From: Flavobacteriales bacterium
GTDB taxonomy: Bacteria > Bacteroidota > Bacteroidia > Flavobacteriales > BACL11
Reading direction: 5' to 3'
DNA length: 64,000 nucleotides
NCBI GenBank assembly: GCA_947502765.1
Contig: CANNBA010000001.1
Coordinates: forward strand, 33,124 to 97,123
In this document: piece after piece, positions 1 to 64,000 of the stretch
Layout of the letters: each line of letters opens with the position of its first letter
Position numbering within the stretch: position 1 is the stretch's first letter
The notes under the pieces: generated by a model
Database searches by the model: none
What the model was told of the DNA's origin: nothing
The model's input: the letters and a program-made list of their open reading frames with translations, nothing else
Translations under genes and position numbers: made by a program

Positions 1-531
1 ATCAATCCATGTGACTACAACCAAACAAAAGCTGCAACTATTGCAATTGCAGACCATATTGGGCCTGTATATTTAAGATTTGGAAGACCGAAAGTTCCTA
101 ATTTTACGCCAGAAAATCAGCATTTTGAAATTGGAAAAGCACTACATCTTAAAAAAGGAAATGATGTCACTATTTTTGCAACAGGACACCTAGTTTGGGA
201 AGCTTTAGAAGCTGCTAAAAGCCTAGAAAATGAAGGGATATCGGCAGAAGTAATTAATATTCATACTATTAAGCCTTTGGATAATGAGGCTATTTTAAAA
301 GCTGTGAAAAATACAAAATGTGTTGTTACTGCTGAGGAACACATGCTAAATGGAGGGCTTGGAGATAGTATTGCTCAATTACTTTCAAGAAATACCTCTA
401 CTCCTATTGAGATGGTTGGTGTTGATGATACTTTTGGGGAAAGTGGGCCACCAATGAAATTGATGGAAAAATACGGATTAACAGCTGCTGATATTATCAC
501 GGCTTCTAAAAAAGTAATAGCTAGAAAATAA
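1..531 (+). CDS. Transketolase family protein, C-terminal section (5' end outside window)
   Basis: Frame 1 is open from base 1. Translation INPCDYNQTKAATIAIADHIGPVYLRFGRPKVPNF...NIHTIKPLD...AEEHMLNGGLGDSIA fits the pyrimidine-binding/C-terminal domains of split transketolases. The listed ORF 277-531 is only the last Met-initiated part. Confidence 0.8.
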   Translation: MNPCDYNQTKAATIAIADHIGPVYLRFGRPKVPNFTPENQHFEIGKALHLKKGNDVTIFATGHLVWEALEAAKSLENEGISAEVINIHTIKPLDNEAILKAVKNTKCVVTAEEHMLNGGLGDSIAQLLSRNTSTPIEMVGVDDTFGESGPPMKLMEKYGLTAADIITASKKVIARK

Positions 532-537
532 TTTTAC

Positions 538-545
538 TATCTTTG
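538..545 (+). promoter_or_regulatory. Bacteroidota -7 promoter box (TATCTTTG, matches TAnnTTTG)
   Basis: Exact TAnnTTTG match 18 nt upstream of the ATG at 564, immediately after the transketolase stop codon. Confidence 0.4.
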
Positions 546-563
546 TAAAACAACTTTTTCAAA

Positions 564-1832
564 ATGAGAAAGACACTAGTTATTATTATTTCTTTATTTG
601 CAAATATTGCTTTTGGGCAAGTTCAACTCTTACCTTCTATTGGTTTAAGTAGTCCACCATTGGATACTGATTCAGTTTGTACAATTGTTCCAAGAACTCA
701 AGGAAATCCTTGGATTGCTGTAAATGAAGGAGATACTATGGCTGATTTCACTCTTTGGGATATCAATGGAAATGCGCTGACCCTTTCAGCAGTTTTAAAC
801 TCAGGTAAAAGAGCACTAATCGTATCTGGAAGCTATACTTGCCCTATCTTTAGGTATCATATGACAGATCTTAATGCTGTTGCTGCTCAGTTTAGTAATG
901 AAATCGAATGTTTTGTTGTATATGTTGTAGAGGCCCATCCAACAGGTAGTCCTATGCCTAGTAATGGAAATATGAACCCTACAAATCCTCCATATTATCA
1001 GCCAGCTACTTATGGGGAAAGAAAAGCAATTGTTTCAGATTTAATAAATGGAGTAGGGGCCGGTCAATATGTGCCTACACCTGTAAATGCGCCTATTTAT
1101 ATTGATGGTCCCTGTAACCAATGGTGGCAATATTATAATTCTCCTAATAATGCCTATTTAATTGATACAAATGGTGTGCTCTTTGCTTATCATAGCTGGT
1201 TTAATAATTCCAATCCTCCAAATGGACAAGCAACCAATATTTGGTGCGATATCGATAGTTTATTAGGCGTAACTTCTGGTGGATGTACGCAAATAACATC
1301 ATTAAATGGTACTTTTGATTTTCAATTAAAACCCAATGAAACTATCACAACATTTGGTAATGCAGGTGATATTATTGATATTTTTGGTGAAATAATAAAT
1401 AACTCTAGTGATGGAGTACAAGTAGATATTCAAAGAATAATGAATATACTACCTTCTAATACCTGGGAAAGTTCAATGTGTATTGGGTTCTGTTTGCCTT
1501 TCGATCAGGATACAGCCTCAGTTATTATAGCTCCTGGTGATACCCTTGATTTTTCTTTTCATTTTTTTACTGACCCCTTAATGATAGGACCTGACACTGC
1601 TAGTGCAAAAGTTAAATTTACTAATGCAAATGGAACGCAACAGTTTATCATTCAAAATTATAGAGGTATTACCTATGGCCAATCAACTCAAGTTACAGAG
1701 CTTTCTAAAACTAATTCAAGATTGAGTAAAATTATTAACTTATTGGGTAAAGAAGAACAACAAAGAAATAATCAGCTACAGATTCATATTTTTGATGATG
1801 GTAAGATAGAAAAAAGAATTGTTATAGAATAA
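564..1832 (+). CDS. Secreted thioredoxin-fold protein, iodothyronine-deiodinase-like (Cys-type), with short C-terminal sorting-like tail
   Basis: Signal peptide MRKTLVIIISLFANIAFGQ. ALIVSGSYTCPIF...FVVYVVEAHPTG parallels the deiodinase FGSxT(U/C)PxF...LVIYIEEAH active-site region. Ends LLGKE..IHIFDDGKIEKRIVIE. Confidence 0.6.
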   Translation: MRKTLVIIISLFANIAFGQVQLLPSIGLSSPPLDTDSVCTIVPRTQGNPWIAVNEGDTMADFTLWDINGNALTLSAVLNSGKRALIVSGSYTCPIFRYHMTDLNAVAAQFSNEIECFVVYVVEAHPTGSPMPSNGNMNPTNPPYYQPATYGERKAIVSDLINGVGAGQYVPTPVNAPIYIDGPCNQWWQYYNSPNNAYLIDTNGVLFAYHSWFNNSNPPNGQATNIWCDIDSLLGVTSGGCTQITSLNGTFDFQLKPNETITTFGNAGDIIDIFGEIINNSSDGVQVDIQRIMNILPSNTWESSMCIGFCLPFDQDTASVIIAPGDTLDFSFHFFTDPLMIGPDTASAKVKFTNANGTQQFIIQNYRGITYGQSTQVTELSKTNSRLSKIINLLGKEEQQRNNQLQIHIFDDGKIEKRIVIE

Positions 1833-1847
1833 TAGCATCTATCTTCT

Positions 1848-1855
1848 TACTTTTG
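1848..1855 (+). promoter_or_regulatory. -7 promoter box (TACTTTTG), predicted leaderless transcript
   Basis: TAnnTTTG match ending 4 nt before the ATG at 1860. Confidence 0.35.
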
Positions 1856-1859
1856 CCCA

Positions 1860-3041
1860 ATGAGTAATCCAAAAGACATCTTTAAACAGCACCAAGCACA
1901 AACCTTTCCTTATCCTTCATGTTTAGAGGTTGAATCATCTCAAGGAAGTTATATTACAGATGTAAAGGGAAAACAATATCTTGATTTTGTTGCAGGAGTT
2001 TCTGCTTGTACTTTAGGTCACTCCAACCCTATTATTTTAAATGCAGTAAAGAGCCAATTAGATAAATACACTCATGTAATGGTGTATGGAGAATATGTCC
2101 AAACTCCACAGTATAAGTTGGCCAAATTATTAGCAGATAATCTTCCTAAAAGTTTAAGTACCACTTATTTTACCAATTCAGGAACTGAAGCTATTGAAGG
2201 GGCTATGAAACTTGCCAAAAGAGCCACTGGAAGATCAGAGATTATCTCTTGTAAAGATTCTTATCATGGCTCTACACAAGGGGCATTAAGTATTATGGGA
2301 AATGAAGAACATAAAGCCAAATACCGTCCTTTATTGCCATATTGCAATCAAATTATTTATAATGATGTAGATTCATTAAAAAACATAACAGAGCAAACAG
2401 CAGCTGTTGTAATTGAGCCTGTACAAGGAGCCAGTGGATTTATGACTCCTAAAAATAACTTCTTACAAAAAGTAAGAGAAAAATGCAATGAAACAGGAAC
2501 GCTACTTATTTTTGATGAAATACAAACTTGTTACGGCCGCTTAGGAACACTTTTTGGATTTGAGAAATACAATATAGTACCTGATATTTTATGTTTAGCA
2601 AAAGGTATGGGCGCAGGAATGCCAATTGGCGCTTTTATTGCTTCATGGGAACTTATGAATCTTTTAACTTTTAAGCCCAAATTAGGACACATTACTACAT
2701 TTGGAGGCCATCCTGTAAGTTGTGCCGCATCTTTGGCTTGTTTAGAATATTTACTTACTTCTGATATTATGAAAGAAGTAGAGAAAAAGGAACAGCTTTT
2801 CCGAAAGCATTTAAACCATCCAAAAATTAATACAATTAGAGGAAATGGCTTGATGCTTGCTATAGAATTTGATGATGAAGATTTAGTGCAAAAAGTAGTA
2901 GAACAATCGCTTGAAAACGGACTGCTCCTTTTTTATTTCTTATTTACCAAAACCGCAATTCGTATTACTCCTCCCCTTACTATTTCTGAAAAAGAAATAA
3001 TTAAAGGTTGTGAAATAATTAAAGCAATTTTAGAAACATAA
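1860..3041 (+). CDS. Class-III PLP aminotransferase (acetylornithine/GABA aminotransferase family)
   Basis: 393 aa. SGTEAIEGAMKLAK, FDEIQTCYGRLG and LAKGMGAGMPIGAF (PLP-lysine region) are typical of class-III aminotransferases. Confidence 0.8.
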   Translation: MSNPKDIFKQHQAQTFPYPSCLEVESSQGSYITDVKGKQYLDFVAGVSACTLGHSNPIILNAVKSQLDKYTHVMVYGEYVQTPQYKLAKLLADNLPKSLSTTYFTNSGTEAIEGAMKLAKRATGRSEIISCKDSYHGSTQGALSIMGNEEHKAKYRPLLPYCNQIIYNDVDSLKNITEQTAAVVIEPVQGASGFMTPKNNFLQKVREKCNETGTLLIFDEIQTCYGRLGTLFGFEKYNIVPDILCLAKGMGAGMPIGAFIASWELMNLLTFKPKLGHITTFGGHPVSCAASLACLEYLLTSDIMKEVEKKEQLFRKHLNHPKINTIRGNGLMLAIEFDDEDLVQKVVEQSLENGLLLFYFLFTKTAIRITPPLTISEKEIIKGCEIIKAILET

Positions 3042-3070
3042 AAAAGGAGCCAATGGCTCCTTTTTTATTT
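3041..3070. terminator. Bidirectional rho-independent terminator
   Basis: AAAAA-GGAGCC-AAT-GGCTCC-TTTTTT between convergent genes (stems at 3046-3051 and 3055-3060). Confidence 0.8.
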
Positions 3071-3083
3071 CAGAAATATCTTT

Positions 3084-3516
3084 TTATTTAAAAGTACCTA
3101 CTCTAGCTTTAACATTAACTGTAGTAATTTTAGTTAATATACATAGTCCCCAAAACGGACATTGGGTTTTCTTTTCCATTTGAGGATAAAATACAAAATC
3201 ACCTCCTTCAGAACCTTCTAACAGATTATACATAGCATAAGAAGATGTAGGATCTGCTAAATATTGCCCAACAATTGGGATACTAGCAGCAGAAATACCA
3301 AAGTCAGCTGTTTTTGTCATAAATAATCTTTCTAAATCAATTCCAAGAATTAATACACTTGTTGCTTTGCCACTCTTTTGTTCTGAAAGCTTAAAATCAC
3401 TCATCTTAATATCAAACGAGAGAATTTGGTTGTTTCATTGTTTTGTGAATAGATGTACAACTTGAAAATACTAGTGCTACAATAAATAATGGTAATAATT
3501 TGTAAATTTTTTTCAT
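3084..3516 (-). pseudogene. Lipoprotein gene interrupted by a 1-nt frame change (pseudogene or sequencing error)
   Basis: A 34-codon ORF at 3412-3516 encodes only a lipobox signal peptide (MKKIYKLLPLFIVALVFSSC TSIHKTMKQPNSLV*). The 106-aa ORF 3084-3404 lacks a signal peptide. Its frame is open back to 3434, overlapping the first ORF in the +1 frame. Confidence 0.5.
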
Positions 3517-3564
3517 AATAATTTGTTATTTAGTTATTTAATTAGTTTTTAGTTATTTAATTTT

Positions 3565-3816
3565 TTAATTCCAGAAATCGCTTTTACAATCAACACCAGG
3601 TTCATCTTCCACTGACTCTATGTAATCATTAAAGTCATCTTTTGATTCAAAGTTATCACTACATACTTCTTCAATTCGATCTCCATAAGTTTCATATTCT
3701 CCAGTATATTCATTATATTCTCCTGCATACTGGTAATTACTGTTTGTGCATTCTACACATTTGTTACAGGCAGAGAACATAAAAGCTAGGGCTGCCATAA
3801 ATAATAATTTTTTCAA
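3565..3816 (-). CDS. Small acidic Cys-rich lipoprotein (mature N-terminus C-x2-C-x2-C)
   Basis: TTG start followed by KKLLFMAALAFMFSAC lipobox. Mature part is CNKCVEC..., very D/E/Y-rich, with two further Cys. Paralogue of 3892-4073. Confidence 0.6.
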   Translation of the reverse strand: MKKLLFMAALAFMFSACNKCVECTNSNYQYAGEYNEYTGEYETYGDRIEEVCSDNFESKDDFNDYIESVEDEPGVDCKSDFWN

Positions 3817-3891
3817 AATTTATTTTTTTAATTAATACTGATACAATAATACTTATTTATTTTTAACTAATTGATTTTTTTGTGGATGATT

Positions 3892-4073
3892 TTATTTACA
3901 ATCTGCACCTAATTGCTCAAGTGCTAATAATGCTGCTTGATAATCTTCATTGGAATCGAAATCATCTCGACATACTTCAGTAGTAGTGCTCTCACTTACA
4001 TAAGTGCAATCTTGACAATCAGTACAAGAAGAAAAAGCAAATGCTATTCCAAATATAAATACTATTTTTTCAT
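3892..4073 (-). pseudogene. Paralogous small Cys-rich lipoprotein with start-proximal 1-nt frame disruption in an A-run
   Basis: ATG AAA AAA TAG as written. With one more A the frame reads MKKIVFIFGIAFAFSSCTDCQDCTYVSESTTTEVCRDDFDSNEDYQAALLALEQLGADCK* (60 aa). The span is 182 nt, one short of 61 codons. Not in the ORF track. Confidence 0.5.
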
Positions 4074-4149
4074 ATTTTTTTTTAATTAATAATGGTACAA
4101 TTATACAAAAAATAGTAGCGTTAGCAAAAAAATATAAAAAATGAGGAAT

Positions 4150-4800
4150 TTAGTTTCCGGTATTTTTATCATTTAGCATAGGAACAAATGAAAAATTCCC
4201 ATGAGTCGTTATTCTGGTTTCGGTCTCTGATATTTTTTCAATCAAATGCATTACTTGTAAATCTTCATCTCCAATTGGAGCAACCATCTTACCTCCTACC
4301 TTTAGTTGCCCAAGCAAATCCTCTGGTACAAAAGGAGCCCCACAAGTAATAATGATCTTGTCAAAAGGAGCAAACTTAGGCAGTCCTTTATAACCATCAC
4401 CATAAAAAAAATTACAATTATGCCCTAGTGTAGGTAAAAATATTTTGGTTTTTTTAAAAAGTTCTCTTTGCCTTTCAATAGTATATACATCAGCATCTAA
4501 CAAACAAAGTATTGCTGCTTGATAGCCTGAACCAGTACCCACTTCTAGCACTTTTTCATAAGCTTTTATATCTAGTAATTGAGTTTGAAAAGCAACCGTA
4601 TAGGGCTGTGATATTGTTTGCCCTGCTCCTATTGGAAAAGCCTTATCCTGATAAGCAAAATTAACAAAAGCATTGTCTATAAATAAATGCCTAGGAATAG
4701 TATTTATAGCTTCTAATACTTTGCTGTTTTTAATCCCTTTTCCTTTTAACTCTTCAACTAATTGCTTGCGCAAGCCTTTATGCCTAAAACTATCCGTCAT
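4150..4800 (-). CDS. pcm: Protein-L-isoaspartate O-methyltransferase
   Basis: 216 aa. GAGQTISQPYTVAFQTQLL and the VLEVGTGSGYQAAIL SAM-binding motif. Confidence 0.9.
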   Translation of the reverse strand: MTDSFRHKGLRKQLVEELKGKGIKNSKVLEAINTIPRHLFIDNAFVNFAYQDKAFPIGAGQTISQPYTVAFQTQLLDIKAYEKVLEVGTGSGYQAAILCLLDADVYTIERQRELFKKTKIFLPTLGHNCNFFYGDGYKGLPKFAPFDKIIITCGAPFVPEDLLGQLKVGGKMVAPIGDEDLQVMHLIEKISETETRITTHGNFSFVPMLNDKNTGN

Positions 4801-4929
4801 TGTTTATTTCTCAATCAAACTTTTAAACTATTTTTGAAGCCAATTATGAATCACAAAAAAACAATAAATTTTCATTTTTTACATTAAATAATAATTGTAA
4901 ATTACACAGCAAATTGTTAATAGATAAAT

Positions 4930-5745
4930 ATGAATAGAATAATCGCACTACTACTACTTGCTAGCCTTTTCTCTTGTAAAAAAGAGAATGTTATTGAGAT
5001 TCCTTCATATATTACTATTGAAAGTATCACTCTAGATGAAAACGCAACTCATAACATTACAGATGCCTGGGTTTATATTGATGATAAGTTGCAAGGAGTT
5101 TATGAGCTTCCTGCCAGCTTTCCAGTATTGGCACAGGGAAAACACAAACTCAGAATTAAAGCAGGAATAAAAGATAATGGAATAGCAGGAACTAGAATTC
5201 CGTATCCATTTTACGCTTCATATATTATAGAAGAACAGGAATTTAATACAGAAACAACCATCTCAATTACCCCATCAGTAAGTTATCTTGAAAGTGCCAT
5301 CTTAGATGACAAGCCAGAAGACTTTGATGGCCCTGGATTAAACTTAGAGACAGATAGTTTGACCTTCTCTCAAAATATCACTAACCCTCTAAATCATTAT
5401 GGCGTTATAACACTTTCTGATTCAATATTTTTAACTGAAGTAACAACTAAAGAATTTACAAATCTTCCTCAACAAGGTGCTCCTGTTTATTTAGAACTTG
5501 ATTATAAGTGTAATACACGGTTCTTAATTGGAGTATATGTTAACTTTCCTCAATCATTAGTATTACAAAAAGAGTTACTGTGGATAACTCCAAAAGAGGA
5601 TTGGAATAAAATATATGTAAACCTAACAGCTACTATTTCAGAGGCAGTTGGAGCTGATTCTTTCAAAATATTTATCGGCATGCAAAGAGATTTTACACTA
5701 GAGAAAAATACCGTTTCTTTTGATAACCTTAAAATAGTCTATTAA
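4930..5745 (+). CDS. Hypothetical lipoprotein
   Basis: Lipobox LLLASLFSCKKE. No recognisable catalytic motif. Confidence 0.6.
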   Translation: MNRIIALLLLASLFSCKKENVIEIPSYITIESITLDENATHNITDAWVYIDDKLQGVYELPASFPVLAQGKHKLRIKAGIKDNGIAGTRIPYPFYASYIIEEQEFNTETTISITPSVSYLESAILDDKPEDFDGPGLNLETDSLTFSQNITNPLNHYGVITLSDSIFLTEVTTKEFTNLPQQGAPVYLELDYKCNTRFLIGVYVNFPQSLVLQKELLWITPKEDWNKIYVNLTATISEAVGADSFKIFIGMQRDFTLEKNTVSFDNLKIVY

Positions 5746-5758
5746 TACAACACAAAAA

Positions 5759-6649
5759 ATGAAAAATATTACAGTAATTGGTGCAGGAACTATGGGAAAT
5801 GGAATTGCTCATGCTTTTGCCCAAAAAGATTTTAATGTCAACTTAGTTGATATATCCGCAGATGCTCTAAATAAAGCTTTAGCAACCATTGAAAAAAATC
5901 TTGATCGAATGGTCAGTAAAGAAAAAATTACTGCCCAAGAAAAGGCCAATACGCTTAATAATATAAAAGTTTACACTGACATTGCTCAAGGGGTAAAAGG
6001 AGTTGATTTAGTAGTAGAAGCTGCTACTGAAAATGTGAATTTAAAACTTAAAATCTTTAAACAATTGGATGAAATTTGTGATTCCAATACTTTGTTGGCT
6101 ACCAATACATCTTCCATATCAATTACTCAAATTGGGGCTGTTACAAATCGTCCTTCTCAAGTAATAGGCATGCACTTTATGAATCCTGTTCCTATTATGA
6201 AACTAGTTGAAGTAATTCGGGGCAAAGAAACTTCTGATAAAGTAACTTCCACTATAATGGAAATGAGTAAAAATCTAGGAAAAATTCCTGTTGAGGTAAA
6301 TGATGCTCCAGGATTTGTAGCAAATCGAATATTAATGCCCATGATTAATGAGGCTATTTACACCCTACATGAAAATATATCTTCAGTTGAAGGTATTGAT
6401 ACGGTAATGATTTTAGGAATGTCTCACCCAATGGGGCCCTTACATTTAGCTGATTTTATAGGATTGGATGTGTGCCTATCTATCTTAGAAGTAATGAATG
6501 ACGGATTTGGGGGTAAAAAATACACTCCTTGCCCATTATTAGTTAATATGGTAAACTCTGGTAAATTAGGCATAAAATCAGGAGAAGGTTTTTATAATTA
6601 CTCTGAAGGACCTAACAATAAAAGAGTTGCAGCTCAATTTGCTAAATAG
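5759..6649 (+). CDS. hbd: 3-hydroxybutyryl-CoA / 3-hydroxyacyl-CoA dehydrogenase
   Basis: Rossmann motif ITVIGAGTMGNGIA, NTSSISIT, HFMNPVPIMKLVE and PGFVANRILMPMINEA are typical of the 3HCDH family. Confidence 0.85.
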   Translation: MKNITVIGAGTMGNGIAHAFAQKDFNVNLVDISADALNKALATIEKNLDRMVSKEKITAQEKANTLNNIKVYTDIAQGVKGVDLVVEAATENVNLKLKIFKQLDEICDSNTLLATNTSSISITQIGAVTNRPSQVIGMHFMNPVPIMKLVEVIRGKETSDKVTSTIMEMSKNLGKIPVEVNDAPGFVANRILMPMINEAIYTLHENISSVEGIDTVMILGMSHPMGPLHLADFIGLDVCLSILEVMNDGFGGKKYTPCPLLVNMVNSGKLGIKSGEGFYNYSEGPNNKRVAAQFAK

Positions 6650-6673
6650 ATTTTAAACTTATAGGAAATACTA

Positions 6674-7798
6674 ATGTGGGCTTTCATGTCCGCTTTTTTG
6701 TATTATTGTATTATGAATAATGAAAATCCAGAATCTCTAGCTCCTTTTAGCTGTAAATACACCCCACAAATCCCCCAATTATTAAAACAATTGAATTGCA
6801 GCATTGCAATATCTACTTACCAAGCGGGAAAAGTTGTGTTTATTTCTGCTCAAGATGAGGACAGTGTGATTCAACTTCCAAGAAACTTTGAAAAAGCAAT
6901 GGGAATCGCTGAGGATACTCAAAAAGATAAAATTGCTATTGCATGTAAAGATGAAGTTATCGTTTTTAGAAATTCTACTGATTTAGCACATTTCTATCCA
7001 AAAGCACCTAATAAATATGATGCAATGTATTTACCCAGAAATACTTTTCATACAGGAGCTATTGATATTCATGACTTAAATTTTGGAAACAATGGAGAAT
7101 TATATGCCGTAAATACTCTTTTTTCATCCATAGTAAAAATTGATGATACCTTTAATTTTACTCCTTATTGGACACCTCCTTTTATTGATAAAATTGCTTC
7201 TGAAGATAGATGTCACCTCAACGGAATGGCAATGCAAAATGGAAAACCAAAATATGCTACAGCATTTAATAATGGAAACACACCTCAAAGTTGGAGAGAA
7301 AAAGTAACTGAAAGCGGAATAATTATTGATGTGGAAACTAATACTATCGTGGCTGAGGGGTTGGCTATGCCACATACACCAAGAATTTTTAATAATGAGT
7401 TATATGTACTGCTTTCAGCAACTGGTGAATTAGTAAAAATCAATACTAATAATGGCACTTATGAAGTTATTATACAAATTGATGGTTTTGTAAGAGGTAT
7501 GAGTTTACATAAAGATTATTTGTTTATTGGACTTTCTAAACTCAGAAAAAACTCTTCAACTTTTGGCAAACTACCCTTTGCTAAAAAAGCTAATGAAGCA
7601 GGAATAGTAGTTGTTCATCTACCTACCAAAAGCATCATTGGAAAGTTAATTTATCTTACTTCTTTAGATGAAATTTACGATATTCATATACTAGCTAATA
7701 AAACACGACCAAATATCTTAAACACCTTAACTGAGGATCATAAAAAAGGTTTAATGATACCAAATACTACTTTTTGGAGAGAAGATAAAAGTAAATAG
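6674..7798 (+). CDS. Conserved hypothetical protein, resembles TIGR03032/DUF4915 family
   Basis: FSCKYTPQIPQLLKQLNCSIAISTYQAGKVVFIS... matches my recollection of the TIGR03032 N-terminal motif. The real start may be the ATG at 6713 (MNNENPE). Confidence 0.45.
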   Translation: MWAFMSAFLYYCIMNNENPESLAPFSCKYTPQIPQLLKQLNCSIAISTYQAGKVVFISAQDEDSVIQLPRNFEKAMGIAEDTQKDKIAIACKDEVIVFRNSTDLAHFYPKAPNKYDAMYLPRNTFHTGAIDIHDLNFGNNGELYAVNTLFSSIVKIDDTFNFTPYWTPPFIDKIASEDRCHLNGMAMQNGKPKYATAFNNGNTPQSWREKVTESGIIIDVETNTIVAEGLAMPHTPRIFNNELYVLLSATGELVKINTNNGTYEVIIQIDGFVRGMSLHKDYLFIGLSKLRKNSSTFGKLPFAKKANEAGIVVVHLPTKSIIGKLIYLTSLDEIYDIHILANKTRPNILNTLTEDHKKGLMIPNTTFWREDKSK

Positions 7799-7862
7799 TA
7801 ACTCAATATTATTATCTTAAAATTAATTTTCTATAACCTATTGTATTTAAATTTCTATTTCT

Positions 7863-7870
7863 TAAGTTTG
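7863..7870 (+). promoter_or_regulatory. -7 promoter box (TAAGTTTG)
   Basis: TAnnTTTG match 27 nt upstream of the ATG at 7898. Confidence 0.3.
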
Positions 7871-7897
7871 TGGACTGTATAATTAACATTGATAATA

Positions 7898-9808
7898 ATG
7901 TCTACAAAACACTATTCAAGAAAAGAAAGACAATTAAAGTACTTAGTAAAAAAACTAAATATTTTAATCCAAAAAACTGATTCAAATCTAAAATCAGAAA
8001 TTAAGAAGATTTCAGATAAGATTAAGTACTTAGTGAGTCAACTTAATGGCATTATAAGTGCCCCTGGATTGAAGCGCATTCTTGGAACTATTGCTCTTTT
8101 TATAGGAATTTCTTTTACCAATACAGCTGCTGCTCAATGGTTTGCCTATCCTGTAACAAATCCTTTTGGAATTACACCAGGAACTACTAATAATTTCCAA
8201 TCAGTAAACCTAATTGATATTGATAATGATGGGGATCTCGATCTTTTTACAGATAATATAATTTATGGCTACTATGTGTATATGGGAAATTTCAATTTTC
8301 AAGAAAATATTGGTACCTCAACCAATCCTAATTTTGATGTTCCAGAGTCAAATCCTTTCAATTTACCTGATTCAATAATTTCATCTGATATTTTTCAACA
8401 AAGACACTTTGTAGATTTTGATGGAGATGGAGATTTTGATGTATTATCTAATATTTTTACTTTTAATTATTCCACTTATTCTTACGTTTCTAGATATAGG
8501 TATTATGAGAATATAGGCACCCCTGCTGTTGCTAACTTTGGACCAGCTGTTGTAAATCCTTTCGGATTGCAAGACTCTCCTAATATTGAATTCTCAGCTA
8601 TAGGAGACATTGATAATGATGGAGATTTTGATTTAATTAATTGTTCCTTAAGCTACGGTAGTTATTATAGCAACTTTCTTTTTATTGAAAATACTGGAAG
8701 TAGTACATCGCCAACATTCAGTTTGGCTCAAGCCAATACTTTTGGTATTCCCTCTGCTTATGGAGTTGGAATTACATCATTAACAGATTTGGATAATGAT
8801 GGTGATTTAGATATAATATTTGGCGAATATGTAAATTATGCTGGACAATTTTCATTTAATGAAAATACAGGCACTGCTAATACTGCTCAATTTTCCACAA
8901 CTGTAAGTAATCCTTATGGGTTAAATGGATCCCTATTTAATAGTGCACCCACACTTGAATTTAAAGATTTAGATGGAGACGGTGATTTAGATTTACTTGC
9001 AGGAACATCTGAGGAAACATCTTATTTTGAAAATGTAGCTATACAACAACCCATTACTTATGAATGTATTAATTATTCATGTGTTGACCCAGGAACAGGA
9101 AGTGGTCCTTACTCAACACTTGCCGCATGTCAAACTACTTGCGTAGTTCCTGTAAGCTATGAATGTGACTGGTGGAGCGGTGGCTGTTATGATCCAGGAA
9201 ACGGAATGGGAATGTATGCAACTCTGACTGATTGTCAAACAAATTGTATCATTCCTACAGTAACCTATGAATGTGATTTAGGTTTTGGATGTTATGATCC
9301 TGGTAACGGAATGGGAATTTATGCCACTTTGACGGATTGTCAAGCAAATTGTGGAATAGTAACACCAACTTGGAATTGCACAAATGGAAGTTGTACAGAC
9401 CCAGGAACAGGAAATGGAACTTACGCTTTATTAACTGATTGTCAAGTAAATTGTGGAATAGTAACACCAACTTGGAATTGTAATACAACTCTAGGATGTA
9501 TTGATCCAGCAGATGGTTCTGGTTTATATGCTAGTCTTGCAGGATGTCAAGCAAATTGCAATCTAACTTCAGTTCAAAATACTAAGGTTGATAATTTAAA
9601 ATTATTTCCTAATCCTGTAAATAATACTCTAAATATTAGTACTGAAAAAGAAATAAAAAAGATTGAAATTTATGATGGCTTAGGTAGAATAATACTATCA
9701 AAAGAAAATCCATCTACCACTATTAATGTAGAACAACTTGAAAGCGGAATTTATTCCATTGCTATTATTTTTGAAGACAGTAGAATTTTAAGAAAATTTA
9801 CTAAATAA
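7898..9808 (+). CDS. FG-GAP/VCBS-repeat (DxDxDGDxD) protein with five 4-Cys modules and canonical T9SS C-terminal domain
   Basis: Five NPFG..DIDNDGDLDL-type blades. Five ~34-aa [YW]xC..C.DPG.G.G.Y..L..CQ.NC modules. C-terminus LKLFPNPVNNTLNI...GIYSIAIIF...RKFTK is type-A CTD-like. The track start at 7889 is TTG. An alternative TTG at 8069 gives a classical signal peptide. Confidence 0.75.
   Translation: MSTKHYSRKERQLKYLVKKLNILIQKTDSNLKSEIKKISDKIKYLVSQLNGIISAPGLKRILGTIALFIGISFTNTAAAQWFAYPVTNPFGITPGTTNNFQSVNLIDIDNDGDLDLFTDNIIYGYYVYMGNFNFQENIGTSTNPNFDVPESNPFNLPDSIISSDIFQQRHFVDFDGDGDFDVLSNIFTFNYSTYSYVSRYRYYENIGTPAVANFGPAVVNPFGLQDSPNIEFSAIGDIDNDGDFDLINCSLSYGSYYSNFLFIENTGSSTSPTFSLAQANTFGIPSAYGVGITSLTDLDNDGDLDIIFGEYVNYAGQFSFNENTGTANTAQFSTTVSNPYGLNGSLFNSAPTLEFKDLDGDGDLDLLAGTSEETSYFENVAIQQPITYECINYSCVDPGTGSGPYSTLAACQTTCVVPVSYECDWWSGGCYDPGNGMGMYATLTDCQTNCIIPTVTYECDLGFGCYDPGNGMGIYATLTDCQANCGIVTPTWNCTNGSCTDPGTGNGTYALLTDCQVNCGIVTPTWNCNTTLGCIDPADGSGLYASLAGCQANCNLTSVQNTKVDNLKLFPNPVNNTLNISTEKEIKKIEIYDGLGRIILSKENPSTTINVEQLESGIYSIAIIFEDSRILRKFTK
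9059..9559 (+). repeat. In-frame tandem coding repeat (5 copies, ~96-108 nt) encoding the 4-Cys module
   Basis: For example, 9335-9378 and 9437-9480 are identical at 43 of 44 nt, offset by 102 nt. All copies stay in the reading frame of 7898-9808. Confidence 0.85.
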
Positions 9809-9827
9809 CCCCACTTACTAAAAAATG

Positions 9828-9854
9828 AAACGGGCTTCTAAAGCCCGTTTTTTA
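9828..9854. terminator. Bidirectional rho-independent terminator
   Basis: AACGGGCTT-CTA-AAGCCCGTT followed by TTTT, with an A-run before it, between convergent genes. Confidence 0.8.
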
Positions 9855-10430
9855 TTCTAAAACTCCTTCCAATTTAGCTTGTATAAGAATGTGTTCTATA
9901 AGCATATCCTCTCTGATATTTACAGGATCATATTGAGTTTTTAAATTATTATCCCAAAGTTTAGCCATGGTTTGCCAAAATAATGCATTAAAACTTCCTC
10001 TATATGATTTTACAATATCATAAGATGTAGTATTGGTTTCACGGTAAATCAGCTTTACCAATATCTTTCCTTCATTCATAGTAAGGCTCTTTAATCTATC
10101 GGTATATTCCTCTTTGACCCATTTGGTCACTTCTTTGGTGTACTGTTTCTTTTTTCTCCTTTTTGGAATATTCTCTAAATTTGATTTAATCTCATCTAGT
10201 TTCTTTTTCGCTATTAATGCATAGGGATACACTTTAAGCACTCTCCTTTTTAAAATGTAGTAAGCGTTTTTATCCTCTTTACTCTTAAATGCTAATATTT
10301 CTACTTCTGGTAATTTAGAAAAAAAAATAGTGTCCTGATCTATTACTTCAAAATCCAAGACATTTATAGTTTGTGCATTTACTGAAAGAAAAAATAAGCT
10401 AAAAAGAAAAAATATCGCAAATCTTTGCAT
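9852..10430 (-). CDS. Secreted conserved hypothetical protein (DUF4294-like)
   Basis: Signal peptide MQRFAIFFLFSLFFLSVNAQ. LTMNEGKILVKLIYRETNTTSYDIVKSYRG...WQTMAKLWDNNLK resembles DUF4294 as I recall it. The start overlaps the stop of the upstream peptidase gene (TAATG). Confidence 0.5.
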   Translation of the reverse strand: MQRFAIFFLFSLFFLSVNAQTINVLDFEVIDQDTIFFSKLPEVEILAFKSKEDKNAYYILKRRVLKVYPYALIAKKKLDEIKSNLENIPKRRKKKQYTKEVTKWVKEEYTDRLKSLTMNEGKILVKLIYRETNTTSYDIVKSYRGSFNALFWQTMAKLWDNNLKTQYDPVNIREDMLIEHILIQAKLEGVLE

Positions 10431-13400
10431 TATTGGATAATTATTTGTCTTTGAAAGGTTTCTTTTTCAGTTATAACTTTGATAGTATACATCCCTTTTG
10501 ATAATTCACGCATATCCAATACTGTAGCATTGCTGTAAGGGTATTGCAACATATAAAGGCGAGCACTTACATCAAAAACGAGTATTTGTTTAATTGTATT
10601 AGTAGCCGTAATAGTACACTTTGATGTTGTGGGATTTGGAAAAATATTTATTAGCTGATTATTTTCTGCAATAGAGACAGGTGAAGTAATGAATACTGCT
10701 GTAGCATCTGCATACTCTGATTTACAATTCTCTATCATGTTTAGATTGTAAAAAAAGTAGTAGTATTCAGGATCACCAAATGGGGAATTATGGCCTGTAA
10801 TACTTGCTAAGCTAGCCAGTTGATAAGGATAAGAAGCTCCAGAATTATTCCTGTATAAGCCAGAACTTCCACTAGAGATTCCTAATTCCAAATCATTCAT
10901 AACTGGAACATTAAAATCTACATTCAAAGTATTTAATCCTAACTGAACTGTAATTGTAGTATCTTCCACCACCTGTGAATTATTATCCCTTAATTCAAAT
11001 GTTATTGCTTGTGATGTTCCAGCATATACATCAAAAGAAACTAATTTAGAAGGAGTGTAACAATCAATAAGCAGATGTCTATCATTATTGTAATATCCTC
11101 CACCACCAATGCTGTTATCTAAGGGGCCACCAAATACTGAAGATCCTCCAAAATCTCTAGCATAATAAGTCGTATTCTGAGTTAAAACTGGTGTAGTAAA
11201 GTTTGCTCCAGAATATAAAGGAGCGCTTCCCAAAGTGTCTGAAAACCATTTTACATTATTTGAAGAACTGCTTAGAATAAATGAAGATGGATTTACAAAA
11301 GAAGTGTCATTATAAGTTATAGGAGCAGGAGTATAATTCACACTAAATAAATTTTGATAAAAAACAGTATCTGCACCCAAATTATTTGAAACTATTAATT
11401 GTACTGAATAGCTGCCACTACTTTGATAATTATGGACAGGATCTTGCAAGCTTGAAGTGTTTCCATCTCCAAAATCCCAACTCCAATTATTTGGCTGATT
11501 CTGACTCAAATCTGAAAAAGAAATTTCTCCTGAGCAAGATAATGAAGATGAAACAGAAAAATCTGCAATAGGAACATCAGTACATCCATTATAAGTTGGT
11601 TGTGCGTTTACAGCTATCGCCCTTCTTCCTTTTTTTCCATTAACTTTTGCACAAACTGAAAACCAACTATCCGTAATTAAAGGATTAGGATTTAGAAAGA
11701 ATGCATTTGTCGTTGTAGTTGTTGTCATTGAATCCATATACATATTTCCTAGCATGCTCACTTCATAAGATGTAGCACCACTTACTGCATTCCAAAAAAC
11801 ATAAACAGAATCTGCACAAATCCAGTCTACTACTACATTTTGAGGCACATTAATAATACTAAAAAAATCATCACTCTCATCTGAGAAACCATTTCTACTG
11901 ACACGTACTTTTGCATTATTCGCAACTACATTAGGTACTGAAACAAGTGTATATTGTCTATTACTACCATTAATACTAGAATTTACTCCTATCCAATTCG
12001 CCCCTCCATCAATAGTATATTCTAAAGTAAAATTACCGCTATTTCCATATGCATCCCATCTAATAATTTCTGATTCACTAGCAACCCAACCTTCTCCACC
12101 CACTGGGTAAGTAAGCGTTATTTCATCATTTAAAAAAACATAGGAAACCGAATACTCCTGAGGTCCAAAAGGAATAGAATTGCCACTTACCATTAGAGTG
12201 TAATTTCCAGGCAATGGATTATCAATAGTAATCTGTTCCATATTATTAATATGATCCGCTCCTTTTATAGCATTAGAATTAAGTGCTGCTGAATTTGCAG
12301 TAGTGTCAAGTATCCATGGTAATTCTACTGAATTGCCTAAATCATCAAACAATTCTATATCCAAATCATTCACTAAAGCCGGACTAGCATTAGCACTTGC
12401 TTCTTTATCATGCCAATATACCATTAATTTTAATTGATTTGTTCCAGAGGGAATAGTAATGGAATGCGTGTTAGTACCCCCCTGAGAAATATTATCAATA
12501 AGATACTGATTATTTTCTAGAATTGTGACTGCTCTAAGCACATTTACTTCTCCCCATCCATGCTGGAAATCAGGTCCAGGGTTTCCGATATCATCAGCAG
12601 CATTCAATAATACATTCTTCATAATAGAAGAATTTGGATTTTGTCCACCATTCAATTCTTTATAAGCCTGATACAATTGCCCCATTACACCAGCAATTCC
12701 TGGACAAGACATTGATGTTCCTGTTTTTAAACCATAATCATTGTCTGGAATAGTAGAATTTACAGAACTGCCTTTTGCTCCAATATCAGGTTTTATTCTG
12801 CCATCAGCAGCAGGACCCCTACTTGATGATGAGGCTAAAATTCCTGATGATGTAAGATTTGCTACAGCAATTACATTTTTGCCTTGTTTATGCCCTCCTG
12901 TTACATTGCCCCATCCGCTTCCTGCACCATATCCACAATCAGAACTTCCATCATTTCCTGCTGAAAACACATGAATGAGTGATGGATATAGATTAATCTG
13001 CTCATCTAAATCTTTTGCTAATGAGGTGTATCCAGCATTGCAGCCATTGCTATATGATTTTGAGGTAATAATTACATCATTATTTTGATATAATAAAGGA
13101 ACATCATAATAGTTGTTATTATTCGAACTATACACATATAAAAAGGCTGCATCAGACATACCAGCAGCAATTGGATCTAAATTGCCAGAACCCATAATAG
13201 TACCAGCAACATGATCACCATGATCGTCTCCACTACTTGTACTACATCCTCCACAATTTGACTGGTCAATTCTACCTTGATAATCAATATGAGGACCAAT
13301 TATTCCATCATCTTGCATCATAATATTTATTCCTTCTCCATTATAATGTCTTCCACTGGTATATTCAGTATTTATTGTATTTGACCTATGTAATGTTCTT

Positions 13401-14002
13401 CCCGTTTTATTTTCTTTCTCTGATGGAGAGTCAATAGGTTCAATATACCACACTTCATTAATAGTTGATAATGCAGATAATTCAATAGGGTCTATTTTTA
13501 AAGTAATACTATTGCTAAAACTATTTATAGCATCTATTTGATAATTACTCATTTTAAAAGATTCCTGAACACTAAATATATCTGCATTTTTATATAATAA
13601 TACTTTAACAGATAACTTGTTGTTATTCAAAGCCCAAACAGGAAAATTATTATTCTGCAACTTAGGATCAATTTTATAATGAGGCTTAATAGCAGAGATA
13701 GCAAGAATACCAAAATCAGATAAAGTAGTAATATTGATGTTTTTTGGAATACTTACTACATACGCTCTATTTGGAATATACTCCAAAAAATCAATACCAA
13801 TATCTCTAATATTTTCCTTTTCTTTATTGCTTGGAATCTTAGAAAAACACACAAAGTGATAATTTATATTATTTGATCTATCTATTTCAATATCATAGCT
13901 TAAAGTTATTGTGCCTGACTTTAGAAATAAAGTGCTTTCTTGAGCAAATAAATTAGCGCTAAAGAATGTAATTAAGAAAATAAGAAGAAGATGCTTTCTC
14001 AT
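10430..14002 (-). CDS. Secreted subtilisin-family (S8) serine peptidase with PKD domain and T9SS C-terminal domain
   Basis: Asp/His/Ser motifs MMQDDGI, DDHGDHVAGTI and GTSMSCPGIAGV. PKD motif WSWDFGDGNTS. C-terminus NIFPNPTTSKCTI...GMYTIKVI...RQIIIQ. Confidence 0.85.
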   Translation of the reverse strand: MRKHLLLIFLITFFSANLFAQESTLFLKSGTITLSYDIEIDRSNNINYHFVCFSKIPSNKEKENIRDIGIDFLEYIPNRAYVVSIPKNINITTLSDFGILAISAIKPHYKIDPKLQNNNFPVWALNNNKLSVKVLLYKNADIFSVQESFKMSNYQIDAINSFSNSITLKIDPIELSALSTINEVWYIEPIDSPSEKENKTGRTLHRSNTINTEYTSGRHYNGEGINIMMQDDGIIGPHIDYQGRIDQSNCGGCSTSSGDDHGDHVAGTIMGSGNLDPIAAGMSDAAFLYVYSSNNNNYYDVPLLYQNNDVIITSKSYSNGCNAGYTSLAKDLDEQINLYPSLIHVFSAGNDGSSDCGYGAGSGWGNVTGGHKQGKNVIAVANLTSSGILASSSSRGPAADGRIKPDIGAKGSSVNSTIPDNDYGLKTGTSMSCPGIAGVMGQLYQAYKELNGGQNPNSSIMKNVLLNAADDIGNPGPDFQHGWGEVNVLRAVTILENNQYLIDNISQGGTNTHSITIPSGTNQLKLMVYWHDKEASANASPALVNDLDIELFDDLGNSVELPWILDTTANSAALNSNAIKGADHINNMEQITIDNPLPGNYTLMVSGNSIPFGPQEYSVSYVFLNDEITLTYPVGGEGWVASESEIIRWDAYGNSGNFTLEYTIDGGANWIGVNSSINGSNRQYTLVSVPNVVANNAKVRVSRNGFSDESDDFFSIINVPQNVVVDWICADSVYVFWNAVSGATSYEVSMLGNMYMDSMTTTTTTNAFFLNPNPLITDSWFSVCAKVNGKKGRRAIAVNAQPTYNGCTDVPIADFSVSSSLSCSGEISFSDLSQNQPNNWSWDFGDGNTSSLQDPVHNYQSSGSYSVQLIVSNNLGADTVFYQNLFSVNYTPAPITYNDTSFVNPSSFILSSSSNNVKWFSDTLGSAPLYSGANFTTPVLTQNTTYYARDFGGSSVFGGPLDNSIGGGGYYNNDRHLLIDCYTPSKLVSFDVYAGTSQAITFELRDNNSQVVEDTTITVQLGLNTLNVDFNVPVMNDLELGISSGSSGLYRNNSGASYPYQLASLASITGHNSPFGDPEYYYFFYNLNMIENCKSEYADATAVFITSPVSIAENNQLINIFPNPTTSKCTITATNTIKQILVFDVSARLYMLQYPYSNATVLDMRELSKGMYTIKVITEKETFQRQIIIQ

Positions 14003-14020
14003 TGAATAAATTGTTTCTTA

Positions 14021-14028
14021 CAAAAATA
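14021..14028 (-). promoter_or_regulatory. -7 promoter box (TATTTTTG on the minus strand) for the S8 peptidase operon
   Basis: The reverse complement of CAAAAATA matches TAnnTTTG, 18 nt upstream of the ATG at 14002. Confidence 0.4.
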
Positions 14029-14099
14029 CAACTGTTAAATGATTTCACATCATTATAATAATTAAATTTAAAATAGTTTATTCGTTCAGAATCAATATG

Positions 14100-14107
14100 T
14101 AATTTTG
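14100..14107 (+). promoter_or_regulatory. -7 promoter box (TAATTTTG), predicted leaderless transcript
   Basis: TAnnTTTG match ending 5 nt before the ATG at 14113. Confidence 0.4.
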
Positions 14108-14112
14108 TCTTG

Positions 14113-15654
14113 ATGATAAAAAAAGTACAACTTCAAGTTTTACCTAAGGAGGCCGCAAATTCTGATTTACTTTTAGAAATTGTTTCTGAAAAAGTTAATG
14201 CTGAGAAGTCTTCTATAAAACATATTGAAATTTTAAAAAGATCGATTGATGCAAGGCAAAAAATAACTAAAATCAACTTAAGCGTTGCTATTTACATTAA
14301 CGAGTCCTGCAATATCGTAAAAAAAATAATTACTGAATATAAAGATGTCAGTAATGCCCAGGAAGTAATTATTATTGGTGCTGGTCCTGCTGGTCTTTTT
14401 GCAGCTTTAAAACTACTAACAAAAGGATTACAGCCAATTATTATAGAAAGAGGAAAAGATGTGAGAGCAAGAAGATTAGATTTAGCAAAACTTACAAAAG
14501 AACATATAGTAAATGAAGATTCCAACTACTGTTTTGGTGAGGGTGGTGCTGGCACCTACTCAGATGGAAAGCTATATACCAGAAGTACAAAAAGAGGAGA
14601 TGTCGAAAATATCTTAGATGTTTTAATTCATCATGGTGCTAATCCAGAAATAAAAGTAGATGCACATCCTCATATAGGGACTAATAAACTGCCTAAAATT
14701 ATTAAAGCTATACGCGAAACTATTATAAAATATGGAGGCAAAGTTTTATTTAACTCTAGAGTAACTGATATTATCATAAAAAATAAAAAAGTTGATGGTG
14801 TTTTACTTCACAATGGCGAAAAAATTAATGCCAGTAAAATTATTTTAGCAACAGGGCATTCTGCTCGTGATATATTTGAACTATTACATAAAAAAGAGAT
14901 TGAGATAGAAGCAAAAGCATTTGCTCTTGGTGTAAGAGTAGAGCATACTCAAGAATTAATCGACCAAATACAATATAAATGTAAATCAAGAGGAGAATAT
15001 TTGCCTCCAGCTCCATATTCTATTGTCAAACAAGTAAATGGTAGAGGAGTTTATTCCTTTTGTATGTGTCCTGGCGGGATTATTGCTCCTTGCGCCACAA
15101 GCCCTGGTGAGGTTGTAACCAATGGATGGTCTCCATCCAGAAGAGATTACGAAACTTCAAACTCAGGAATTGTAGTAGAACTTAATAATAAAGATTTCGC
15201 AAAATATGCTGATAAGGGTCCGCTTGCTGGCATGTATTTTCAAAAAGAAATAGAGCAAATTGCTTGGGAAATGGCAGGCAAAACACAAAAAGTTCCAGCA
15301 CAAAGGTTAGTTGATTTCACTACTAATAAATTATCGGCTAATATTCCAAAAACATCTTATTTTCCTGGTACAAAATCGACTCAACTGAGTACAATTTTAC
15401 CAAAATTTGTAAATGAAAATCTCAAAGAAGGATTTAGACAGTTTGGGATGCAAATGAAGGGATATTTGACAAATGAAGCTGTAGTACACGCCCCAGAAAG
15501 CAGAACCTCTTCCCCTGTTAGAATTCCTAGAGATAAAGAAACATTACAACATCCTCAAATTAAAGGGCTTTTTCCTTGTGGTGAAGGAGCTGGTTATGCT
15601 GGAGGTATTATCTCTGCTGCCATTGATGGCGAAAAATGTGCTGATAAGTGCTGA
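14113..15654 (+). CDS. FAD-dependent oxidoreductase (COG2509-like)
   Basis: Dinucleotide-binding motif VIIIGAGPAGLFAALKL...IIERG. C-terminal CGEGAGYAGGIISAAIDG. Confidence 0.7.
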   Translation: MIKKVQLQVLPKEAANSDLLLEIVSEKVNAEKSSIKHIEILKRSIDARQKITKINLSVAIYINESCNIVKKIITEYKDVSNAQEVIIIGAGPAGLFAALKLLTKGLQPIIIERGKDVRARRLDLAKLTKEHIVNEDSNYCFGEGGAGTYSDGKLYTRSTKRGDVENILDVLIHHGANPEIKVDAHPHIGTNKLPKIIKAIRETIIKYGGKVLFNSRVTDIIIKNKKVDGVLLHNGEKINASKIILATGHSARDIFELLHKKEIEIEAKAFALGVRVEHTQELIDQIQYKCKSRGEYLPPAPYSIVKQVNGRGVYSFCMCPGGIIAPCATSPGEVVTNGWSPSRRDYETSNSGIVVELNNKDFAKYADKGPLAGMYFQKEIEQIAWEMAGKTQKVPAQRLVDFTTNKLSANIPKTSYFPGTKSTQLSTILPKFVNENLKEGFRQFGMQMKGYLTNEAVVHAPESRTSSPVRIPRDKETLQHPQIKGLFPCGEGAGYAGGIISAAIDGEKCADKC

Positions 15655-15672
15655 TTTATAGTAAATGAAAGA

Positions 15673-18096
15673 TTATCGTATCTCAGCTCCTGCTTGTTCT
15701 TTAAAAGATTGCATTAATTTCTCCATTAGCTTATCGACATATAAATCAGTTAAAGTTTGAGTTTCATCAGCCATAGTAAAGGCTAAAGCATAAGATTTTT
15801 TTCCCTTAGGTAGTTTATCGCCTTCATACACATCAAATAAATTAACTCTTTTTAAAATTTTAGTATCCACTTGCATTGCTATTTTTTGGAGATGATCAAA
15901 CGAAACATCCTTGTCAATTAGTAAAGATAAATCCCTTCTTACTTCAGGGAATTTTGAAATTTCTTGATAGTTGATTTTAGTATCTCCAACCAATTCAAGC
16001 ACTAAATCCCAATTAAAATCTGCAGCATACACCTCTGATTTTACATCAAATGCTTTGCAAAGCTTTTTATCCAATTTTCCAAAGCAAACCAATCTTTTTT
16101 TGTTGAATTTATACATCAAAGCCTCATTAAAACCATAAGTATTGATTGATTCTGATTTTATAGTATTGATTCCCAATCTGCTTAAAATGTGTTCTACTTT
16201 CTCTTTGATAAAAAAGAAATCTGCTTTAGTAGAATTGGTATTCCAATTTTCAGCCTCAACCCTACCACTTACTAAAATCTGGAGGTGTTGATTTTCTAAA
16301 TAACCTTGCTCTGTTTTATGATAAGTTTTGCCAAATTCATAAAACTTAACATCTGCATTTTTACGGTTCTGATTGTAAGTAATGTTTTCCAAACCACTAA
16401 ATAAAAGTGACTGACGCATTACATTCAAATCTTGGGATAAAGGATTCAAAAGCTCCACATTTTGATTTGCATCCAATTCTGGAATTAAAGCTGTATACTT
16501 CCCTTTGGTTAAGGAATTGTTCATAGTCTCATTAAAGCCATTGCTAGACAATAAATCGGAAATTGTATTCCTAATATCTTCAGGATTTACTCCATTGCTA
16601 TATGAAATTGTTGAATTTAACTTTTTAGGAATTGCAACTGTGTTAAAACCATAAATTCTTAAAATCTCCTCAATTACATCAACTCCTCTTTGTACATCAG
16701 CACGAAAGGGAGGAACAAGCAAGCTTAAACCATTAGGACTTTCGCTTGTAATTTCAATTTCCAAATCTTTAAGTATACTTTTTACCGCTTTTCTATCAAT
16801 AAGCTCACCAATAAGATTATCCATCTTTGCATAGGAAAGCTCAACTGAAAAATGTGCTATCTTATTTGGATAAATATCAGTAATCTGAGAAGCAATTTCA
16901 CCACCACATATCTCAGTAATTAAAAGAGCAGCACGTTTTAGCGCATAAACAGTAATATTTGGATCACAACCTCTCTCGTATCTAAAAGAGGCGTCAGTAC
17001 TAAAACCATATCTTTTAGCGGTTTTGCGAATGCTAATAGGGTTAAAATAAGCCGATTCTAAAAAGATATCTTTAGTTGCTTTAGAAACACCAGAATCTAT
17101 CCCACCATATACCCCTGCAATACACATAGCTTTGGTGGCATTGTTTATCATTAAATCATCAGCTGAAAGCTCTCTTTCAACTGCATCCAAAGTAGTAAAC
17201 TTGGTTTTATTCTTAACTCTTGAAACAATAATTTTATTTCCATTAATCTTAGCCATATCAAAAGCGTGTAGAGGCTGACCAATTTCATGAAGTACATAAT
17301 TGATAATATCTACTACATTATTGATAGGCGTAAGCCCTATAGCTTTTAATTTATTTTGTAGCCAATCAGGTGAATCGGCCACTTTAATACCGCTAATACT
17401 TAGACCAGAATACCTGGGACAAAGTTCAGTGTCTTTTACTTCAACGGTAATAGTTTTGCTAGTATTGGCAACTTTAAATCCATCTACTGATGGTCTGCAC
17501 ATTTGTAGTTTACTTCCTTTATGGTTAAGTGCTGTTAGTAAATCACGGGCAACACCAATATGCCCCATAGCATCAGAGCGGTTTGGGGTAAGCCCAATTT
17601 CAAAAACTGTATCTGATTCCAATTGGAAATATGTACTGGCAGGCATACCCACTTTTGCTTTAGTATCCAATACCATAATACCACCTGTTGGTTCTCCAAT
17701 ACCTAACTCATCTGCTCCACAAATCATCCCTTCTGAAGTTTCTCCTCTAATTTTACTTTTTTGGATTGTAAAGCTCTCAGCCCCATTATAAATAATAGTA
17801 CCGATAGTAGCAACTGGTACCTTTTGCCCAGGAGCAACATTAGGAGCGCCACATACTATCTGCAAGGGCTCCTTAGCTCCTATATTTACAGTAGTAATGG
17901 CTAATCTATCTGCATTTGGGTGCTGGATTCTAGTAAGCACCTGACCAATTACAACTCCTTTAAGCCCTCCTTTTATGATTTCTACTTGGTTTACACTTTC
18001 TACTTCTAAGCCAATATCAGTTAATAGTGTGGCTAGCTGATCAGCAGGTAGCTCCAGATTTAAATAGTTATTAAGCCAAGCATAAGATATTTTCAT
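15673..18096 (-). CDS. pheT: Phenylalanine--tRNA ligase beta subunit
   Basis: 807 aa. MKISYAWLNNYL start, tRNA-binding domain, B3/4 and B5 regions, and a C-terminal anticodon-binding-like domain. Confidence 0.9.
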   Translation of the reverse strand: MKISYAWLNNYLNLELPADQLATLLTDIGLEVESVNQVEIIKGGLKGVVIGQVLTRIQHPNADRLAITTVNIGAKEPLQIVCGAPNVAPGQKVPVATIGTIIYNGAESFTIQKSKIRGETSEGMICGADELGIGEPTGGIMVLDTKAKVGMPASTYFQLESDTVFEIGLTPNRSDAMGHIGVARDLLTALNHKGSKLQMCRPSVDGFKVANTSKTITVEVKDTELCPRYSGLSISGIKVADSPDWLQNKLKAIGLTPINNVVDIINYVLHEIGQPLHAFDMAKINGNKIIVSRVKNKTKFTTLDAVERELSADDLMINNATKAMCIAGVYGGIDSGVSKATKDIFLESAYFNPISIRKTAKRYGFSTDASFRYERGCDPNITVYALKRAALLITEICGGEIASQITDIYPNKIAHFSVELSYAKMDNLIGELIDRKAVKSILKDLEIEITSESPNGLSLLVPPFRADVQRGVDVIEEILRIYGFNTVAIPKKLNSTISYSNGVNPEDIRNTISDLLSSNGFNETMNNSLTKGKYTALIPELDANQNVELLNPLSQDLNVMRQSLLFSGLENITYNQNRKNADVKFYEFGKTYHKTEQGYLENQHLQILVSGRVEAENWNTNSTKADFFFIKEKVEHILSRLGINTIKSESINTYGFNEALMYKFNKKRLVCFGKLDKKLCKAFDVKSEVYAADFNWDLVLELVGDTKINYQEISKFPEVRRDLSLLIDKDVSFDHLQKIAMQVDTKILKRVNLFDVYEGDKLPKGKKSYALAFTMADETQTLTDLYVDKLMEKLMQSFKEQAGAEIR

Positions 18097-18119
18097 TTAG
18101 CAATACTTTGTAATAAATA

Positions 18120-18127
18120 CAAAAATA
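18120..18127 (-). promoter_or_regulatory. -7 promoter box (TATTTTTG on the minus strand) for pheT
   Basis: The reverse complement of CAAAAATA lies 23 nt upstream of the pheT ATG and just downstream of the preceding terminator. Confidence 0.35.
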
Positions 18128-18174
18128 TAAAAATAGCAAGCTAGTTTACATTATTTACTATTAAGTTTTTAAAC

Positions 18175-18202
18175 AAAAAAGCCCACCATGGTGGGCTTTT
18201 TA
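18175..18202. terminator. Rho-independent terminator (perfect 16-nt palindrome)
   Basis: AAAAAA-GCCCACCATGGTGGGC-TTTTT, downstream of the minus-strand gene 18227-18937. Confidence 0.8.
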
Positions 18203-18226
18203 TAAGTCTTTTAAAATTTACTAGTT

Positions 18227-18937
18227 TTATCCTCCAAACGTATATGCTACACAAATGTAGAAACCAGAATTTTTAATACTAGGCAAATCTATGCCTAGTT
18301 GTTGCAAAAGTGCTTTCTCGTCATCATCTATATCTATATTTATAGATAGCAGATTTGATAATATATTTGTTAATCCTGAAGAATATCCTGCACTTACGCT
18401 CATTGCATCATTAATAGAGTAAACAGCACCAATATTAATTCCGAAATCTATAGCTTTTATACCATCATCATTTGCACCATCTCCAAATTTTATTGATTTT
18501 GATGGTAATGTTGTTGTCACGTTAGCTGAATCATACTCTATTTTAATTTTACCACTAATAGCATAAGCAAGATATGGTCCAAATGAAAGTGAAAAAGCAT
18601 CAGAAACATTGTAAGAAAAACTTGGTGAGATGTCTAAATAGTTAACCGTAGTAAGAGTGTATGTACCTTTATAAGTTACATCATCAATAGTATACTCATA
18701 AGTTTCTTTAATATTTGATTGCTTGAAAGCTACAGCAATATCAAGACTCGCTTCATCATTATACCGTTCCATTGCATAACTTGCACCAATAATCATACCT
18801 AATTTTATGCCATTTTCCGCATCGCCATCATTTGCAGTAAAATTTGCCATGTTAAGACCCATTTTAGCGCTAAATTGGCCAAATGAAGCTGTTGTAGTTA
18901 AAGCAACTAAAGTTAAAATTATAAATAATTTTTTCAT
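18227..18937 (-). CDS. Outer-membrane beta-barrel (porin-family) protein
   Basis: Signal peptide MKKLFIILTLVALTTTASFGQ. Alternating amphipathic strands with G/Y/S-rich segments throughout. Confidence 0.6.
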   Translation of the reverse strand: MKKLFIILTLVALTTTASFGQFSAKMGLNMANFTANDGDAENGIKLGMIIGASYAMERYNDEASLDIAVAFKQSNIKETYEYTIDDVTYKGTYTLTTVNYLDISPSFSYNVSDAFSLSFGPYLAYAISGKIKIEYDSANVTTTLPSKSIKFGDGANDDGIKAIDFGINIGAVYSINDAMSVSAGYSSGLTNILSNLLSINIDIDDDEKALLQQLGIDLPSIKNSGFYICVAYTFGG

Positions 18938-19013
18938 ATTGTTTTTATTAGTAATTTAACAATAATAATGTATTGAATTGGCTGCAAAATTAATCTATTA
19001 AATTTAAAAAAAG

Positions 19014-20579
19014 CTACTTATCTACTCTTTTTAAATCGAGAAGGTTCATAGCATTACACTCAAATCCTGATATATTCTTTTGAGAGAAACGCAATACTTT
19101 GTCATAATAAAGCGGTACTACAACCGCATTCTCAATAATAATCTCATCCATCTTCTGATAAAGTTTAACTCGCAAACTATCATTTGTCTCTGATAATGAT
19201 GCTTCATACAACTTATCATAAGTGCTATTATTAAAATGTGTGTAGTTTGGGCCGTTTGGGCAAAAATTCTTACTGTAAAACAGAGAAAGATAATTTTCAG
19301 AATCAGGATAGTCGGCAATCCAACTTCCTCTAAAAAAGCTAAGCTTTGAAGTTGCCACCATTTGCCTATGTGTAGATGGAGGATTTACCTCTACCATAAC
19401 ATTTAATCCAATTTCTTGTAAACTATTTTGTATATATTCGCATAAATCCAAATAGGAAGAAGTGGTAGAAAGTATAATTTCTTGTTTAGTATCAAAATCA
19501 CTTTTTGCAATAAGTTCTTTTGCTTTTTCAGCATTAAAAGTATAGCCGATTACATTTTCAGAGAAAGAAGGCAATCCTACAGGTACAAATCCGTTTGTAG
19601 CTGGAGTTCCAATATTATTTCTAAGGTATTTGAGCATTTTTACTCTATCAAAGCCAAAATTAATAGCTTGCCTAATTTCCAAAGGCAAAGGCTCATTTTC
19701 AAGTAAAAAACCCAAATATTCGGTATTCAAATAAGCCAAAGATTGTAAGTTTACTTTATCTTTATACTTTTCTTGCAATTCTCCTGTATTGGTAAGTATT
19801 TCATCATTATAGCTAGCATCAATTCCAGAGATAAAATCTAATTTCCCTTGTATAAACTGCAAGAATGCAGATTGTTTGTCTTTAATAAAAGTAATGGCTA
19901 CTGCATCTAAAAATGGCAATTGCTCCTGCCCTTGCTTTTCAAAATAGTTAGGATTTTTTCTAAAAACTAATTTTACCCCATCTTCCCAAAGTTGAAATTG
20001 AAAAGGCCCCGTACCAATTGGATGACGATTAAAGTTGCCTCCCTCCACAATCTCCTTAGGAACAACTGAGCAATACTGCATGCTTAATAGTGATAAAAAT
20101 GCTGGAAAAGGGCTACTGAGTGTAATAGAAAAAACACTATCATTTACAGCATAAAAAGACTCAACGCTAGCTAAAACCCATGCCCCAGGAGCTGCTAAAT
20201 TTTTATCTAAAAGTCTGTTAAAAGAATATTCAAAATCGGAAGCTAAAACCTTTCTTCCCTTACCGTTTTTAAACAATTCATGATTATGAAAAACAACATC
20301 AGTTCTTAAATTAAAAGTGTAATTTAAAGCATCAGAAGAAATATCCCAATCTTTTGCAATAGAAGGAATTACATTTAAATTATTATCTAATTGTACCAAG
20401 CCATTAAAGAGCTGATTAGTTGCCCAAATTGTTGCTTGGTCTTTTGCAAAAGTAGGATCTAAAGTTGCTATTCCAGCTGACTCATTATACCTAAATATAG
20501 CTAAGTCAGCATTAGAGTATTGCTTGCCACAAGAAATGATAAAAAGTGCTAAAACAAAAAAGCCAACTCTCCACTTCAT
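19014..20579 (-). CDS. ABC transporter substrate-binding protein, peptide/nickel family 5 (solitary)
   Basis: 521 aa with lipoprotein-like N-terminus (FIISCGK). SBP_bac_5-like motifs such as TLDPTFAKDQ and GTGPFQF. Confidence 0.7.
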   Translation of the reverse strand: MKWRVGFFVLALFIISCGKQYSNADLAIFRYNESAGIATLDPTFAKDQATIWATNQLFNGLVQLDNNLNVIPSIAKDWDISSDALNYTFNLRTDVVFHNHELFKNGKGRKVLASDFEYSFNRLLDKNLAAPGAWVLASVESFYAVNDSVFSITLSSPFPAFLSLLSMQYCSVVPKEIVEGGNFNRHPIGTGPFQFQLWEDGVKLVFRKNPNYFEKQGQEQLPFLDAVAITFIKDKQSAFLQFIQGKLDFISGIDASYNDEILTNTGELQEKYKDKVNLQSLAYLNTEYLGFLLENEPLPLEIRQAINFGFDRVKMLKYLRNNIGTPATNGFVPVGLPSFSENVIGYTFNAEKAKELIAKSDFDTKQEIILSTTSSYLDLCEYIQNSLQEIGLNVMVEVNPPSTHRQMVATSKLSFFRGSWIADYPDSENYLSLFYSKNFCPNGPNYTHFNNSTYDKLYEASLSETNDSLRVKLYQKMDEIIIENAVVVPLYYDKVLRFSQKNISGFECNAMNLLDLKRVDK

Positions 20580-20684
20580 AAATAAGTTTTAAGTTGGCTA
20601 AATTAAGTAATTAAAATTACCTCATAAAATTTAGTTCTCCATTATAAACCCAAAGTTTCTTAACCTATATAAGCTTGATGAATC

Positions 20685-21002
20685 TCAAACTTTTAACACA
20701 ACATCATAAAATCCTGGTGTGTTATATACTGTTATTGGATTTTTTAAAGTGGAAGTATTACCATTTCCAAAGTCCCATAACCATGATGTTGGGCTTATTG
20801 TAGATAAATCTTTAAACTCTACAACTAAGGAGCCACATCCTGTTTCTGAAGTAATTGTCGTGAAATCTGCCGTTACTTGTGGGGTTGCACTAAAGGAAAC
20901 AAGCATGGCTATTAGGACAAGGAAAAGGTATTTACAAGATTGAGTAACTTTTATGCTGATCTTTCTTTTTAATAAAAAACTAAGGAGTAATAATGTTATC
21001 AT
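20685..21002 (-). CDS. Short PKD-domain protein, probably a truncated remnant
   Basis: ADFTT..CGSLVVEFKDLS...WLWDFGNGNTSTLKNPITVYNTPGFYDVVLKV then a stop. The last PKD strands are missing and only ~100 nt remain before the next gene. Confidence 0.4.
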   Translation of the reverse strand: MITLLLLSFLLKRKISIKVTQSCKYLFLVLIAMLVSFSATPQVTADFTTITSETGCGSLVVEFKDLSTISPTSWLWDFGNGNTSTLKNPITVYNTPGFYDVVLKV

Positions 21003-21101
21003 AAATTTGAGTTTTACTTAAATTTTTTTTGAAGAACTTATTGGTTAATACGCGTTTAAAATAAAATTGGTTACAAAAACACGAATCCTTTTTCATTTCT
21101 C

Positions 21102-21109
21102 TATTTTTG
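21102..21109 (+). promoter_or_regulatory. -7 promoter box (TATTTTTG), predicted leaderless transcript
   Basis: TAnnTTTG match ending 4 nt before the mtaB ATG at 21114. Confidence 0.4.
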
Positions 21110-21113
21110 CCAG

Positions 21114-22424
21114 ATGTTTAAAGATAAAAAAGCAGCATTTTATACTTTGGGTTGCAAACTCAATTTTTCTGAAACCTCTACTATTGGTAGGCAACTTACA
21201 GATATTGGTTTTAGTAAAACTGATTTTGATAGCCCTGCTGATTTATATGTAATAAACACTTGCTCAGTTACTGAAAATGCCAACCGTGAGTGCAGAAGAA
21301 TTATCAGAAAAGCTAAAAAAAACTCTCCTAATTCTTTTGTTGTTGTAACGGGTTGCTTTGCTCAATTAAAACCCAAAGAGATAACTGCAATTGAGGGTGT
21401 AGATATGGTATTGGGAGCAAATGAAAAGTTCAATTTACCCAAACTACTAACTGATTTAAATAAACCTAAAAAAGCAGAAATTCACGGATGTGAAATTGAT
21501 AATTTGGATTACTTCACTTCTTACTCTTTAAACGATAGAACCCGTTCATTTCTTAAAATACAAGATGGTTGCGATTATCCTTGCACCTATTGTACCATTC
21601 CTCTTGCAAGAGGAAAAAGTAGATGTGATAGTATCGAAAACATTATTAAAAGCGCTGAAGATATTGCATCTAAGGGGATTCAAGAAATTGTTATTACAGG
21701 AGTAAATATTGGAGAGTTTAAAGATAAAAACAATAGCAAAGGATTCGGTTCTTTAATGAAAGAACTTGAAACAGTTAGAGGAATTAACAGGTACAGAATA
21801 TCATCTATTGAGCCAAATCTAATTACAGATGAAGTAATAGACTTGGTAAAAAAATCTGATAAGTTTATGCCTCATTTTCATATTCCATTACAATCAGGAT
21901 CTGATATAATCTTAGGTAAAATGAAAAGACGCTATCAAACTAAATTATATAGTAATAAACTGGAGAAAATTGCGGCAGAAGTTAAAGACGTTTGTATTGG
22001 GGCTGATGTAATTGTTGGTTTCCCAGGCGAAACAGATGAAGAATTTGATAAAACAATCCATTTTATTAAAGAGTTGCCTATATCCTATTTGCATGTGTTT
22101 TCATACTCTGAAAGAGAAAATACTCTTGCTATTGAATTGGAAAATAAAGTAGCTGAAAAAACTAAAGCTGAAAGAAACAAACAACTACGAATTTTATCCG
22201 AAAAATTGCAACGATCTTTTTATCAAAAATACTTAAATACTGAGCATACAGCACTTCTTGAACAAGAGAACCATGAGGAAATGCTTTATGGATTTACAGA
22301 TAACTACATAAAAGTGAAAGTACCTTTTAATGAGAAAATATGCAGAAGTAAACAACAAATAAAACTTCTGGAGATTGACTCAGATGGAATAATGAAAGCT
22401 GAATTATTAGCAACTAAAAAATAA
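21114..22424 (+). CDS. mtaB: tRNA (t6A37) methylthiotransferase MtaB (radical SAM)
   Basis: AFYTLGCKLNFSE N-terminus, radical-SAM CDYPCTYC motif and a C-terminal TRAM-like region. Confidence 0.8.
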   Translation: MFKDKKAAFYTLGCKLNFSETSTIGRQLTDIGFSKTDFDSPADLYVINTCSVTENANRECRRIIRKAKKNSPNSFVVVTGCFAQLKPKEITAIEGVDMVLGANEKFNLPKLLTDLNKPKKAEIHGCEIDNLDYFTSYSLNDRTRSFLKIQDGCDYPCTYCTIPLARGKSRCDSIENIIKSAEDIASKGIQEIVITGVNIGEFKDKNNSKGFGSLMKELETVRGINRYRISSIEPNLITDEVIDLVKKSDKFMPHFHIPLQSGSDIILGKMKRRYQTKLYSNKLEKIAAEVKDVCIGADVIVGFPGETDEEFDKTIHFIKELPISYLHVFSYSERENTLAIELENKVAEKTKAERNKQLRILSEKLQRSFYQKYLNTEHTALLEQENHEEMLYGFTDNYIKVKVPFNEKICRSKQQIKLLEIDSDGIMKAELLATKK

Positions 22425-22427
22425 TAA

Positions 22428-23576
22428 ATGTATCCTACTATTTCCCACATTATTTATGATCTATTTGGAGTAAATATTCCTTTACCAATACAGACTTTTG
22501 GTTTTTGGGTAGCAATATCTTTTTTAGCAGCAGCATGGGTTATTACTTTGGAGTTAAAAAGAAAGGAATCGGAAGGATTCTTATCAGCAGTTAAAGTAAA
22601 AGAAATAATTGGAAAAAAATTAAGTGCTCAAGAAATTATTAGCAGTGTACTTGTTGGATTTGGGATAGGTTTTAAAGGTGTTGAAGCCCTCTTTCATTAT
22701 AGTGATTTAGTGGCAAACCCTCAAGATTTTATCCTATCTACAAGAGGAAACTTATTAGGAGGCTTGTTAATTGCAGGAATTGCATTGTATTTAAAATGGA
22801 AAGAAAATCAAAAAACAATATTAGCTATACCTAAAGAGATAGAAAAAACGGTTCATCCTTTTGAGTTAGTAGGAAATATAACAATGATAGCAGCAATATC
22901 TGGAATTATTGGGGCAAAAATATTTCATAACTTAGAAAATTTGGACAGTTTTTTAGCTGACCCCATTGGGCAACTTATGTCGTTTAGCGGACTTACATTT
23001 TATGGAGGGCTTATAGCTGGTGCTATTTCTGTTATTTGGTATGCTAAAAAATATCAAATTAACATCAAACATCTTATTGATAGTGCTGCTCCTGCACTTA
23101 TGCTCTCCTATGGAGTTGGGCGTATTGGATGCCAGATGTCAGGAGATGGAGATTGGGGAATTGATAATTTAGCTCCAAAACCAGAATGGATGAGTTTTTT
23201 ACCAGATTGGATGTGGAGTTATAACTTTCCTCATAATGTAATTAATGCAGGAATTCCTATTGAGGGCTGTACGGGAAATTTCTGTATGCAATTAGCTAAT
23301 CCTGTATGGCCAACTGCCTTTTATGAGGTGGTTATGTCAATTACAATTTTTGGAATACTTTGGGCTATGCGTAAGCATATAAAAGTTCCAGGGGCCTTAT
23401 TCTTTATTTATTTAGCTTTTAATGGTATAGAACGCTTTTTTATTGAAAAGGTGAGAATAAACACTGAATATAATATTCTAGGAGGTATAACTCAAGCTGA
23501 AATTATCTCATTTTGTTTGGTTTTAACAGGAATAATAGGTACAACGTATCTTTATAAAATCCGAAAGATAAATTAG
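22428..23576 (+). CDS. lgt: Prolipoprotein diacylglyceryl transferase (long Bacteroidota form)
   Basis: Polytopic membrane protein. TFYGGLIAG and YGVGRIGCQMSGDGDWG correspond to the Lgt HGGLIG and GRxGNF regions. Confidence 0.6.
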   Translation: MYPTISHIIYDLFGVNIPLPIQTFGFWVAISFLAAAWVITLELKRKESEGFLSAVKVKEIIGKKLSAQEIISSVLVGFGIGFKGVEALFHYSDLVANPQDFILSTRGNLLGGLLIAGIALYLKWKENQKTILAIPKEIEKTVHPFELVGNITMIAAISGIIGAKIFHNLENLDSFLADPIGQLMSFSGLTFYGGLIAGAISVIWYAKKYQINIKHLIDSAAPALMLSYGVGRIGCQMSGDGDWGIDNLAPKPEWMSFLPDWMWSYNFPHNVINAGIPIEGCTGNFCMQLANPVWPTAFYEVVMSITIFGILWAMRKHIKVPGALFFIYLAFNGIERFFIEKVRINTEYNILGGITQAEIISFCLVLTGIIGTTYLYKIRKIN

Positions 23577-23631
23577 ATAAAATTATTAACTTATGTATGA
23601 GTTGATTTTACATACTATTAATAAATTATTT

Positions 23632-23639
23632 TATTTTTG
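23632..23639 (+). promoter_or_regulatory. -7 promoter box (TATTTTTG), predicted leaderless transcript
   Basis: TAnnTTTG match ending 5 nt before the ATG at 23645. Confidence 0.4.
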
Positions 23640-23644
23640 TTCAA

Positions 23645-24529
23645 ATGAAAAAACTATTTTTAATTAGTATTTGTATACTACTCGGTTTTAGTGCGTTGTC
23701 TCAAAAAGGAAATAAAACACTTATTTCAGAATATGAGGACACCTTAAAAGTAATGGCGCATGAAATAATGAATGCTCCATCAGAAGAAGAAAGAAGAATA
23801 GCAAATACTGCTTTTATTACCAATCTTAATGAGGTTTTGCAATATGAAAAATCATTTACTTTTCCTTTTGACTCACTTATAACAATCGCAAAAATTAAGG
23901 CTCCTGATAATACTTTTCGTATTTTTAATTGGCTGCTCCGAAAAGATAATGATACCTATGAGTATTATGGAATTGTCCATTATCATAATAAAACACGAAA
24001 ACGATATGAGTTAATACCTCTAACTGACAACTCAGCTAATATCAGAAATCCTGAACAAGCTGATCTAGATGCTACAAATTGGTACGGAGGCCTTATTTAT
24101 GACATTGCTTACATTAAAAAACCAGGCATAAAACATTATACCCTTCTTTCTTATGATTTAAATGATAATTACAGTAGAAAGAAAATAATAGATGTCATGT
24201 ACTTCTCTGGGAAGAACAAAATTAAATTTGGATTACCTATCTTTAAAAAATCAAAAAATGAAAGTCAGAAAAGAGTGATTCTCCAATATGATGCCAAAAC
24301 ATCAATTAGTGTAAAATATCATGAGGAAAAAAACCAAATTATCTTTGATCATTTAGTGCCAAGCCGTAAGGATTTAGAAGGTTTGTATGAATACTACATT
24401 CCTGAAGGCACATTTAATGCTTACAATTACAAAAATGGAAAATGGTGGTTAGAACAAGATATTGATATTAGGAACTCTCAAAAAGCCCCAAAAATTAAAA
24501 CACCAGAAAGAGGATTAATTCCTAGATAG
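23645..24529 (+). CDS. Secreted hypothetical protein
   Basis: Signal peptide MKKLFLISICILLGFSALSQ. No motif recognised. Confidence 0.55.
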   Translation: MKKLFLISICILLGFSALSQKGNKTLISEYEDTLKVMAHEIMNAPSEEERRIANTAFITNLNEVLQYEKSFTFPFDSLITIAKIKAPDNTFRIFNWLLRKDNDTYEYYGIVHYHNKTRKRYELIPLTDNSANIRNPEQADLDATNWYGGLIYDIAYIKKPGIKHYTLLSYDLNDNYSRKKIIDVMYFSGKNKIKFGLPIFKKSKNESQKRVILQYDAKTSISVKYHEEKNQIIFDHLVPSRKDLEGLYEYYIPEGTFNAYNYKNGKWWLEQDIDIRNSQKAPKIKTPERGLIPR

Positions 24530-25126
24530 ATGTTAAAACACTATCCTTTAAATAAGCTTATTGCCGGATGTGATGAAGCGGGAAGAGGCTGCTTAGCGGG
24601 TCCTGTTGTTGCTGCAGCCGTAATCTTACCAAATAATTTTAAAAACAAAATGCTGAATGACAGTAAGTTATTATCAGAAAAGAAAAGAGATTTACTAAGA
24701 AAAGTTATTGAAAAGCAAGCAACATGTTGGGCAATAGGCATAGTTTCACCAGCAGAAATTGACAAAATAAACATTCTAAATGCTTCTTTTTTAGCAATGC
24801 ATAGAGCAATTAAGAAGTTATATTTCGAGCCTGAATTTCTAATCATTGATGGTAATCGATTTAATCCCTATCAAGGTATTAATCATGAATGTATCATTAA
24901 AGGTGATGGTAAATATTTAGTAATAGCTGCTGCCTCTGTTTTAGCCAAAACTTATCGTGATGATATCATGAAAAAATTAGCTGTTGAATTCCCAGATTAT
25001 AACTGGAAAAAGAATAAAGGATATCCAACAAAACTGCACAGAAATGCAATTAAAAAGATCGGTATTTCAAAACATCACCGAAAAAGTTTTCAACTACTTC
25101 CTTCTCAGCTAAGTTTAGAGTTATAA
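24530..25126 (+). CDS. rnhB: Ribonuclease HII
   Basis: [19 protein letters not shown] catalytic motif; 198 aa. Confidence 0.9.
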
Positions 25127-25131
25127 ATTTT

Positions 25132-25139
25132 TAATTTTG
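25132..25139 (+). promoter_or_regulatory. -7 promoter box (TAATTTTG)
   Basis: TAnnTTTG match 16 nt upstream of the ATG at 25156. Confidence 0.35.
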
Positions 25140-25155
25140 TGGTCAATGCCTATTT

Positions 25156-27744
25156 ATGTTTAAAAAAATTCTTAAAATTTCAGTACCGATAATATTAATA
25201 GGAATTATTGTATTTTATTTTTTAGATAAATATCAAACAATAGCGGGTTCAACACCAAGTCCTATTACTGTTATTCCTACAAATGCATCAGTAATAATGC
25301 AATTAAATGATGTAAAAAACCTTAGCAAATCGCTTAAACTATCAAATATTTGGAGCAAACTTCAAAATATCAAACAAGTTGAAGTTATTACTAAAAAAGC
25401 TGAAGAAATAAGTATCTTTTTTAACAATAACCAAGCTATTTTTGAGTCAAACAGTCTTTTTATATCATTTCATGAAGTTACCGCTAAAAAAAGTGCTACC
25501 CTCTATAGCACTACCTTTAAAAGAAAGTATTTAAAGAAAAATAAAGAGATAATTGCTCTCTTTGCTAATGACATTACAACATCTGAATATGACAATCAAA
25601 CCATTTACTTCAGTAAATCTTTGAATAGACACTTTAGTTTTAAGAATGATATCTTATTCTACTCAGATAATAAAATGTTGCTTGAAGATGCCATCAGAAC
25701 TTCTCAAGAGAATACTGACAACTTATTTAACAATCCATTATTTTCAGATTGCTACAGTACTATAAATAATTCTTCTGAGATTAACTTGATGATTAATTAC
25801 AACAGCTTACTTACTCTTAGTAATATTTTTACAGCTGTTCCAGTAAAGCTAACTCACTTCTCAGAGTGGACTGCTACAGATATAAAATTTGAAGATAATG
25901 CCATTTTAGCTAGTGGCTTAAGTGCTTTTAATAGTACTGTACATAACTTTACTGATATTTTTAATACTCAAAAGAGCCAAAACTTGAGTATCTTAGATAT
26001 TCTTCCTCAAAATACCACTCAATTATTTGCAATTACATTCAATAGTCAACAGCAACTTTATGAAAAAAAAAATGAAATTTTACGTATAAAACATCAATTC
26101 ATGACTTGGGATAAGAATAGACAGGTTATGGAGAAAAAGGGAAATATAAATTATACTGATTTTTTAAGCGAGATTGATAATGAAGCAGGTATTTTTAACA
26201 CCTCTCCAAGTTTAGATGTTGACAATAGCTACACTTACTTCAATACTAAAGAATCAATTAGAGCAAGCTCTTTACTTCAAGCAATGATTGTTTCTTCTTC
26301 TGATTATAAAGACTTCAGGATTAATAAAATTAAAGACAATAACCTCACAGCTAATTTATTTGGAACTGTGTTTAAAGCAAATAATCCATTTTTTACAACA
26401 ATTAACGACTATTTTATTTTTGGCAGTTCGGCAGCATCACTAGAAAATGTTATTGATAATTACACTTCAAATAATATTCTTTCAGCCAATACGTCATTTA
26501 AAAAATTGAACGTGTATATTTTAAATAATTCTAATATCTTTCTTTATTTAAACCCTGGTAAAACTGCAGGAACTTTAATAAATAGTTTTGTTGACACCGA
26601 ATTGTTATCACACAACTCTGATTCTATTGCTAAATTTACTGCCTTTAGTCTTCAAATAAATACTACAAAAAATGGCATGTTGCATAATTTCTGTTTATTT
26701 TATGATGACGAGTACAAAGAAGCTATAAAAGAAAAATGGGATTATGCTTTGAATACAAGTCCGATTATAAATCCTCAATTTTTTGACAACTATTTTACAA
26801 AAGAAAAAATGATTTTAGTGCAGGATAACCAAAACAATCTTATTGCTTTAAATGCATCTGGAGATAAGTTATGGGTTAAACAAATAGGCAATAAAATTTT
26901 AGGAGAAATTCATATTATTGATTCCTATAACAATAATAAATTTCAAGTACTCTTTAACACAAAAAATCAATTGTATGTAATGGATAGAAATGGTGAATTT
27001 ATTGATGGTTTTCCTAAGAATTTACCAATCTCTACATCAATTGGACTTTCTTTGATGGACTACGATAAGAATAAAGATTATAGAATAATTATTGTTGGAA
27101 ATGATAATACACTTTACAATCTGGATAAGCAAGGAAAAAAGCTAGATGGCTGGAAGTATGCAAAAACAACTAATCGTATAAACCAAAGTCCTGTACATTT
27201 TGTTGTTAGTGATAATGATTACATTCTCAATGCAACAAATAATAGTACTACTACATTATTAGCTAGAAATGGAACTGAAAAGGTAGGATTTAAAAATACC
27301 CCATCTTTTACTACTCCTGTTAGTATTTCTGAAAATGGAACTATTTATGCTATTACTACTAAAAACAAACTCTGGACTGCCTTTATAAATGGAAGTACTG
27401 CAATTTTTGAGCTATCCAAACTAAATGCTACTTCAAAGATATTAGCTTACAATGATGGTTATTATCTTACAAATGAAAATTCAGTATTTTATATAAATGA
27501 TGAAAAAAAAGAGGAACTTAATATTGAGCTTGATGCTTCAGTAAAAACACTTACTTTGTGCTTAGGATATATTGCAATAACAACAAATACCAGTCTTTAT
27601 TTAATTAAAGACAATAAAATTGTAGAAGGATTCCCAATCCTTTCTGACGGTTACTTCAATATCTCAGATATTGACAATAATGGCAAAATGAATGTTGTAA
27701 ATATCAAGAACGGAATTATCTACAATTACGAATTAGCAGACTAA
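25156..27744 (+). CDS. Large N-terminally membrane-anchored hypothetical protein (C-terminal beta-propeller-like repeats)
   Basis: 862 aa with a single N-terminal TM segment (ISVPIILIGIIVFYFL). The C-terminal third has repeated ..LYxxDxxGxxxxGFP / DIDNNGKMNV-type segments. No catalytic motif. Confidence 0.55.
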   Translation: MFKKILKISVPIILIGIIVFYFLDKYQTIAGSTPSPITVIPTNASVIMQLNDVKNLSKSLKLSNIWSKLQNIKQVEVITKKAEEISIFFNNNQAIFESNSLFISFHEVTAKKSATLYSTTFKRKYLKKNKEIIALFANDITTSEYDNQTIYFSKSLNRHFSFKNDILFYSDNKMLLEDAIRTSQENTDNLFNNPLFSDCYSTINNSSEINLMINYNSLLTLSNIFTAVPVKLTHFSEWTATDIKFEDNAILASGLSAFNSTVHNFTDIFNTQKSQNLSILDILPQNTTQLFAITFNSQQQLYEKKNEILRIKHQFMTWDKNRQVMEKKGNINYTDFLSEIDNEAGIFNTSPSLDVDNSYTYFNTKESIRASSLLQAMIVSSSDYKDFRINKIKDNNLTANLFGTVFKANNPFFTTINDYFIFGSSAASLENVIDNYTSNNILSANTSFKKLNVYILNNSNIFLYLNPGKTAGTLINSFVDTELLSHNSDSIAKFTAFSLQINTTKNGMLHNFCLFYDDEYKEAIKEKWDYALNTSPIINPQFFDNYFTKEKMILVQDNQNNLIALNASGDKLWVKQIGNKILGEIHIIDSYNNNKFQVLFNTKNQLYVMDRNGEFIDGFPKNLPISTSIGLSLMDYDKNKDYRIIIVGNDNTLYNLDKQGKKLDGWKYAKTTNRINQSPVHFVVSDNDYILNATNNSTTTLLARNGTEKVGFKNTPSFTTPVSISENGTIYAITTKNKLWTAFINGSTAIFELSKLNATSKILAYNDGYYLTNENSVFYINDEKKEELNIELDASVKTLTLCLGYIAITTNTSLYLIKDNKIVEGFPILSDGYFNISDIDNNGKMNVVNIKNGIIYNYELAD

Positions 27745-28592
27745 TCTAGCAAATAAGTTAATTTTAGAAAAGGAATCAGTTTGTAGTCCATTGTTTCTAA
27801 AGGAAATTGCACTCCTGCTCTTATTAAAATAGCCTTGTTTTTATATATTAATTCCCCTGCTATTTGAGGAATAAAATCTTTTTCAGTAGGCAGATAAATG
27901 ATTCCTGCATTAGTTCCTGCATAGCATTTACTTAAAAGTTCGTAATGAAATCCTATATTTGCTTCACTAAAAACAAATGAAGTATTTATCTCAGTAGAAT
28001 ATAGTAATTTTTTCTTAAAATAATAAGCCCCTACTCCTGTTAAATAAGGCAATCCGTAAGAATGTGCAAAGTAGAAATTCTTTTGCTGAACTTTCTCATT
28101 ATCAAATCTACTTAAATCGTATTTTTCAATTAAATTTATCAATAAATTTGGGTATTCCGGATTGGTAGCATATCCAGCTTTTTTGAGTCCTTCTGCCCAC
28201 TTTTTATATTCTGTATTTTTGTATTCAAATAAAAATAGATAACGTTCTCTTTGTGTCAAAAAAATCGAGTGATCTCTATACGAATCAATAGCTTTTGAAT
28301 ATTTTCTGAAACACTCTCCTTTTTCATCATCATCTTCAATAATAGTTTCTCCATTCCAATTATCCTGACACTTAATTCCAAAATGATTATTTCCTTCAGT
28401 AGCCAAACGACTCTCTCCAGATCCACTTTCCAAAATACCTTGGGCTAAAGTAATAGAGGCAGGAATATTATGTCTATTCATTTCTTCAATAGCAATACTA
28501 CTATATTTTACAATGTATGCTTCTGTTTTAGTTTGAGCTTTTGTAAATAAAAAGCAAAGGAGAATAATAGAAAGAGATAGTGATTTTTGCAT
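27741..28592 (-). CDS. Glucosaminidase (GH73, FlgJ-like) domain protein
   Basis: Signal peptide plus ITLAQGILESGSGESRLATEGNNHFGIKC, which includes the GH73 catalytic Glu region. Confidence 0.75.
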   Translation of the reverse strand: MQKSLSLSIILLCFLFTKAQTKTEAYIVKYSSIAIEEMNRHNIPASITLAQGILESGSGESRLATEGNNHFGIKCQDNWNGETIIEDDDEKGECFRKYSKAIDSYRDHSIFLTQRERYLFLFEYKNTEYKKWAEGLKKAGYATNPEYPNLLINLIEKYDLSRFDNEKVQQKNFYFAHSYGLPYLTGVGAYYFKKKLLYSTEINTSFVFSEANIGFHYELLSKCYAGTNAGIIYLPTEKDFIPQIAGELIYKNKAILIRAGVQFPLETMDYKLIPFLKLTYLLD

Positions 28593-28604
28593 TTCTCAAA
28601 GATA

Positions 28605-29492
28605 TTAATTTGTAGGAAAATTACATTCGAATCTCTGATTCATTCCTTTGTTTCCTTGCAAACCTCCTGTGTGAATAGCTAAAATACTACTTCCTTTTGG
28701 GAAATAATCTTTGGCTACTAAATCCATAATTCCAAGCATCATTTTTCCAGTGTATATTGCATCCAATGGAATATTTTGAGTTTTAAAGAAATTATTCATA
28801 AACTCAATTAACTGGTTAGTTAGTTTAGCATAACCATCACAATAATAATCATTTATAAATTTAAAATTCTTTTTATTTACCCAACTTTCTGTATTTTTTT
28901 CTAATTGAGAAAACCCTTTTATTGAAGGAAAACCAATTACCTCTTGATACTCATTTGTTGCATTAATAATTCCTGCAATGGTACCCCCTGTTCCAACAGC
29001 GCAACAAATAAAATCTTGAGTATCATTTTTATCTAACATTTCAGCAGCCCCTTTTATAGCCAACTCATTTGTACCTCCTTCTGGGATTAAATAGAAATCA
29101 CCAAATCGTATTTTTAGCTTTTCTAAAAAATGAACAGTATGTTTTAATCGATAATCACTTCTACTTACATAATGAATTTTCATACCTTGCTCTATTGCAA
29201 AATCAAGTGTCGGATTTAAACACAAATGCTCCTCTCCTCTTATAATTCCAATGCTAGTAAATCCATTTTCTTTTGCTAGAAAAGCAGTTGCTGCAATATG
29301 ATTGGAATAAGCCCCACCAAAAGTCAATATTGATTGAGCTCCTTGCCTTTTTGCTTCAATTAAATTGTATTTTAATTTAAACCATTTATTGCCAGAAATA
29401 TGCTTATGAATTTGATCAATTCTTTTAATGAAAAGTCGAATTTCCTTCTGTTTTAAAAGCGAAAAGGATATTTCTTGAGTTTTTATTTTCAT
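28605..29492 (-). CDS. PLP-dependent ACC deaminase / D-cysteine desulfhydrase family enzyme
   Basis: HISGNKWFKLKYNL (PLP-Lys), FGGAYSNHIAATA and CAVGTGGTIAGI. Confidence 0.75.
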   Translation of the reverse strand: MKIKTQEISFSLLKQKEIRLFIKRIDQIHKHISGNKWFKLKYNLIEAKRQGAQSILTFGGAYSNHIAATAFLAKENGFTSIGIIRGEEHLCLNPTLDFAIEQGMKIHYVSRSDYRLKHTVHFLEKLKIRFGDFYLIPEGGTNELAIKGAAEMLDKNDTQDFICCAVGTGGTIAGIINATNEYQEVIGFPSIKGFSQLEKNTESWVNKKNFKFINDYYCDGYAKLTNQLIEFMNNFFKTQNIPLDAIYTGKMMLGIMDLVAKDYFPKGSSILAIHTGGLQGNKGMNQRFECNFPTN

Positions 29493-29522
29493 TTGTGCAA
29501 ATATCGTAATTTAGCACAGCCA

Positions 29523-29699
29523 ATGAAAGAATTTTCAAAATTAGACCAGCTAGATAAAGAAGATTATTACTATGCTAAAGAAGGCTATATTATTTTTACC
29601 GAAAAATATCATTTAAAAAGAGGATATTGTTGCAACAACAATTGCAAACATTGTCCTTTTAAAAAAGAAGTAAAGAAAAAAGAAAATGACAGATCTTAA
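29523..29699 (+). CDS. Small Cys-rich protein (DUF5522-like)
   Basis: MKEFSKL...GYIIFTEKYHLKRGYCCNNNCKHCPF. The track ORF starts at 29475, but that region overlaps the divergent gene, so the ATG at 29523 is more likely. The 3' end overlaps hutU by 14 nt. Confidence 0.5.
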   Translation: MKEFSKLDQLDKEDYYYAKEGYIIFTEKYHLKRGYCCNNNCKHCPFKKEVKKKENDRS

Positions 29700-31689
29700 A
29701 AAAACTATTTTGCAAGGAATTCCTTCAGAACTGCCTGCTAAAAAAAATAGAAACCCAAAAATCAGTCATGCTCCTAAACGTAAAGATATTCTTACAAAGG
29801 AAGAAAAAAGACTAGCCATTCGTAATGGGTTGCGTTATTTTCCTGAGCACATGCACCCTACTCTAGCTCCTGAGTTTGCTGAAGAACTAAAAACTTACGG
29901 AAGAATCTATATGTATCGTTTTATGCCTGATTATGAGATAAAAGCAAGGCACTTAGAAGATTTTCCACATAAAAGCAAACAAGCAGCAGCTATTCAATTA
30001 ATGCTCTCCAATAACCTAGATGATGCCATTGCACAGCATCCTCAGGAATTGATAACATATGGTGGAAATGGATCTGTATTTCAAAACTGGGCCCAGTATT
30101 TACTATGCATGCAGTTTTTAGCAGAAATGACTGATGAACAAACCCTAGCAATTTATTCAGGTCATCCAATGGGATTATTTCCTTCACATAAAGATGCTCC
30201 TAGAGTTGTTGTAACCAATGGAATGATGATTCCTAACTATTCTAAAGCGGATGATTGGGAAAAATTTAATGCTTTGGGAGTTACTCAATACGGACAAATG
30301 ACGGCAGGTTCCTTCATGTATATTGGACCTCAAGGAATTGTACACGGAACAACGATTACTGTGCTGAATGCAGCCCGAAAAATTGATCCAAAAGCAGAAG
30401 ATTTAAGTGGAAAGATATTCGTTACTTCAGGGCTTGGGGGAATGAGTGGTGCTCAAGCTAAAGCTGGAGTCATTGCTAAAGGAGTTTGTATAGTTGCAGA
30501 AATTAATCCTCAAGCAACTTACAAAAGACAGGACCAAGGCTGGGTAGATGAAGTTTTTACAAATCTAGATGAATTACTAGATAGAGCGATTATTGCGAGA
30601 GAACAAAAAGAGGCTGTTTCATTAGCTTATGATGGCAATATTGTTGAGCTCTGGGAAAGAATAGTTGAGCGTAATATTCATATTGAAATTGGTTCTGATC
30701 AAACTTCATTGCACAATCCTTGGGCAGGTGGCTACTACCCTATTGGAATGTCTTATGAGACGGCAAATGAGATGATGATTAAAAATCCTGAGCAATTTAA
30801 GAAAGAAGTTCAAAAAACATTGATTCGTCACACAAATGCCATCAATACACTTACTGCAAAAGGAATGTACTTTTTTGATTACGGAAATGCTTTTTTACTA
30901 GAATCTAGTCGTGCAGGTGCTGCTATCTTAAATGCTAAAGGAGATTTCAAATATCCATCTTATGTACAAGATATTATGGGTCCTATGTGTTTTGACTATG
31001 GCTTTGGTCCTTTTAGATGGGTTTGCGCCTCCAACGACCCAAAAGACTTGGCAATTACAGATAAAATTGCATGTAGCGTTTTAGAAGAACTGATGAAAGA
31101 TTCCCCTTCTGAAATTAAATTACAGATGAGTGATAATATCAATTGGATAAAAGCTGCTGGAGAAAATAAGATGGTAGTTGGTTCACAGGCTCGTATTTTA
31201 TATGCAGATGCTGAAGGAAGAATGAGAATTGCTGAAGCTTTTAATAATGCTGTTTTTGATGGTACACTTTCTGCTCCAGTTGTTTTGGGCCGTGATCATC
31301 ATGATGTATCTGGTACTGACTCTCCTTATCGAGAAACTTCCAATATTTATGATGGCTCACAATTTACTGCTGATATGGCAATTCAAAATGTGATAGGCGA
31401 TAGTTTTAGAGGGGCCACTTGGGTGTCTATACACAATGGAGGTGGCGTTGGTTGGGGTGAAGTAATTAATGGTGGTTTTGGTATGTTATTAGATGGTTCT
31501 GCTGATTCAGAAAGAAGATTAAAATCCATGTTATTTTGGGATGTAAATAATGGAATTTCTAGAAGAAGTTGGGCACGAAACAAAGAAGCTAACTTTGCTA
31601 TAAAAAGAGCAATGCAAATGAATCCTAATCTAAAAGTCACTATGCCAAATATTACAGATGATGATTTAATTAATAATTTGGAATTTTAA
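29686..31689 (+). CDS. hutU: Urocanate hydratase (long form)
   Basis: 667 aa. GLGGMSGAQAKA, LITYGGNG and TSLHNPWAGGYYP are typical of urocanase. Confidence 0.9.
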   Translation: MTDLKKTILQGIPSELPAKKNRNPKISHAPKRKDILTKEEKRLAIRNGLRYFPEHMHPTLAPEFAEELKTYGRIYMYRFMPDYEIKARHLEDFPHKSKQAAAIQLMLSNNLDDAIAQHPQELITYGGNGSVFQNWAQYLLCMQFLAEMTDEQTLAIYSGHPMGLFPSHKDAPRVVVTNGMMIPNYSKADDWEKFNALGVTQYGQMTAGSFMYIGPQGIVHGTTITVLNAARKIDPKAEDLSGKIFVTSGLGGMSGAQAKAGVIAKGVCIVAEINPQATYKRQDQGWVDEVFTNLDELLDRAIIAREQKEAVSLAYDGNIVELWERIVERNIHIEIGSDQTSLHNPWAGGYYPIGMSYETANEMMIKNPEQFKKEVQKTLIRHTNAINTLTAKGMYFFDYGNAFLLESSRAGAAILNAKGDFKYPSYVQDIMGPMCFDYGFGPFRWVCASNDPKDLAITDKIACSVLEELMKDSPSEIKLQMSDNINWIKAAGENKMVVGSQARILYADAEGRMRIAEAFNNAVFDGTLSAPVVLGRDHHDVSGTDSPYRETSNIYDGSQFTADMAIQNVIGDSFRGATWVSIHNGGGVGWGEVINGGFGMLLDGSADSERRLKSMLFWDVNNGISRRSWARNKEANFAIKRAMQMNPNLKVTMPNITDDDLINNLEF

Positions 31690-31759
31690 ATTGAAAAAGT
31701 CTTTAGTTTATTAAATCTTACTACTAAAATTCAAAACAAAAGACTGCAAGGTCTTTAAT

Positions 31760-31792
31760 AAAAAACCCACTTCTCAGTAGGGTTTTTATTTT
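31760..31792. terminator. Bidirectional rho-independent terminator
   Basis: AAAACCC(AC)-loop-(GT)AGGGTTTT with a T-run on both strands. Lies between hutU (+) and tRNA-Pro (-). Confidence 0.6.
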
Positions 31793-31796
31793 TAAG

Positions 31797-31870
31797 TCGG
31801 GGTAGCAAGATTCGAACTTGCGACCTCCTGCTCCCAAAGCAGGCGCGATACCGGGCTACGCTATACCCCG
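31797..31870 (-). tRNA. tRNA-Pro (anticodon TGG)
   Basis: Minus strand CGGGGTATAGCGTAGCCCGGTATCGCGCCTGCTTTGGGAGCAGGAGGTCGCAAGTTCGAATCTTGCTACCCCGA. Cloverleaf with CCTGC/GCAGG anticodon stem, loop TTTGGGA and GTTCGAATC T-loop. Confidence 0.9.
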
Positions 31871-31932
31871 AAAAAAGGTTTGCAAATCTAAAAAAGTTTT
31901 GTACATCAAAACCAAAAAACTTTTTTATTTTG

Positions 31933-32021
31933 CGGAGAGACGGGGATTCGAACCCCGGGTACCCCGTTAGGGGTACGCTTGTTTAGCAAACAAGTCCTTT
32001 CGGCCTCTCAGGCACCTCTCC
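31933..32021 (-). tRNA. tRNA-Ser (anticodon GCT)
   Basis: Minus strand GGAGAGGTGCCTGAGAGGCCGAAAGG-CTTGT-TTGCTAA-ACAAG plus a long variable arm (GTACCCCTAACGGGGTAC), GGTTCGAATCC T-loop and acceptor GGAGAGG/TCTCTCC. Confidence 0.9.
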
Positions 32022-32144
32022 AATTTTAAAATCTTTTATGAACTATTTTTTTAGGGTTGCAAATGTATACTAATCTCAATTTGTAGCAAACAAAATTTTA
32101 AATTTATTTGAAATGTAATATGCTAATTTATTTGGGTCAAATGT

Positions 32145-32152
32145 TATATTTG
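32145..32152 (+). promoter_or_regulatory. -7 promoter box (TATATTTG)
   Basis: TAnnTTTG match 20 nt upstream of the ATG at 32173. Confidence 0.4.
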
Positions 32153-32172
32153 CAGACCTATTAAATTAGATT

Positions 32173-33936
32173 ATGACTAAAAAAATATTGTTAACACTCT
32201 TTATATCAGCTATATTAACTTCTTGCGTTAAAAAAAGAGATCTCTCACAAAACACCGTTATTGCCCATTTGACAGCTCAGCCTGATGGATTGCACCCTTT
32301 TAATGACAACTCTGTTATGAGAAGTTATATATTTAATTACACACAGAAAACACTCATAAAATTAGATCTAAGAACACTAGATTACATTCCAGATCTAGTT
32401 AAAGAAATGCCTATTGTATCAGAAGATAATTTATCATTTGACTATGAACTAAAAAAAGGTGTTTTGTGGGATGATGGATCAGAATTAACTGCTGAAGATG
32501 TTGCATTTTCGGTAAAATTAATGCTTTGCCCTCTTACTGATAACGCACAAATAAGAAGCAATTATTCTACTGTAATTAAAAGTATTGAAATAGATCCTAC
32601 AAATCCAATGAAATTTACCATGCATGCTCAAAAAATACATTGGGAGAATAAGTATATTTTCTCTGAACTTTATATGGTTCAAAAATCACTTTGGGATCCA
32701 AAAGGTGTGTTAGATAATGTAACTTTTGTGGATTTATTATCAGAAAATTTTAAAGAAACTGAAGTTTTGTCTAATTTTTTTAATAGCTATAACAATGCAG
32801 ATAATGGAATTAAACCAGATTTATTAGTTGGGCTTGGAGCCTATAAAGTAACAGAGTGGGTAGTTAGCCAATATATAACAATTGAGAAGAAAAAGAATTG
32901 GTGGGGAGCAAATGACACCTCAGTATATAATAGAGCATACCCCGATAAAATAATTTTTAAAATTATCAGTGATGACGCCTCTACTTATCTTGCACTTAAA
33001 AATCAAGAAATTGATGTGACAACTGAAATTGGTACTATCAAACTGCTAAAATTACAGGAAAGAGAATATTTCAACGATAACTACGAATCTGACTTTTTAG
33101 ATCAATATTCGTTTAATTACATGGGCCTTAATATGAAACCAGATGGCATAAAACAAAAGCCATTTTTTACCGATCAAAAAGTAAGAAGAGCAATGGCTTA
33201 TATGATACCAGTTGATGAAATAATAGAGGTCATGATGCATGGAAAAGCAAGCAGGCAAGCATCATTGATTTCTCCACTACAAAAGGCATATAATGATACT
33301 TTGAAACTTATTCCTCTAGATATTGAAAAAGCAAAAGAGCTTTTAACTCAGGCAGGTTGGGTAGATACTGATGGAGATAATATTCGTGATAAAATGATAA
33401 ATGGAGTCAAAACTCCTTTTTCTTTTAAACTAAGCTACATGAGTTCTCCAATCTCAACAGAAATAGTACTTATGATGAAAGCTAGCATGTACAAAGCTGG
33501 AGTAGTTGCTGAGCCAACTCCTATGGATTTTACACTCTTTTATAAAAATGCTGAGGACCATGAATTTGATGCTATGCTTGGTGGTTGGGGAGGTAGCGCT
33601 TCTTACTCTAATCCTATGCAATTATGGCATACATCATCTTGGGTTACCAAAGGATCTAATTTTTGTGGTTTTGGAGATGCTGAGAGTGATGCATTAATTG
33701 AAGAAGCAAATCATACCCTAGATCCTGAAATAAATCACAATGCACTTTTAAAACTCCAAGCAAAAGTATATAACGATCAGCCTTATGTATTTCTTTACGC
33801 CACAAAAAAGAAATTTGCATTACACAAAAGATTTAACAACATAGATAGGTACTTAGAACGACCAGGAGTTATGCTTCAAAATTTAGATTTAAAACCAGCA
33901 TTTTCTGCCAAAAATATGGTACCCACTAATAACTAA
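32173..33936 (+). CDS. ABC transporter substrate-binding lipoprotein, peptide/nickel family 5
   Basis: Lipobox ILTSCVKK; 587 aa of SBP_bac_5-like sequence, directly upstream of two permease genes. Confidence 0.75.
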   Translation: MTKKILLTLFISAILTSCVKKRDLSQNTVIAHLTAQPDGLHPFNDNSVMRSYIFNYTQKTLIKLDLRTLDYIPDLVKEMPIVSEDNLSFDYELKKGVLWDDGSELTAEDVAFSVKLMLCPLTDNAQIRSNYSTVIKSIEIDPTNPMKFTMHAQKIHWENKYIFSELYMVQKSLWDPKGVLDNVTFVDLLSENFKETEVLSNFFNSYNNADNGIKPDLLVGLGAYKVTEWVVSQYITIEKKKNWWGANDTSVYNRAYPDKIIFKIISDDASTYLALKNQEIDVTTEIGTIKLLKLQEREYFNDNYESDFLDQYSFNYMGLNMKPDGIKQKPFFTDQKVRRAMAYMIPVDEIIEVMMHGKASRQASLISPLQKAYNDTLKLIPLDIEKAKELLTQAGWVDTDGDNIRDKMINGVKTPFSFKLSYMSSPISTEIVLMMKASMYKAGVVAEPTPMDFTLFYKNAEDHEFDAMLGGWGGSASYSNPMQLWHTSSWVTKGSNFCGFGDAESDALIEEANHTLDPEINHNALLKLQAKVYNDQPYVFLYATKKKFALHKRFNNIDRYLERPGVMLQNLDLKPAFSAKNMVPTNN

Positions 33937-33959
33937 AGAATAATTAGCAATAAAGAAAT

Positions 33960-35438
33960 ATGTTTAAATACGTAATCAAAAGAGTACTAACATTTATGCC
34001 TATGCTAATAGCGATTTCTCTATTATCATTCATAATTAGTATCAATGCTCCTGGAGATCCTGTTGAACGCTTATCCAAAGCAGCAGGAAGTGAAGGCTCT
34101 GCTGAACAACAATCAGGAGCCTCCAAAAAAATAAAAGAAGAACTGCGAAAAAAATTAGGATTGGATTTACCTATCTTTTACTTTAGCATTACTGATCTGG
34201 CATCTTCTGACACACTTTACAAAGTACAAGATAAATACCATAAAGTAACCCTTGAAGAGCTAACGCATCAAAGTGGAAACTGGGAAGTAGTATCTGATTA
34301 TTACTCTTCTTTATTACAGTTGCAAAAATCTCATTTAAAGATAAATGCAAAACAAATTGTTGCAAATGATTCCACTTTAGATTTGAATACTGTAACTGAA
34401 GTTACGAATCAATTTGGTATTGAAATAGGAAGTCTATTAGAAACATCCAATAAAGAACTCATTGCAGGAAAATTCGAGAAAATGAATGGCTTGGTTGTTA
34501 AACATTCGTTTCTCAATTTTTTAAGCAAACCTTTATTAAAGACACAAAATTGTAGAGCTGATTTGCTTGCAAAACAAACAATATGGAAGACTTATATTCC
34601 TGCAATAAATTTCTATGGAACTACAAATCAATATCATTTATGGCTTTTTGGTAATGGAAAAGAAAGAATGGGGCTTTTAAGAGGAGATTTTGGTATATCT
34701 TATATTGATAGTCAACCAATACAAGATAAAATTTGGGGAAAAGTTGGAATCTCGTTTACTCTATCATTAATTTCAATCTTCTTAGCTTATCTAATTAGTA
34801 TTCCTATTGGTATTTATTCAGCTTACAGAAAAGATTCAGTAGCTGACAAAGGAATGTCACTAGTACTTTTTATCCTGTATTCTATGCCTTCATTCTTTGT
34901 TGGCACACTTTTATTATTACAATTTGCAAACCCTGATAATTTGAGTTGGTTCCCAGTTTCAGGAATTCAAGACCCTACTATATTTAATCCAGAGTGGGGC
35001 TTTTGGGAAAAAATAAAACACAGGATGCCGTACTTAGTTTTACCAATTATTACTTACACTTATGGTTCATTTGCTTTTTTAAGTAGAATTATGAGAGTTG
35101 GTATGATTGATATAGTAAATCAAGATTATATTAGAACTGCCAGAGCCAAAGGATTAGGAGAAAAGAAAGTAATTCTTAAACATGCATTACGAAACTCTTT
35201 ACTACCTGTAATTACAGTTTTTGCTGCTATCTTCCCAATGGCTATTGGAGGTAGTATTATTATTGAAGTTATTTTCTCCATACCTGGAATGGGAGTTGAA
35301 GTTTTTAACGCCATATTAAACTACGATTACCCAATGATTATTACAGTCTTTACCCTTTCTGGCTTTTTAACCATGATTGGATACTTAGTATCTGATATAC
35401 TTTATGCCCTGGTTGACCCAAGAATTTCATACAAATAG
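33960..35438 (+). CDS. ABC transporter permease (DppB/OppB-like) with ~190-aa extracytoplasmic insertion
   Basis: C-terminal EAA-type region DYIRTARAKGLGEKKVILKHALRNSLLPVIT. The segment between TM1 and TM2 (aa ~35-260) is unusually long. Confidence 0.75.
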   Translation: MFKYVIKRVLTFMPMLIAISLLSFIISINAPGDPVERLSKAAGSEGSAEQQSGASKKIKEELRKKLGLDLPIFYFSITDLASSDTLYKVQDKYHKVTLEELTHQSGNWEVVSDYYSSLLQLQKSHLKINAKQIVANDSTLDLNTVTEVTNQFGIEIGSLLETSNKELIAGKFEKMNGLVVKHSFLNFLSKPLLKTQNCRADLLAKQTIWKTYIPAINFYGTTNQYHLWLFGNGKERMGLLRGDFGISYIDSQPIQDKIWGKVGISFTLSLISIFLAYLISIPIGIYSAYRKDSVADKGMSLVLFILYSMPSFFVGTLLLLQFANPDNLSWFPVSGIQDPTIFNPEWGFWEKIKHRMPYLVLPIITYTYGSFAFLSRIMRVGMIDIVNQDYIRTARAKGLGEKKVILKHALRNSLLPVITVFAAIFPMAIGGSIIIEVIFSIPGMGVEVFNAILNYDYPMIITVFTLSGFLTMIGYLVSDILYALVDPRISYK

Positions 35439-35442
35439 AATT

Positions 35443-36768
35443 ATGCAAAATACTAACGAAAATTTTTCATTTAAGAAATATGCTTGGACTCAATTCAAGA
35501 AAAATAAAATTGCATTAGTTTGTTTATATCTACTCTTTGCGCTAATCATTCTTGCTGTTTTTGCTCCATATATTGCTAATGACAGGCCTCTTTATGCAGA
35601 ATTTGAAGGAAATACCCTTTATCCTGCATTTGCTAATGAAACAAGAATTGATTCTATTTATAATCCTAAAGGGGAATTTATTCAAGTATTGCAATATGAT
35701 ATTACGGATTGGAGACAATTGAATCTCACCTCAGTAGTATGGGCTCCAATTCCTTATTCTCCATCAAGTATGGATATGTATAATAGAGAATATGCTTCAC
35801 CTTTAGGCAAACAAAGATTTAAAAATAGTGAAGGAGAAATTATAGATATTCCATCAAAATTCAGACACAAATTAGGAACAGACGGAATTGGTAGAGATTT
35901 AGCATCTGGTTTAATTCATGGAACAAGAATCTCCTTAATGGTAGGTTTAGTTTCTATGGGTATTGCTTCTTTAATAGGCATAATTTTAGGAGCTCTAGCA
36001 GGATTCTTTGGTGATACAAAATTAAAAATGCCTAGAATAAAATATTGGCTAACACTTTTTGGAATATTTATGGGTCTATTCTATGGTTTTGGACAAAGAA
36101 AATATGTTTTAGCAGAAGCTTTTGGAGAAAGTATCTCAAGTGGAATATTACAAATGCTAATAAGTATTGCTCTTATAATCTGCATTGTATTTTTATTCCG
36201 ACAACTTAGTAGATTGTTTCAATTTGGCTATTTAAAAGCCGAAACAAATGTACCTATAGACACATTTGTATCTAGAGGTATTGAGCTTCTAGACTCTATT
36301 CCAAGATTACTTTTAATTATTACAATCACTGCTATTGTTGACAGAAGTATATGGATTGTTATGATCATAATAGGTATTACAGGATGGAGTGGTATTGCAA
36401 GATTTACTAGAGCTGAGTTCTTGCGTATTCGTTCCTTAGAGTTTGTTCAAGCAGCTGAATCATTAGGATTTTCATCAATTAGAACCATTTTTAAACATGC
36501 ACTACCTAATGCATTAGCTCCTGTATTTGTAAGTATTGCCTTTGGTATTGCTTCCGCAATTTTAATTGAAAGTGGACTTTCATTTTTAGGAATAGGAGTA
36601 CCAACAGACATTGTTACTTGGGGCTCTTTACTGAACCTTGGTAGACAAAACTTAGAAGCTTGGTGGTTGATTATTTACCCAGGTATAGCAATATTTATAA
36701 CCATTACAATTTACAATATGATTGCTGAAGCCTCTCGTGATGCTTTAGACCCTAAATTAAAAAGTTAA
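35443..36768 (+). CDS. ABC transporter permease (DppC/OppC-like)
   Basis: EFVQAAESLGFSSIRTIFKHALPNALAPV EAA motif. The ATG at 35443 avoids overlap with the previous gene (the track start at 35404 is less likely). Confidence 0.75.
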   Translation: MQNTNENFSFKKYAWTQFKKNKIALVCLYLLFALIILAVFAPYIANDRPLYAEFEGNTLYPAFANETRIDSIYNPKGEFIQVLQYDITDWRQLNLTSVVWAPIPYSPSSMDMYNREYASPLGKQRFKNSEGEIIDIPSKFRHKLGTDGIGRDLASGLIHGTRISLMVGLVSMGIASLIGIILGALAGFFGDTKLKMPRIKYWLTLFGIFMGLFYGFGQRKYVLAEAFGESISSGILQMLISIALIICIVFLFRQLSRLFQFGYLKAETNVPIDTFVSRGIELLDSIPRLLLIITITAIVDRSIWIVMIIIGITGWSGIARFTRAEFLRIRSLEFVQAAESLGFSSIRTIFKHALPNALAPVFVSIAFGIASAILIESGLSFLGIGVPTDIVTWGSLLNLGRQNLEAWWLIIYPGIAIFITITIYNMIAEASRDALDPKLKS

Positions 36769-36789
36769 AATTTTAAGAACATAGTATAA

Positions 36790-36822
36790 AAAAAGCCGAG
36801 TAAATTACTCGGCTTTAGTTTT
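36790..36822. terminator. Bidirectional rho-independent terminator
   Basis: AAAAA-AGCCGAGTA-AAT-TACTCGGCT-TTAGTTTT between convergent genes. Confidence 0.8.
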
Positions 36823-36833
36823 GTAATATTATT

Positions 36834-37871
36834 TTACATCTCATCAAAATCAATAACTACATTTTCGGATGCTGGATGTGATTGACAAGTTAATATATAT
36901 CCTTGAGCAACTTCCTCTTCCGATAAAGAATAGTTGGCATCCATAGTAACTTTACCTTCCATTACTTTAGCTTTACAAGTACAACAAACAGCTCCTTTAC
37001 ATGAAAAAGGCACATCAGCACCATGCTTCATTGCAGCATCTAAAATTGTTTGACCTTTATTTGATAAAGTAAACTGAAAATCTTCTCCATCTACACAAAC
37101 CCTAACATTAGAGATAATTTCTGCAGCATCACTAATACCATCCTCCTTTTTAACAGCAATAAACCTCTCAAAATGTATATGAGATTGATTTACTTGATTA
37201 AGTAATAATAACTCATTAGTATTGTCAATTACTTCTCCGGGACCACAAATAAAATAATCATCAGCTTGTTTTAAATCCCTAAAAGTGTTTATGAGGTGTT
37301 GTAAGGTATTTTTATCAATCCTGCCATTTACACAAGACTGAACTTTCTCTTTAGAAAAAAACCAATGTATTTTTAACTTTTCAGGGTTTTTACTTGCTAA
37401 ATCTTTCAACTCATTATAAAACATCACGGATTCTTGTGTTTTATTGCCATAGATAAGTGTAAATTTTGAATCTTTTGAATTTTCCATTTTTGATTTAATC
37501 ATAGACAAAATTGGGGTAACTCCACTTCCAGCACAAATACCTACAATATGATTCTTATCTCCCTTCATTATAAAATTTCCACTTGGAGGCATTACTTCTA
37601 AAATATCTCCAATTTTTACTTTAGTGGTTAAAAATGATGACATCTTACCTCCTGCTACTAATTTCACACCAATTGAAAGCCCTTCTGATAGTGAGGAACA
37701 TATTGAATACGCTCTTCTAACTTCTTCCCCATTAATTTGGTGTTTAATGGTAATGTATTGTCCTGGAGTAAAATTAAACTCAGGTGATTTTGAGATCTCA
37801 AAACTTATCTCAACTGCATCTTTTGTTAATTGATTGATGTTTTTAATGGCTAAAAAATGAAATGAACTCAT
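36834..37871 (-). CDS. paaE: 1,2-phenylacetyl-CoA epoxidase reductase subunit PaaE (FNR-like + plant-type 2Fe-2S)
   Basis: RAYSICS FAD motif, GSGVTPILSM NAD(P) motif and C-terminal CKGAVCCTCKAKV...LTCQS ferredoxin motif. Confidence 0.85.
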   Translation of the reverse strand: MSSFHFLAIKNINQLTKDAVEISFEISKSPEFNFTPGQYITIKHQINGEEVRRAYSICSSLSEGLSIGVKLVAGGKMSSFLTTKVKIGDILEVMPPSGNFIMKGDKNHIVGICAGSGVTPILSMIKSKMENSKDSKFTLIYGNKTQESVMFYNELKDLASKNPEKLKIHWFFSKEKVQSCVNGRIDKNTLQHLINTFRDLKQADDYFICGPGEVIDNTNELLLLNQVNQSHIHFERFIAVKKEDGISDAAEIISNVRVCVDGEDFQFTLSNKGQTILDAAMKHGADVPFSCKGAVCCTCKAKVMEGKVTMDANYSLSEEEVAQGYILTCQSHPASENVVIDFDEM

Positions 37872-37891
37872 AGTATTTTAAAAAATTTGTG

Positions 37892-37899
37892 CAAAAATA
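37892..37899 (-). promoter_or_regulatory. -7 promoter box (TATTTTTG on the minus strand) for paaE
   Basis: The reverse complement of CAAAAATA lies 20 nt upstream of the paaE ATG. Confidence 0.4.
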
Positions 37900-37940
37900 T
37901 CATTTTAGATATTAGGGTTAAAGATATTATGACAAATATC
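37896..37940. promoter_or_regulatory. Candidate operator: two 18-bp palindromes (AATATC-N6-GATATT and GATATT-N6-AATATC)
   Basis: The hexamer AATATC or its complement occurs 4 times in 45 bp of the paaE/paaA divergent intergenic region. Site 1 overlaps the paaE -7 box. The 9-mer AAATATCAT and 8-mer AGATATTA are each repeated. Confidence 0.35.
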
Positions 37941-37963
37941 ATATTTATAGAAACAGAAATTCA

Positions 37964-37971
37964 TAAATTTG
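37964..37971 (+). promoter_or_regulatory. -7 promoter box (TAAATTTG) for paaABCD...
   Basis: TAnnTTTG match 18 nt upstream of the paaA ATG at 37990. Confidence 0.4.
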
Positions 37972-37989
37972 CAAAACAAAATTTACACC

Positions 37990-38913
37990 ATGACTGAAGA
38001 AAGATTTCAAAACAAAATTGATAGAGAAGAAAAAATTGAACCTAAAGATTGGATGCCTGAGGCTTACAGGCAGCATTTAATTCGACAAATTTCTCAACAT
38101 GCTCATTCTGAAATTATAGGTATGCAACCTGAAGGAAATTGGATCTCAAGAGCACCATCACTTAGGGCAAAAATGATACTACTTGCTAAAGTGCAAGATG
38201 AAGCTGGACATGGTCTCTATCTTTATTCTGCCTGTGAAACTTTAGGAATAAGTCGTGAAGAATTAATACAGCAACTTCATGATGGAGAAGCAAAATACTC
38301 TTCAATTTTCAATTATCCTACCCTTAGCTGGGCAGATATGGGAGCAATTGGCTGGCTCGTTGATGGTGCTGCTATTGTTAATCAAGTTTCCTTGCAGAGA
38401 ACCTCTTACGGCCCTTACTCAAGAGGAATGGTGAAAATATGTAAAGAAGAAAGTTTTCATCAAAGGCAGGGCTATGAAATTATGGCAGAAATGGCAAAAG
38501 GAACACCCGAACAAAAAGCAATGGCACAAGATGCTTTAAATCGTTTTTGGTGGCCATCTATTATGATGTTTGGGCCCAATGATTCTGATTCTCCAAGAAC
38601 CGGAAATGCAATGAAATGGAAAATAAAAAGACAAACTAATGATGAGTTAAGGCAAGATTTTATTGATAAAACTGTTGGGCAAGCTCAAGTAATTGGACTT
38701 ACTATTCCTGATAAAGATTTAAAATGGAATGAAGAAAAAGGACATTATGATTTTGGAGCAATGGACTGGGATGAATTTTGGAATGTAGTAAATGGAAATG
38801 GTCCCTGTAATAAACAAAGATTAGCCCATCATAAAAAAGCACATGATGAGGGAAAATGGGTTCGTGATGCTGCAAAGACATATGCTAAAAAACAAGAATT
38901 AGCACTAAATTAA
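37990..38913 (+). CDS. paaA: 1,2-phenylacetyl-CoA epoxidase catalytic subunit PaaA
   Basis: Di-iron ferritin-like motifs ([25 protein letters not shown]). Length and order match PaaA. The ATG at 37990 is preferred over the TTG at 37969. Confidence 0.9.
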
Positions 38914-38919
38914 ATTACT

Positions 38920-39204
38920 ATGACAGAGAATGCAACAGTTTGGGAAGTATTTATTCAAAGTAAAAATGGATTACCACACAAACATGCAGGAAATGTGCAT
39001 GCTGATGATAAAGTAATGGCTTTAGAAAATGCTAGAGAATTATATACAAGAAGAAATGAAGGATCGTGTATCTGGGTGGTAAAAGCTAGTGAAATTGTTT
39101 CTTCAGAATCGGAAGATAGTGAAGCGTTTTTTGATCCATCAAATGATAAAATGTACCGTCATCCCACTTTTTATACTATGCCTCAAGGATCAAAGCATAT
39201 TTAA
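38920..39204 (+). CDS. paaB: 1,2-phenylacetyl-CoA epoxidase subunit PaaB
   Basis: 94 aa. WEVFIQSKNGLPHKHAGNVHA...YTRR is typical of PaaB, and the gene follows paaA. Confidence 0.9.
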   Translation: MTENATVWEVFIQSKNGLPHKHAGNVHADDKVMALENARELYTRRNEGSCIWVVKASEIVSSESEDSEAFFDPSNDKMYRHPTFYTMPQGSKHI

Positions 39205-39206
39205 AA

Positions 39207-39953
39207 ATGAGCGCTATATTTACATACACTTTGCGTATTGCTGATAGTTCCTTAATTTTAGGCCAAAGAATGAGTGAATGGTGCGCAAAAGGCCCTACTT
39301 TAGAAGAAGACATAGCACTCTCAAATATATCACTAGATCTATTTGGACAGGCTAATGGATTTTATGAATATGCTTCTCAATTAGAGGGAGTAAGATCAGC
39401 TGATGATTTGGCTTTCTTAAGAAATGAAAGAGAGTTTTTTAATCATCAAATAGTAGAAATAGAGAATGGTCATTTTGGAAATACCACAGTTCGTAATTTT
39501 TTACATGATGTTTTTAGTTTTTTATTCTATACTGAGCTTTCAAATAGCAAGGATGAAACCTTAGCAGCTTTAGGGGCAAAATCATTAAAAGAAGTAAAAT
39601 ACCATTTACGCCATTCTACAAATTGGCTCATTCGTTTGGGAGATGGAACTCAGGAATCAAATACAAAAGTGCAAGAAGCATTAGATACTATTTGGCAATT
39701 TACTAACGAACTTTTTGAGATGGACGAAATTGATAAAGAGCTACTAAATAACGGAATTGGGGTTAATAATACTGAGTTAAGAAATCCGTGGAATGAAATC
39801 GTAAATAGTACACTCCAAAAAGCAAAACTAAAGCGACCTGAAGATGGTTATATGGCAACTGGAGGTAAAAAGGGAATCCACACAGAATACCTTGGTTTTC
39901 TATTAGCGGAAATGCAGTTTTTGCAAAGAGCATATCCTGATGCAAAATGGTAA
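39207..39953 (+). CDS. paaC: 1,2-phenylacetyl-CoA epoxidase subunit PaaC
   Basis: 248 aa. LRIADSSLILGQRMSEWCAKGPTLEEDIALSNISLDLFGQA is typical of PaaC. Confidence 0.85.
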   Translation: MSAIFTYTLRIADSSLILGQRMSEWCAKGPTLEEDIALSNISLDLFGQANGFYEYASQLEGVRSADDLAFLRNEREFFNHQIVEIENGHFGNTTVRNFLHDVFSFLFYTELSNSKDETLAALGAKSLKEVKYHLRHSTNWLIRLGDGTQESNTKVQEALDTIWQFTNELFEMDEIDKELLNNGIGVNNTELRNPWNEIVNSTLQKAKLKRPEDGYMATGGKKGIHTEYLGFLLAEMQFLQRAYPDAKW

Positions 39954-40392
39954 TACAAAATACATCTGGGAACTTTTAAACACCGTTCCTGATCCAGAAA
40001 TTCCAGTGATTTCTGTAGTTGAATTAGGCGTTATTCGTGATATTACTTTTACAGATAATTGCTATGAAATTTCAATTACTCCGACATATTCAGGTTGCCC
40101 TGCTGTAAAAACATTTATGGATGACATAAAAACTTGTCTTAAAGAAAATGAGATCCTGAATTTTAGCTTAAAACTTGTCTATGCTCCCGCTTGGACTACC
40201 GATTGGATGACAGAAGAAACCAAAGAGAAACTCAAAAAATACGGAATTTCCCCACCATCAAATACAGTGGTTTGCCCACTTTGTAATTCCCAGAAAACGA
40301 CTCTAGTAAGTGAATTTGGAGCAACAGCCTGTAAATCACTTCACAAATGTATTGATTGCTTAGAACCATTCGAACATTTTAAATGTATCTAG
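39940..40392 (+). CDS. paaD: Phenylacetate-CoA oxygenase assembly protein PaaD (DUF59 + Cys-rich C-terminus)
   Basis: VPDPEIPVISVVELGVIRD (DUF59/SufT-like) and a C-terminal CPLC...CIDC zinc-ribbon-like motif. Confidence 0.85.
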   Translation: MQNGNTKYIWELLNTVPDPEIPVISVVELGVIRDITFTDNCYEISITPTYSGCPAVKTFMDDIKTCLKENEILNFSLKLVYAPAWTTDWMTEETKEKLKKYGISPPSNTVVCPLCNSQKTTLVSEFGATACKSLHKCIDCLEPFEHFKCI

Positions 40393-40481
40393 AGTAAAAA
40401 CTTCTTGATTTTTCGTTTCTGTGCTCATAAATATAAGTTCAATAAGAAATTAGTATTTTAGCCATTTAATCTTATCTTAAG

Positions 40482-41252
40482 ATGATACAATACGAAATCA
40501 TAGCTGGTGTAGGAAAAATTACCTTAAATCGACCCGATAAATACCATTCTTTTGTAAGAGAAATGGCTCTACAATTGCAAGAAGCACTAGATAAATGCAA
40601 TGAAAATAATGAAGTGAGGGCTATTTTAATTACTTCAAATGGAAAGGCCTTTTGTGCTGGTCAAGATCTAGTAGAAGCAACGGATCCAAATGGACCTAGT
40701 TTAACACAAATTATTTTGGAACACTACAATCCCATCATCCGAAAGATAAGAAATATTGAAAAGCCTGTTGTAGCTGCTGTAAATGGAGTTGCTGCTGGAG
40801 CTGGAGCAAGTATTGCCCTTTGTTGCGATATTGTTGTTGCAACTCAAAGTGCCTCATTCATTCAAGCATTTAGTAAAATAGGCTTAATACCTGATAGTGG
40901 AGGAACTTTCTTTCTACCAAGATTAGTAGGCATGCAAAGAGCTACTGCTCTAATGATGACTGCTGATCCAGTTTCAGCTACTGCTGCAATGGAAATGGGT
41001 ATGATATACCGAATATTTTCAGATGAAACTTTTGAAGTGGAAAGTTGGAAATTAGTAAGTAAACTAGCCAAAATGCCAACCAAAGGATTAGGACTTACCA
41101 AAAGATTATTAAATGCATCTTACACCAATAATTTTGAAGAACAAATGGAAATGGAAGAAAAATGCCAAACTATTGCAGGAAAAACTAGTGATTTTAAAGA
41201 AGGAACAACAGCCTTCTTTGAAAAAAGAAAACCAAACTTTAAAGGGGAATAA
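40482..41252 (+). CDS. paaG: 2-(1,2-epoxy-1,2-dihydrophenyl)acetyl-CoA isomerase PaaG (crotonase fold)
   Basis: Collinear with E. coli PaaG as recalled: FCAGQDL, YNPIIRKI, AAVNGVAAGAGASIAL, AFSKIGLIPDSGGT and C-terminal EGTTAFFEKRKPNFKGE. Confidence 0.85.
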   Translation: MIQYEIIAGVGKITLNRPDKYHSFVREMALQLQEALDKCNENNEVRAILITSNGKAFCAGQDLVEATDPNGPSLTQIILEHYNPIIRKIRNIEKPVVAAVNGVAAGAGASIALCCDIVVATQSASFIQAFSKIGLIPDSGGTFFLPRLVGMQRATALMMTADPVSATAAMEMGMIYRIFSDETFEVESWKLVSKLAKMPTKGLGLTKRLLNASYTNNFEEQMEMEEKCQTIAGKTSDFKEGTTAFFEKRKPNFKGE

Positions 41253-42404
41253 ATGAAAGTAAGTGTAATTGGTGCTGGAACAATGGGAGTAGGAATTGCT
41301 CAAATAGCTGCAACAAATGGCTATGAGGTTTGTCTTTTTGATGCATTTGATGGAGCCATTGAAAATGCCCAGCAGCAACTTACAAATATAATTAACCGAT
41401 TAGTTGAAAAAGAGAAGATAACAGAATCTAAAAAGATTGAAATATTAGCCAGAATTAATTTCTCAAAAGATTTAAAAGATATAAAAGGAAGTGGATTAGT
41501 AATTGAAGCTATTATTGAAGATTTGAAGATAAAACAAAAGCTATTTTCAGATATCGAAAAATTAGTAGATGAAAAGTGTATTATCGCATCCAACACCTCT
41601 TCCCTATCCATTGCATCTATTGGCTCAGCTTGTAAAAAAGCCGAAAGAGTAATTGGTATTCACTTTTTTAACCCTGCCCCTTTAATGCCACTTGTGGAAA
41701 TTATACCTGCTGTACAAACAGCAGAAGAAACACTAAAGCTTGCCAAAGCTATGATTGATAGTTGGGGAAAAGTTACGGTTGTAGTAAAAGACACTCCAGG
41801 ATTTATTGTCAATCGAGTAGCTCGACCATTTTATGGAGAATCGCTTAGAATTTATGAAGAAGGAATTGCTGATTTCGCAACAATCGATTGGGCTCTTAAA
41901 GAAATTGGAGGATTCAAAATGGGACCTTTTGAATTGATGGACTATATAGGTAATGACATCAACTATACCGTAACAGAAACTGTATTTACTAGCTTTTATT
42001 TTGATCAAAGATACAAACCCTCTTTCACCCAAAAAAGAATGATGGAGGCAGGATTTTTAGGCAGAAAATCTGGTAGAGGATATTACGATTACTCATTAGA
42101 AAATTTACCAAAAGCCAATGAAGACAGGGAATTAGGGAAAAAAATATTATGGAGAGTTTTATCCATGCTGATCAATGAAGCTACTGATGCATTATTTTTA
42201 AAAATTGCAAGCCGTGAGGCTATTGATTTAGCCATGACAAAAGGTGTGAATTACCCAAAAGGACTACTTGCTTGGGCTGATGAAATAGGAATAAATAATG
42301 TTTTAAAACAATTGGAAGATTTACAAAAAGAATATGGGGAGGATAGGTACAGGCCCTCACCTTTACTAAAAAACATGGTTAAAGAGAATAAAACTTTTTA
42401 CTAA
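41253..42404 (+). CDS. paaH: 3-hydroxyadipyl-CoA dehydrogenase PaaH
   Basis: VSVIGAGTMGVGIAQ Rossmann motif, NTSSLSI and HFFNPAPLMPLVE, in paa operon context. Confidence 0.8.
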   Translation: MKVSVIGAGTMGVGIAQIAATNGYEVCLFDAFDGAIENAQQQLTNIINRLVEKEKITESKKIEILARINFSKDLKDIKGSGLVIEAIIEDLKIKQKLFSDIEKLVDEKCIIASNTSSLSIASIGSACKKAERVIGIHFFNPAPLMPLVEIIPAVQTAEETLKLAKAMIDSWGKVTVVVKDTPGFIVNRVARPFYGESLRIYEEGIADFATIDWALKEIGGFKMGPFELMDYIGNDINYTVTETVFTSFYFDQRYKPSFTQKRMMEAGFLGRKSGRGYYDYSLENLPKANEDRELGKKILWRVLSMLINEATDALFLKIASREAIDLAMTKGVNYPKGLLAWADEIGINNVLKQLEDLQKEYGEDRYRPSPLLKNMVKENKTFY

Positions 42405-42823
42405 TGGAATTGGCAAGAAAAGTAGTGGAAAAAATGATAACTGGAGATGCTTTTAGCCAATGGCTAGGCATAGAAATTTTGGAAATTACTCAGGGATATT
42501 GCAAATTAAAAATGACTGTAAGAAAAGAAATGACCAATGGCTTTGATATTGCCCATGGTGGCATTTCTTATTCTCTAGCAGATAGTGCATTAGCATTTGC
42601 TGCAAATTCAGATGGTATTCAGTCTTTATCTGTTGAAACTTCCATTGCGCATACCAAAAAGGTAATGAGTGGAGATACCCTAATTGCAGAAACCCAAGAA
42701 GTAAGTAAAAATGATAAATCTGCAATTTATAACATTAACATAACCAACCAAGATAATATAGAAGTTGCTCATTTTAAAGGTAAAGTTTACCGAACTAAAA
42801 AGGAGTGGTTTCCAAACAACTAA
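42404..42823 (+). CDS. paaI: Hydroxyphenylacetyl-CoA thioesterase PaaI (hotdog fold)
   Basis: 139 aa. NGFDIAHGGISYSLADSALAFA motif. TAATG overlap with paaH. Confidence 0.85.
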   Translation: MELARKVVEKMITGDAFSQWLGIEILEITQGYCKLKMTVRKEMTNGFDIAHGGISYSLADSALAFAANSDGIQSLSVETSIAHTKKVMSGDTLIAETQEVSKNDKSAIYNINITNQDNIEVAHFKGKVYRTKKEWFPNN

Positions 42824-42834
42824 AAACAAAAACA

Positions 42835-44217
42835 ATGATAAAAAAATTACTTATTTTACTTTTGATTCCATTTATCGGATTAGGACAGAACCCTAATTAT
42901 TCCGAACATGTTGCCCCAATAATCTATAATAAGTGCCTAAAATGCCATCACAATGGAGGAATAGCTACTTTATCACTAGAAACATATGCTAATACAGTCT
43001 CTAATGTAGGGATGATACAGCATGTCACAAGTACTGGAGAAATGCCACCATGGCCTCCAGACACATTATATCAAAATTATGCCTACCAGAATACCTTAAG
43101 TTTAAGTGAAATCACCACAATTATCGATTGGATCTCAAATGGCTCTCCACTTGGAAATACTGCATTATTACCAACAATGCCAACATTTTCTAATACCTCA
43201 CCATTTGGAACGCCTGATTTAGAGTTACAAATGCCCACATACGCAAGTACAGCAACTACAAACTCAGATGATTATGTATGTTTCTCAATTCCAACTGGTT
43301 TATTACAAACCCGAAAATTAAGAGCTATTGAAGTCATTCCAGGAAATTTGCAGACCGTACATCATGTATTAGTTTCAATAGATCTATTTCCAAATTCTTC
43401 AATTATCACCACAGCTAACTGTATGGGTCCGCAAGGAGATATGATTTATACTTATGCACCTGGAGCATTGCCATTAATTTTTCCTAATCTTGCTAATAAT
43501 TCTTTTGGAGTAGAATTACCTGCAAACAGTAGCGTTTCACTTGCAATGCATTACCCTGAAGGAAGTCTTGGACAGTTAGACAGTACTAAAGTTAGATTCT
43601 ATTTTTATCCTCAAAGCACAGTAATTAGAGAAATTTCAAGTGATTTTTTAATTAATGAAGGTTTGTTTGGACCACCATTTTATTTACCTCCAAATCAGAT
43701 TACAGAAATTACAGGTTCTTATGGCCCAATACCAGTAGATGTTTCTTTGATGTCAGTATTTCCACACATGCACCTTTTAGGAAAAGACATAATTTGTTAT
43801 GCAGTTACACCTACCAATGACACCATAAATTTAATAAAAATAAATCATTGGGATTTTGAGTGGCAAGGAACTTATTTATTTGAGAAATTTATTAAAATAC
43901 CATCTGGAAGTATGATATACGCTAAAGGAAATTATGATAACAATACTCCTTTGATGGTACAATCAGGATTCAACACCACAAATGAGATGTTTATTGTTGG
44001 TTTTCAATATCTTCCATACCAATTTGGTGATGAGAATATCTCCATTGAAACTCCATCAATTGCTACAAACACCAATTCAGTTATAGTAAATTCATCAAGA
44101 AAAAAGCTGCTTAAAATATCAGATGTTACTGGTAAAGAAGTGTACTACAAAAAAAATACACCTCTATTGTACATTTATGATGATGGCACAGTAGAAAAAA
44201 GACTAACCATAGAATAA
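42835..44217 (+). CDS. Exported CxxCH-domain / PHM-DBH-like copper monooxygenase with short C-terminal sorting-like tail
   Basis: Signal peptide MIKKLLILLLIPFIGLGQ. CLKCH plus EMPPW. Copper ligand set VHHVLV, LAMHYP, FPHMHLLGK and TTNEMF in canonical order. Tail LLYIYDDGTVEKRLTIE. The ATG at 42835 is preferred over 42805. Confidence 0.7.
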   Translation: MIKKLLILLLIPFIGLGQNPNYSEHVAPIIYNKCLKCHHNGGIATLSLETYANTVSNVGMIQHVTSTGEMPPWPPDTLYQNYAYQNTLSLSEITTIIDWISNGSPLGNTALLPTMPTFSNTSPFGTPDLELQMPTYASTATTNSDDYVCFSIPTGLLQTRKLRAIEVIPGNLQTVHHVLVSIDLFPNSSIITTANCMGPQGDMIYTYAPGALPLIFPNLANNSFGVELPANSSVSLAMHYPEGSLGQLDSTKVRFYFYPQSTVIREISSDFLINEGLFGPPFYLPPNQITEITGSYGPIPVDVSLMSVFPHMHLLGKDIICYAVTPTNDTINLIKINHWDFEWQGTYLFEKFIKIPSGSMIYAKGNYDNNTPLMVQSGFNTTNEMFIVGFQYLPYQFGDENISIETPSIATNTNSVIVNSSRKKLLKISDVTGKEVYYKKNTPLLYIYDDGTVEKRLTIE

Positions 44218-44219
44218 TT

Positions 44220-45422
44220 ATGAGTACATACATAATAGATGCAATTCGAACTCCAATTGGTAATTTTGGTGGCAGCCTAAAAGATGTACGAGCTGATGAT
44301 TTAGGAGCAATTCCAATAAAAGAACTTTTAAAAAGAACAGGAATTGATGCTTCTAAAATTGATGATGTAATTTTGGGCTGTGCCAATCAAGCTGGAGAAG
44401 ATAACCGAAATGTAGCTCGTATGTCTTTACTACTGGCTGGCTTACCATTTTCAGTACCTGGAGAAACCGTTAACCGCTTATGTGCTTCAGGAATGTCGGC
44501 AGTTATACATGCTCATAGAGCTATTGCAGCTGGTGATGGCGATTTATTTATAGCTGGTGGTGTTGAAAACATGACAAGAGGACCTTGGGTAATCTCAAAA
44601 GCCTCTAAACCTTTTGCTAGAGATATGCAGATGTATGATTCCTCTTTTGGTTGGAGATTCATAAACCCAAAAATGAAGGCTCTTTATGGAGTTGAGGGGA
44701 TGGGGAATACGGCTGAGAATTTAGCAGAAAAATACAATATCTCTCGTGAGGATCAAGATATGTTTGCTTACCATTCACAAATGAAAGCTGCTAAAGCACA
44801 AAGTGAAGGAAGATTTAATAGTGAGATTGTTGCTGTAGAAATTCCTCAAAGAAAAGGCGATCCAATTATTTTCAATCAGGATGAGTTTATAAAAGGGAAT
44901 ACTTCATTAGAAGTTCTAGCCAAATTACGCCCAGCATTTAAAACAGAAGCAGGTACTGTTACTGCAGGAAATGCCTCAGGCCTTAATGATGGAGCTGCTG
45001 CAATGTTATTAGCATCTGACAAAGGGGTAAAAGAAAACAACCTCACTCCTATTGCAAAAATTATAAGCTCAGCAGTTGTAGGTGTGGAGCCAAGAATTAT
45101 GGGCATAGGACCTGTAAAAGCAGCTAACAAAGCACTTGAAAAAGCAGGATTAAAAATGAAAGATATGGATGTTATTGAATTAAATGAAGCTTTTTCAGCT
45201 CAAGCCCTGGCTTGCATCCGAGAATGGGGACTTGAAGATAACGACCCAAGAATTAACCCAAATGGTGGAGCAATTGCTCTTGGGCATCCACTTGGGGTAA
45301 GTGGAACAAGAATTTTACAAACTGCTGCTATTGAACTTCAAAAGCAACATAAAAAATATGCCTTAGTAACTATGTGTATAGGTGTTGGGCAAGGCTATGC
45401 AACTATAATTGAAAGCGTGTAA
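44220..45422 (+). CDS. paaJ: 3-oxoadipyl-CoA / 3-oxo-5,6-dehydrosuberyl-CoA thiolase PaaJ
   Basis: 400 aa thiolase. NRLCASGMSA (active Cys), NEAFSAQ, GHPLGVSG and CIGVGQG. Confidence 0.85.
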   Translation: MSTYIIDAIRTPIGNFGGSLKDVRADDLGAIPIKELLKRTGIDASKIDDVILGCANQAGEDNRNVARMSLLLAGLPFSVPGETVNRLCASGMSAVIHAHRAIAAGDGDLFIAGGVENMTRGPWVISKASKPFARDMQMYDSSFGWRFINPKMKALYGVEGMGNTAENLAEKYNISREDQDMFAYHSQMKAAKAQSEGRFNSEIVAVEIPQRKGDPIIFNQDEFIKGNTSLEVLAKLRPAFKTEAGTVTAGNASGLNDGAAAMLLASDKGVKENNLTPIAKIISSAVVGVEPRIMGIGPVKAANKALEKAGLKMKDMDVIELNEAFSAQALACIREWGLEDNDPRINPNGGAIALGHPLGVSGTRILQTAAIELQKQHKKYALVTMCIGVGQGYATIIESV

Positions 45423-46015
45423 TGATTTATCAATTTAACGGATATAAACCAGTTATCGATCCTAGTGCTTTTGTACATAAGGAGGCAACCATTATTGGCA
45501 ATGTAATTATCGGAAAAAATGTATATATTGGTCCTGGAGCATCACTTAGAGGAGATTGGGGACAAATTACTATTAAAGATGGTTGCAATGTTCAGGACAA
45601 TTGTATTATTCATATTTTTCCTGGAAAAGATGTGATATTACAGGAAAATGCTCATATTGGCCATGGTGCCATTATTCATGGAGCAAATATTGGTAAAAAT
45701 GCTATGATTGGGATGAATGCGGTAGTAATGGATGATGCCAATGTTGGGGATGAGTGTATTGTTGGGGCTTTATGTTTTGTAAAAGCAGAAATGCAGATTC
45801 CTAGCAGGAAGATTGTGGTGGGCAATCCTGCTCAAATAAAAGGGGATGTTTCTGATGATATGATAAACTGGAAAAGTAAAGGAACTCAGTTGTATCAGCA
45901 ATTACCCAAAGAATGTAAAACTTTAATGAAGCAGTGCACCCCACTTTCTAAAATTGAAAAAAACAGAAAGGAAAAACAAAAAATAACTTTTGAAACTTGG
46001 AAAAAAATAAAATAA
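45422..46015 (+). CDS. paaY: PaaY-like hexapeptide-repeat protein (gamma-carbonic-anhydrase fold)
   Basis: Left-handed beta-helix hexapeptide repeats (IGNVIIGKNVYIGPGASLRGD...) in paa context. TAATG overlap with paaJ. Confidence 0.75.
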   Translation: MIYQFNGYKPVIDPSAFVHKEATIIGNVIIGKNVYIGPGASLRGDWGQITIKDGCNVQDNCIIHIFPGKDVILQENAHIGHGAIIHGANIGKNAMIGMNAVVMDDANVGDECIVGALCFVKAEMQIPSRKIVVGNPAQIKGDVSDDMINWKSKGTQLYQQLPKECKTLMKQCTPLSKIEKNRKEKQKITFETWKKIK

Positions 46016-46016
46016 T

Positions 46017-46127
46017 ATGAAAAAACTACTACTTGTATTACTTGCTTTGCCTTTGCTATTTAGCTCTTGCATTACAAAGAAAAAAGGATGTGATGGTTTG
46101 AAAGAAAATTTAACTTTAAAACAATAG
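46017..46127 (+). CDS. Possible 36-aa micro-lipoprotein (not in ORF track)
   Basis: ATG at 46017 gives MKKLLLVLLALPLLFSSC ITKKKGCDGLKENLTLKQ*, with a perfect lipobox. The first 18 nt are identical to the start of the next gene at 46147. Confidence 0.3.
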   Translation: MKKLLLVLLALPLLFSSCITKKKGCDGLKENLTLKQ

Positions 46128-46146
46128 ATTAACAATAAAAAACATT

Positions 46147-47505
46147 ATGAAAAAACTACTACTTATTTTAACTTTTGCATTTTCGGTTTTTTTTGCAAAT
46201 GCTCAATGCGCTCCGGACCCTCAATATACAGCTGCAGGTATTTATCCTGATAGTGCTACTGGGCTTTTACCTGCATATGTTGGGCTAGCCTATAATCAAA
46301 ATATTACAATAATTACACCTACTGATACAGTGGTTGATGTGTTTGGGCAAATGCTTCCGGTAACTATTGATAGTATTAATTTAACTAATGTTATAGGACT
46401 TCCTGCTAGTTTCGCTTACTCTTGTGACCCTACTAGTTGCTCTTTTCCTGGAGGTACTATTAAATGTGCTGCACTTTCTTCAGCTGCTCCAACATCTTCT
46501 GAAGTAGGATTGCATCAAATAATATTTGAAACAACAACATATTTGAGTAATGTTCCATTTATTGGAACAACGACACAAAATGATGTTTTTTATTATTATC
46601 TAGAGATTTTTGGGACAACAACTACAACTTGGAATTGTATTAATGGAAACTGTGTAGACCCAGGAGATGGAAGCGGACAATATTGGAATCAAAATGCTTG
46701 TTTAGCAAATTGTGGAGTTCCAACTGGACCAACTACCTATGTGCCAGACAATAACTTTGAATCCTATTTAGAGATAAATGGAATGGGAGATGGTATTTGG
46801 CTTAACGACTCTGTATCAACAGCTAATATTAATACCGCTACCTATTTAAATGTAAATAATCAAAGTATTGCCGACTTAACAGGAATAGAAGATTTTACTA
46901 CATTAACTACTTTGAATTGTAGTGGGAATCAACTCAGCAGCTTGGATGTAAGTCAAAATACTGCTTTAGATACTTTGGTGTGTGCTGATAATCACCTCAC
47001 CAGCCTTGATATAAGTCAAAATACTGTTTTAACTATTTTGTCTTGTGATTTGAATCAACTCACCAGCCTTAATGTAAGTCAAAATACTGCTTTAACTAAT
47101 TTGGATTGTTGGAATAATCAACTCACCAGCCTTAATCTAAGTCAAAATACTGCTTTAATTCGTTTGATGTGTGATGATAATCAACTCAGCAGCTTAGATG
47201 TAAGAAATGGGAATAATACTAACTTTCAATATTTTTATGCTTCTTCAAACCCTAATCTATATTGTATAGATGTAGATGATGATGCTTTTAGTACTTTTAA
47301 TTGGACAAGCTCTAATTATTTTGGTTTTGACTCACAACACTACTTCAGTAATAACTGTAACCCTTCTGCAATACAAGAACAAACTACCAACAAAGAACTG
47401 CTAAAAGTAACTGACCTCTTAGGTAGAGAAACAAAAGCCACTAACCAACTTCTCTTTTACATCTATAATGATGGAACAGTAGAGAAAAAAGTAATTATTG
47501 AATAA
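46147..47505 (+). CDS. Exported leucine-rich-repeat protein with one 4-Cys module and short C-terminal sorting-like tail
   Basis: Signal peptide MKKLLLILTFAFSVFFANAQ. TWNCINGNCVDPGDGSGQYWNQNACLANCG. About five 21-aa LRRs (LDxSQNTALTxLxCxxNQLTSL). Tail LLGRE..FYIYNDGTVEKKVIIE. Confidence 0.7.
   Translation: MKKLLLILTFAFSVFFANAQCAPDPQYTAAGIYPDSATGLLPAYVGLAYNQNITIITPTDTVVDVFGQMLPVTIDSINLTNVIGLPASFAYSCDPTSCSFPGGTIKCAALSSAAPTSSEVGLHQIIFETTTYLSNVPFIGTTTQNDVFYYYLEIFGTTTTTWNCINGNCVDPGDGSGQYWNQNACLANCGVPTGPTTYVPDNNFESYLEINGMGDGIWLNDSVSTANINTATYLNVNNQSIADLTGIEDFTTLTTLNCSGNQLSSLDVSQNTALDTLVCADNHLTSLDISQNTVLTILSCDLNQLTSLNVSQNTALTNLDCWNNQLTSLNLSQNTALIRLMCDDNQLSSLDVRNGNNTNFQYFYASSNPNLYCIDVDDDAFSTFNWTSSNYFGFDSQHYFSNNCNPSAIQEQTTNKELLKVTDLLGRETKATNQLLFYIYNDGTVEKKVIIE
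46876..47196 (+). repeat. In-frame 63-nt tandem coding repeats (LRR units)
   Basis: AGTCAAAATACTGCTTTA...CAACTCACCAGCCTT recurs with a 63-nt period inside 46147-47505. Confidence 0.8.
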
Positions 47506-47506
47506 A

Positions 47507-49555
47507 ATGATACATTACCAGAATTACGCATTAGGAAAATGGATAAAAGGTGATGGAGAAGGAACACCACTTTTTAATGCTATTACAGGTAATGAAATAG
47601 GAAGAGCATCCTCACAAGGATTGGATTTTGCTGAAATGATGGATTATGCTCGTAAAGTTGGGTCGCCTGCTCTAAGAAAAATGACTTTTCAACAAAGAGG
47701 ATTGATGTTAAAAGCATTAGCACTTCATTTGCATAATGTAAAAAATAAATTTTATCCTTTAAGTGCACAAACTGGAGCAACAAAATTAGATTCTTGGATT
47801 GATATAGAAGGAGGAATTGGAAATATTTTTACCAATGCCTCCTTAAGAAAAAACTTCCCCGATCTACCCTATCATATAGATGGAAATGCCGCTCCCCTAT
47901 CTAAAAACGGAACTTTTATTGGACATCATATCATGACTCCAAAACAAGGAGTTGCCATACATATTAACGCCTTTAACTTTCCAATTTGGGGAATGCTTGA
48001 AAAAATTGCAGTCAATTTAATGGCTGGAGTTCCCTCTATTGTAAAACCGGCCACTCTTACTTGTTTCCTTACTGAGATGATGGTGCGTGAAATTGTAGAT
48101 TCTAAAATTTTACCACCAGCAAGTTTGCAGCTCATTTGTGGTAGTGCAAATGGCATTTTGGACTCTGTTACTGCTGAAGATGTAGTTACTTTTACTGGAA
48201 GTGCTTCCACTGGCAAAGTGTTAAAATCGCATCCAAGATTAATTCAAGAGGCAGTTCCATTTAATATGGAGGCAGACTCTCTTAACTGCTCAGTACTTGG
48301 AGAAGATGCAGTTCCTGGCACTCCAGAGTTTGATATTTTCATAAAAGAAGTTCAAAAAGAAATTACGGTAAAAGCAGGCCAAAAATGCACTGCAGTTCGT
48401 AGGATTATAGTTCCTGAAAAATTAGTAGAAGACGTCCAAATTGCACTCGGAAAAAGGCTCTCACAAACCATTATTGGCGACCCTGCAGTTGAAGGAGTAA
48501 GAATGGGCTCTTTAGCAGGAAAGCAGCAAAAAATAGAAGTAACTGAAAAAGTAAAACAACTTGCTCAAACTCAAGAAATAATTTACGGAAGTTTAGAAGA
48601 ATTTGAAGTGATAGGTGCTGATAAAAATAAAGGAGCTTTTATCTCCCCTATCCTATTTTTAAATGATGATCCCTTTAATAAAACCGATTGTCATAACATT
48701 GAAGCTTTCGGCCCTGTTGCTACTATTTTGCCTTACAAAACCCTAGCTGAAGCCATTGAGCTCTCTAGAATGGGCAAAGGTTCTTTGGTCTGTTCTATCA
48801 TCACCAATGATATGAAAATTGCTGAAGAATTTGTTTTAGGAGCTGCCTCTATGCACGGCAGAATTTTGGTGCTTAATGAGGCTTGTGCTAAGGAAAGTAC
48901 AGGGCATGGTTCTCCTATGCCATTACTTACCCATGGTGGGCCAGGTCGTGCAGGTGGTGGTGAAGAAATGGGTGGAGTTAGAGGAATAAAACATTATTTG
49001 CAAAGAACTGCAATACAAGGACATCCTACCACAATTACCGCACTTACTAAACAGTATCAAGTGGGTGGAGCTCAGAATACTGCTGGGCCTCATATTTTTA
49101 GAAAACACTTTGAAGAAATTGAAATTGGCGATACCGTAATTACCGATAAACATTTGGTGACATTGGATAATATTGAAGCTTTTGCCGAGTTGAGTGGCGA
49201 TAAATTCTATGCTCATATGGATGAAAATTCTTTGGATGGAACCATATTTACTGAGCGCGTAGCACACGGTTATTTCATTTTGAGTAAAGCCGCTGGTTTA
49301 TTTGTTGATCCTGCCAAAGGACCGGTATTACTAAATTATGGGATTGATGAGTGCCGGTTTACCAAACCTGTGTACCCAGGGATGACAGTTGGAGTTCGTT
49401 TTACAGCAAAAGAAAAAATAAGCCAAGAAAAGAGAGAGGATAGCGATATTGCAAAAGGAATTGTAAAATTCTTGGTAGATGTATATGATGATGAGGGAGA
49501 CACAGTAATGTTAGCCACCATTTTAACTATGGTAAAAAAATTAAACCAAAAATGA
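47507..49555 (+). CDS. paaZ: Bifunctional oxepin-CoA hydrolase / 3-oxo-5,6-dehydrosuberyl-CoA semialdehyde dehydrogenase PaaZ
   Basis: Collinear with E. coli PaaZ as recalled: SAQTGAT..DSWIDIEGGIG, HINAFNFPIWGMLEK, EADSLNC, KAGQKCTA.RRIIVP, ESTGHGSP.P...HGGPGRAGGGEE, and a MaoC part SGDKFYAHMD. Confidence 0.9.
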   Translation: MIHYQNYALGKWIKGDGEGTPLFNAITGNEIGRASSQGLDFAEMMDYARKVGSPALRKMTFQQRGLMLKALALHLHNVKNKFYPLSAQTGATKLDSWIDIEGGIGNIFTNASLRKNFPDLPYHIDGNAAPLSKNGTFIGHHIMTPKQGVAIHINAFNFPIWGMLEKIAVNLMAGVPSIVKPATLTCFLTEMMVREIVDSKILPPASLQLICGSANGILDSVTAEDVVTFTGSASTGKVLKSHPRLIQEAVPFNMEADSLNCSVLGEDAVPGTPEFDIFIKEVQKEITVKAGQKCTAVRRIIVPEKLVEDVQIALGKRLSQTIIGDPAVEGVRMGSLAGKQQKIEVTEKVKQLAQTQEIIYGSLEEFEVIGADKNKGAFISPILFLNDDPFNKTDCHNIEAFGPVATILPYKTLAEAIELSRMGKGSLVCSIITNDMKIAEEFVLGAASMHGRILVLNEACAKESTGHGSPMPLLTHGGPGRAGGGEEMGGVRGIKHYLQRTAIQGHPTTITALTKQYQVGGAQNTAGPHIFRKHFEEIEIGDTVITDKHLVTLDNIEAFAELSGDKFYAHMDENSLDGTIFTERVAHGYFILSKAAGLFVDPAKGPVLLNYGIDECRFTKPVYPGMTVGVRFTAKEKISQEKREDSDIAKGIVKFLVDVYDDEGDTVMLATILTMVKKLNQK

Positions 49556-50313
49556 AAATGACAGAATATGTACATTTAAATACCGAAAATGGAATAGGAA
49601 CTATTGAGTTTTTTCATCATCAATCTAACTCCCTACCTGGGCTTATACTAGCAGAATTAGCCAATGCTATAACAAAGGGGGGAAAAGATAATGCCATCAA
49701 AGTAATCGTACTTAAAAGCGCTGGTGATAAAGCATTTTGCGCAGGCGCTTCTTTTGATGAGTTAGTAGCAATTAATAATGAAGCCTCTGGTAAACAATTC
49801 TTCTCTGGTTTTGCCAATGTGATAAATGCAGCTCGTAAATGCCCTAAATTTATTATTGGACGTGTACAAGGTAAAGCAGTTGGTGGTGGTGTTGGTATGG
49901 CAGCTGCAACAGATTATTGCTTTGCTACCCAATTTGCAGGAGCTAAATTATCTGAACTTGCCATTGGAATTGGTCCTTTTGTAGTTGGCCCTGCTGTTGA
50001 GCGTAAAATAGGAACTGCTGCTTTTTCTGCAATGACTATAAATGCCACTAAATGGTTTGAGGCTTCTTGGGCAAGAGAAAAAGGGCTTTACACTGAAGTA
50101 TTTGATACAATAGCGGAAATGGATATTGGAATTGAAAAATTAGCTACTACCCTTTCCTCTTCAAATCCTGAAGCAATGGAGGGTTTAAAGAAAATAATGT
50201 GGCAAGGAACTGATCATTGGGACGAACTTTTAATGGAAAGAGCTACAAGTAGTGGAAAATTGGTTTTATCTGATTTTACTAAAAATGCTATAGCAAAGTT
50301 TAAAGCAAAATAA
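49552..50313 (+). CDS. Enoyl-CoA hydratase/isomerase family protein (candidate PaaF role)
   Basis: Crotonase-fold motifs KAFCAGASFDEL, GKAVGGGVGMAAA and LSELAIGIGP. Overlaps the paaZ stop. Confidence 0.65.
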   Translation: MKMTEYVHLNTENGIGTIEFFHHQSNSLPGLILAELANAITKGGKDNAIKVIVLKSAGDKAFCAGASFDELVAINNEASGKQFFSGFANVINAARKCPKFIIGRVQGKAVGGGVGMAAATDYCFATQFAGAKLSELAIGIGPFVVGPAVERKIGTAAFSAMTINATKWFEASWAREKGLYTEVFDTIAEMDIGIEKLATTLSSSNPEAMEGLKKIMWQGTDHWDELLMERATSSGKLVLSDFTKNAIAKFKAK

Positions 50314-52361
50314 TGAGTAAAAATCTCTCTAAAGATACATACAAAAAAGCATATTCCTTAATGTGCACAGCTCGTGCTTTAAGTGATCTTTATGAAGAGA
50401 ACAAAGAAGTTACTTCTAAATATGTACATGCAACATCCAAAGGACATGAAGCTATTCAATTAGCAGTTGGCTTGCAACTCACTAAGAATGATTGGGCAGC
50501 TCCTTACTACAGAGATGATGCCATGCTTTTAGCTATTGGACTGACTCCTTATGAATTAATGCTCCAACTTTTATGTAAAAAAGACGATCCTTTTTCAGGG
50601 GGAAGAACCTATTACTCCCACCCTTCTTTAAAAAGAGAAGGATTTCCAAAAATTCCACATCAATCTTCTGCAACCGGTATGCAAGCAATACCTACAACAG
50701 GAGTTGCAATGGGGATTCAATATCAAGAAAAAGAAAAAATAACAAAGCCTAAAAAAGGAGAAGAACCAATAGTTGTTTGTTCTCTTGGAGATGCTGCAAT
50801 TACTGAGGGAGAAGTAGCGGAAGCCTTTCAAATGGCAGTACTTAAAAAATTACCAATTTTGTATTTAGTACAAGATAATGAATGGGATATATCGGCTCAT
50901 GCCTCTGAAACAAGAGCAGTTGATGCCACCCATTACGCAAAAGGTTTTGGACTTAAAACGTACACTATTGATGGTACTGATTTTTCAGCATCTTATACAT
51001 GTATAAAAAAAGCATTTGAAGAGATAAGAGAGCAAAGAACTCCTATTTTAGTACATGCAAAAGTGCCACTTCTTAATCATCATACTTCAGGGGTTCGAAT
51101 GGAATGGTACAGAGATGATTTAGAGGAAGCAAAAAGTAGAGATCCTTTACCAAAACTCAAAGCAGAGCTGTTAAAAAATGGTTTTGCTCAAACAGAAATA
51201 CTGGAAATTGAGCAAATAGCCAAACAAATTGTTGAAACGGATTATAAAAAAGCACTTTTAGCAGAAGATCCAAAACCTGAAGATTTATTTACACATGATT
51301 TTGCTCCTACTTCAATTTTACAAGAAAAAGGAGAAAGAGCACCAAAAAATAAAGAGGCTACTCTAATGGTTGACTCTGGCCTATTTGCTATAAAAGAATT
51401 GATGTCTGAGCATCCTGAATGCTTATTGTATGGACAAGATGTTGGTAAAAGATTAGGTGGTGTTTTTCGTGAAGCAGCAACACTAGCTGACACTTTTGGA
51501 GATAATAGAGTGTTCAATACTCCTATTCAAGAAGCATTCATAATTGGCAGTACAGTGGGTATGTCAGCTGTAGGATTAAAACCTATTGTTGAAGTACAAT
51601 TTGCAGATTATATTTGGCCAGGACTTAATCAGCTTTTTACAGAAGTAAGTCGTTCTAATTATCTGTCTAATGGAAAATGGCCTGTGAGCTGTATTATCCG
51701 TGTGCCAATTGGAGCTTATGGAAGTGGAGGTCCTTATCACTCATCTTCTGTGGAGTCTGTTTTGGCTCAGATTAAAGGAATAAAAATTGCTTATCCCTCA
51801 AATGGTGCTGATCTAAAAGGATTAATCAAGGCTGCTTATTATGATCCTAATCCTGTTATTATTTTAGAGCATAAAGGACTTTACTGGAGTAAAATAAAAG
51901 GAACTATGGAAGCAAAGACTATAGAACCTTCAAAAGATTATATTATTCCATTTGGTAAGGCAAGAATTGCTTTAGAAAGTGATAATTGTGATAACACTAT
52001 CTGCATCATTACATATGGAATGGGAGTTTACTGGGCTCTAAATGCAGCAAAAAATCATCAAGGAAAAGTAGAAATTATAGATTTAAGAACAATCAATCCT
52101 ATTGATGAGGAATTAATTTTTGAGAGAGTAAATAAGCACGGAAAATGCTTAGTCCTTACTGAAGAACCATATCACCACTCTTTTGCACAGGCCCTATCAG
52201 GAAGAATTCAAGAAAATTGTTTTAGCAATTTAGATGCGCCCGTTTTTGTTATGGGTTCTAAAAATTTACCTGCAATACCTTTAAATGCTACTTTGGAAGC
52301 AACAATGCTACCAAATGCAGAAAAAGTAAGCACTAAAATTAGAGAGATTTTAGCCTATTAA
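50313..52361 (+). CDS. Fused alpha/beta E1 component of a TPP-dependent 2-oxoacid dehydrogenase
   Basis: 682 aa. E1-alpha TPP motif SLGDAAITEGEVAEAFQMAVLKKLPILYLVQDNEWDIS. E1-beta-like half (FNTPIQEAFIIGSTVGMS..., IIDLRTINPID). TAATG overlap with the preceding crotonase. Confidence 0.8.
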   Translation: MSKNLSKDTYKKAYSLMCTARALSDLYEENKEVTSKYVHATSKGHEAIQLAVGLQLTKNDWAAPYYRDDAMLLAIGLTPYELMLQLLCKKDDPFSGGRTYYSHPSLKREGFPKIPHQSSATGMQAIPTTGVAMGIQYQEKEKITKPKKGEEPIVVCSLGDAAITEGEVAEAFQMAVLKKLPILYLVQDNEWDISAHASETRAVDATHYAKGFGLKTYTIDGTDFSASYTCIKKAFEEIREQRTPILVHAKVPLLNHHTSGVRMEWYRDDLEEAKSRDPLPKLKAELLKNGFAQTEILEIEQIAKQIVETDYKKALLAEDPKPEDLFTHDFAPTSILQEKGERAPKNKEATLMVDSGLFAIKELMSEHPECLLYGQDVGKRLGGVFREAATLADTFGDNRVFNTPIQEAFIIGSTVGMSAVGLKPIVEVQFADYIWPGLNQLFTEVSRSNYLSNGKWPVSCIIRVPIGAYGSGGPYHSSSVESVLAQIKGIKIAYPSNGADLKGLIKAAYYDPNPVIILEHKGLYWSKIKGTMEAKTIEPSKDYIIPFGKARIALESDNCDNTICIITYGMGVYWALNAAKNHQGKVEIIDLRTINPIDEELIFERVNKHGKCLVLTEEPYHHSFAQALSGRIQENCFSNLDAPVFVMGSKNLPAIPLNATLEATMLPNAEKVSTKIREILAY

Positions 52362-54421
52362 TATTCAATCCTTTGATGGTGAATATTTACAAGTTTCTTT
52401 TTAAAGAGATTTTTCAATTTTGTAATTTCCCTTAAGGTAATATCTGCATCTGAAAATTGATCTTCATTAAGTTGCTTGTTAATCACACTCTCAACCAGAT
52501 TATCGATATTCTCAGCTGTGGGATTTTTTATACTTCTTGCAGCTGCTTCTGTTGAATCTGCCATCATAAGTATAGCCGTTTCCTTTGAAAAAGGTTTTGG
52601 TCCAGGATAAGTAAAATCCTTTCTATCTAATTCTTCATCTGGAAAGTTAGTAATATATTGCTTGTAAAAATACTCAACAGTAGTTGTGCCATGATGCGTT
52701 CTTATAAAATCAATTAATTCATCAGGAAGCTTATTTTCTTTGGCAATTTCTATTCCATCAAATACATGATTAATTATTATTGATGCGCTTTTATCAAATT
52801 CAATATCATCATGAGGATTAAAATTACTACTTTGATTCTCGATAAAATACCTAGGATTTTTGAGTTTACCAATATCATGGTAAATGGCTCCAGCTCGAAT
52901 CAATAAAGCATTAGCACCAACTTCAAGAGCTCCCATTTCAGCCAAATTAGCAACTTGTAAAGAATGTTGGAAAGTTCCTGGAGCTTCATCAGATAATCTT
53001 CTAATTAAGGGGCTATTGGTATCTGTTAATTCTAATAAAGAAACATCCGATACTAAAGAAAAAATCTTTTCAAATAAAAAAACTATAGGATAGGCAAAAA
53101 TGGTAAGCGCACCGCTAATGGTAAATTGCAATAATTTTAGCCCTTGTATTCCAGAGAAAGAAGCATCATGTGTAATGGATAGAGCAATATAAAGTAACAA
53201 ATACACCCCCATAACTTTAATAACCGACATGAATAACTGTGCCCTTTTATACATCTTAATTACGGTAAGAATAGAGATAATACCAGCTATTAATTGTAAA
53301 AACACGAACTCAAATCCATTGGGCATAATAAAACCAATAATCAGAATTGTAATCAGATGTACAAATAAAGCAACTCTTTTATCAAAAAATGCTTTAAGAA
53401 CTATAGGCAAGATACAAAAAGGAATACAATAAATCCAATCAACAGCTAATGATAAAACAATTGAAGACATAAGAACCATAATCACAACTAAAGATAATAT
53501 CAAACTCATCTTTGTTGTATTTTCTAATATTCTATTTCTATATTGTCTTAAAAATAACCAAAGCATTAATAATGAAATCCCTACCAATATAAATTGTCCA
53601 AAAAGAACTAGCAGATAAGAGCTTTTCTCCCATACCGCCCCTTCATATTTTTGCTTTAAACTGAGTAATACTTGGTACTTCTGAGCATCTACCAACTCCC
53701 CCTTATTAATGATTACCTGACCTGATACAACTAACCCTTTTGTAGTACTGATATTTGATAATTCACTGCTTAATAACTCATCAGTAGCTAACTTATCAAA
53801 AAGAATATTTTGCTCGATAGCTGCTAATAAAAGAGGCACTAAAAATTTATATTCTGTGCCAGATAATTGTTGAATCTTATTAGCCGCAGAATTTACAGTA
53901 TAAAAATCGGAAATATCTCGCCTTTGAGCTAATGATTCTGACTTTAGTAAAACTTGACTAAAATCTTGAAAATCAGAACTATTATTTAACTGAATAATAC
54001 CCTTTGAATAAATATCCTTAAGATAATTATAGCCAAAATTCACTAGCTTATTCTTTTGAGAACTTGCTAACTTACCATGTTTTGAAACCCATTTTGTTTC
54101 AAAATCATTTGTAAAATCTTCCGCTTTAATCTCAAAGATAGTTTCTGAATAATTATAAATGGGTAAATGCTGAGATGCTACAATTTCACGCTCTTTGCTT
54201 AATTCATTATTTGATTTTAAAATAGAAAAATCAAAAGGAGTAATAATTGACTCATGTAGCCATGGTTTTCCTTTAGTAAATTCGTACTTAAATTTTGTTT
54301 GTCTAGGAAAAAGAAATAAAATAAAAACAAGTGTTAAAACAAATAAGAATAATCTAAAATTTGGCTCATTACTATCTCTAAATTTAGATAAAATATTCTT
54401 CATTATTAGCTTTAATATCAA
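52358..54421 (-). CDS. 7TM-receptor-linked HD/HDIG phosphohydrolase (PgpH/YqfF-like)
   Basis: About seven central TM helices, then HSLQVANLAE...AGAIYHDIGK (HD) and IRTHHG. The start may be the ATG at 54403. Confidence 0.8.
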   Translation of the reverse strand: MILKLIMKNILSKFRDSNEPNFRLFLFVLTLVFILFLFPRQTKFKYEFTKGKPWLHESIITPFDFSILKSNNELSKEREIVASQHLPIYNYSETIFEIKAEDFTNDFETKWVSKHGKLASSQKNKLVNFGYNYLKDIYSKGIIQLNNSSDFQDFSQVLLKSESLAQRRDISDFYTVNSAANKIQQLSGTEYKFLVPLLLAAIEQNILFDKLATDELLSSELSNISTTKGLVVSGQVIINKGELVDAQKYQVLLSLKQKYEGAVWEKSSYLLVLFGQFILVGISLLMLWLFLRQYRNRILENTTKMSLILSLVVIMVLMSSIVLSLAVDWIYCIPFCILPIVLKAFFDKRVALFVHLITILIIGFIMPNGFEFVFLQLIAGIISILTVIKMYKRAQLFMSVIKVMGVYLLLYIALSITHDASFSGIQGLKLLQFTISGALTIFAYPIVFLFEKIFSLVSDVSLLELTDTNSPLIRRLSDEAPGTFQHSLQVANLAEMGALEVGANALLIRAGAIYHDIGKLKNPRYFIENQSSNFNPHDDIEFDKSASIIINHVFDGIEIAKENKLPDELIDFIRTHHGTTTVEYFYKQYITNFPDEELDRKDFTYPGPKPFSKETAILMMADSTEAAARSIKNPTAENIDNLVESVINKQLNEDQFSDADITLREITKLKNLFKKKLVNIHHQRIEY

Positions 54422-54485
54422 TAGCGAAAATAACTATAATTTAACTAAATTCGCCCCATATTAAAAATCTTAAAGTATTTATAGA

Positions 54486-55664
54486 ATGAAAGAAGTAGTA
54501 ATTGTATCGGCAGTACGCACTCCAATTGGAAGTTTTGGAGGTTGTTTATCATCAATATCGGCAACTAAATTAGGAGCTGCTGCTATTAAAGGTGCCATTG
54601 AAAAAGCTGGAATTGATTGTAAAATAATTGATGAAGTCTTTATGGGAAATGTCTTACAAGCAAATTTAGGACAAGCCCCGGCTAGGCAAGCGGCTATTTT
54701 TGCAGGAATTTCAAATGATGTGCCCTGTACCACAATAAATAAAGTATGTGCATCAGGGATGAAATCAATTATGATTGCCGCACAAACAATTATGTGTGGT
54801 GATAATGATGTTGTAATTGCTGGTGGAATGGAAAATATGTCAAATGTACCGCATTATTTTGCCCAAGGTAGAACTGGACAAAAATTAGGTGATATGAAGC
54901 TTTTAGATGGCATGGTAAAAGACGGTTTAACGGATGTTTACAGCAATGTTCATATGGGTGTTTGTGCTGAAATTTGCGCAAAGGAAATGCAATTTAGCCG
55001 TCAAGAGCAAGATGCTTTTGCTATAGAATCTTACAATAGAAGTACTAACTCATGGGCTACAGGTAAATTTGCAGATGAAGTAACTCCAGTTGCAGTTCCT
55101 CAAATAAAAGGGGATGCTTTAATCATTTCAGAAGATGAAGAATACAAGAATGTAAAACTAGACAAAATTGCTAGCTTAAGACCAGTATTTGATAAAGAGG
55201 GTACTATTACAGCAGCAAATGCCTCTACACTTAATGATGGAGCTTCTGCCCTTGTCTTAATGAGTGCAGATAAAGCTACAGCATTGAACATCACCCCAAT
55301 TGCAAAAATTAGAAGTTATGCAGATGCAGCACAGGAACCAGAATGGTTTACAACTACTCCATCAAAAGCCTTACCAATTGCTATAGCTAAAGCAGGCCTT
55401 ACTAGTAATGATATTGATTATTATGAATTAAATGAAGCCTTTTCAGTAGTAGGACTGGCAAATATTAAAATTTTAGGTTTAGATGCCAATAAAGTTAATG
55501 TAAATGGAGGTGCTGTTTCTTTAGGACATCCTCTTGGTAGTTCTGGTTCTAGAATTATTGTTACTTTAATAAATGTACTAAAACAGAATGGAGCTAAAAT
55601 TGGTGCTGCTGGAATTTGTAATGGTGGCGGAGGTGCCTCTGCAATGGTAATTGAATTGATATAA
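54486..55664 (+). CDS. Acetyl-CoA C-acetyltransferase (thiolase II)
   Basis: 392 aa. [25 protein letters not shown] and CNGGGGASA motifs. Confidence 0.9.
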
Positions 55665-56428
55665 TGCAATACGGAATTTCTAATCTTTCAATCGTTCCTA
55701 TGCGCAGTGAGGCTGCTGACCAAACAGAAATGGTGAATCAAATATTATTTGGAGAGCATTTTAAAGTTTTGGAGATTCGAAAAAAATGGAGTAGAATTCG
55801 CTTAGCACACGACAGTTATGAAGGTTGGATTTCTAACAAACAATGGATCGAAATTCCGGAAGAAGATTACAAGCAATTGGACAAAGATGTATCAACAATC
55901 ACTACGGATATTTTAGACATTATCACCAAAGACCAGCATCTACCCATAGTTATGGGAAGTATTTTACCTTTTTATAAAAGCGGACACGCCCTTATAAATA
56001 ATGAAATGTATCAATTTGATGGGCTTACAACTCCTGGTTTTGTGAGTAAAGAAAAATTAATCGAAAATGCTTTAATCTATTTAAATGCGCCTTATTTATG
56101 GGGAGGTCGCTCTCCACTAGGTATTGACTGCTCCGGTTTGACTCAAATGGTGTACCGCTTGCAAGGAATTAATTTACCTAGAGATGCTTATCAACAAGCC
56201 AAAGTTGGAACTACTCTTAGTTTTGTGGAGGAAAGTGAGCCTGGAGATTTAGCATTTTTTGATAATGAAGAAGGAAAAGTTATTCATGTTGGAATAATTT
56301 TAGAAGATAATCATATCATACACGCATCAGGAAAAGTAAGAATTGATAGAATTGATCAACAAGGAATATTTAACACGGAATTAGGCAATCACACTCATAA
56401 ATTAAGACTGATAAAAAGCATTTGTTAA
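55664..56428 (+). CDS. C40 (NlpC/P60) family peptidase with N-terminal SH3-like domains
   Basis: YLWGGRSPLGIDCSGLTQMVY (catalytic Cys) and ...HVGIIL...IIHASG (His). Confidence 0.8.
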   Translation: MQYGISNLSIVPMRSEAADQTEMVNQILFGEHFKVLEIRKKWSRIRLAHDSYEGWISNKQWIEIPEEDYKQLDKDVSTITTDILDIITKDQHLPIVMGSILPFYKSGHALINNEMYQFDGLTTPGFVSKEKLIENALIYLNAPYLWGGRSPLGIDCSGLTQMVYRLQGINLPRDAYQQAKVGTTLSFVEESEPGDLAFFDNEEGKVIHVGIILEDNHIIHASGKVRIDRIDQQGIFNTELGNHTHKLRLIKSIC

Positions 56429-56429
56429 G

Positions 56430-57701
56430 ATGCAAAATATCCCTTTAGCCGAACGAATTAGACCTAGAAAACTATCAGAAGTAATCGGTCAAAAACATCT
56501 TATTGGGGAAAAAGGTACTCTTAAAACAGCAATAAACAATAAACTGATCCCTTCCATGATATTTTGGGGACCACCAGGAGTTGGAAAAACTACTTTATCC
56601 AACTTAATCGCCCAAGAATTAGACAGACCCTTTTATACTTTATCGGCAGTTAATTCTGGTGTTAAAGATGTGCGTGAAGTAATAGAAAAAGCTTCTTCAT
56701 TGGGTTTATTTGGAAAAAATATTCCAATTCTATTTATTGATGAAATTCATAGGTTTAGTAAAGCCCAACAAGATTCCTTATTGGGAGCTGTTGAGAAAGG
56801 AGTTATAACACTAATTGGAGCAACTACTGAAAATCCTTCTTTTGAAGTTATATCTGCCCTGCTTTCTCGCTCTCAAGTATATATTTTGGAATCATTATCT
56901 AAAGATGATTTACAAGAATTACTAGAAAGAGCATTAAATCATGATGAAGTTTTACGTAAACTAAAAATCACCCTGAAAGAAACGGAATCTTTAATCCAAA
57001 TTTCAGCAGGAGATGCTAGAAAACTACTTAATATTCTAGAGCTTGTTGTTAGCTCAATAGATGAAAAAGAAATTGTAATTACTAATGATTTAGTAGTGGA
57101 AGCAGCACAACAAAATATAGTGCGTTATGATAAAAATGGCGAACAACATTACGATATTATTTCTGCATTTATTAAATCCATAAGAGGAAGCGATCCAAAT
57201 GGAGCCGTTTATTGGCTTGCTAGAATGATTGAAGGTGGAGAAGATGTTAAATTTATTGCCAGAAGACTTTTAATTTTAGCCTCAGAAGACATAGGAAATG
57301 CCAACCCGACAGCCTTAATAATAGCCAATAATTGCTTTCAAGCAGTAAATGTAATTGGCTATCCGGAGTCTAGAATTACACTGTCACAAACTGTTATTTA
57401 TTTAGCTTGTTCTAGCAAAAGTAATTCTTCCTATCTGGCAATTAATCAGGCGCAAGAAGAGGTAAGAAATAGCGGGAATTTATCTGTTCCCTTGCATTTA
57501 CGCAATTCCCCTACCAAACTAATGAAAGAATTAGGTTACGGCAAGGATTACCTATATTCACACAATAAACCTACTGACAACCAAGAATTTTTACCTAATG
57601 AAATCAGTGGAAACACTTTTTACAACCCTTCTAATAATAGCAAAGAAAATGGGTTTAGAGAGGGATTAAAAAATCTTTGGGAAGGAAAATATAATTATTA
57701 A
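56430..57701 (+). CDS. rarA: Replication-associated recombination protein A (AAA+ ATPase MgsA/RarA)
   Basis: [11 protein letters not shown], Walker [10 protein letters not shown], Walker [10 protein letters not shown] and C-terminal [26 protein letters not shown]. Confidence 0.9.
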
Positions 57702-57738
57702 TCTATCTTTGTAAGATGAAAAGATTCCTTCCAAAAGG

Positions 57739-57750
57739 AAAAAAAAAAAA
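57739..57750 (+). repeat. A12 homopolymer tract in the rarA-kdsA intergenic region
   Basis: GG followed by 12 consecutive A, counted directly from the sequence. Confidence 0.95.
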
Positions 57751-57844
57751 TTGATTCTAGGAACACATCATTTAGAAGATATTTTTAATGGCGATAAAGC
57801 AAAAGCTGTAAGCTTTTATTTTAACATACAATTACAATTCTAAA

Positions 57845-58654
57845 ATGCTAGCAAAAATAAATAAAATAAAACACCAAAGAAGTGAAAATTTCTTTCTTAT
57901 GGCAGGACCTTGCGCTATTGAAGGAGAAGCAATGGCTATGGAAATTGCAGAAAAAATCCTTGGGATAACCAACAAGCTGGAAATCCCATTTATTTTTAAA
58001 GGAAGTTACCGCAAAGCAAATCGTTCACGCCTGGATTCATTTACAGGAATTGGCGATATGGAAGCATTGGAAATTCTTAAAAAGGTAGGCGAACGCTGCA
58101 ACATCCCCACATTAACCGATATTCATACTGCAGAGGAAGCTGCTATTGCTGCACAATATGTTGATATCCTACAAATTCCTGCGTTTTTGTGCAGACAAAC
58201 TGATTTATTAGTGGCTGCAGCCAAAACAGGAAAAGCAGTAAATATAAAAAAAGGGCAATTTCTTTCTCCTGAAAGCATGATACATGCTGTAAATAAAGTT
58301 AAGGAAAGTGGTAATAATAACATAATACTAACCGATAGAGGAACTATGTTTGGCTACCAGGATATAGTGATAGATTATAGAGGAATCCCAATAATGCAGA
58401 ACTTTGGATTGCCAGTAGTTTTAGATATTACCCATTCCCTGCAAACACCTAACCAAAATAGTGGTGTAACTGGTGGAAAGCCAGAAATGATAGAGATACT
58501 TGCAAAAGCAGGAATTGCAGCTGGAGTGGATGGTATCTTTTTAGAAACTCACCCAAAACCTAATGAAGCAAAATCAGATGGTGCGAATATGTTGGAATTG
58601 GAAAAACTAGAAGATTTACTTATTAAACTAGTTAGAATTAGAAAAGTTTTATAA
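57845..58654 (+). CDS. kdsA: 3-deoxy-8-phosphooctulonate (KDO-8-P) synthase
   Basis: FFLMAGPCAIE, FKGSYRKANRSS-like motif, DITHSLQ and GGKPEMIE. Confidence 0.9.
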   Translation: MLAKINKIKHQRSENFFLMAGPCAIEGEAMAMEIAEKILGITNKLEIPFIFKGSYRKANRSRLDSFTGIGDMEALEILKKVGERCNIPTLTDIHTAEEAAIAAQYVDILQIPAFLCRQTDLLVAAAKTGKAVNIKKGQFLSPESMIHAVNKVKESGNNNIILTDRGTMFGYQDIVIDYRGIPIMQNFGLPVVLDITHSLQTPNQNSGVTGGKPEMIEILAKAGIAAGVDGIFLETHPKPNEAKSDGANMLELEKLEDLLIKLVRIRKVL

Positions 58655-59113
58655 AAATCTATTGCACCATCCTTCTTTTATTGGTTTTAACCAATTAGAA
58701 AGCTCGCTCTTTTTCTGTATGGTAAGGTCATAAAATAGAGTATTCTTATTTGTGCTTTCTGCTAATTTGAAAGAAGGAATACATTGTACTTTATCAGCTA
58801 TCCTGCAAAATACATTAAGTCTATTCATTAAAGAGACAGAAAGATCTTTTTCTATTTTCAGTATTTTATTTTGAAGTGTATCAATAGAGCACCCACTTGC
58901 TCCAGCCTCATTATCATCCAAAGCAACAACAATAAAATGATTTTCAAAAACTTTAACCCCAGCTGTTAAAGGCACTTTATGAGCTTCCCAATTTTGAAGT
59001 TGCTTAGAGATGTGAGTAAGAATATAGTTTTCTTGATCAGTTGTTAATTTTTGGGCTGATGGATAAATCCAAATTCTGGACTCATTAGGAAGAATATCAA
59101 AATCAACTAACAT
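58649..59113 (-). CDS. Hypothetical protein
   Basis: 154 aa with no motif recognised. Abuts the upstream Fe-S gene (59113/59114), so it is probably co-transcribed. Confidence 0.5.
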   Translation of the reverse strand: MLVDFDILPNESRIWIYPSAQKLTTDQENYILTHISKQLQNWEAHKVPLTAGVKVFENHFIVVALDDNEAGASGCSIDTLQNKILKIEKDLSVSLMNRLNVFCRIADKVQCIPSFKLAESTNKNTLFYDLTIQKKSELSNWLKPIKEGWCNRFL

Positions 59114-59890
59114 CTAAATATTTTCTGCGATAAGTTCTGCAATATCCTTAACTTGTGCAGCTCCTTCCTTTACTGCTTTTACCCCATCAGTCATCATAGT
59201 ATTACAAAATGGACATCCTGTTGCAATAACATCTGGATTTAATCCAAGAGCCTCTTCTGTTCTATCAATATTGATTTCTTTATCTCCTCTCTCAGCATCT
59301 TTAAACATCTGAGATCCTCCTGCTCCACAACAAAAAGATCTACTCTTAGATCGCTTCATTTCCACAACATCAACTCCTAAAGATCTTATTAATGATCGTG
59401 GGCTATCATACACCCCATTAGCTCTTCCTAAATAACAAGGATCATGATAAACTATCTTCTTGCCTTTTAAATCGCCTTTAATAGTTAATTTACCCTTAGT
59501 AATTAAATTAGAAATAAACTCACTATGATGTTGAACAGTATAATTGCCTCCTAAAGACGGATATTCATTTTTTATTGTATTATACGAATGAGGACAAGTG
59601 GTCACAATATATTTTACATTATAAGCATTCATCACCTCAATATTTGTCATGGCTTGCATTTGAAACAAAAACTCATTTCCGGCTCTTTTTGCGGCATCTC
59701 CTGATGAAGATTCTTCCGTACCTAATACTCCAAAATTAATTCCTGCAGTATTGAGTATTTTTACAAAAGACCTTGTTATTTTCTTTGCTCTATCATCAAA
59801 ACTTCCTGCACTACCTACCCAAAAAAGAATATCAGCTTCTTTTCCTTCTGCCATAAATTCAGCCATTGTTTTTACTTGTAATTCACTCAT
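59114..59890 (-). CDS. (Fe-S)-binding protein with CCG (HdrB/HdrD/GlpC-type cysteine-rich) domains
   Basis: The second CCG domain is intact (HDPCYLGR...SFCCGAGG...TGCPFCNTM). The first is degenerate (WVGSAG...ESSSGD...TTCPHS). Confidence 0.75.
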   Translation of the reverse strand: MSELQVKTMAEFMAEGKEADILFWVGSAGSFDDRAKKITRSFVKILNTAGINFGVLGTEESSSGDAAKRAGNEFLFQMQAMTNIEVMNAYNVKYIVTTCPHSYNTIKNEYPSLGGNYTVQHHSEFISNLITKGKLTIKGDLKGKKIVYHDPCYLGRANGVYDSPRSLIRSLGVDVVEMKRSKSRSFCCGAGGSQMFKDAERGDKEINIDRTEEALGLNPDVIATGCPFCNTMMTDGVKAVKEGAAQVKDIAELIAENI

Positions 59891-59894
59891 ACTA

Positions 59895-60311
59895 TTAAGA
59901 TTTAAAAACTTGAATAGTCACTTCTTTATCAATAAGATCGGTAAATTTACCATCAAATCGGGTTGCTCGAACAATATGATTATCTACCCAGTGATAGTTC
60001 CCTCCTCTTGGTTTTCCCATTAAAAGTACATGATACATAAAACCATTTTGTTTTAACCAATTTTCTGTTACTTCTCTATGATCTTCCAGTCTAGAAGTAA
60101 AGAAAGTAATATAATACCCTTGATTATACCAACTATTTAAAGTTTCTAAAGCGTCAAGATAAAGTTTAGCAGTAACCATTCTTTCCGGTTCTTCATTTGG
60201 AATATCATCACAAATAGTACCATCAATATCAATCAGATAATTTTTAATATCATCAGGTAAAACAGGAGATATGTGTTTCCCATCTACTATCTTTTCTACT
60301 AATTTACTCAT
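59895..60311 (-). CDS. HAD-superfamily phosphatase-like protein
   Basis: LIDIDGTIC (DxDGT motif I), ITFFTSR (motif II) and MGKPRGG (motif III Lys). Overlaps the upstream gene by 8 nt. Confidence 0.55.
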   Translation of the reverse strand: MSKLVEKIVDGKHISPVLPDDIKNYLIDIDGTICDDIPNEEPERMVTAKLYLDALETLNSWYNQGYYITFFTSRLEDHREVTENWLKQNGFMYHVLLMGKPRGGNYHWVDNHIVRATRFDGKFTDLIDKEVTIQVFKS

Positions 60312-61593
60312 CTTTCCAATTTAATCTGTCAGCTGCTGGAAATTGCCAAGGAGCTCCATTATTTTCTATATTATTAAACATCATATTTAGCTCTTGTGGT
60401 GCAGCTGATTGCTCCATAACTAAATACCTTCTTAAATCTATGATAATTGAAAGAGGATCAATATTTAAAGGGCAAGCCTCTGTACAAGCATTACAAGTTG
60501 TACATGCCCATATTTCTTCCGTTGAGATATAATCATTTAATAAAGATTTATTATCCGAATAATCTTTACCGAACTTATCAATATTTTTTCCCACCTCTTT
60601 TAGTCTTTGGCGAGTGTCCATCATAATCTTTCTTGGAGAAAGTAGTTTGCCTGTTTGATTAGCTGGGCATTCTGAGGTACATCTACCGCACTCAGTACAA
60701 GAATAAGCATTCATTAATTGGACCCAATTTAAATCTGTTACATCTTTTGCTCCAAATGCTTGCGGAGGTGGAGCATCAATAGGTGGTGTTGGATACGGAT
60801 CAGGATTAGGATTCATCATCAATTTAACTTCTTTAGTAACAGCAGCCATATTTTCCATTTTACCTAAATTTTCAATATTTGAAAAATAAACATTAGGGAT
60901 AGACATCACTACATGGAAATGCTTGGAATAAGGCAATTCATTAAGAAAAATAAGAACCAACATGATATGAGTCCACCAACTAATATCATGAAGAAGATAT
61001 AAATTCCAATTTTCAAAATACGGAAGCAAAAAATTACTTATCGGATAAGAACCTAAATAATCATCAGGATGAATACCTATGTAGCCAATATTCATTGTAA
61101 GTAAGGAAATCATTAAAAAAACAATAATGATTAAAGCAATAATAGCATCAATTGAAGATGATTTTTTCATCTCTTTACCAGAAAAACGCTTAATATTTAG
61201 AAATAATCTTCTAACCATAAACAGTAAACACGAAACCAAAACCAATACCGCCATAACATCTCCTGATGCAGTGACTGTATTATAAAATCCACCTAACTCA
61301 CCAAAAGATCTATCTAAATTAAAAATCCCATCTACCATCATTTCTAATGTTCCAATAGTAATCACTAAAAATCCCCAGTAAACAATGGCATGCAATATTC
61401 CAGAGGCAGGACGTGCAAACAGTTTGGTTTGTCCGAAAGCTATTTTTAATAAAATCTTTGTGCGCTTTAAGGGTTGATCAAATCTATTTTTTGATTTTCC
61501 TAATCTAATATTTCTTACTATTTTCCAAAGATTAAAAGAGAAAAATGCTAATGCAAAAAATAAAATGCAAGAAAAAATTATCGACTTCTCCAT
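60304..61593 (-). CDS. Membrane-bound (Fe-S)-binding protein: NarI/DsrM-like 5-TM domain fused to a 2x[4Fe-4S] ferredoxin domain
   Basis: Five N-terminal TM helices with conserved His (GILHAIVYWGF, WWTHIMLV...SKHFHV). CTECGRCTSECP and CTTCNACTEACP cluster motifs. Confidence 0.75.
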   Translation of the reverse strand: MEKSIIFSCILFFALAFFSFNLWKIVRNIRLGKSKNRFDQPLKRTKILLKIAFGQTKLFARPASGILHAIVYWGFLVITIGTLEMMVDGIFNLDRSFGELGGFYNTVTASGDVMAVLVLVSCLLFMVRRLFLNIKRFSGKEMKKSSSIDAIIALIIIVFLMISLLTMNIGYIGIHPDDYLGSYPISNFLLPYFENWNLYLLHDISWWTHIMLVLIFLNELPYSKHFHVVMSIPNVYFSNIENLGKMENMAAVTKEVKLMMNPNPDPYPTPPIDAPPPQAFGAKDVTDLNWVQLMNAYSCTECGRCTSECPANQTGKLLSPRKIMMDTRQRLKEVGKNIDKFGKDYSDNKSLLNDYISTEEIWACTTCNACTEACPLNIDPLSIIIDLRRYLVMEQSAAPQELNMMFNNIENNGAPWQFPAADRLNWKDE

Positions 61594-61596
61594 CCT

Positions 61597-62529
61597 TTAT
61601 TTCTTTTCCTGTTGAGCTGGAGTACTTCCTCCTATTATTGAAAAACTTACATACCTTTTTGGATTCGCTTTAATATCTTTAATCAGTGCCTCTAATTCTT
61701 TAGATGACTTTTCTAAATTTAAATACAAATCTTTATCATTAATAAGCATGCCTAAGCTTCCTTCAGAATCATTTATTTTCTTAGAAGCTGCACTCAAACT
61801 AGTCAGTAAATTTTTAATGTTTGATTGAGCAATATCATCTGATATATTAGAAAAATTCTTAAGGATATTTGTTATCTCATCATTATTTGCTTCTAAGTTT
61901 TTTACAATACTTGATATCCTCTCATCATTTTGATCTACAATTTGATTTACCTTAATCATAGTTTGATTCATCAATAAAAATGTTTGGTCTAATGATTGCA
62001 AACTATTGCTTAAATTTTCTCTAGCATCTTTATCAAGTATAGCTGCAATAATTGTCATTACAGAGTCAATCGAACCAATTAACTCCTCTGTTTTAATCTT
62101 AAGAGGTAAGATTTGGGCACTTACTTCTTCCTTTAATGAACCTTCCATGCCACTAATTAAAGTATCTTCATCTACTGCAAAAGAAGCCGCATCTCCCAAA
62201 ATTAAATTAACACTTTTTGTACCCATTAAATCCTGATTTACAATCTTTAAAATTGAATTTTTAGGAATATCAAAATCTTTTTCAATACTAATTGTTACTA
62301 ATAGTTGTTGATTTTCATTAGCTAATAAATCAATATTAGACACCATACCTACTTGGTAACCATTTACAAAAACAGAGCTACCAACTTTTAAGCCCCCAAT
62401 ATTTTCATATTTTGCGTAAAATTTTCTACTAGAATTAAGCACATCTAATCCTTTAAGATAATTTATTCCTATAAATAGTCCTACAATAGCTAATAATGCA
62501 ACAAATCCTATCTTTAATTCTTTATTCAT
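61597..62529 (-). CDS. MlaD/MCE-family protein
   Basis: N-terminal TM segment (IGFVALLAIVGLFIGINYL) followed by an MCE domain (GGLKVGSSVFVNGYQVGMVSNI) and a long helical C-terminus. Confidence 0.75.
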   Translation of the reverse strand: MNKELKIGFVALLAIVGLFIGINYLKGLDVLNSSRKFYAKYENIGGLKVGSSVFVNGYQVGMVSNIDLLANENQQLLVTISIEKDFDIPKNSILKIVNQDLMGTKSVNLILGDAASFAVDEDTLISGMEGSLKEEVSAQILPLKIKTEELIGSIDSVMTIIAAILDKDARENLSNSLQSLDQTFLLMNQTMIKVNQIVDQNDERISSIVKNLEANNDEITNILKNFSNISDDIAQSNIKNLLTSLSAASKKINDSEGSLGMLINDKDLYLNLEKSSKELEALIKDIKANPKRYVSFSIIGGSTPAQQEKK

Positions 62530-63760
62530 TATTTTTTATTTTCGTTTGCAAATCTAAAGCTTCTTGTATAGAAATCCTTACTCCTTTATTAAAAGCTAAA
62601 ACAAAAGCTCCATTAAATCCAAGATCAATCATTTTATTTTTAATTATATCCGCATTAGCTTTATCATTTTCAGCCCCTACATAGTATTTAAAAGTACCAT
62701 TTAGTAGCTCTTCTTGTGCTTTTATTTCAACAAACAACTTGTCATTTTTCATTGATTTTGAAAATGTACCAATCTGAACTTTAAAAATAATGTCATTTTT
62801 TTCTATTTGCGCAGCTTGTGTTTGAACAACAGTATTTGTCACGGGTTTTTTAACTGAAGTATCTTCTGCTGGTAAATCATTAACATTCTCAACACTTTCT
62901 TTATAACTTTTAAAAGCGCTAAAAATTGCAGAAGCAAGATAATCTTGTCCCTTTTCTGAATGCAAAAAGTCTTCTTCAGTTGGATTGGTTAAAAAACCAC
63001 ATTCAATAAGAATAGAGGGCATATTAGCTCTACTAATTACATAAAAAGGTGCTTGTTTTACACCTCTACTTTTCCTATTAGCTGTAGTTGAAAATTGCTG
63101 TTCCACCTGCTCTGCTAATTGTAAACTTTGATCAAGATGTGTATTTTGTGTTAAACTAAAAACAATATAACTTTCTGGAGTATTTGGGTCAAAACCTTCA
63201 TATTTTTTTTTATAATCATCTTCTAAATAGATTACCGCATTCTCTTTCATAGCAACATCCATATTTGCTTTCAACTTGCTCATACCCATCACATACACTG
63301 AAGCACCAGAAGCCTCAGGATTTGTAAAAGCATCACAATGTATTGAAATAAACAAATCTGCATTATTATCATTTGCAAGTTGTGTTCTTTCATAAAGCTC
63401 AAGAAATTTATCATTACTTTTCCTAGTATAGATGATATTTATATCTGGGAAGTTTTGTTTTATATAGGCTCCAAATTGTAAAGAAATTGCAAGTGCAACA
63501 TGTTTTTCAGTTGTTTTATATCTCCCCGTCCCCGCAGTGCCACCGTCCTTTCCTCCGTGTCCAGGGTCAATTACAATAGTTCGTATCTTATTTGTAGTAG
63601 TTTGAGCTTCTAGAAAATTACTCACACCAAGGATAATCACAAATAAAAACACCCATCTTGCGTTAGTTAAAATTATTTGGTATAATTTAATTAGTTTTGA
63701 CACGTTTTTTCTATTGAACAATTGATACAAATATAATACTAAGATTGAACTTAAAAACAC
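62522..63760 (-). CDS. N-acetylmuramoyl-L-alanine amidase (Amidase_3) with C-terminal SPOR-like domain
   Basis: IVIDPGHGGKDGG, ISIHCDA and the ECGFLTN motif. The C-terminal FKVQIGTFS... is SPOR-like. The track start is GTG at 63760. The GTG at 63703 (MSKLIKLY...signal peptide) is more likely and avoids overlap with the divergent gene. Confidence 0.8.
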   Translation of the reverse strand: MFLSSILVLYLYQLFNRKNVSKLIKLYQIILTNARWVFLFVIILGVSNFLEAQTTTNKIRTIVIDPGHGGKDGGTAGTGRYKTTEKHVALAISLQFGAYIKQNFPDINIIYTRKSNDKFLELYERTQLANDNNADLFISIHCDAFTNPEASGASVYVMGMSKLKANMDVAMKENAVIYLEDDYKKKYEGFDPNTPESYIVFSLTQNTHLDQSLQLAEQVEQQFSTTANRKSRGVKQAPFYVISRANMPSILIECGFLTNPTEEDFLHSEKGQDYLASAIFSAFKSYKESVENVNDLPAEDTSVKKPVTNTVVQTQAAQIEKNDIIFKVQIGTFSKSMKNDKLFVEIKAQEELLNGTFKYYVGAENDKANADIIKNKMIDLGFNGAFVLAFNKGVRISIQEALDLQTKIKNNE

Positions 63761-64000
63761 AAACTTTATTTCTATTTCTATTCTTATTAACAGGGGCTTT
63801 TAATAAATCTATTGCTGATACAATTCCTACTACTACAGATTCAACACAAATTCAAAATAACTTCTTTGATGATGAAATAAAACAATTTGCTGAGGATTCA
63901 CTTAAATTGAGTATTGATGGTAAGAAAGCGTTTCTGTATGGAAATGCTAAAATTGAATATCAAAAGACAACCATCACTGCATCTTATATTGAGATTGATT
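63745..64000 (+). CDS. LptD/OstA-like LPS-assembly protein, N-terminal fragment (3' end outside window)
   Basis: The frame is open to the window end. A TTG at 63745 gives MNLKTQTLFLFLFLLTGAFN... then FAEDSLKLSIDGKKAFLYGNAKIEYQKTTITASYIEID, the OstA-N pattern of Bacteroidota LptD. Not in the ORF track. Confidence 0.45.
   Translation, partial: MNLKTQTLFLFLFLLTGAFNKSIADTIPTTTDSTQIQNNFFDDEIKQFAEDSLKLSIDGKKAFLYGNAKIEYQKTTITASYIEID

Follow-up and report, generated by a model that had tools for sequence, protein, structure and literature searches.

Three unrelated exported proteins encoded in the window, the 64,000-nucleotide stretch of Flavobacteriales DNA analysed here, share a C-terminal tail of about 45 residues each, which is probably a type A T9SS sorting domain in short form; judged from sequence, export of its carriers would depend on T9SS. 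The original prediction had described near-identical tails on three different proteins, and translation reproduces the tails that it quoted exactly, in place, with a stop codon directly after each (translations of 1716-1832, 44098-44217, and 47389-47505). Their consensus reads ...LLKxxDLLG[KR]E-(10/11 aa)-YIYDDGTVEK[KR]xxIE*, with the tail of carrier 1 the most divergent of the three (Table 1). A six-frame regular-expression scan of the window found the core [DN]DG.[IVL]EK three times only, always in frame, always at the end of an ORF, and each time exactly 5 residues before the stop.

The passengers that precede the tails differ in fold, and the domain assignments bear out the claim that they are unrelated. 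Carrier 1 is deiodinase-like, with a partial match to NF038285 (E 1.8e-15) and a match of 23.9 bits to PF00837, which lies under the cutoff of that model; carrier 2 is copper-monooxygenase-like, with 36.6 bits to Cu2_monoox_C (PF03712); and carrier 3 is a leucine-rich-repeat (LRR) protein, with 36.8 bits to LRR_4. An ortholog of carrier 1 with the same tail is encoded at L022:3142-4416, and more than 120 close orthologs of carrier 2 are ~466 aa in length, compared to 460 aa for carrier 2 itself from the ATG at 42835 or 470 aa from the alternative ORF start at 42805. Carrier 3 contains one Cys-rich C..C.DPG.G.G.Y..C..C module (aa 164-189). Read from their sequences, all three carriers have a predicted Sec-type signal peptide at the N-terminus, with a Gln directly after it; the signal peptide spans aa 1-18 in carrier 1 (nt 564-617), aa 1-17 in carrier 2 (nt 42835-42885), and aa 1-19 in carrier 3 (nt 46147-46203).

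Table 1. Tail carriers, short tails and canonical C-terminal sorting domains (CTDs) in the window.
Feature	Coordinates	Strand	Basis
Carrier 1: exported deiodinase/thioredoxin-fold-like protein	564..1832	+	ORF, 422 aa
Short tail of carrier 1, 45 aa: TELSKTNSRLSKIINLLGKEEQQRNNQLQIHIFDDGKIEKRIVIE	1695..1829	+	profile + translation
Canonical type A T9SS CTD, aa 572-639 of FG-GAP protein (7889-9808)	9602..9805	+	TIGR04183, PF18962
Canonical type A T9SS CTD, aa 1120-1190 of S8 peptidase/PKD protein (10430-14002)	10433..10645	-	TIGR04183, PF18962
Carrier 2: exported copper type II monooxygenase-like protein	42835..44217	+	ORF, PF03712
Short tail of carrier 2, 45 aa	44080..44214	+	earlier 44098-44217 = core plus stop
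Carrier 3: exported leucine-rich-repeat protein, 452 aa	46147..47505	+	ORF, LRR_4
Short tail of carrier 3, with linker motif S-A-I-Q-E	47365..47502	+	AF2 + profile

Prediction of T9SS cargo in Bacteroidota normally relies on TIGR04183 or PF18962, for which the curated cutoffs are 23 and 27 bits, respectively. Two other proteins in the window had been set against the tails as bearers of full canonical type A CTDs, and both score above both cutoffs, the FG-GAP protein with 38.4 bits to TIGR04183 and 48.4 bits to PF18962, and the S8 peptidase/PKD protein with 35.8 and 37.9 bits. The tail carriers thus make up three of the five recognisable cargo proteins of the window. Carriers 1 and 3 match neither TIGR04183 nor PF18962, and carrier 2 has a sub-threshold match to TIGR04183 (13.1 bits, E 0.07) in which aa 417-451 align to profile positions 5-37. 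The tails do not become ordinary TIGR04183 domains once upstream residues are included, and PF18962 likewise stays below its threshold. Across 79 carriers, TIGR04183 gave weak matches in 8 (best E 1e-4) and, apart from a single match to PF18962 (E 0.009), was the only sorting-domain model matched among those run. The type B (TIGR04131) and type C/ChiA (NF033708) CTDs are likewise C-terminal T9SS sorting domains of Bacteroidota, but neither model matched any of the 79 carriers, even at E<=10, and no other CTD was found on the tail carriers.

A more sensitive comparison of 86 tails with 26 canonical CTDs from the same loci by hhalign gave a co-terminal alignment with a P of 6e-4 and a probability of only 29%; none of 100 column-shuffled controls reached this P, the best shuffle giving 0.012. 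The apparent homology of the tail to type A CTDs is, by this measure, weak but specific. The aligned segments pair LLKItDvLGRE with 'i.i.n..G..v', LFY/IY with 'GiY.i', and EKrIIIE with 'k.ik', and the tail carries two deletions relative to the canonical CTD, of 12 and 4 columns. This agrees with the earlier suggestion that the tails keep the DxxGR and final-strand parts of the CTD but not its PNP strand or middle segment, as do the three strands predicted by AF2. An iterated HMM seeded on the two canonical CTDs of the window reached some of the tails in its last rounds, together with three unrelated proteins of ~567 aa, and was set aside as drift.

Two independent AF2 runs predicted the same three strands in a single sheet after a disordered linker, with pLDDT of 75-90, and in neither run did the tail form a seven-stranded beta-sandwich. 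In carrier 2, the strands are LLKIS (aa 425-429), LLYIY (aa 444-448), and VEKR (aa 453-456), preceded by a low-confidence linker at aa 401-421; the full-length model of this protein has a mean pLDDT of 59, and only its tail and linker part was used. The corresponding strands of carrier 3 (pLDDT 81-90) are LLKVT (nt 47398-47412), LLFYIY, and VEKKV. Matched by alignment rather than superposition, these strands would be the counterparts of long-CTD strands 3, 6, and 7. The tail may be pictured as one three-stranded sheet kept from the canonical seven-strand sandwich. Strand 3 together with the loop of motif B, strand 6 carrying motif D, and strand 7 bearing the lysine of motif E would have been retained, and the PNP strand and middle strands lost.

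Other features place the tail beside canonical type A CTDs, such as those of RemA, RemZ, and NucA of F. johnsoniae and RgpB of P. gingivalis. Both lie at the extreme C-terminus of Sec-exported proteins, both have a D..G[RK] loop, an aromatic strand, and a Lys 5-6 residues from the end, and both share an upstream linker motif and have no cognate partner gene. The differences are those of a shortened domain: the tail has ~45 aa where canonical CTDs have 70-90 aa, is predicted to form three strands and not seven, lacks a PNP strand, and scores below curated thresholds. The motifs of type A CTDs specify the fold, and a near-invariant Lys near the C-terminus is functionally important (PMC10994853). 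The linker motif, [STGAP][STGA][IVL]x[EDNQ], occurs upstream of 46 of the 86 tails and 13 of 25 canonical CTDs, compared to 9% of background windows. In 44 of the 46 motif-bearing tails, the Ile of the motif is placed 44-47 residues before the C-terminus. The strict motif is absent from two of the three window tails; in carrier 3, the S-A-I-Q-E of the linker is a putative PorU cleavage-site motif.

If the tail is a short-form type A domain, export would begin with the signal peptide, which would direct the protein to Sec and be cut before the Gln. The passenger would then fold in the periplasm, with the tail held on a flexible Thr/Ser/Asn-rich linker, as the AF2 models predict. By homology and from published structures and models, the SprA/Sov translocon would take in the tail and the loops of the PorV shuttle would grip it, with both the D-L-L-G-[RK]-E loop and, close to the C-terminus, the Lys of VEK[KR]xxIE placed as in long CTDs. 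PorV would next deliver the cargo to the PorU sortase, which would cut within the linker, the probable site being the [ST][STGA]-I-x-E motif ~45 residues before the C-terminus, after which the passenger would be either released or attached to the cell surface.

The tail is by no means peculiar to the window. A 45-position tail profile matched 3,720 representative proteins (protein clusters at 50% identity, among 1.84 billion) at E<=1e-3, and 1,442 at E<=1e-10; the consensus drew on tail-profile matches shorter than 80 aa, which are fragments, and the architecture of carriers was taken from the representative library and genome loci. At least 343 genome loci match the tail, all in uncultured marine Flavobacteriales (Cryomorphaceae, Crocinitomicaceae, UBA4466, UBA952, BACL11, and relatives), and the tail is represented in at least 35 genomes; the closest relatives found were Bacteroidota/Flavobacteriales MAGs. 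Two properties that the original prediction had named as informative beyond the window, placement at C-termini and enrichment among proteins with signal peptides, were both found. The profile match ends at or within 1 residue of the C-terminus in ~149 of the best 150 matches, and a crude test recognised signal-peptide-like N-termini in 72 of 80 carriers, compared to 197 of 524 other ORFs (90% and 38%; Fisher p 9e-20). The passengers include SprB repeats, M43 peptidase, cupredoxins, PAD_porph, GH18, PKD, and LRR, which are, by their domain content, typical T9SS cargo. In these abundant lineages, TIGR04183 and PF18962 would thus miss a whole class of cargo (the 3,720 clusters), and inferences about secretomes and ecology would be biased, with surface enzymes, adhesins, and LRR proteins undercounted.

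The sequence of the tail is far more conserved than that of canonical CTDs, with 17 nearly invariant positions. The Gly of D-L-L-G-[RK] (motif B) is present in 86 of 86 tails and is directly followed by R/K in 71 of them, the Lys of EK[KR] (motif E) is invariant within a consensus that reads EK[KR], and motif D has an aromatic-Ile segment (F-Y-I-Y) and lacks the Gly of GxY (N-x-P-L-F-Y-I-Y). Spacing is also fixed, with a 10/11-aa gap and with EK followed by 5 final residues in 79 of 86 tails. One possible reason for such conservation is that a tail of this form would have no second sheet to bury its core, so that almost every residue would be constrained. The same pattern bears on the notion that canonical CTDs have decayed and left the tails as non-functional remnants, or that a repeated DNA element is read in frame by chance. 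A match to only part of the canonical CTD is what a remnant would show, but many nearly invariant positions across thousands of proteins from at least 35 genomes are not, nor is the fixed spacing, and the confinement of the motif to the reading frame at the ends of ORFs speaks against a repeat. Furthermore, the DNA of the window tails varies at synonymous sites, and conservation therefore acts at the level of protein. The remnant or repeat reading is extremely improbable, and the pattern of conservation in the alignments effectively refutes it.

Evidence for a link to T9SS also comes from the passengers. The protein encoded at L064:269-2032 ends in the short tail, and that encoded at L007:7048-8649 on the minus strand in a canonical domain (PF18962, 65 bits); their passengers are 94.5% identical over 438 aa, after which the two sequences diverge. 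Carrier 2 and the protein encoded at L002:6164-7675, which has a PF18962 tail (49 bits), are 47% identical across the whole passenger, and a tail carrier of L054 is 41% identical to proteins of L028 and L055 with PF18962 (52 bits). Near-identical or homologous passengers thus carry either the short tail or the canonical type A tail. A search for orthologs of carrier 2 without the tail returned close orthologs only, 69-100% identical, none of them with PF18962. The window and other contigs that encode carriers also encode canonical CTD proteins, often in neighboring genes, which would imply that a T9SS is present; none of 10 unannotated window ORFs scanned was recognised as a T9SS machinery gene with NCBIfam models.

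The coexistence of long and short forms in the same genomes, often side by side, suggests that something may distinguish them. It is conceivable that the tail is a distinct class of T9SS signal with a PorV/PorP-like shuttle of its own and a different fate for its cargo, for example release instead of anchoring. The 17 nearly invariant positions, in excess of canonical CTD conservation, could reflect a specific partner, and there is precedent in that CTDs bear a targeting signal besides the secretion signal, and type B CTDs have specialised shuttles (PMC12618676). However, genes for type B cargo usually have a PorP/SprF-like shuttle gene linked to them (PMC12618676), and no PorP/SprF-like or other gene recurs around the 86 carriers, only synteny of the paa cluster being recovered; the lack of a recurrent partner fits a general shuttle such as PorV, and not the type B arrangement. 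The exchange of tail and canonical CTD on nearly identical passengers likewise argues against a distinct class, as does the finding that short and long CTDs of Prevotella intermedia were modelled on the same PorV site and are both cleaved and glycosylated (PMC11969387). A distinct class of this kind is accordingly unlikely. A broader version, in which a separate and self-sufficient minimal T9SS class evolved independently in streamlined marine Flavobacteriales, folds only when bound, and has its own shuttle or fate, is doubtful, if marginally less so; were it true, the cell would sort 'long' and 'short' cargo differently, as between release and surface attachment.

According to the original prediction, the tail could be either a truncated T9SS signal or a tag recognised by a different machinery; the evidence favors the former and offers no positive support for the latter. 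That the curated T9SS models are not satisfied would suit a tag for non-T9SS machinery, or a small domain for surface retention or binding rather than a secretion signal, as would the outcome of searches of the PDB, where Foldseek gave no significant match (chain 8gl6_D, the CTD of RemA, was at rank 5 with E 1.4) and a sequence search gave a chance match only (E 1.4). Against this stand the specificity of the weak, co-terminal homology to type A CTDs, the replacement of canonical CTDs by the tail on homologous passengers, the restriction of the tail to Flavobacteriales genomes, and the lack of any dedicated neighboring gene. Moreover, the carriers have no other CTD, and if the tail were not a T9SS signal, no means of crossing the outer membrane could be recognised in them. 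A non-T9SS tag is for these reasons very unlikely. Two particular candidates were rejected from the tail sequence itself: a sortase/exosortase-type tag, as there is no hydrophobic or transmembrane segment and no motif of that type, and an OMP beta-signal, as the tail ends in Glu and not in an aromatic residue.

Short CTDs have been described before, by the Veith/Reynolds group (Open Biol 2025; PMC11969387). P. intermedia encodes 48 CTDs of 40-55 aa, each predicted by AlphaFold as a single sheet whose three strands match strands 3, 6, and 7 of the long form; a basic residue is favored directly after the Gly of motif B, as is one additional basic residue in motif E, and the cleavage motif is centred on Ile (PMC11969387). 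Cleavage was demonstrated for 5 of them, and cargo with either length of CTD was found to be glycosylated at the C-terminus (PMC11969387). That study named P. intermedia as the only species with short CTDs (PMC11969387), and a literature search found neither the tail sequence nor short CTDs outside this species. If the marine tails are what they appear to be, three-strand short CTDs would not be peculiar to P. intermedia, contrary to PMC11969387. The marine tails resemble them in length (~45-46 aa, with cleavage predicted), in a predicted sheet of three strands equivalent by alignment to strands 3, 6, and 7, in the G[RK] of motif B and the Lys plus extra basic residue of motif E, in an Ile-centred motif within a flexible upstream linker, and in the presence of long CTDs in the same genome and of LRR proteins and proteases among the cargo. 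The comparison was made with the published description of the P. intermedia domains, and both shared descent and independent shortening would fit it.

The sharply conserved consensus of ~40-45 aa amounts to a natural experiment on what SprA and PorV need for recognition, and makes the tail a candidate compact secretion tag. Its differences from the P. intermedia domains are equally clear. The hosts are uncultured marine lineages of Flavobacteriia, unlike P. intermedia, an oral species of Bacteroidia. Motif D reads N-x-P-L-F-Y-I-Y-D-D-G, without the Gly of GxY that is invariant in P. intermedia CTDs, and motifs B and D are separated by a fixed 10-11 aa, compared to 1-6 aa in the P. intermedia short CTDs. 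The marine tails are also far more uniform in sequence, and, whereas generic CTD HMMs find most of the P. intermedia short CTDs, TIGR04183 and PF18962 pass over the marine ones.

The near-identical tails that end three proteins in the window belong to a very large, sequence-distinct family of marine Flavobacteriales, probably one of short CTDs, that is missed by current annotation. The tail, a C-terminal segment of about 45 aa, is probably a truncated T9SS signal, the first reading offered in the original prediction and the best supported one by virtue of its alignment with type A CTDs, the strands predicted by AF2, module swaps and a linker motif. The tails had been predicted to end three otherwise unrelated proteins, and the translations agree exactly with the peptides quoted, each followed by a stop codon, on passengers that are deiodinase/thioredoxin-like, copper monooxygenase-like (PF03712) and LRR, respectively (carriers 1 to 3). 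In a six-frame scan, the core [DN]DG.[IVL]EK occurs at only three sites in the window, each exactly five residues ahead of the stop. The DNA of the three tails differs at many synonymous sites, showing that similarity is kept at the protein level and ruling out a DNA repeat as its source.

Positions of the tail carriers and of neighbouring features in the window
Feature	Position	Strand	Description
Carrier 1	564-1832	+	ORF, 422 aa, deiodinase/thioredoxin-like
Carrier 2	42805/42835-44217	+	ORF, 470 aa from GTG or 460 aa from ATG, copper type II monooxygenase-like, PF03712 36.6 bits
Carrier 3	46147-47505	+	ORF, 452 aa, LRR protein
FG-GAP protein	7889-9808		Full type A CTD
Second canonical-CTD protein	10430-14002	-	Full type A CTD
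TIGR03032-family protein	6674-7798		355.8 bits, hypothetical equivalog of unknown function
paa-like cluster	~37990-50313		Putative phenylacetate catabolic cluster, contains carriers 2 and 3

Carriers 1-3 begin with a Sec signal peptide of the typical kind followed by Gln, as read from the sequence. Across the window and the loci fetched from other MAGs, the signal peptides are strikingly uniform (MKKLLLILLCLPMIGFGQ...), with Gln at the predicted +1 position in nearly all carriers. Bacteroidota habitually form pyroglutamate at the N-terminus that signal peptidase I exposes, and the +1 Gln would fit such a modification.

The tail profile matches hundreds of metagenomic fragments, with the consensus ..sIqEHTTNKELLKVTDLLGRETKQTNQPLFYIYDDGTVEKRIVIE, and a search of 1.84 billion cluster representatives returned 3,720 proteins at E<=1e-3, of which 1,442 reach E<=1e-10. 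Among the best 150 of the 3,720, the match ends within 1 residue of the C-terminus with one exception, P0153, a metagenomic protein of 180 aa in which the tail (aa 105-149) runs through ...RIVIE into 31 unrelated residues; a lost stop codon or a sequencing error would explain this better than a genuine internal domain. With one genome scanned per species, at least 343 tail loci were confirmed, and the best 77 of these are spread over about 35 MAGs, all of them of uncultured Flavobacteriales and mostly of marine ones (Cryomorphaceae, Crocinitomicaceae, Fluviicola, UBA4466, UBA952 and BACL11). Tara, Saanich Inlet and Fram Strait are among the sources of the bins, and genomes encode several carriers, often in tandem. 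One MAG, JBLGCF01, is labelled as the gammaproteobacterium Thalassomonas sp. and holds four Flavobacteriales-type tail loci (L011, L014, L042 and L053) and a carrier 2 ortholog, which probably reflects a wrong label or contamination of the bin; the label 'Weeksellaceae' may be as unreliable in some cases.

For analysis, 86 carriers were extracted, 80 of them full-length. Tails are enriched in signal-peptide proteins, with 72 of the 80 full-length carriers passing a crude test versus 197 among 524 non-carrier ORFs (p 9e-20), and the 8 that failed mostly have visible signal peptides or wrong start codons. Tail architecture is rigid: between G-[RK] and YIYDDGTVEK lie 10 or 11 residues, and in 79 of the 86 tails five more residues separate YIYDDGTVEK from the stop.

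The full-length type A CTDs predicted for two other window proteins exceed the curated thresholds, whereas the three tails do not. Nor do the tails of the wider family score as ordinary TIGR04183 domains, as 8 of 79 carriers gave sub-threshold matches to that model; 1 of the 79 matched PF18962 and none matched the type B and type C T9SS CTD models. Nevertheless, hhalign aligns the 86 tails co-terminally with 26 canonical CTDs taken from their own loci (P 6e-4, probability 29%); the best P among 100 column-shuffled controls, 0.012, falls far short of this. The alignment pairs LLKItDvLGRE with 'i.i.n..G..v' of the canonical CTDs (motif B), followed by two deletions, LFY/IY with 'GiY.i' (motif D), and EKrIIIE with 'k.ik' (motif E). 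Separate AF2 runs, one on the C-terminal 80 aa of carrier 3 with a 123-sequence alignment and one on full-length carrier 2, both predict a disordered linker and then three strands, LLKVT / LLFYIY / VEKKV, at pLDDT 75-90. The linker motif [STGAP][STGA][IVL]x[EDNQ] lies just ahead of the domain for 53% of the tails and for 52% of the canonical CTDs, versus 9% of background windows, its Ile lying 44-47 residues from the C-terminal end of the tails.

Tail and canonical CTD also alternate on homologous passengers. Two esterase-like (BD-FAE) proteins from different MAGs, the tail carrier L064:269-2032 and L007:7048-8649(-), share 94.5% identity over 438 aa, after which they part abruptly, the latter running directly into a canonical PF18962 domain (65 bits), the former continuing with a Cys-rich module and an SprB-like repeat before its short tail; this is a recent C-terminal module exchange. 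A homolog of carrier 2 in L002 (47% identity) ends in PF18962, as do two homologs (L028 and L055, 41% identical) of a 210-aa carrier in L054. Type B cargo has linked PorP/SprF shuttle genes (PMC12618676), whereas a search around the 86 carriers found no gene that recurs beside them. The profile alignment, predicted structure, module swapping, linker motif and lack of a partner gene tie the tail to the type A T9SS CTD.

Type A CTDs are 7-strand sandwiches whose conserved motifs specify the fold, with a near-invariant, functionally important Lys near the C-terminus (PMC10994853). A reduced form is already published: Prevotella intermedia has 48 'short CTDs' of 40-55 aa, which AlphaFold models as a single 3-strand sheet that corresponds to strands 3, 6 and 7 in the long form. 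In these, the Gly of motif B is followed by a basic residue, motif E holds an additional basic residue, and the cleavage motif, within a flexible linker, centres on Ile; mass spectrometry determined the cleavage sites of five short CTDs (PMC11969387). By this description, the marine tail shares all the listed features of sequence and predicted structure except the motif D Gly; its B-to-D spacing is also different, and its sequence is extremely uniform. A literature search found no paper on the marine family, which is what is added here; it would extend short CTDs past one oral species, offer a sharply defined minimal signal, and correct secretome prediction for abundant marine bacteria.

Given its N-terminus, a carrier would be exported via Sec, and the tail, on the AF2 prediction, would be displayed on a flexible linker. 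By homology and published structures, PorV loops would capture the tail in the SprA pore, and the cargo would then be shuttled to PorU and cut about 45 residues from its end, the passenger being either released or anchored. None of 10 window ORFs tested encodes T9SS machinery; we infer that the host has T9SS genes because the window and the carrier contigs also encode canonical cargo.

A Cys-rich module of about 27 aa (C-x5-7-C-x-DPG-x-G-x-G-x-Y-x5-7-C-x3-C), occurs in five tandem copies between the FG-GAP repeats and canonical CTD of one window protein (aa 390-555) and once in the LRR carrier (aa 164-189). Among the fetched loci, 11 of the 86 tail carriers have it versus 2 of 584 other ORFs. 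No Pfam model covers the region; the module looks like an unmodelled T9SS cargo domain, putatively disulfide-bonded, that acts as a linker or stalk. The TIGR03032-family gene lies directly upstream of that for the FG-GAP protein. The paa-like cluster around carriers 2 and 3, assigned by reading translations, would encode ring-oxygenase subunits, enoyl-CoA hydratase, 3-hydroxyacyl-CoA dehydrogenase, thioesterase, thiolase, and PaaY-like and PaaZ-like proteins. Neighbours of these kinds recur in loci of other MAGs (PaaZ-like in 8, thiolase-like in 5, PaaY-like in 4), and thus this odd arrangement of carriers and paa-like genes is conserved.
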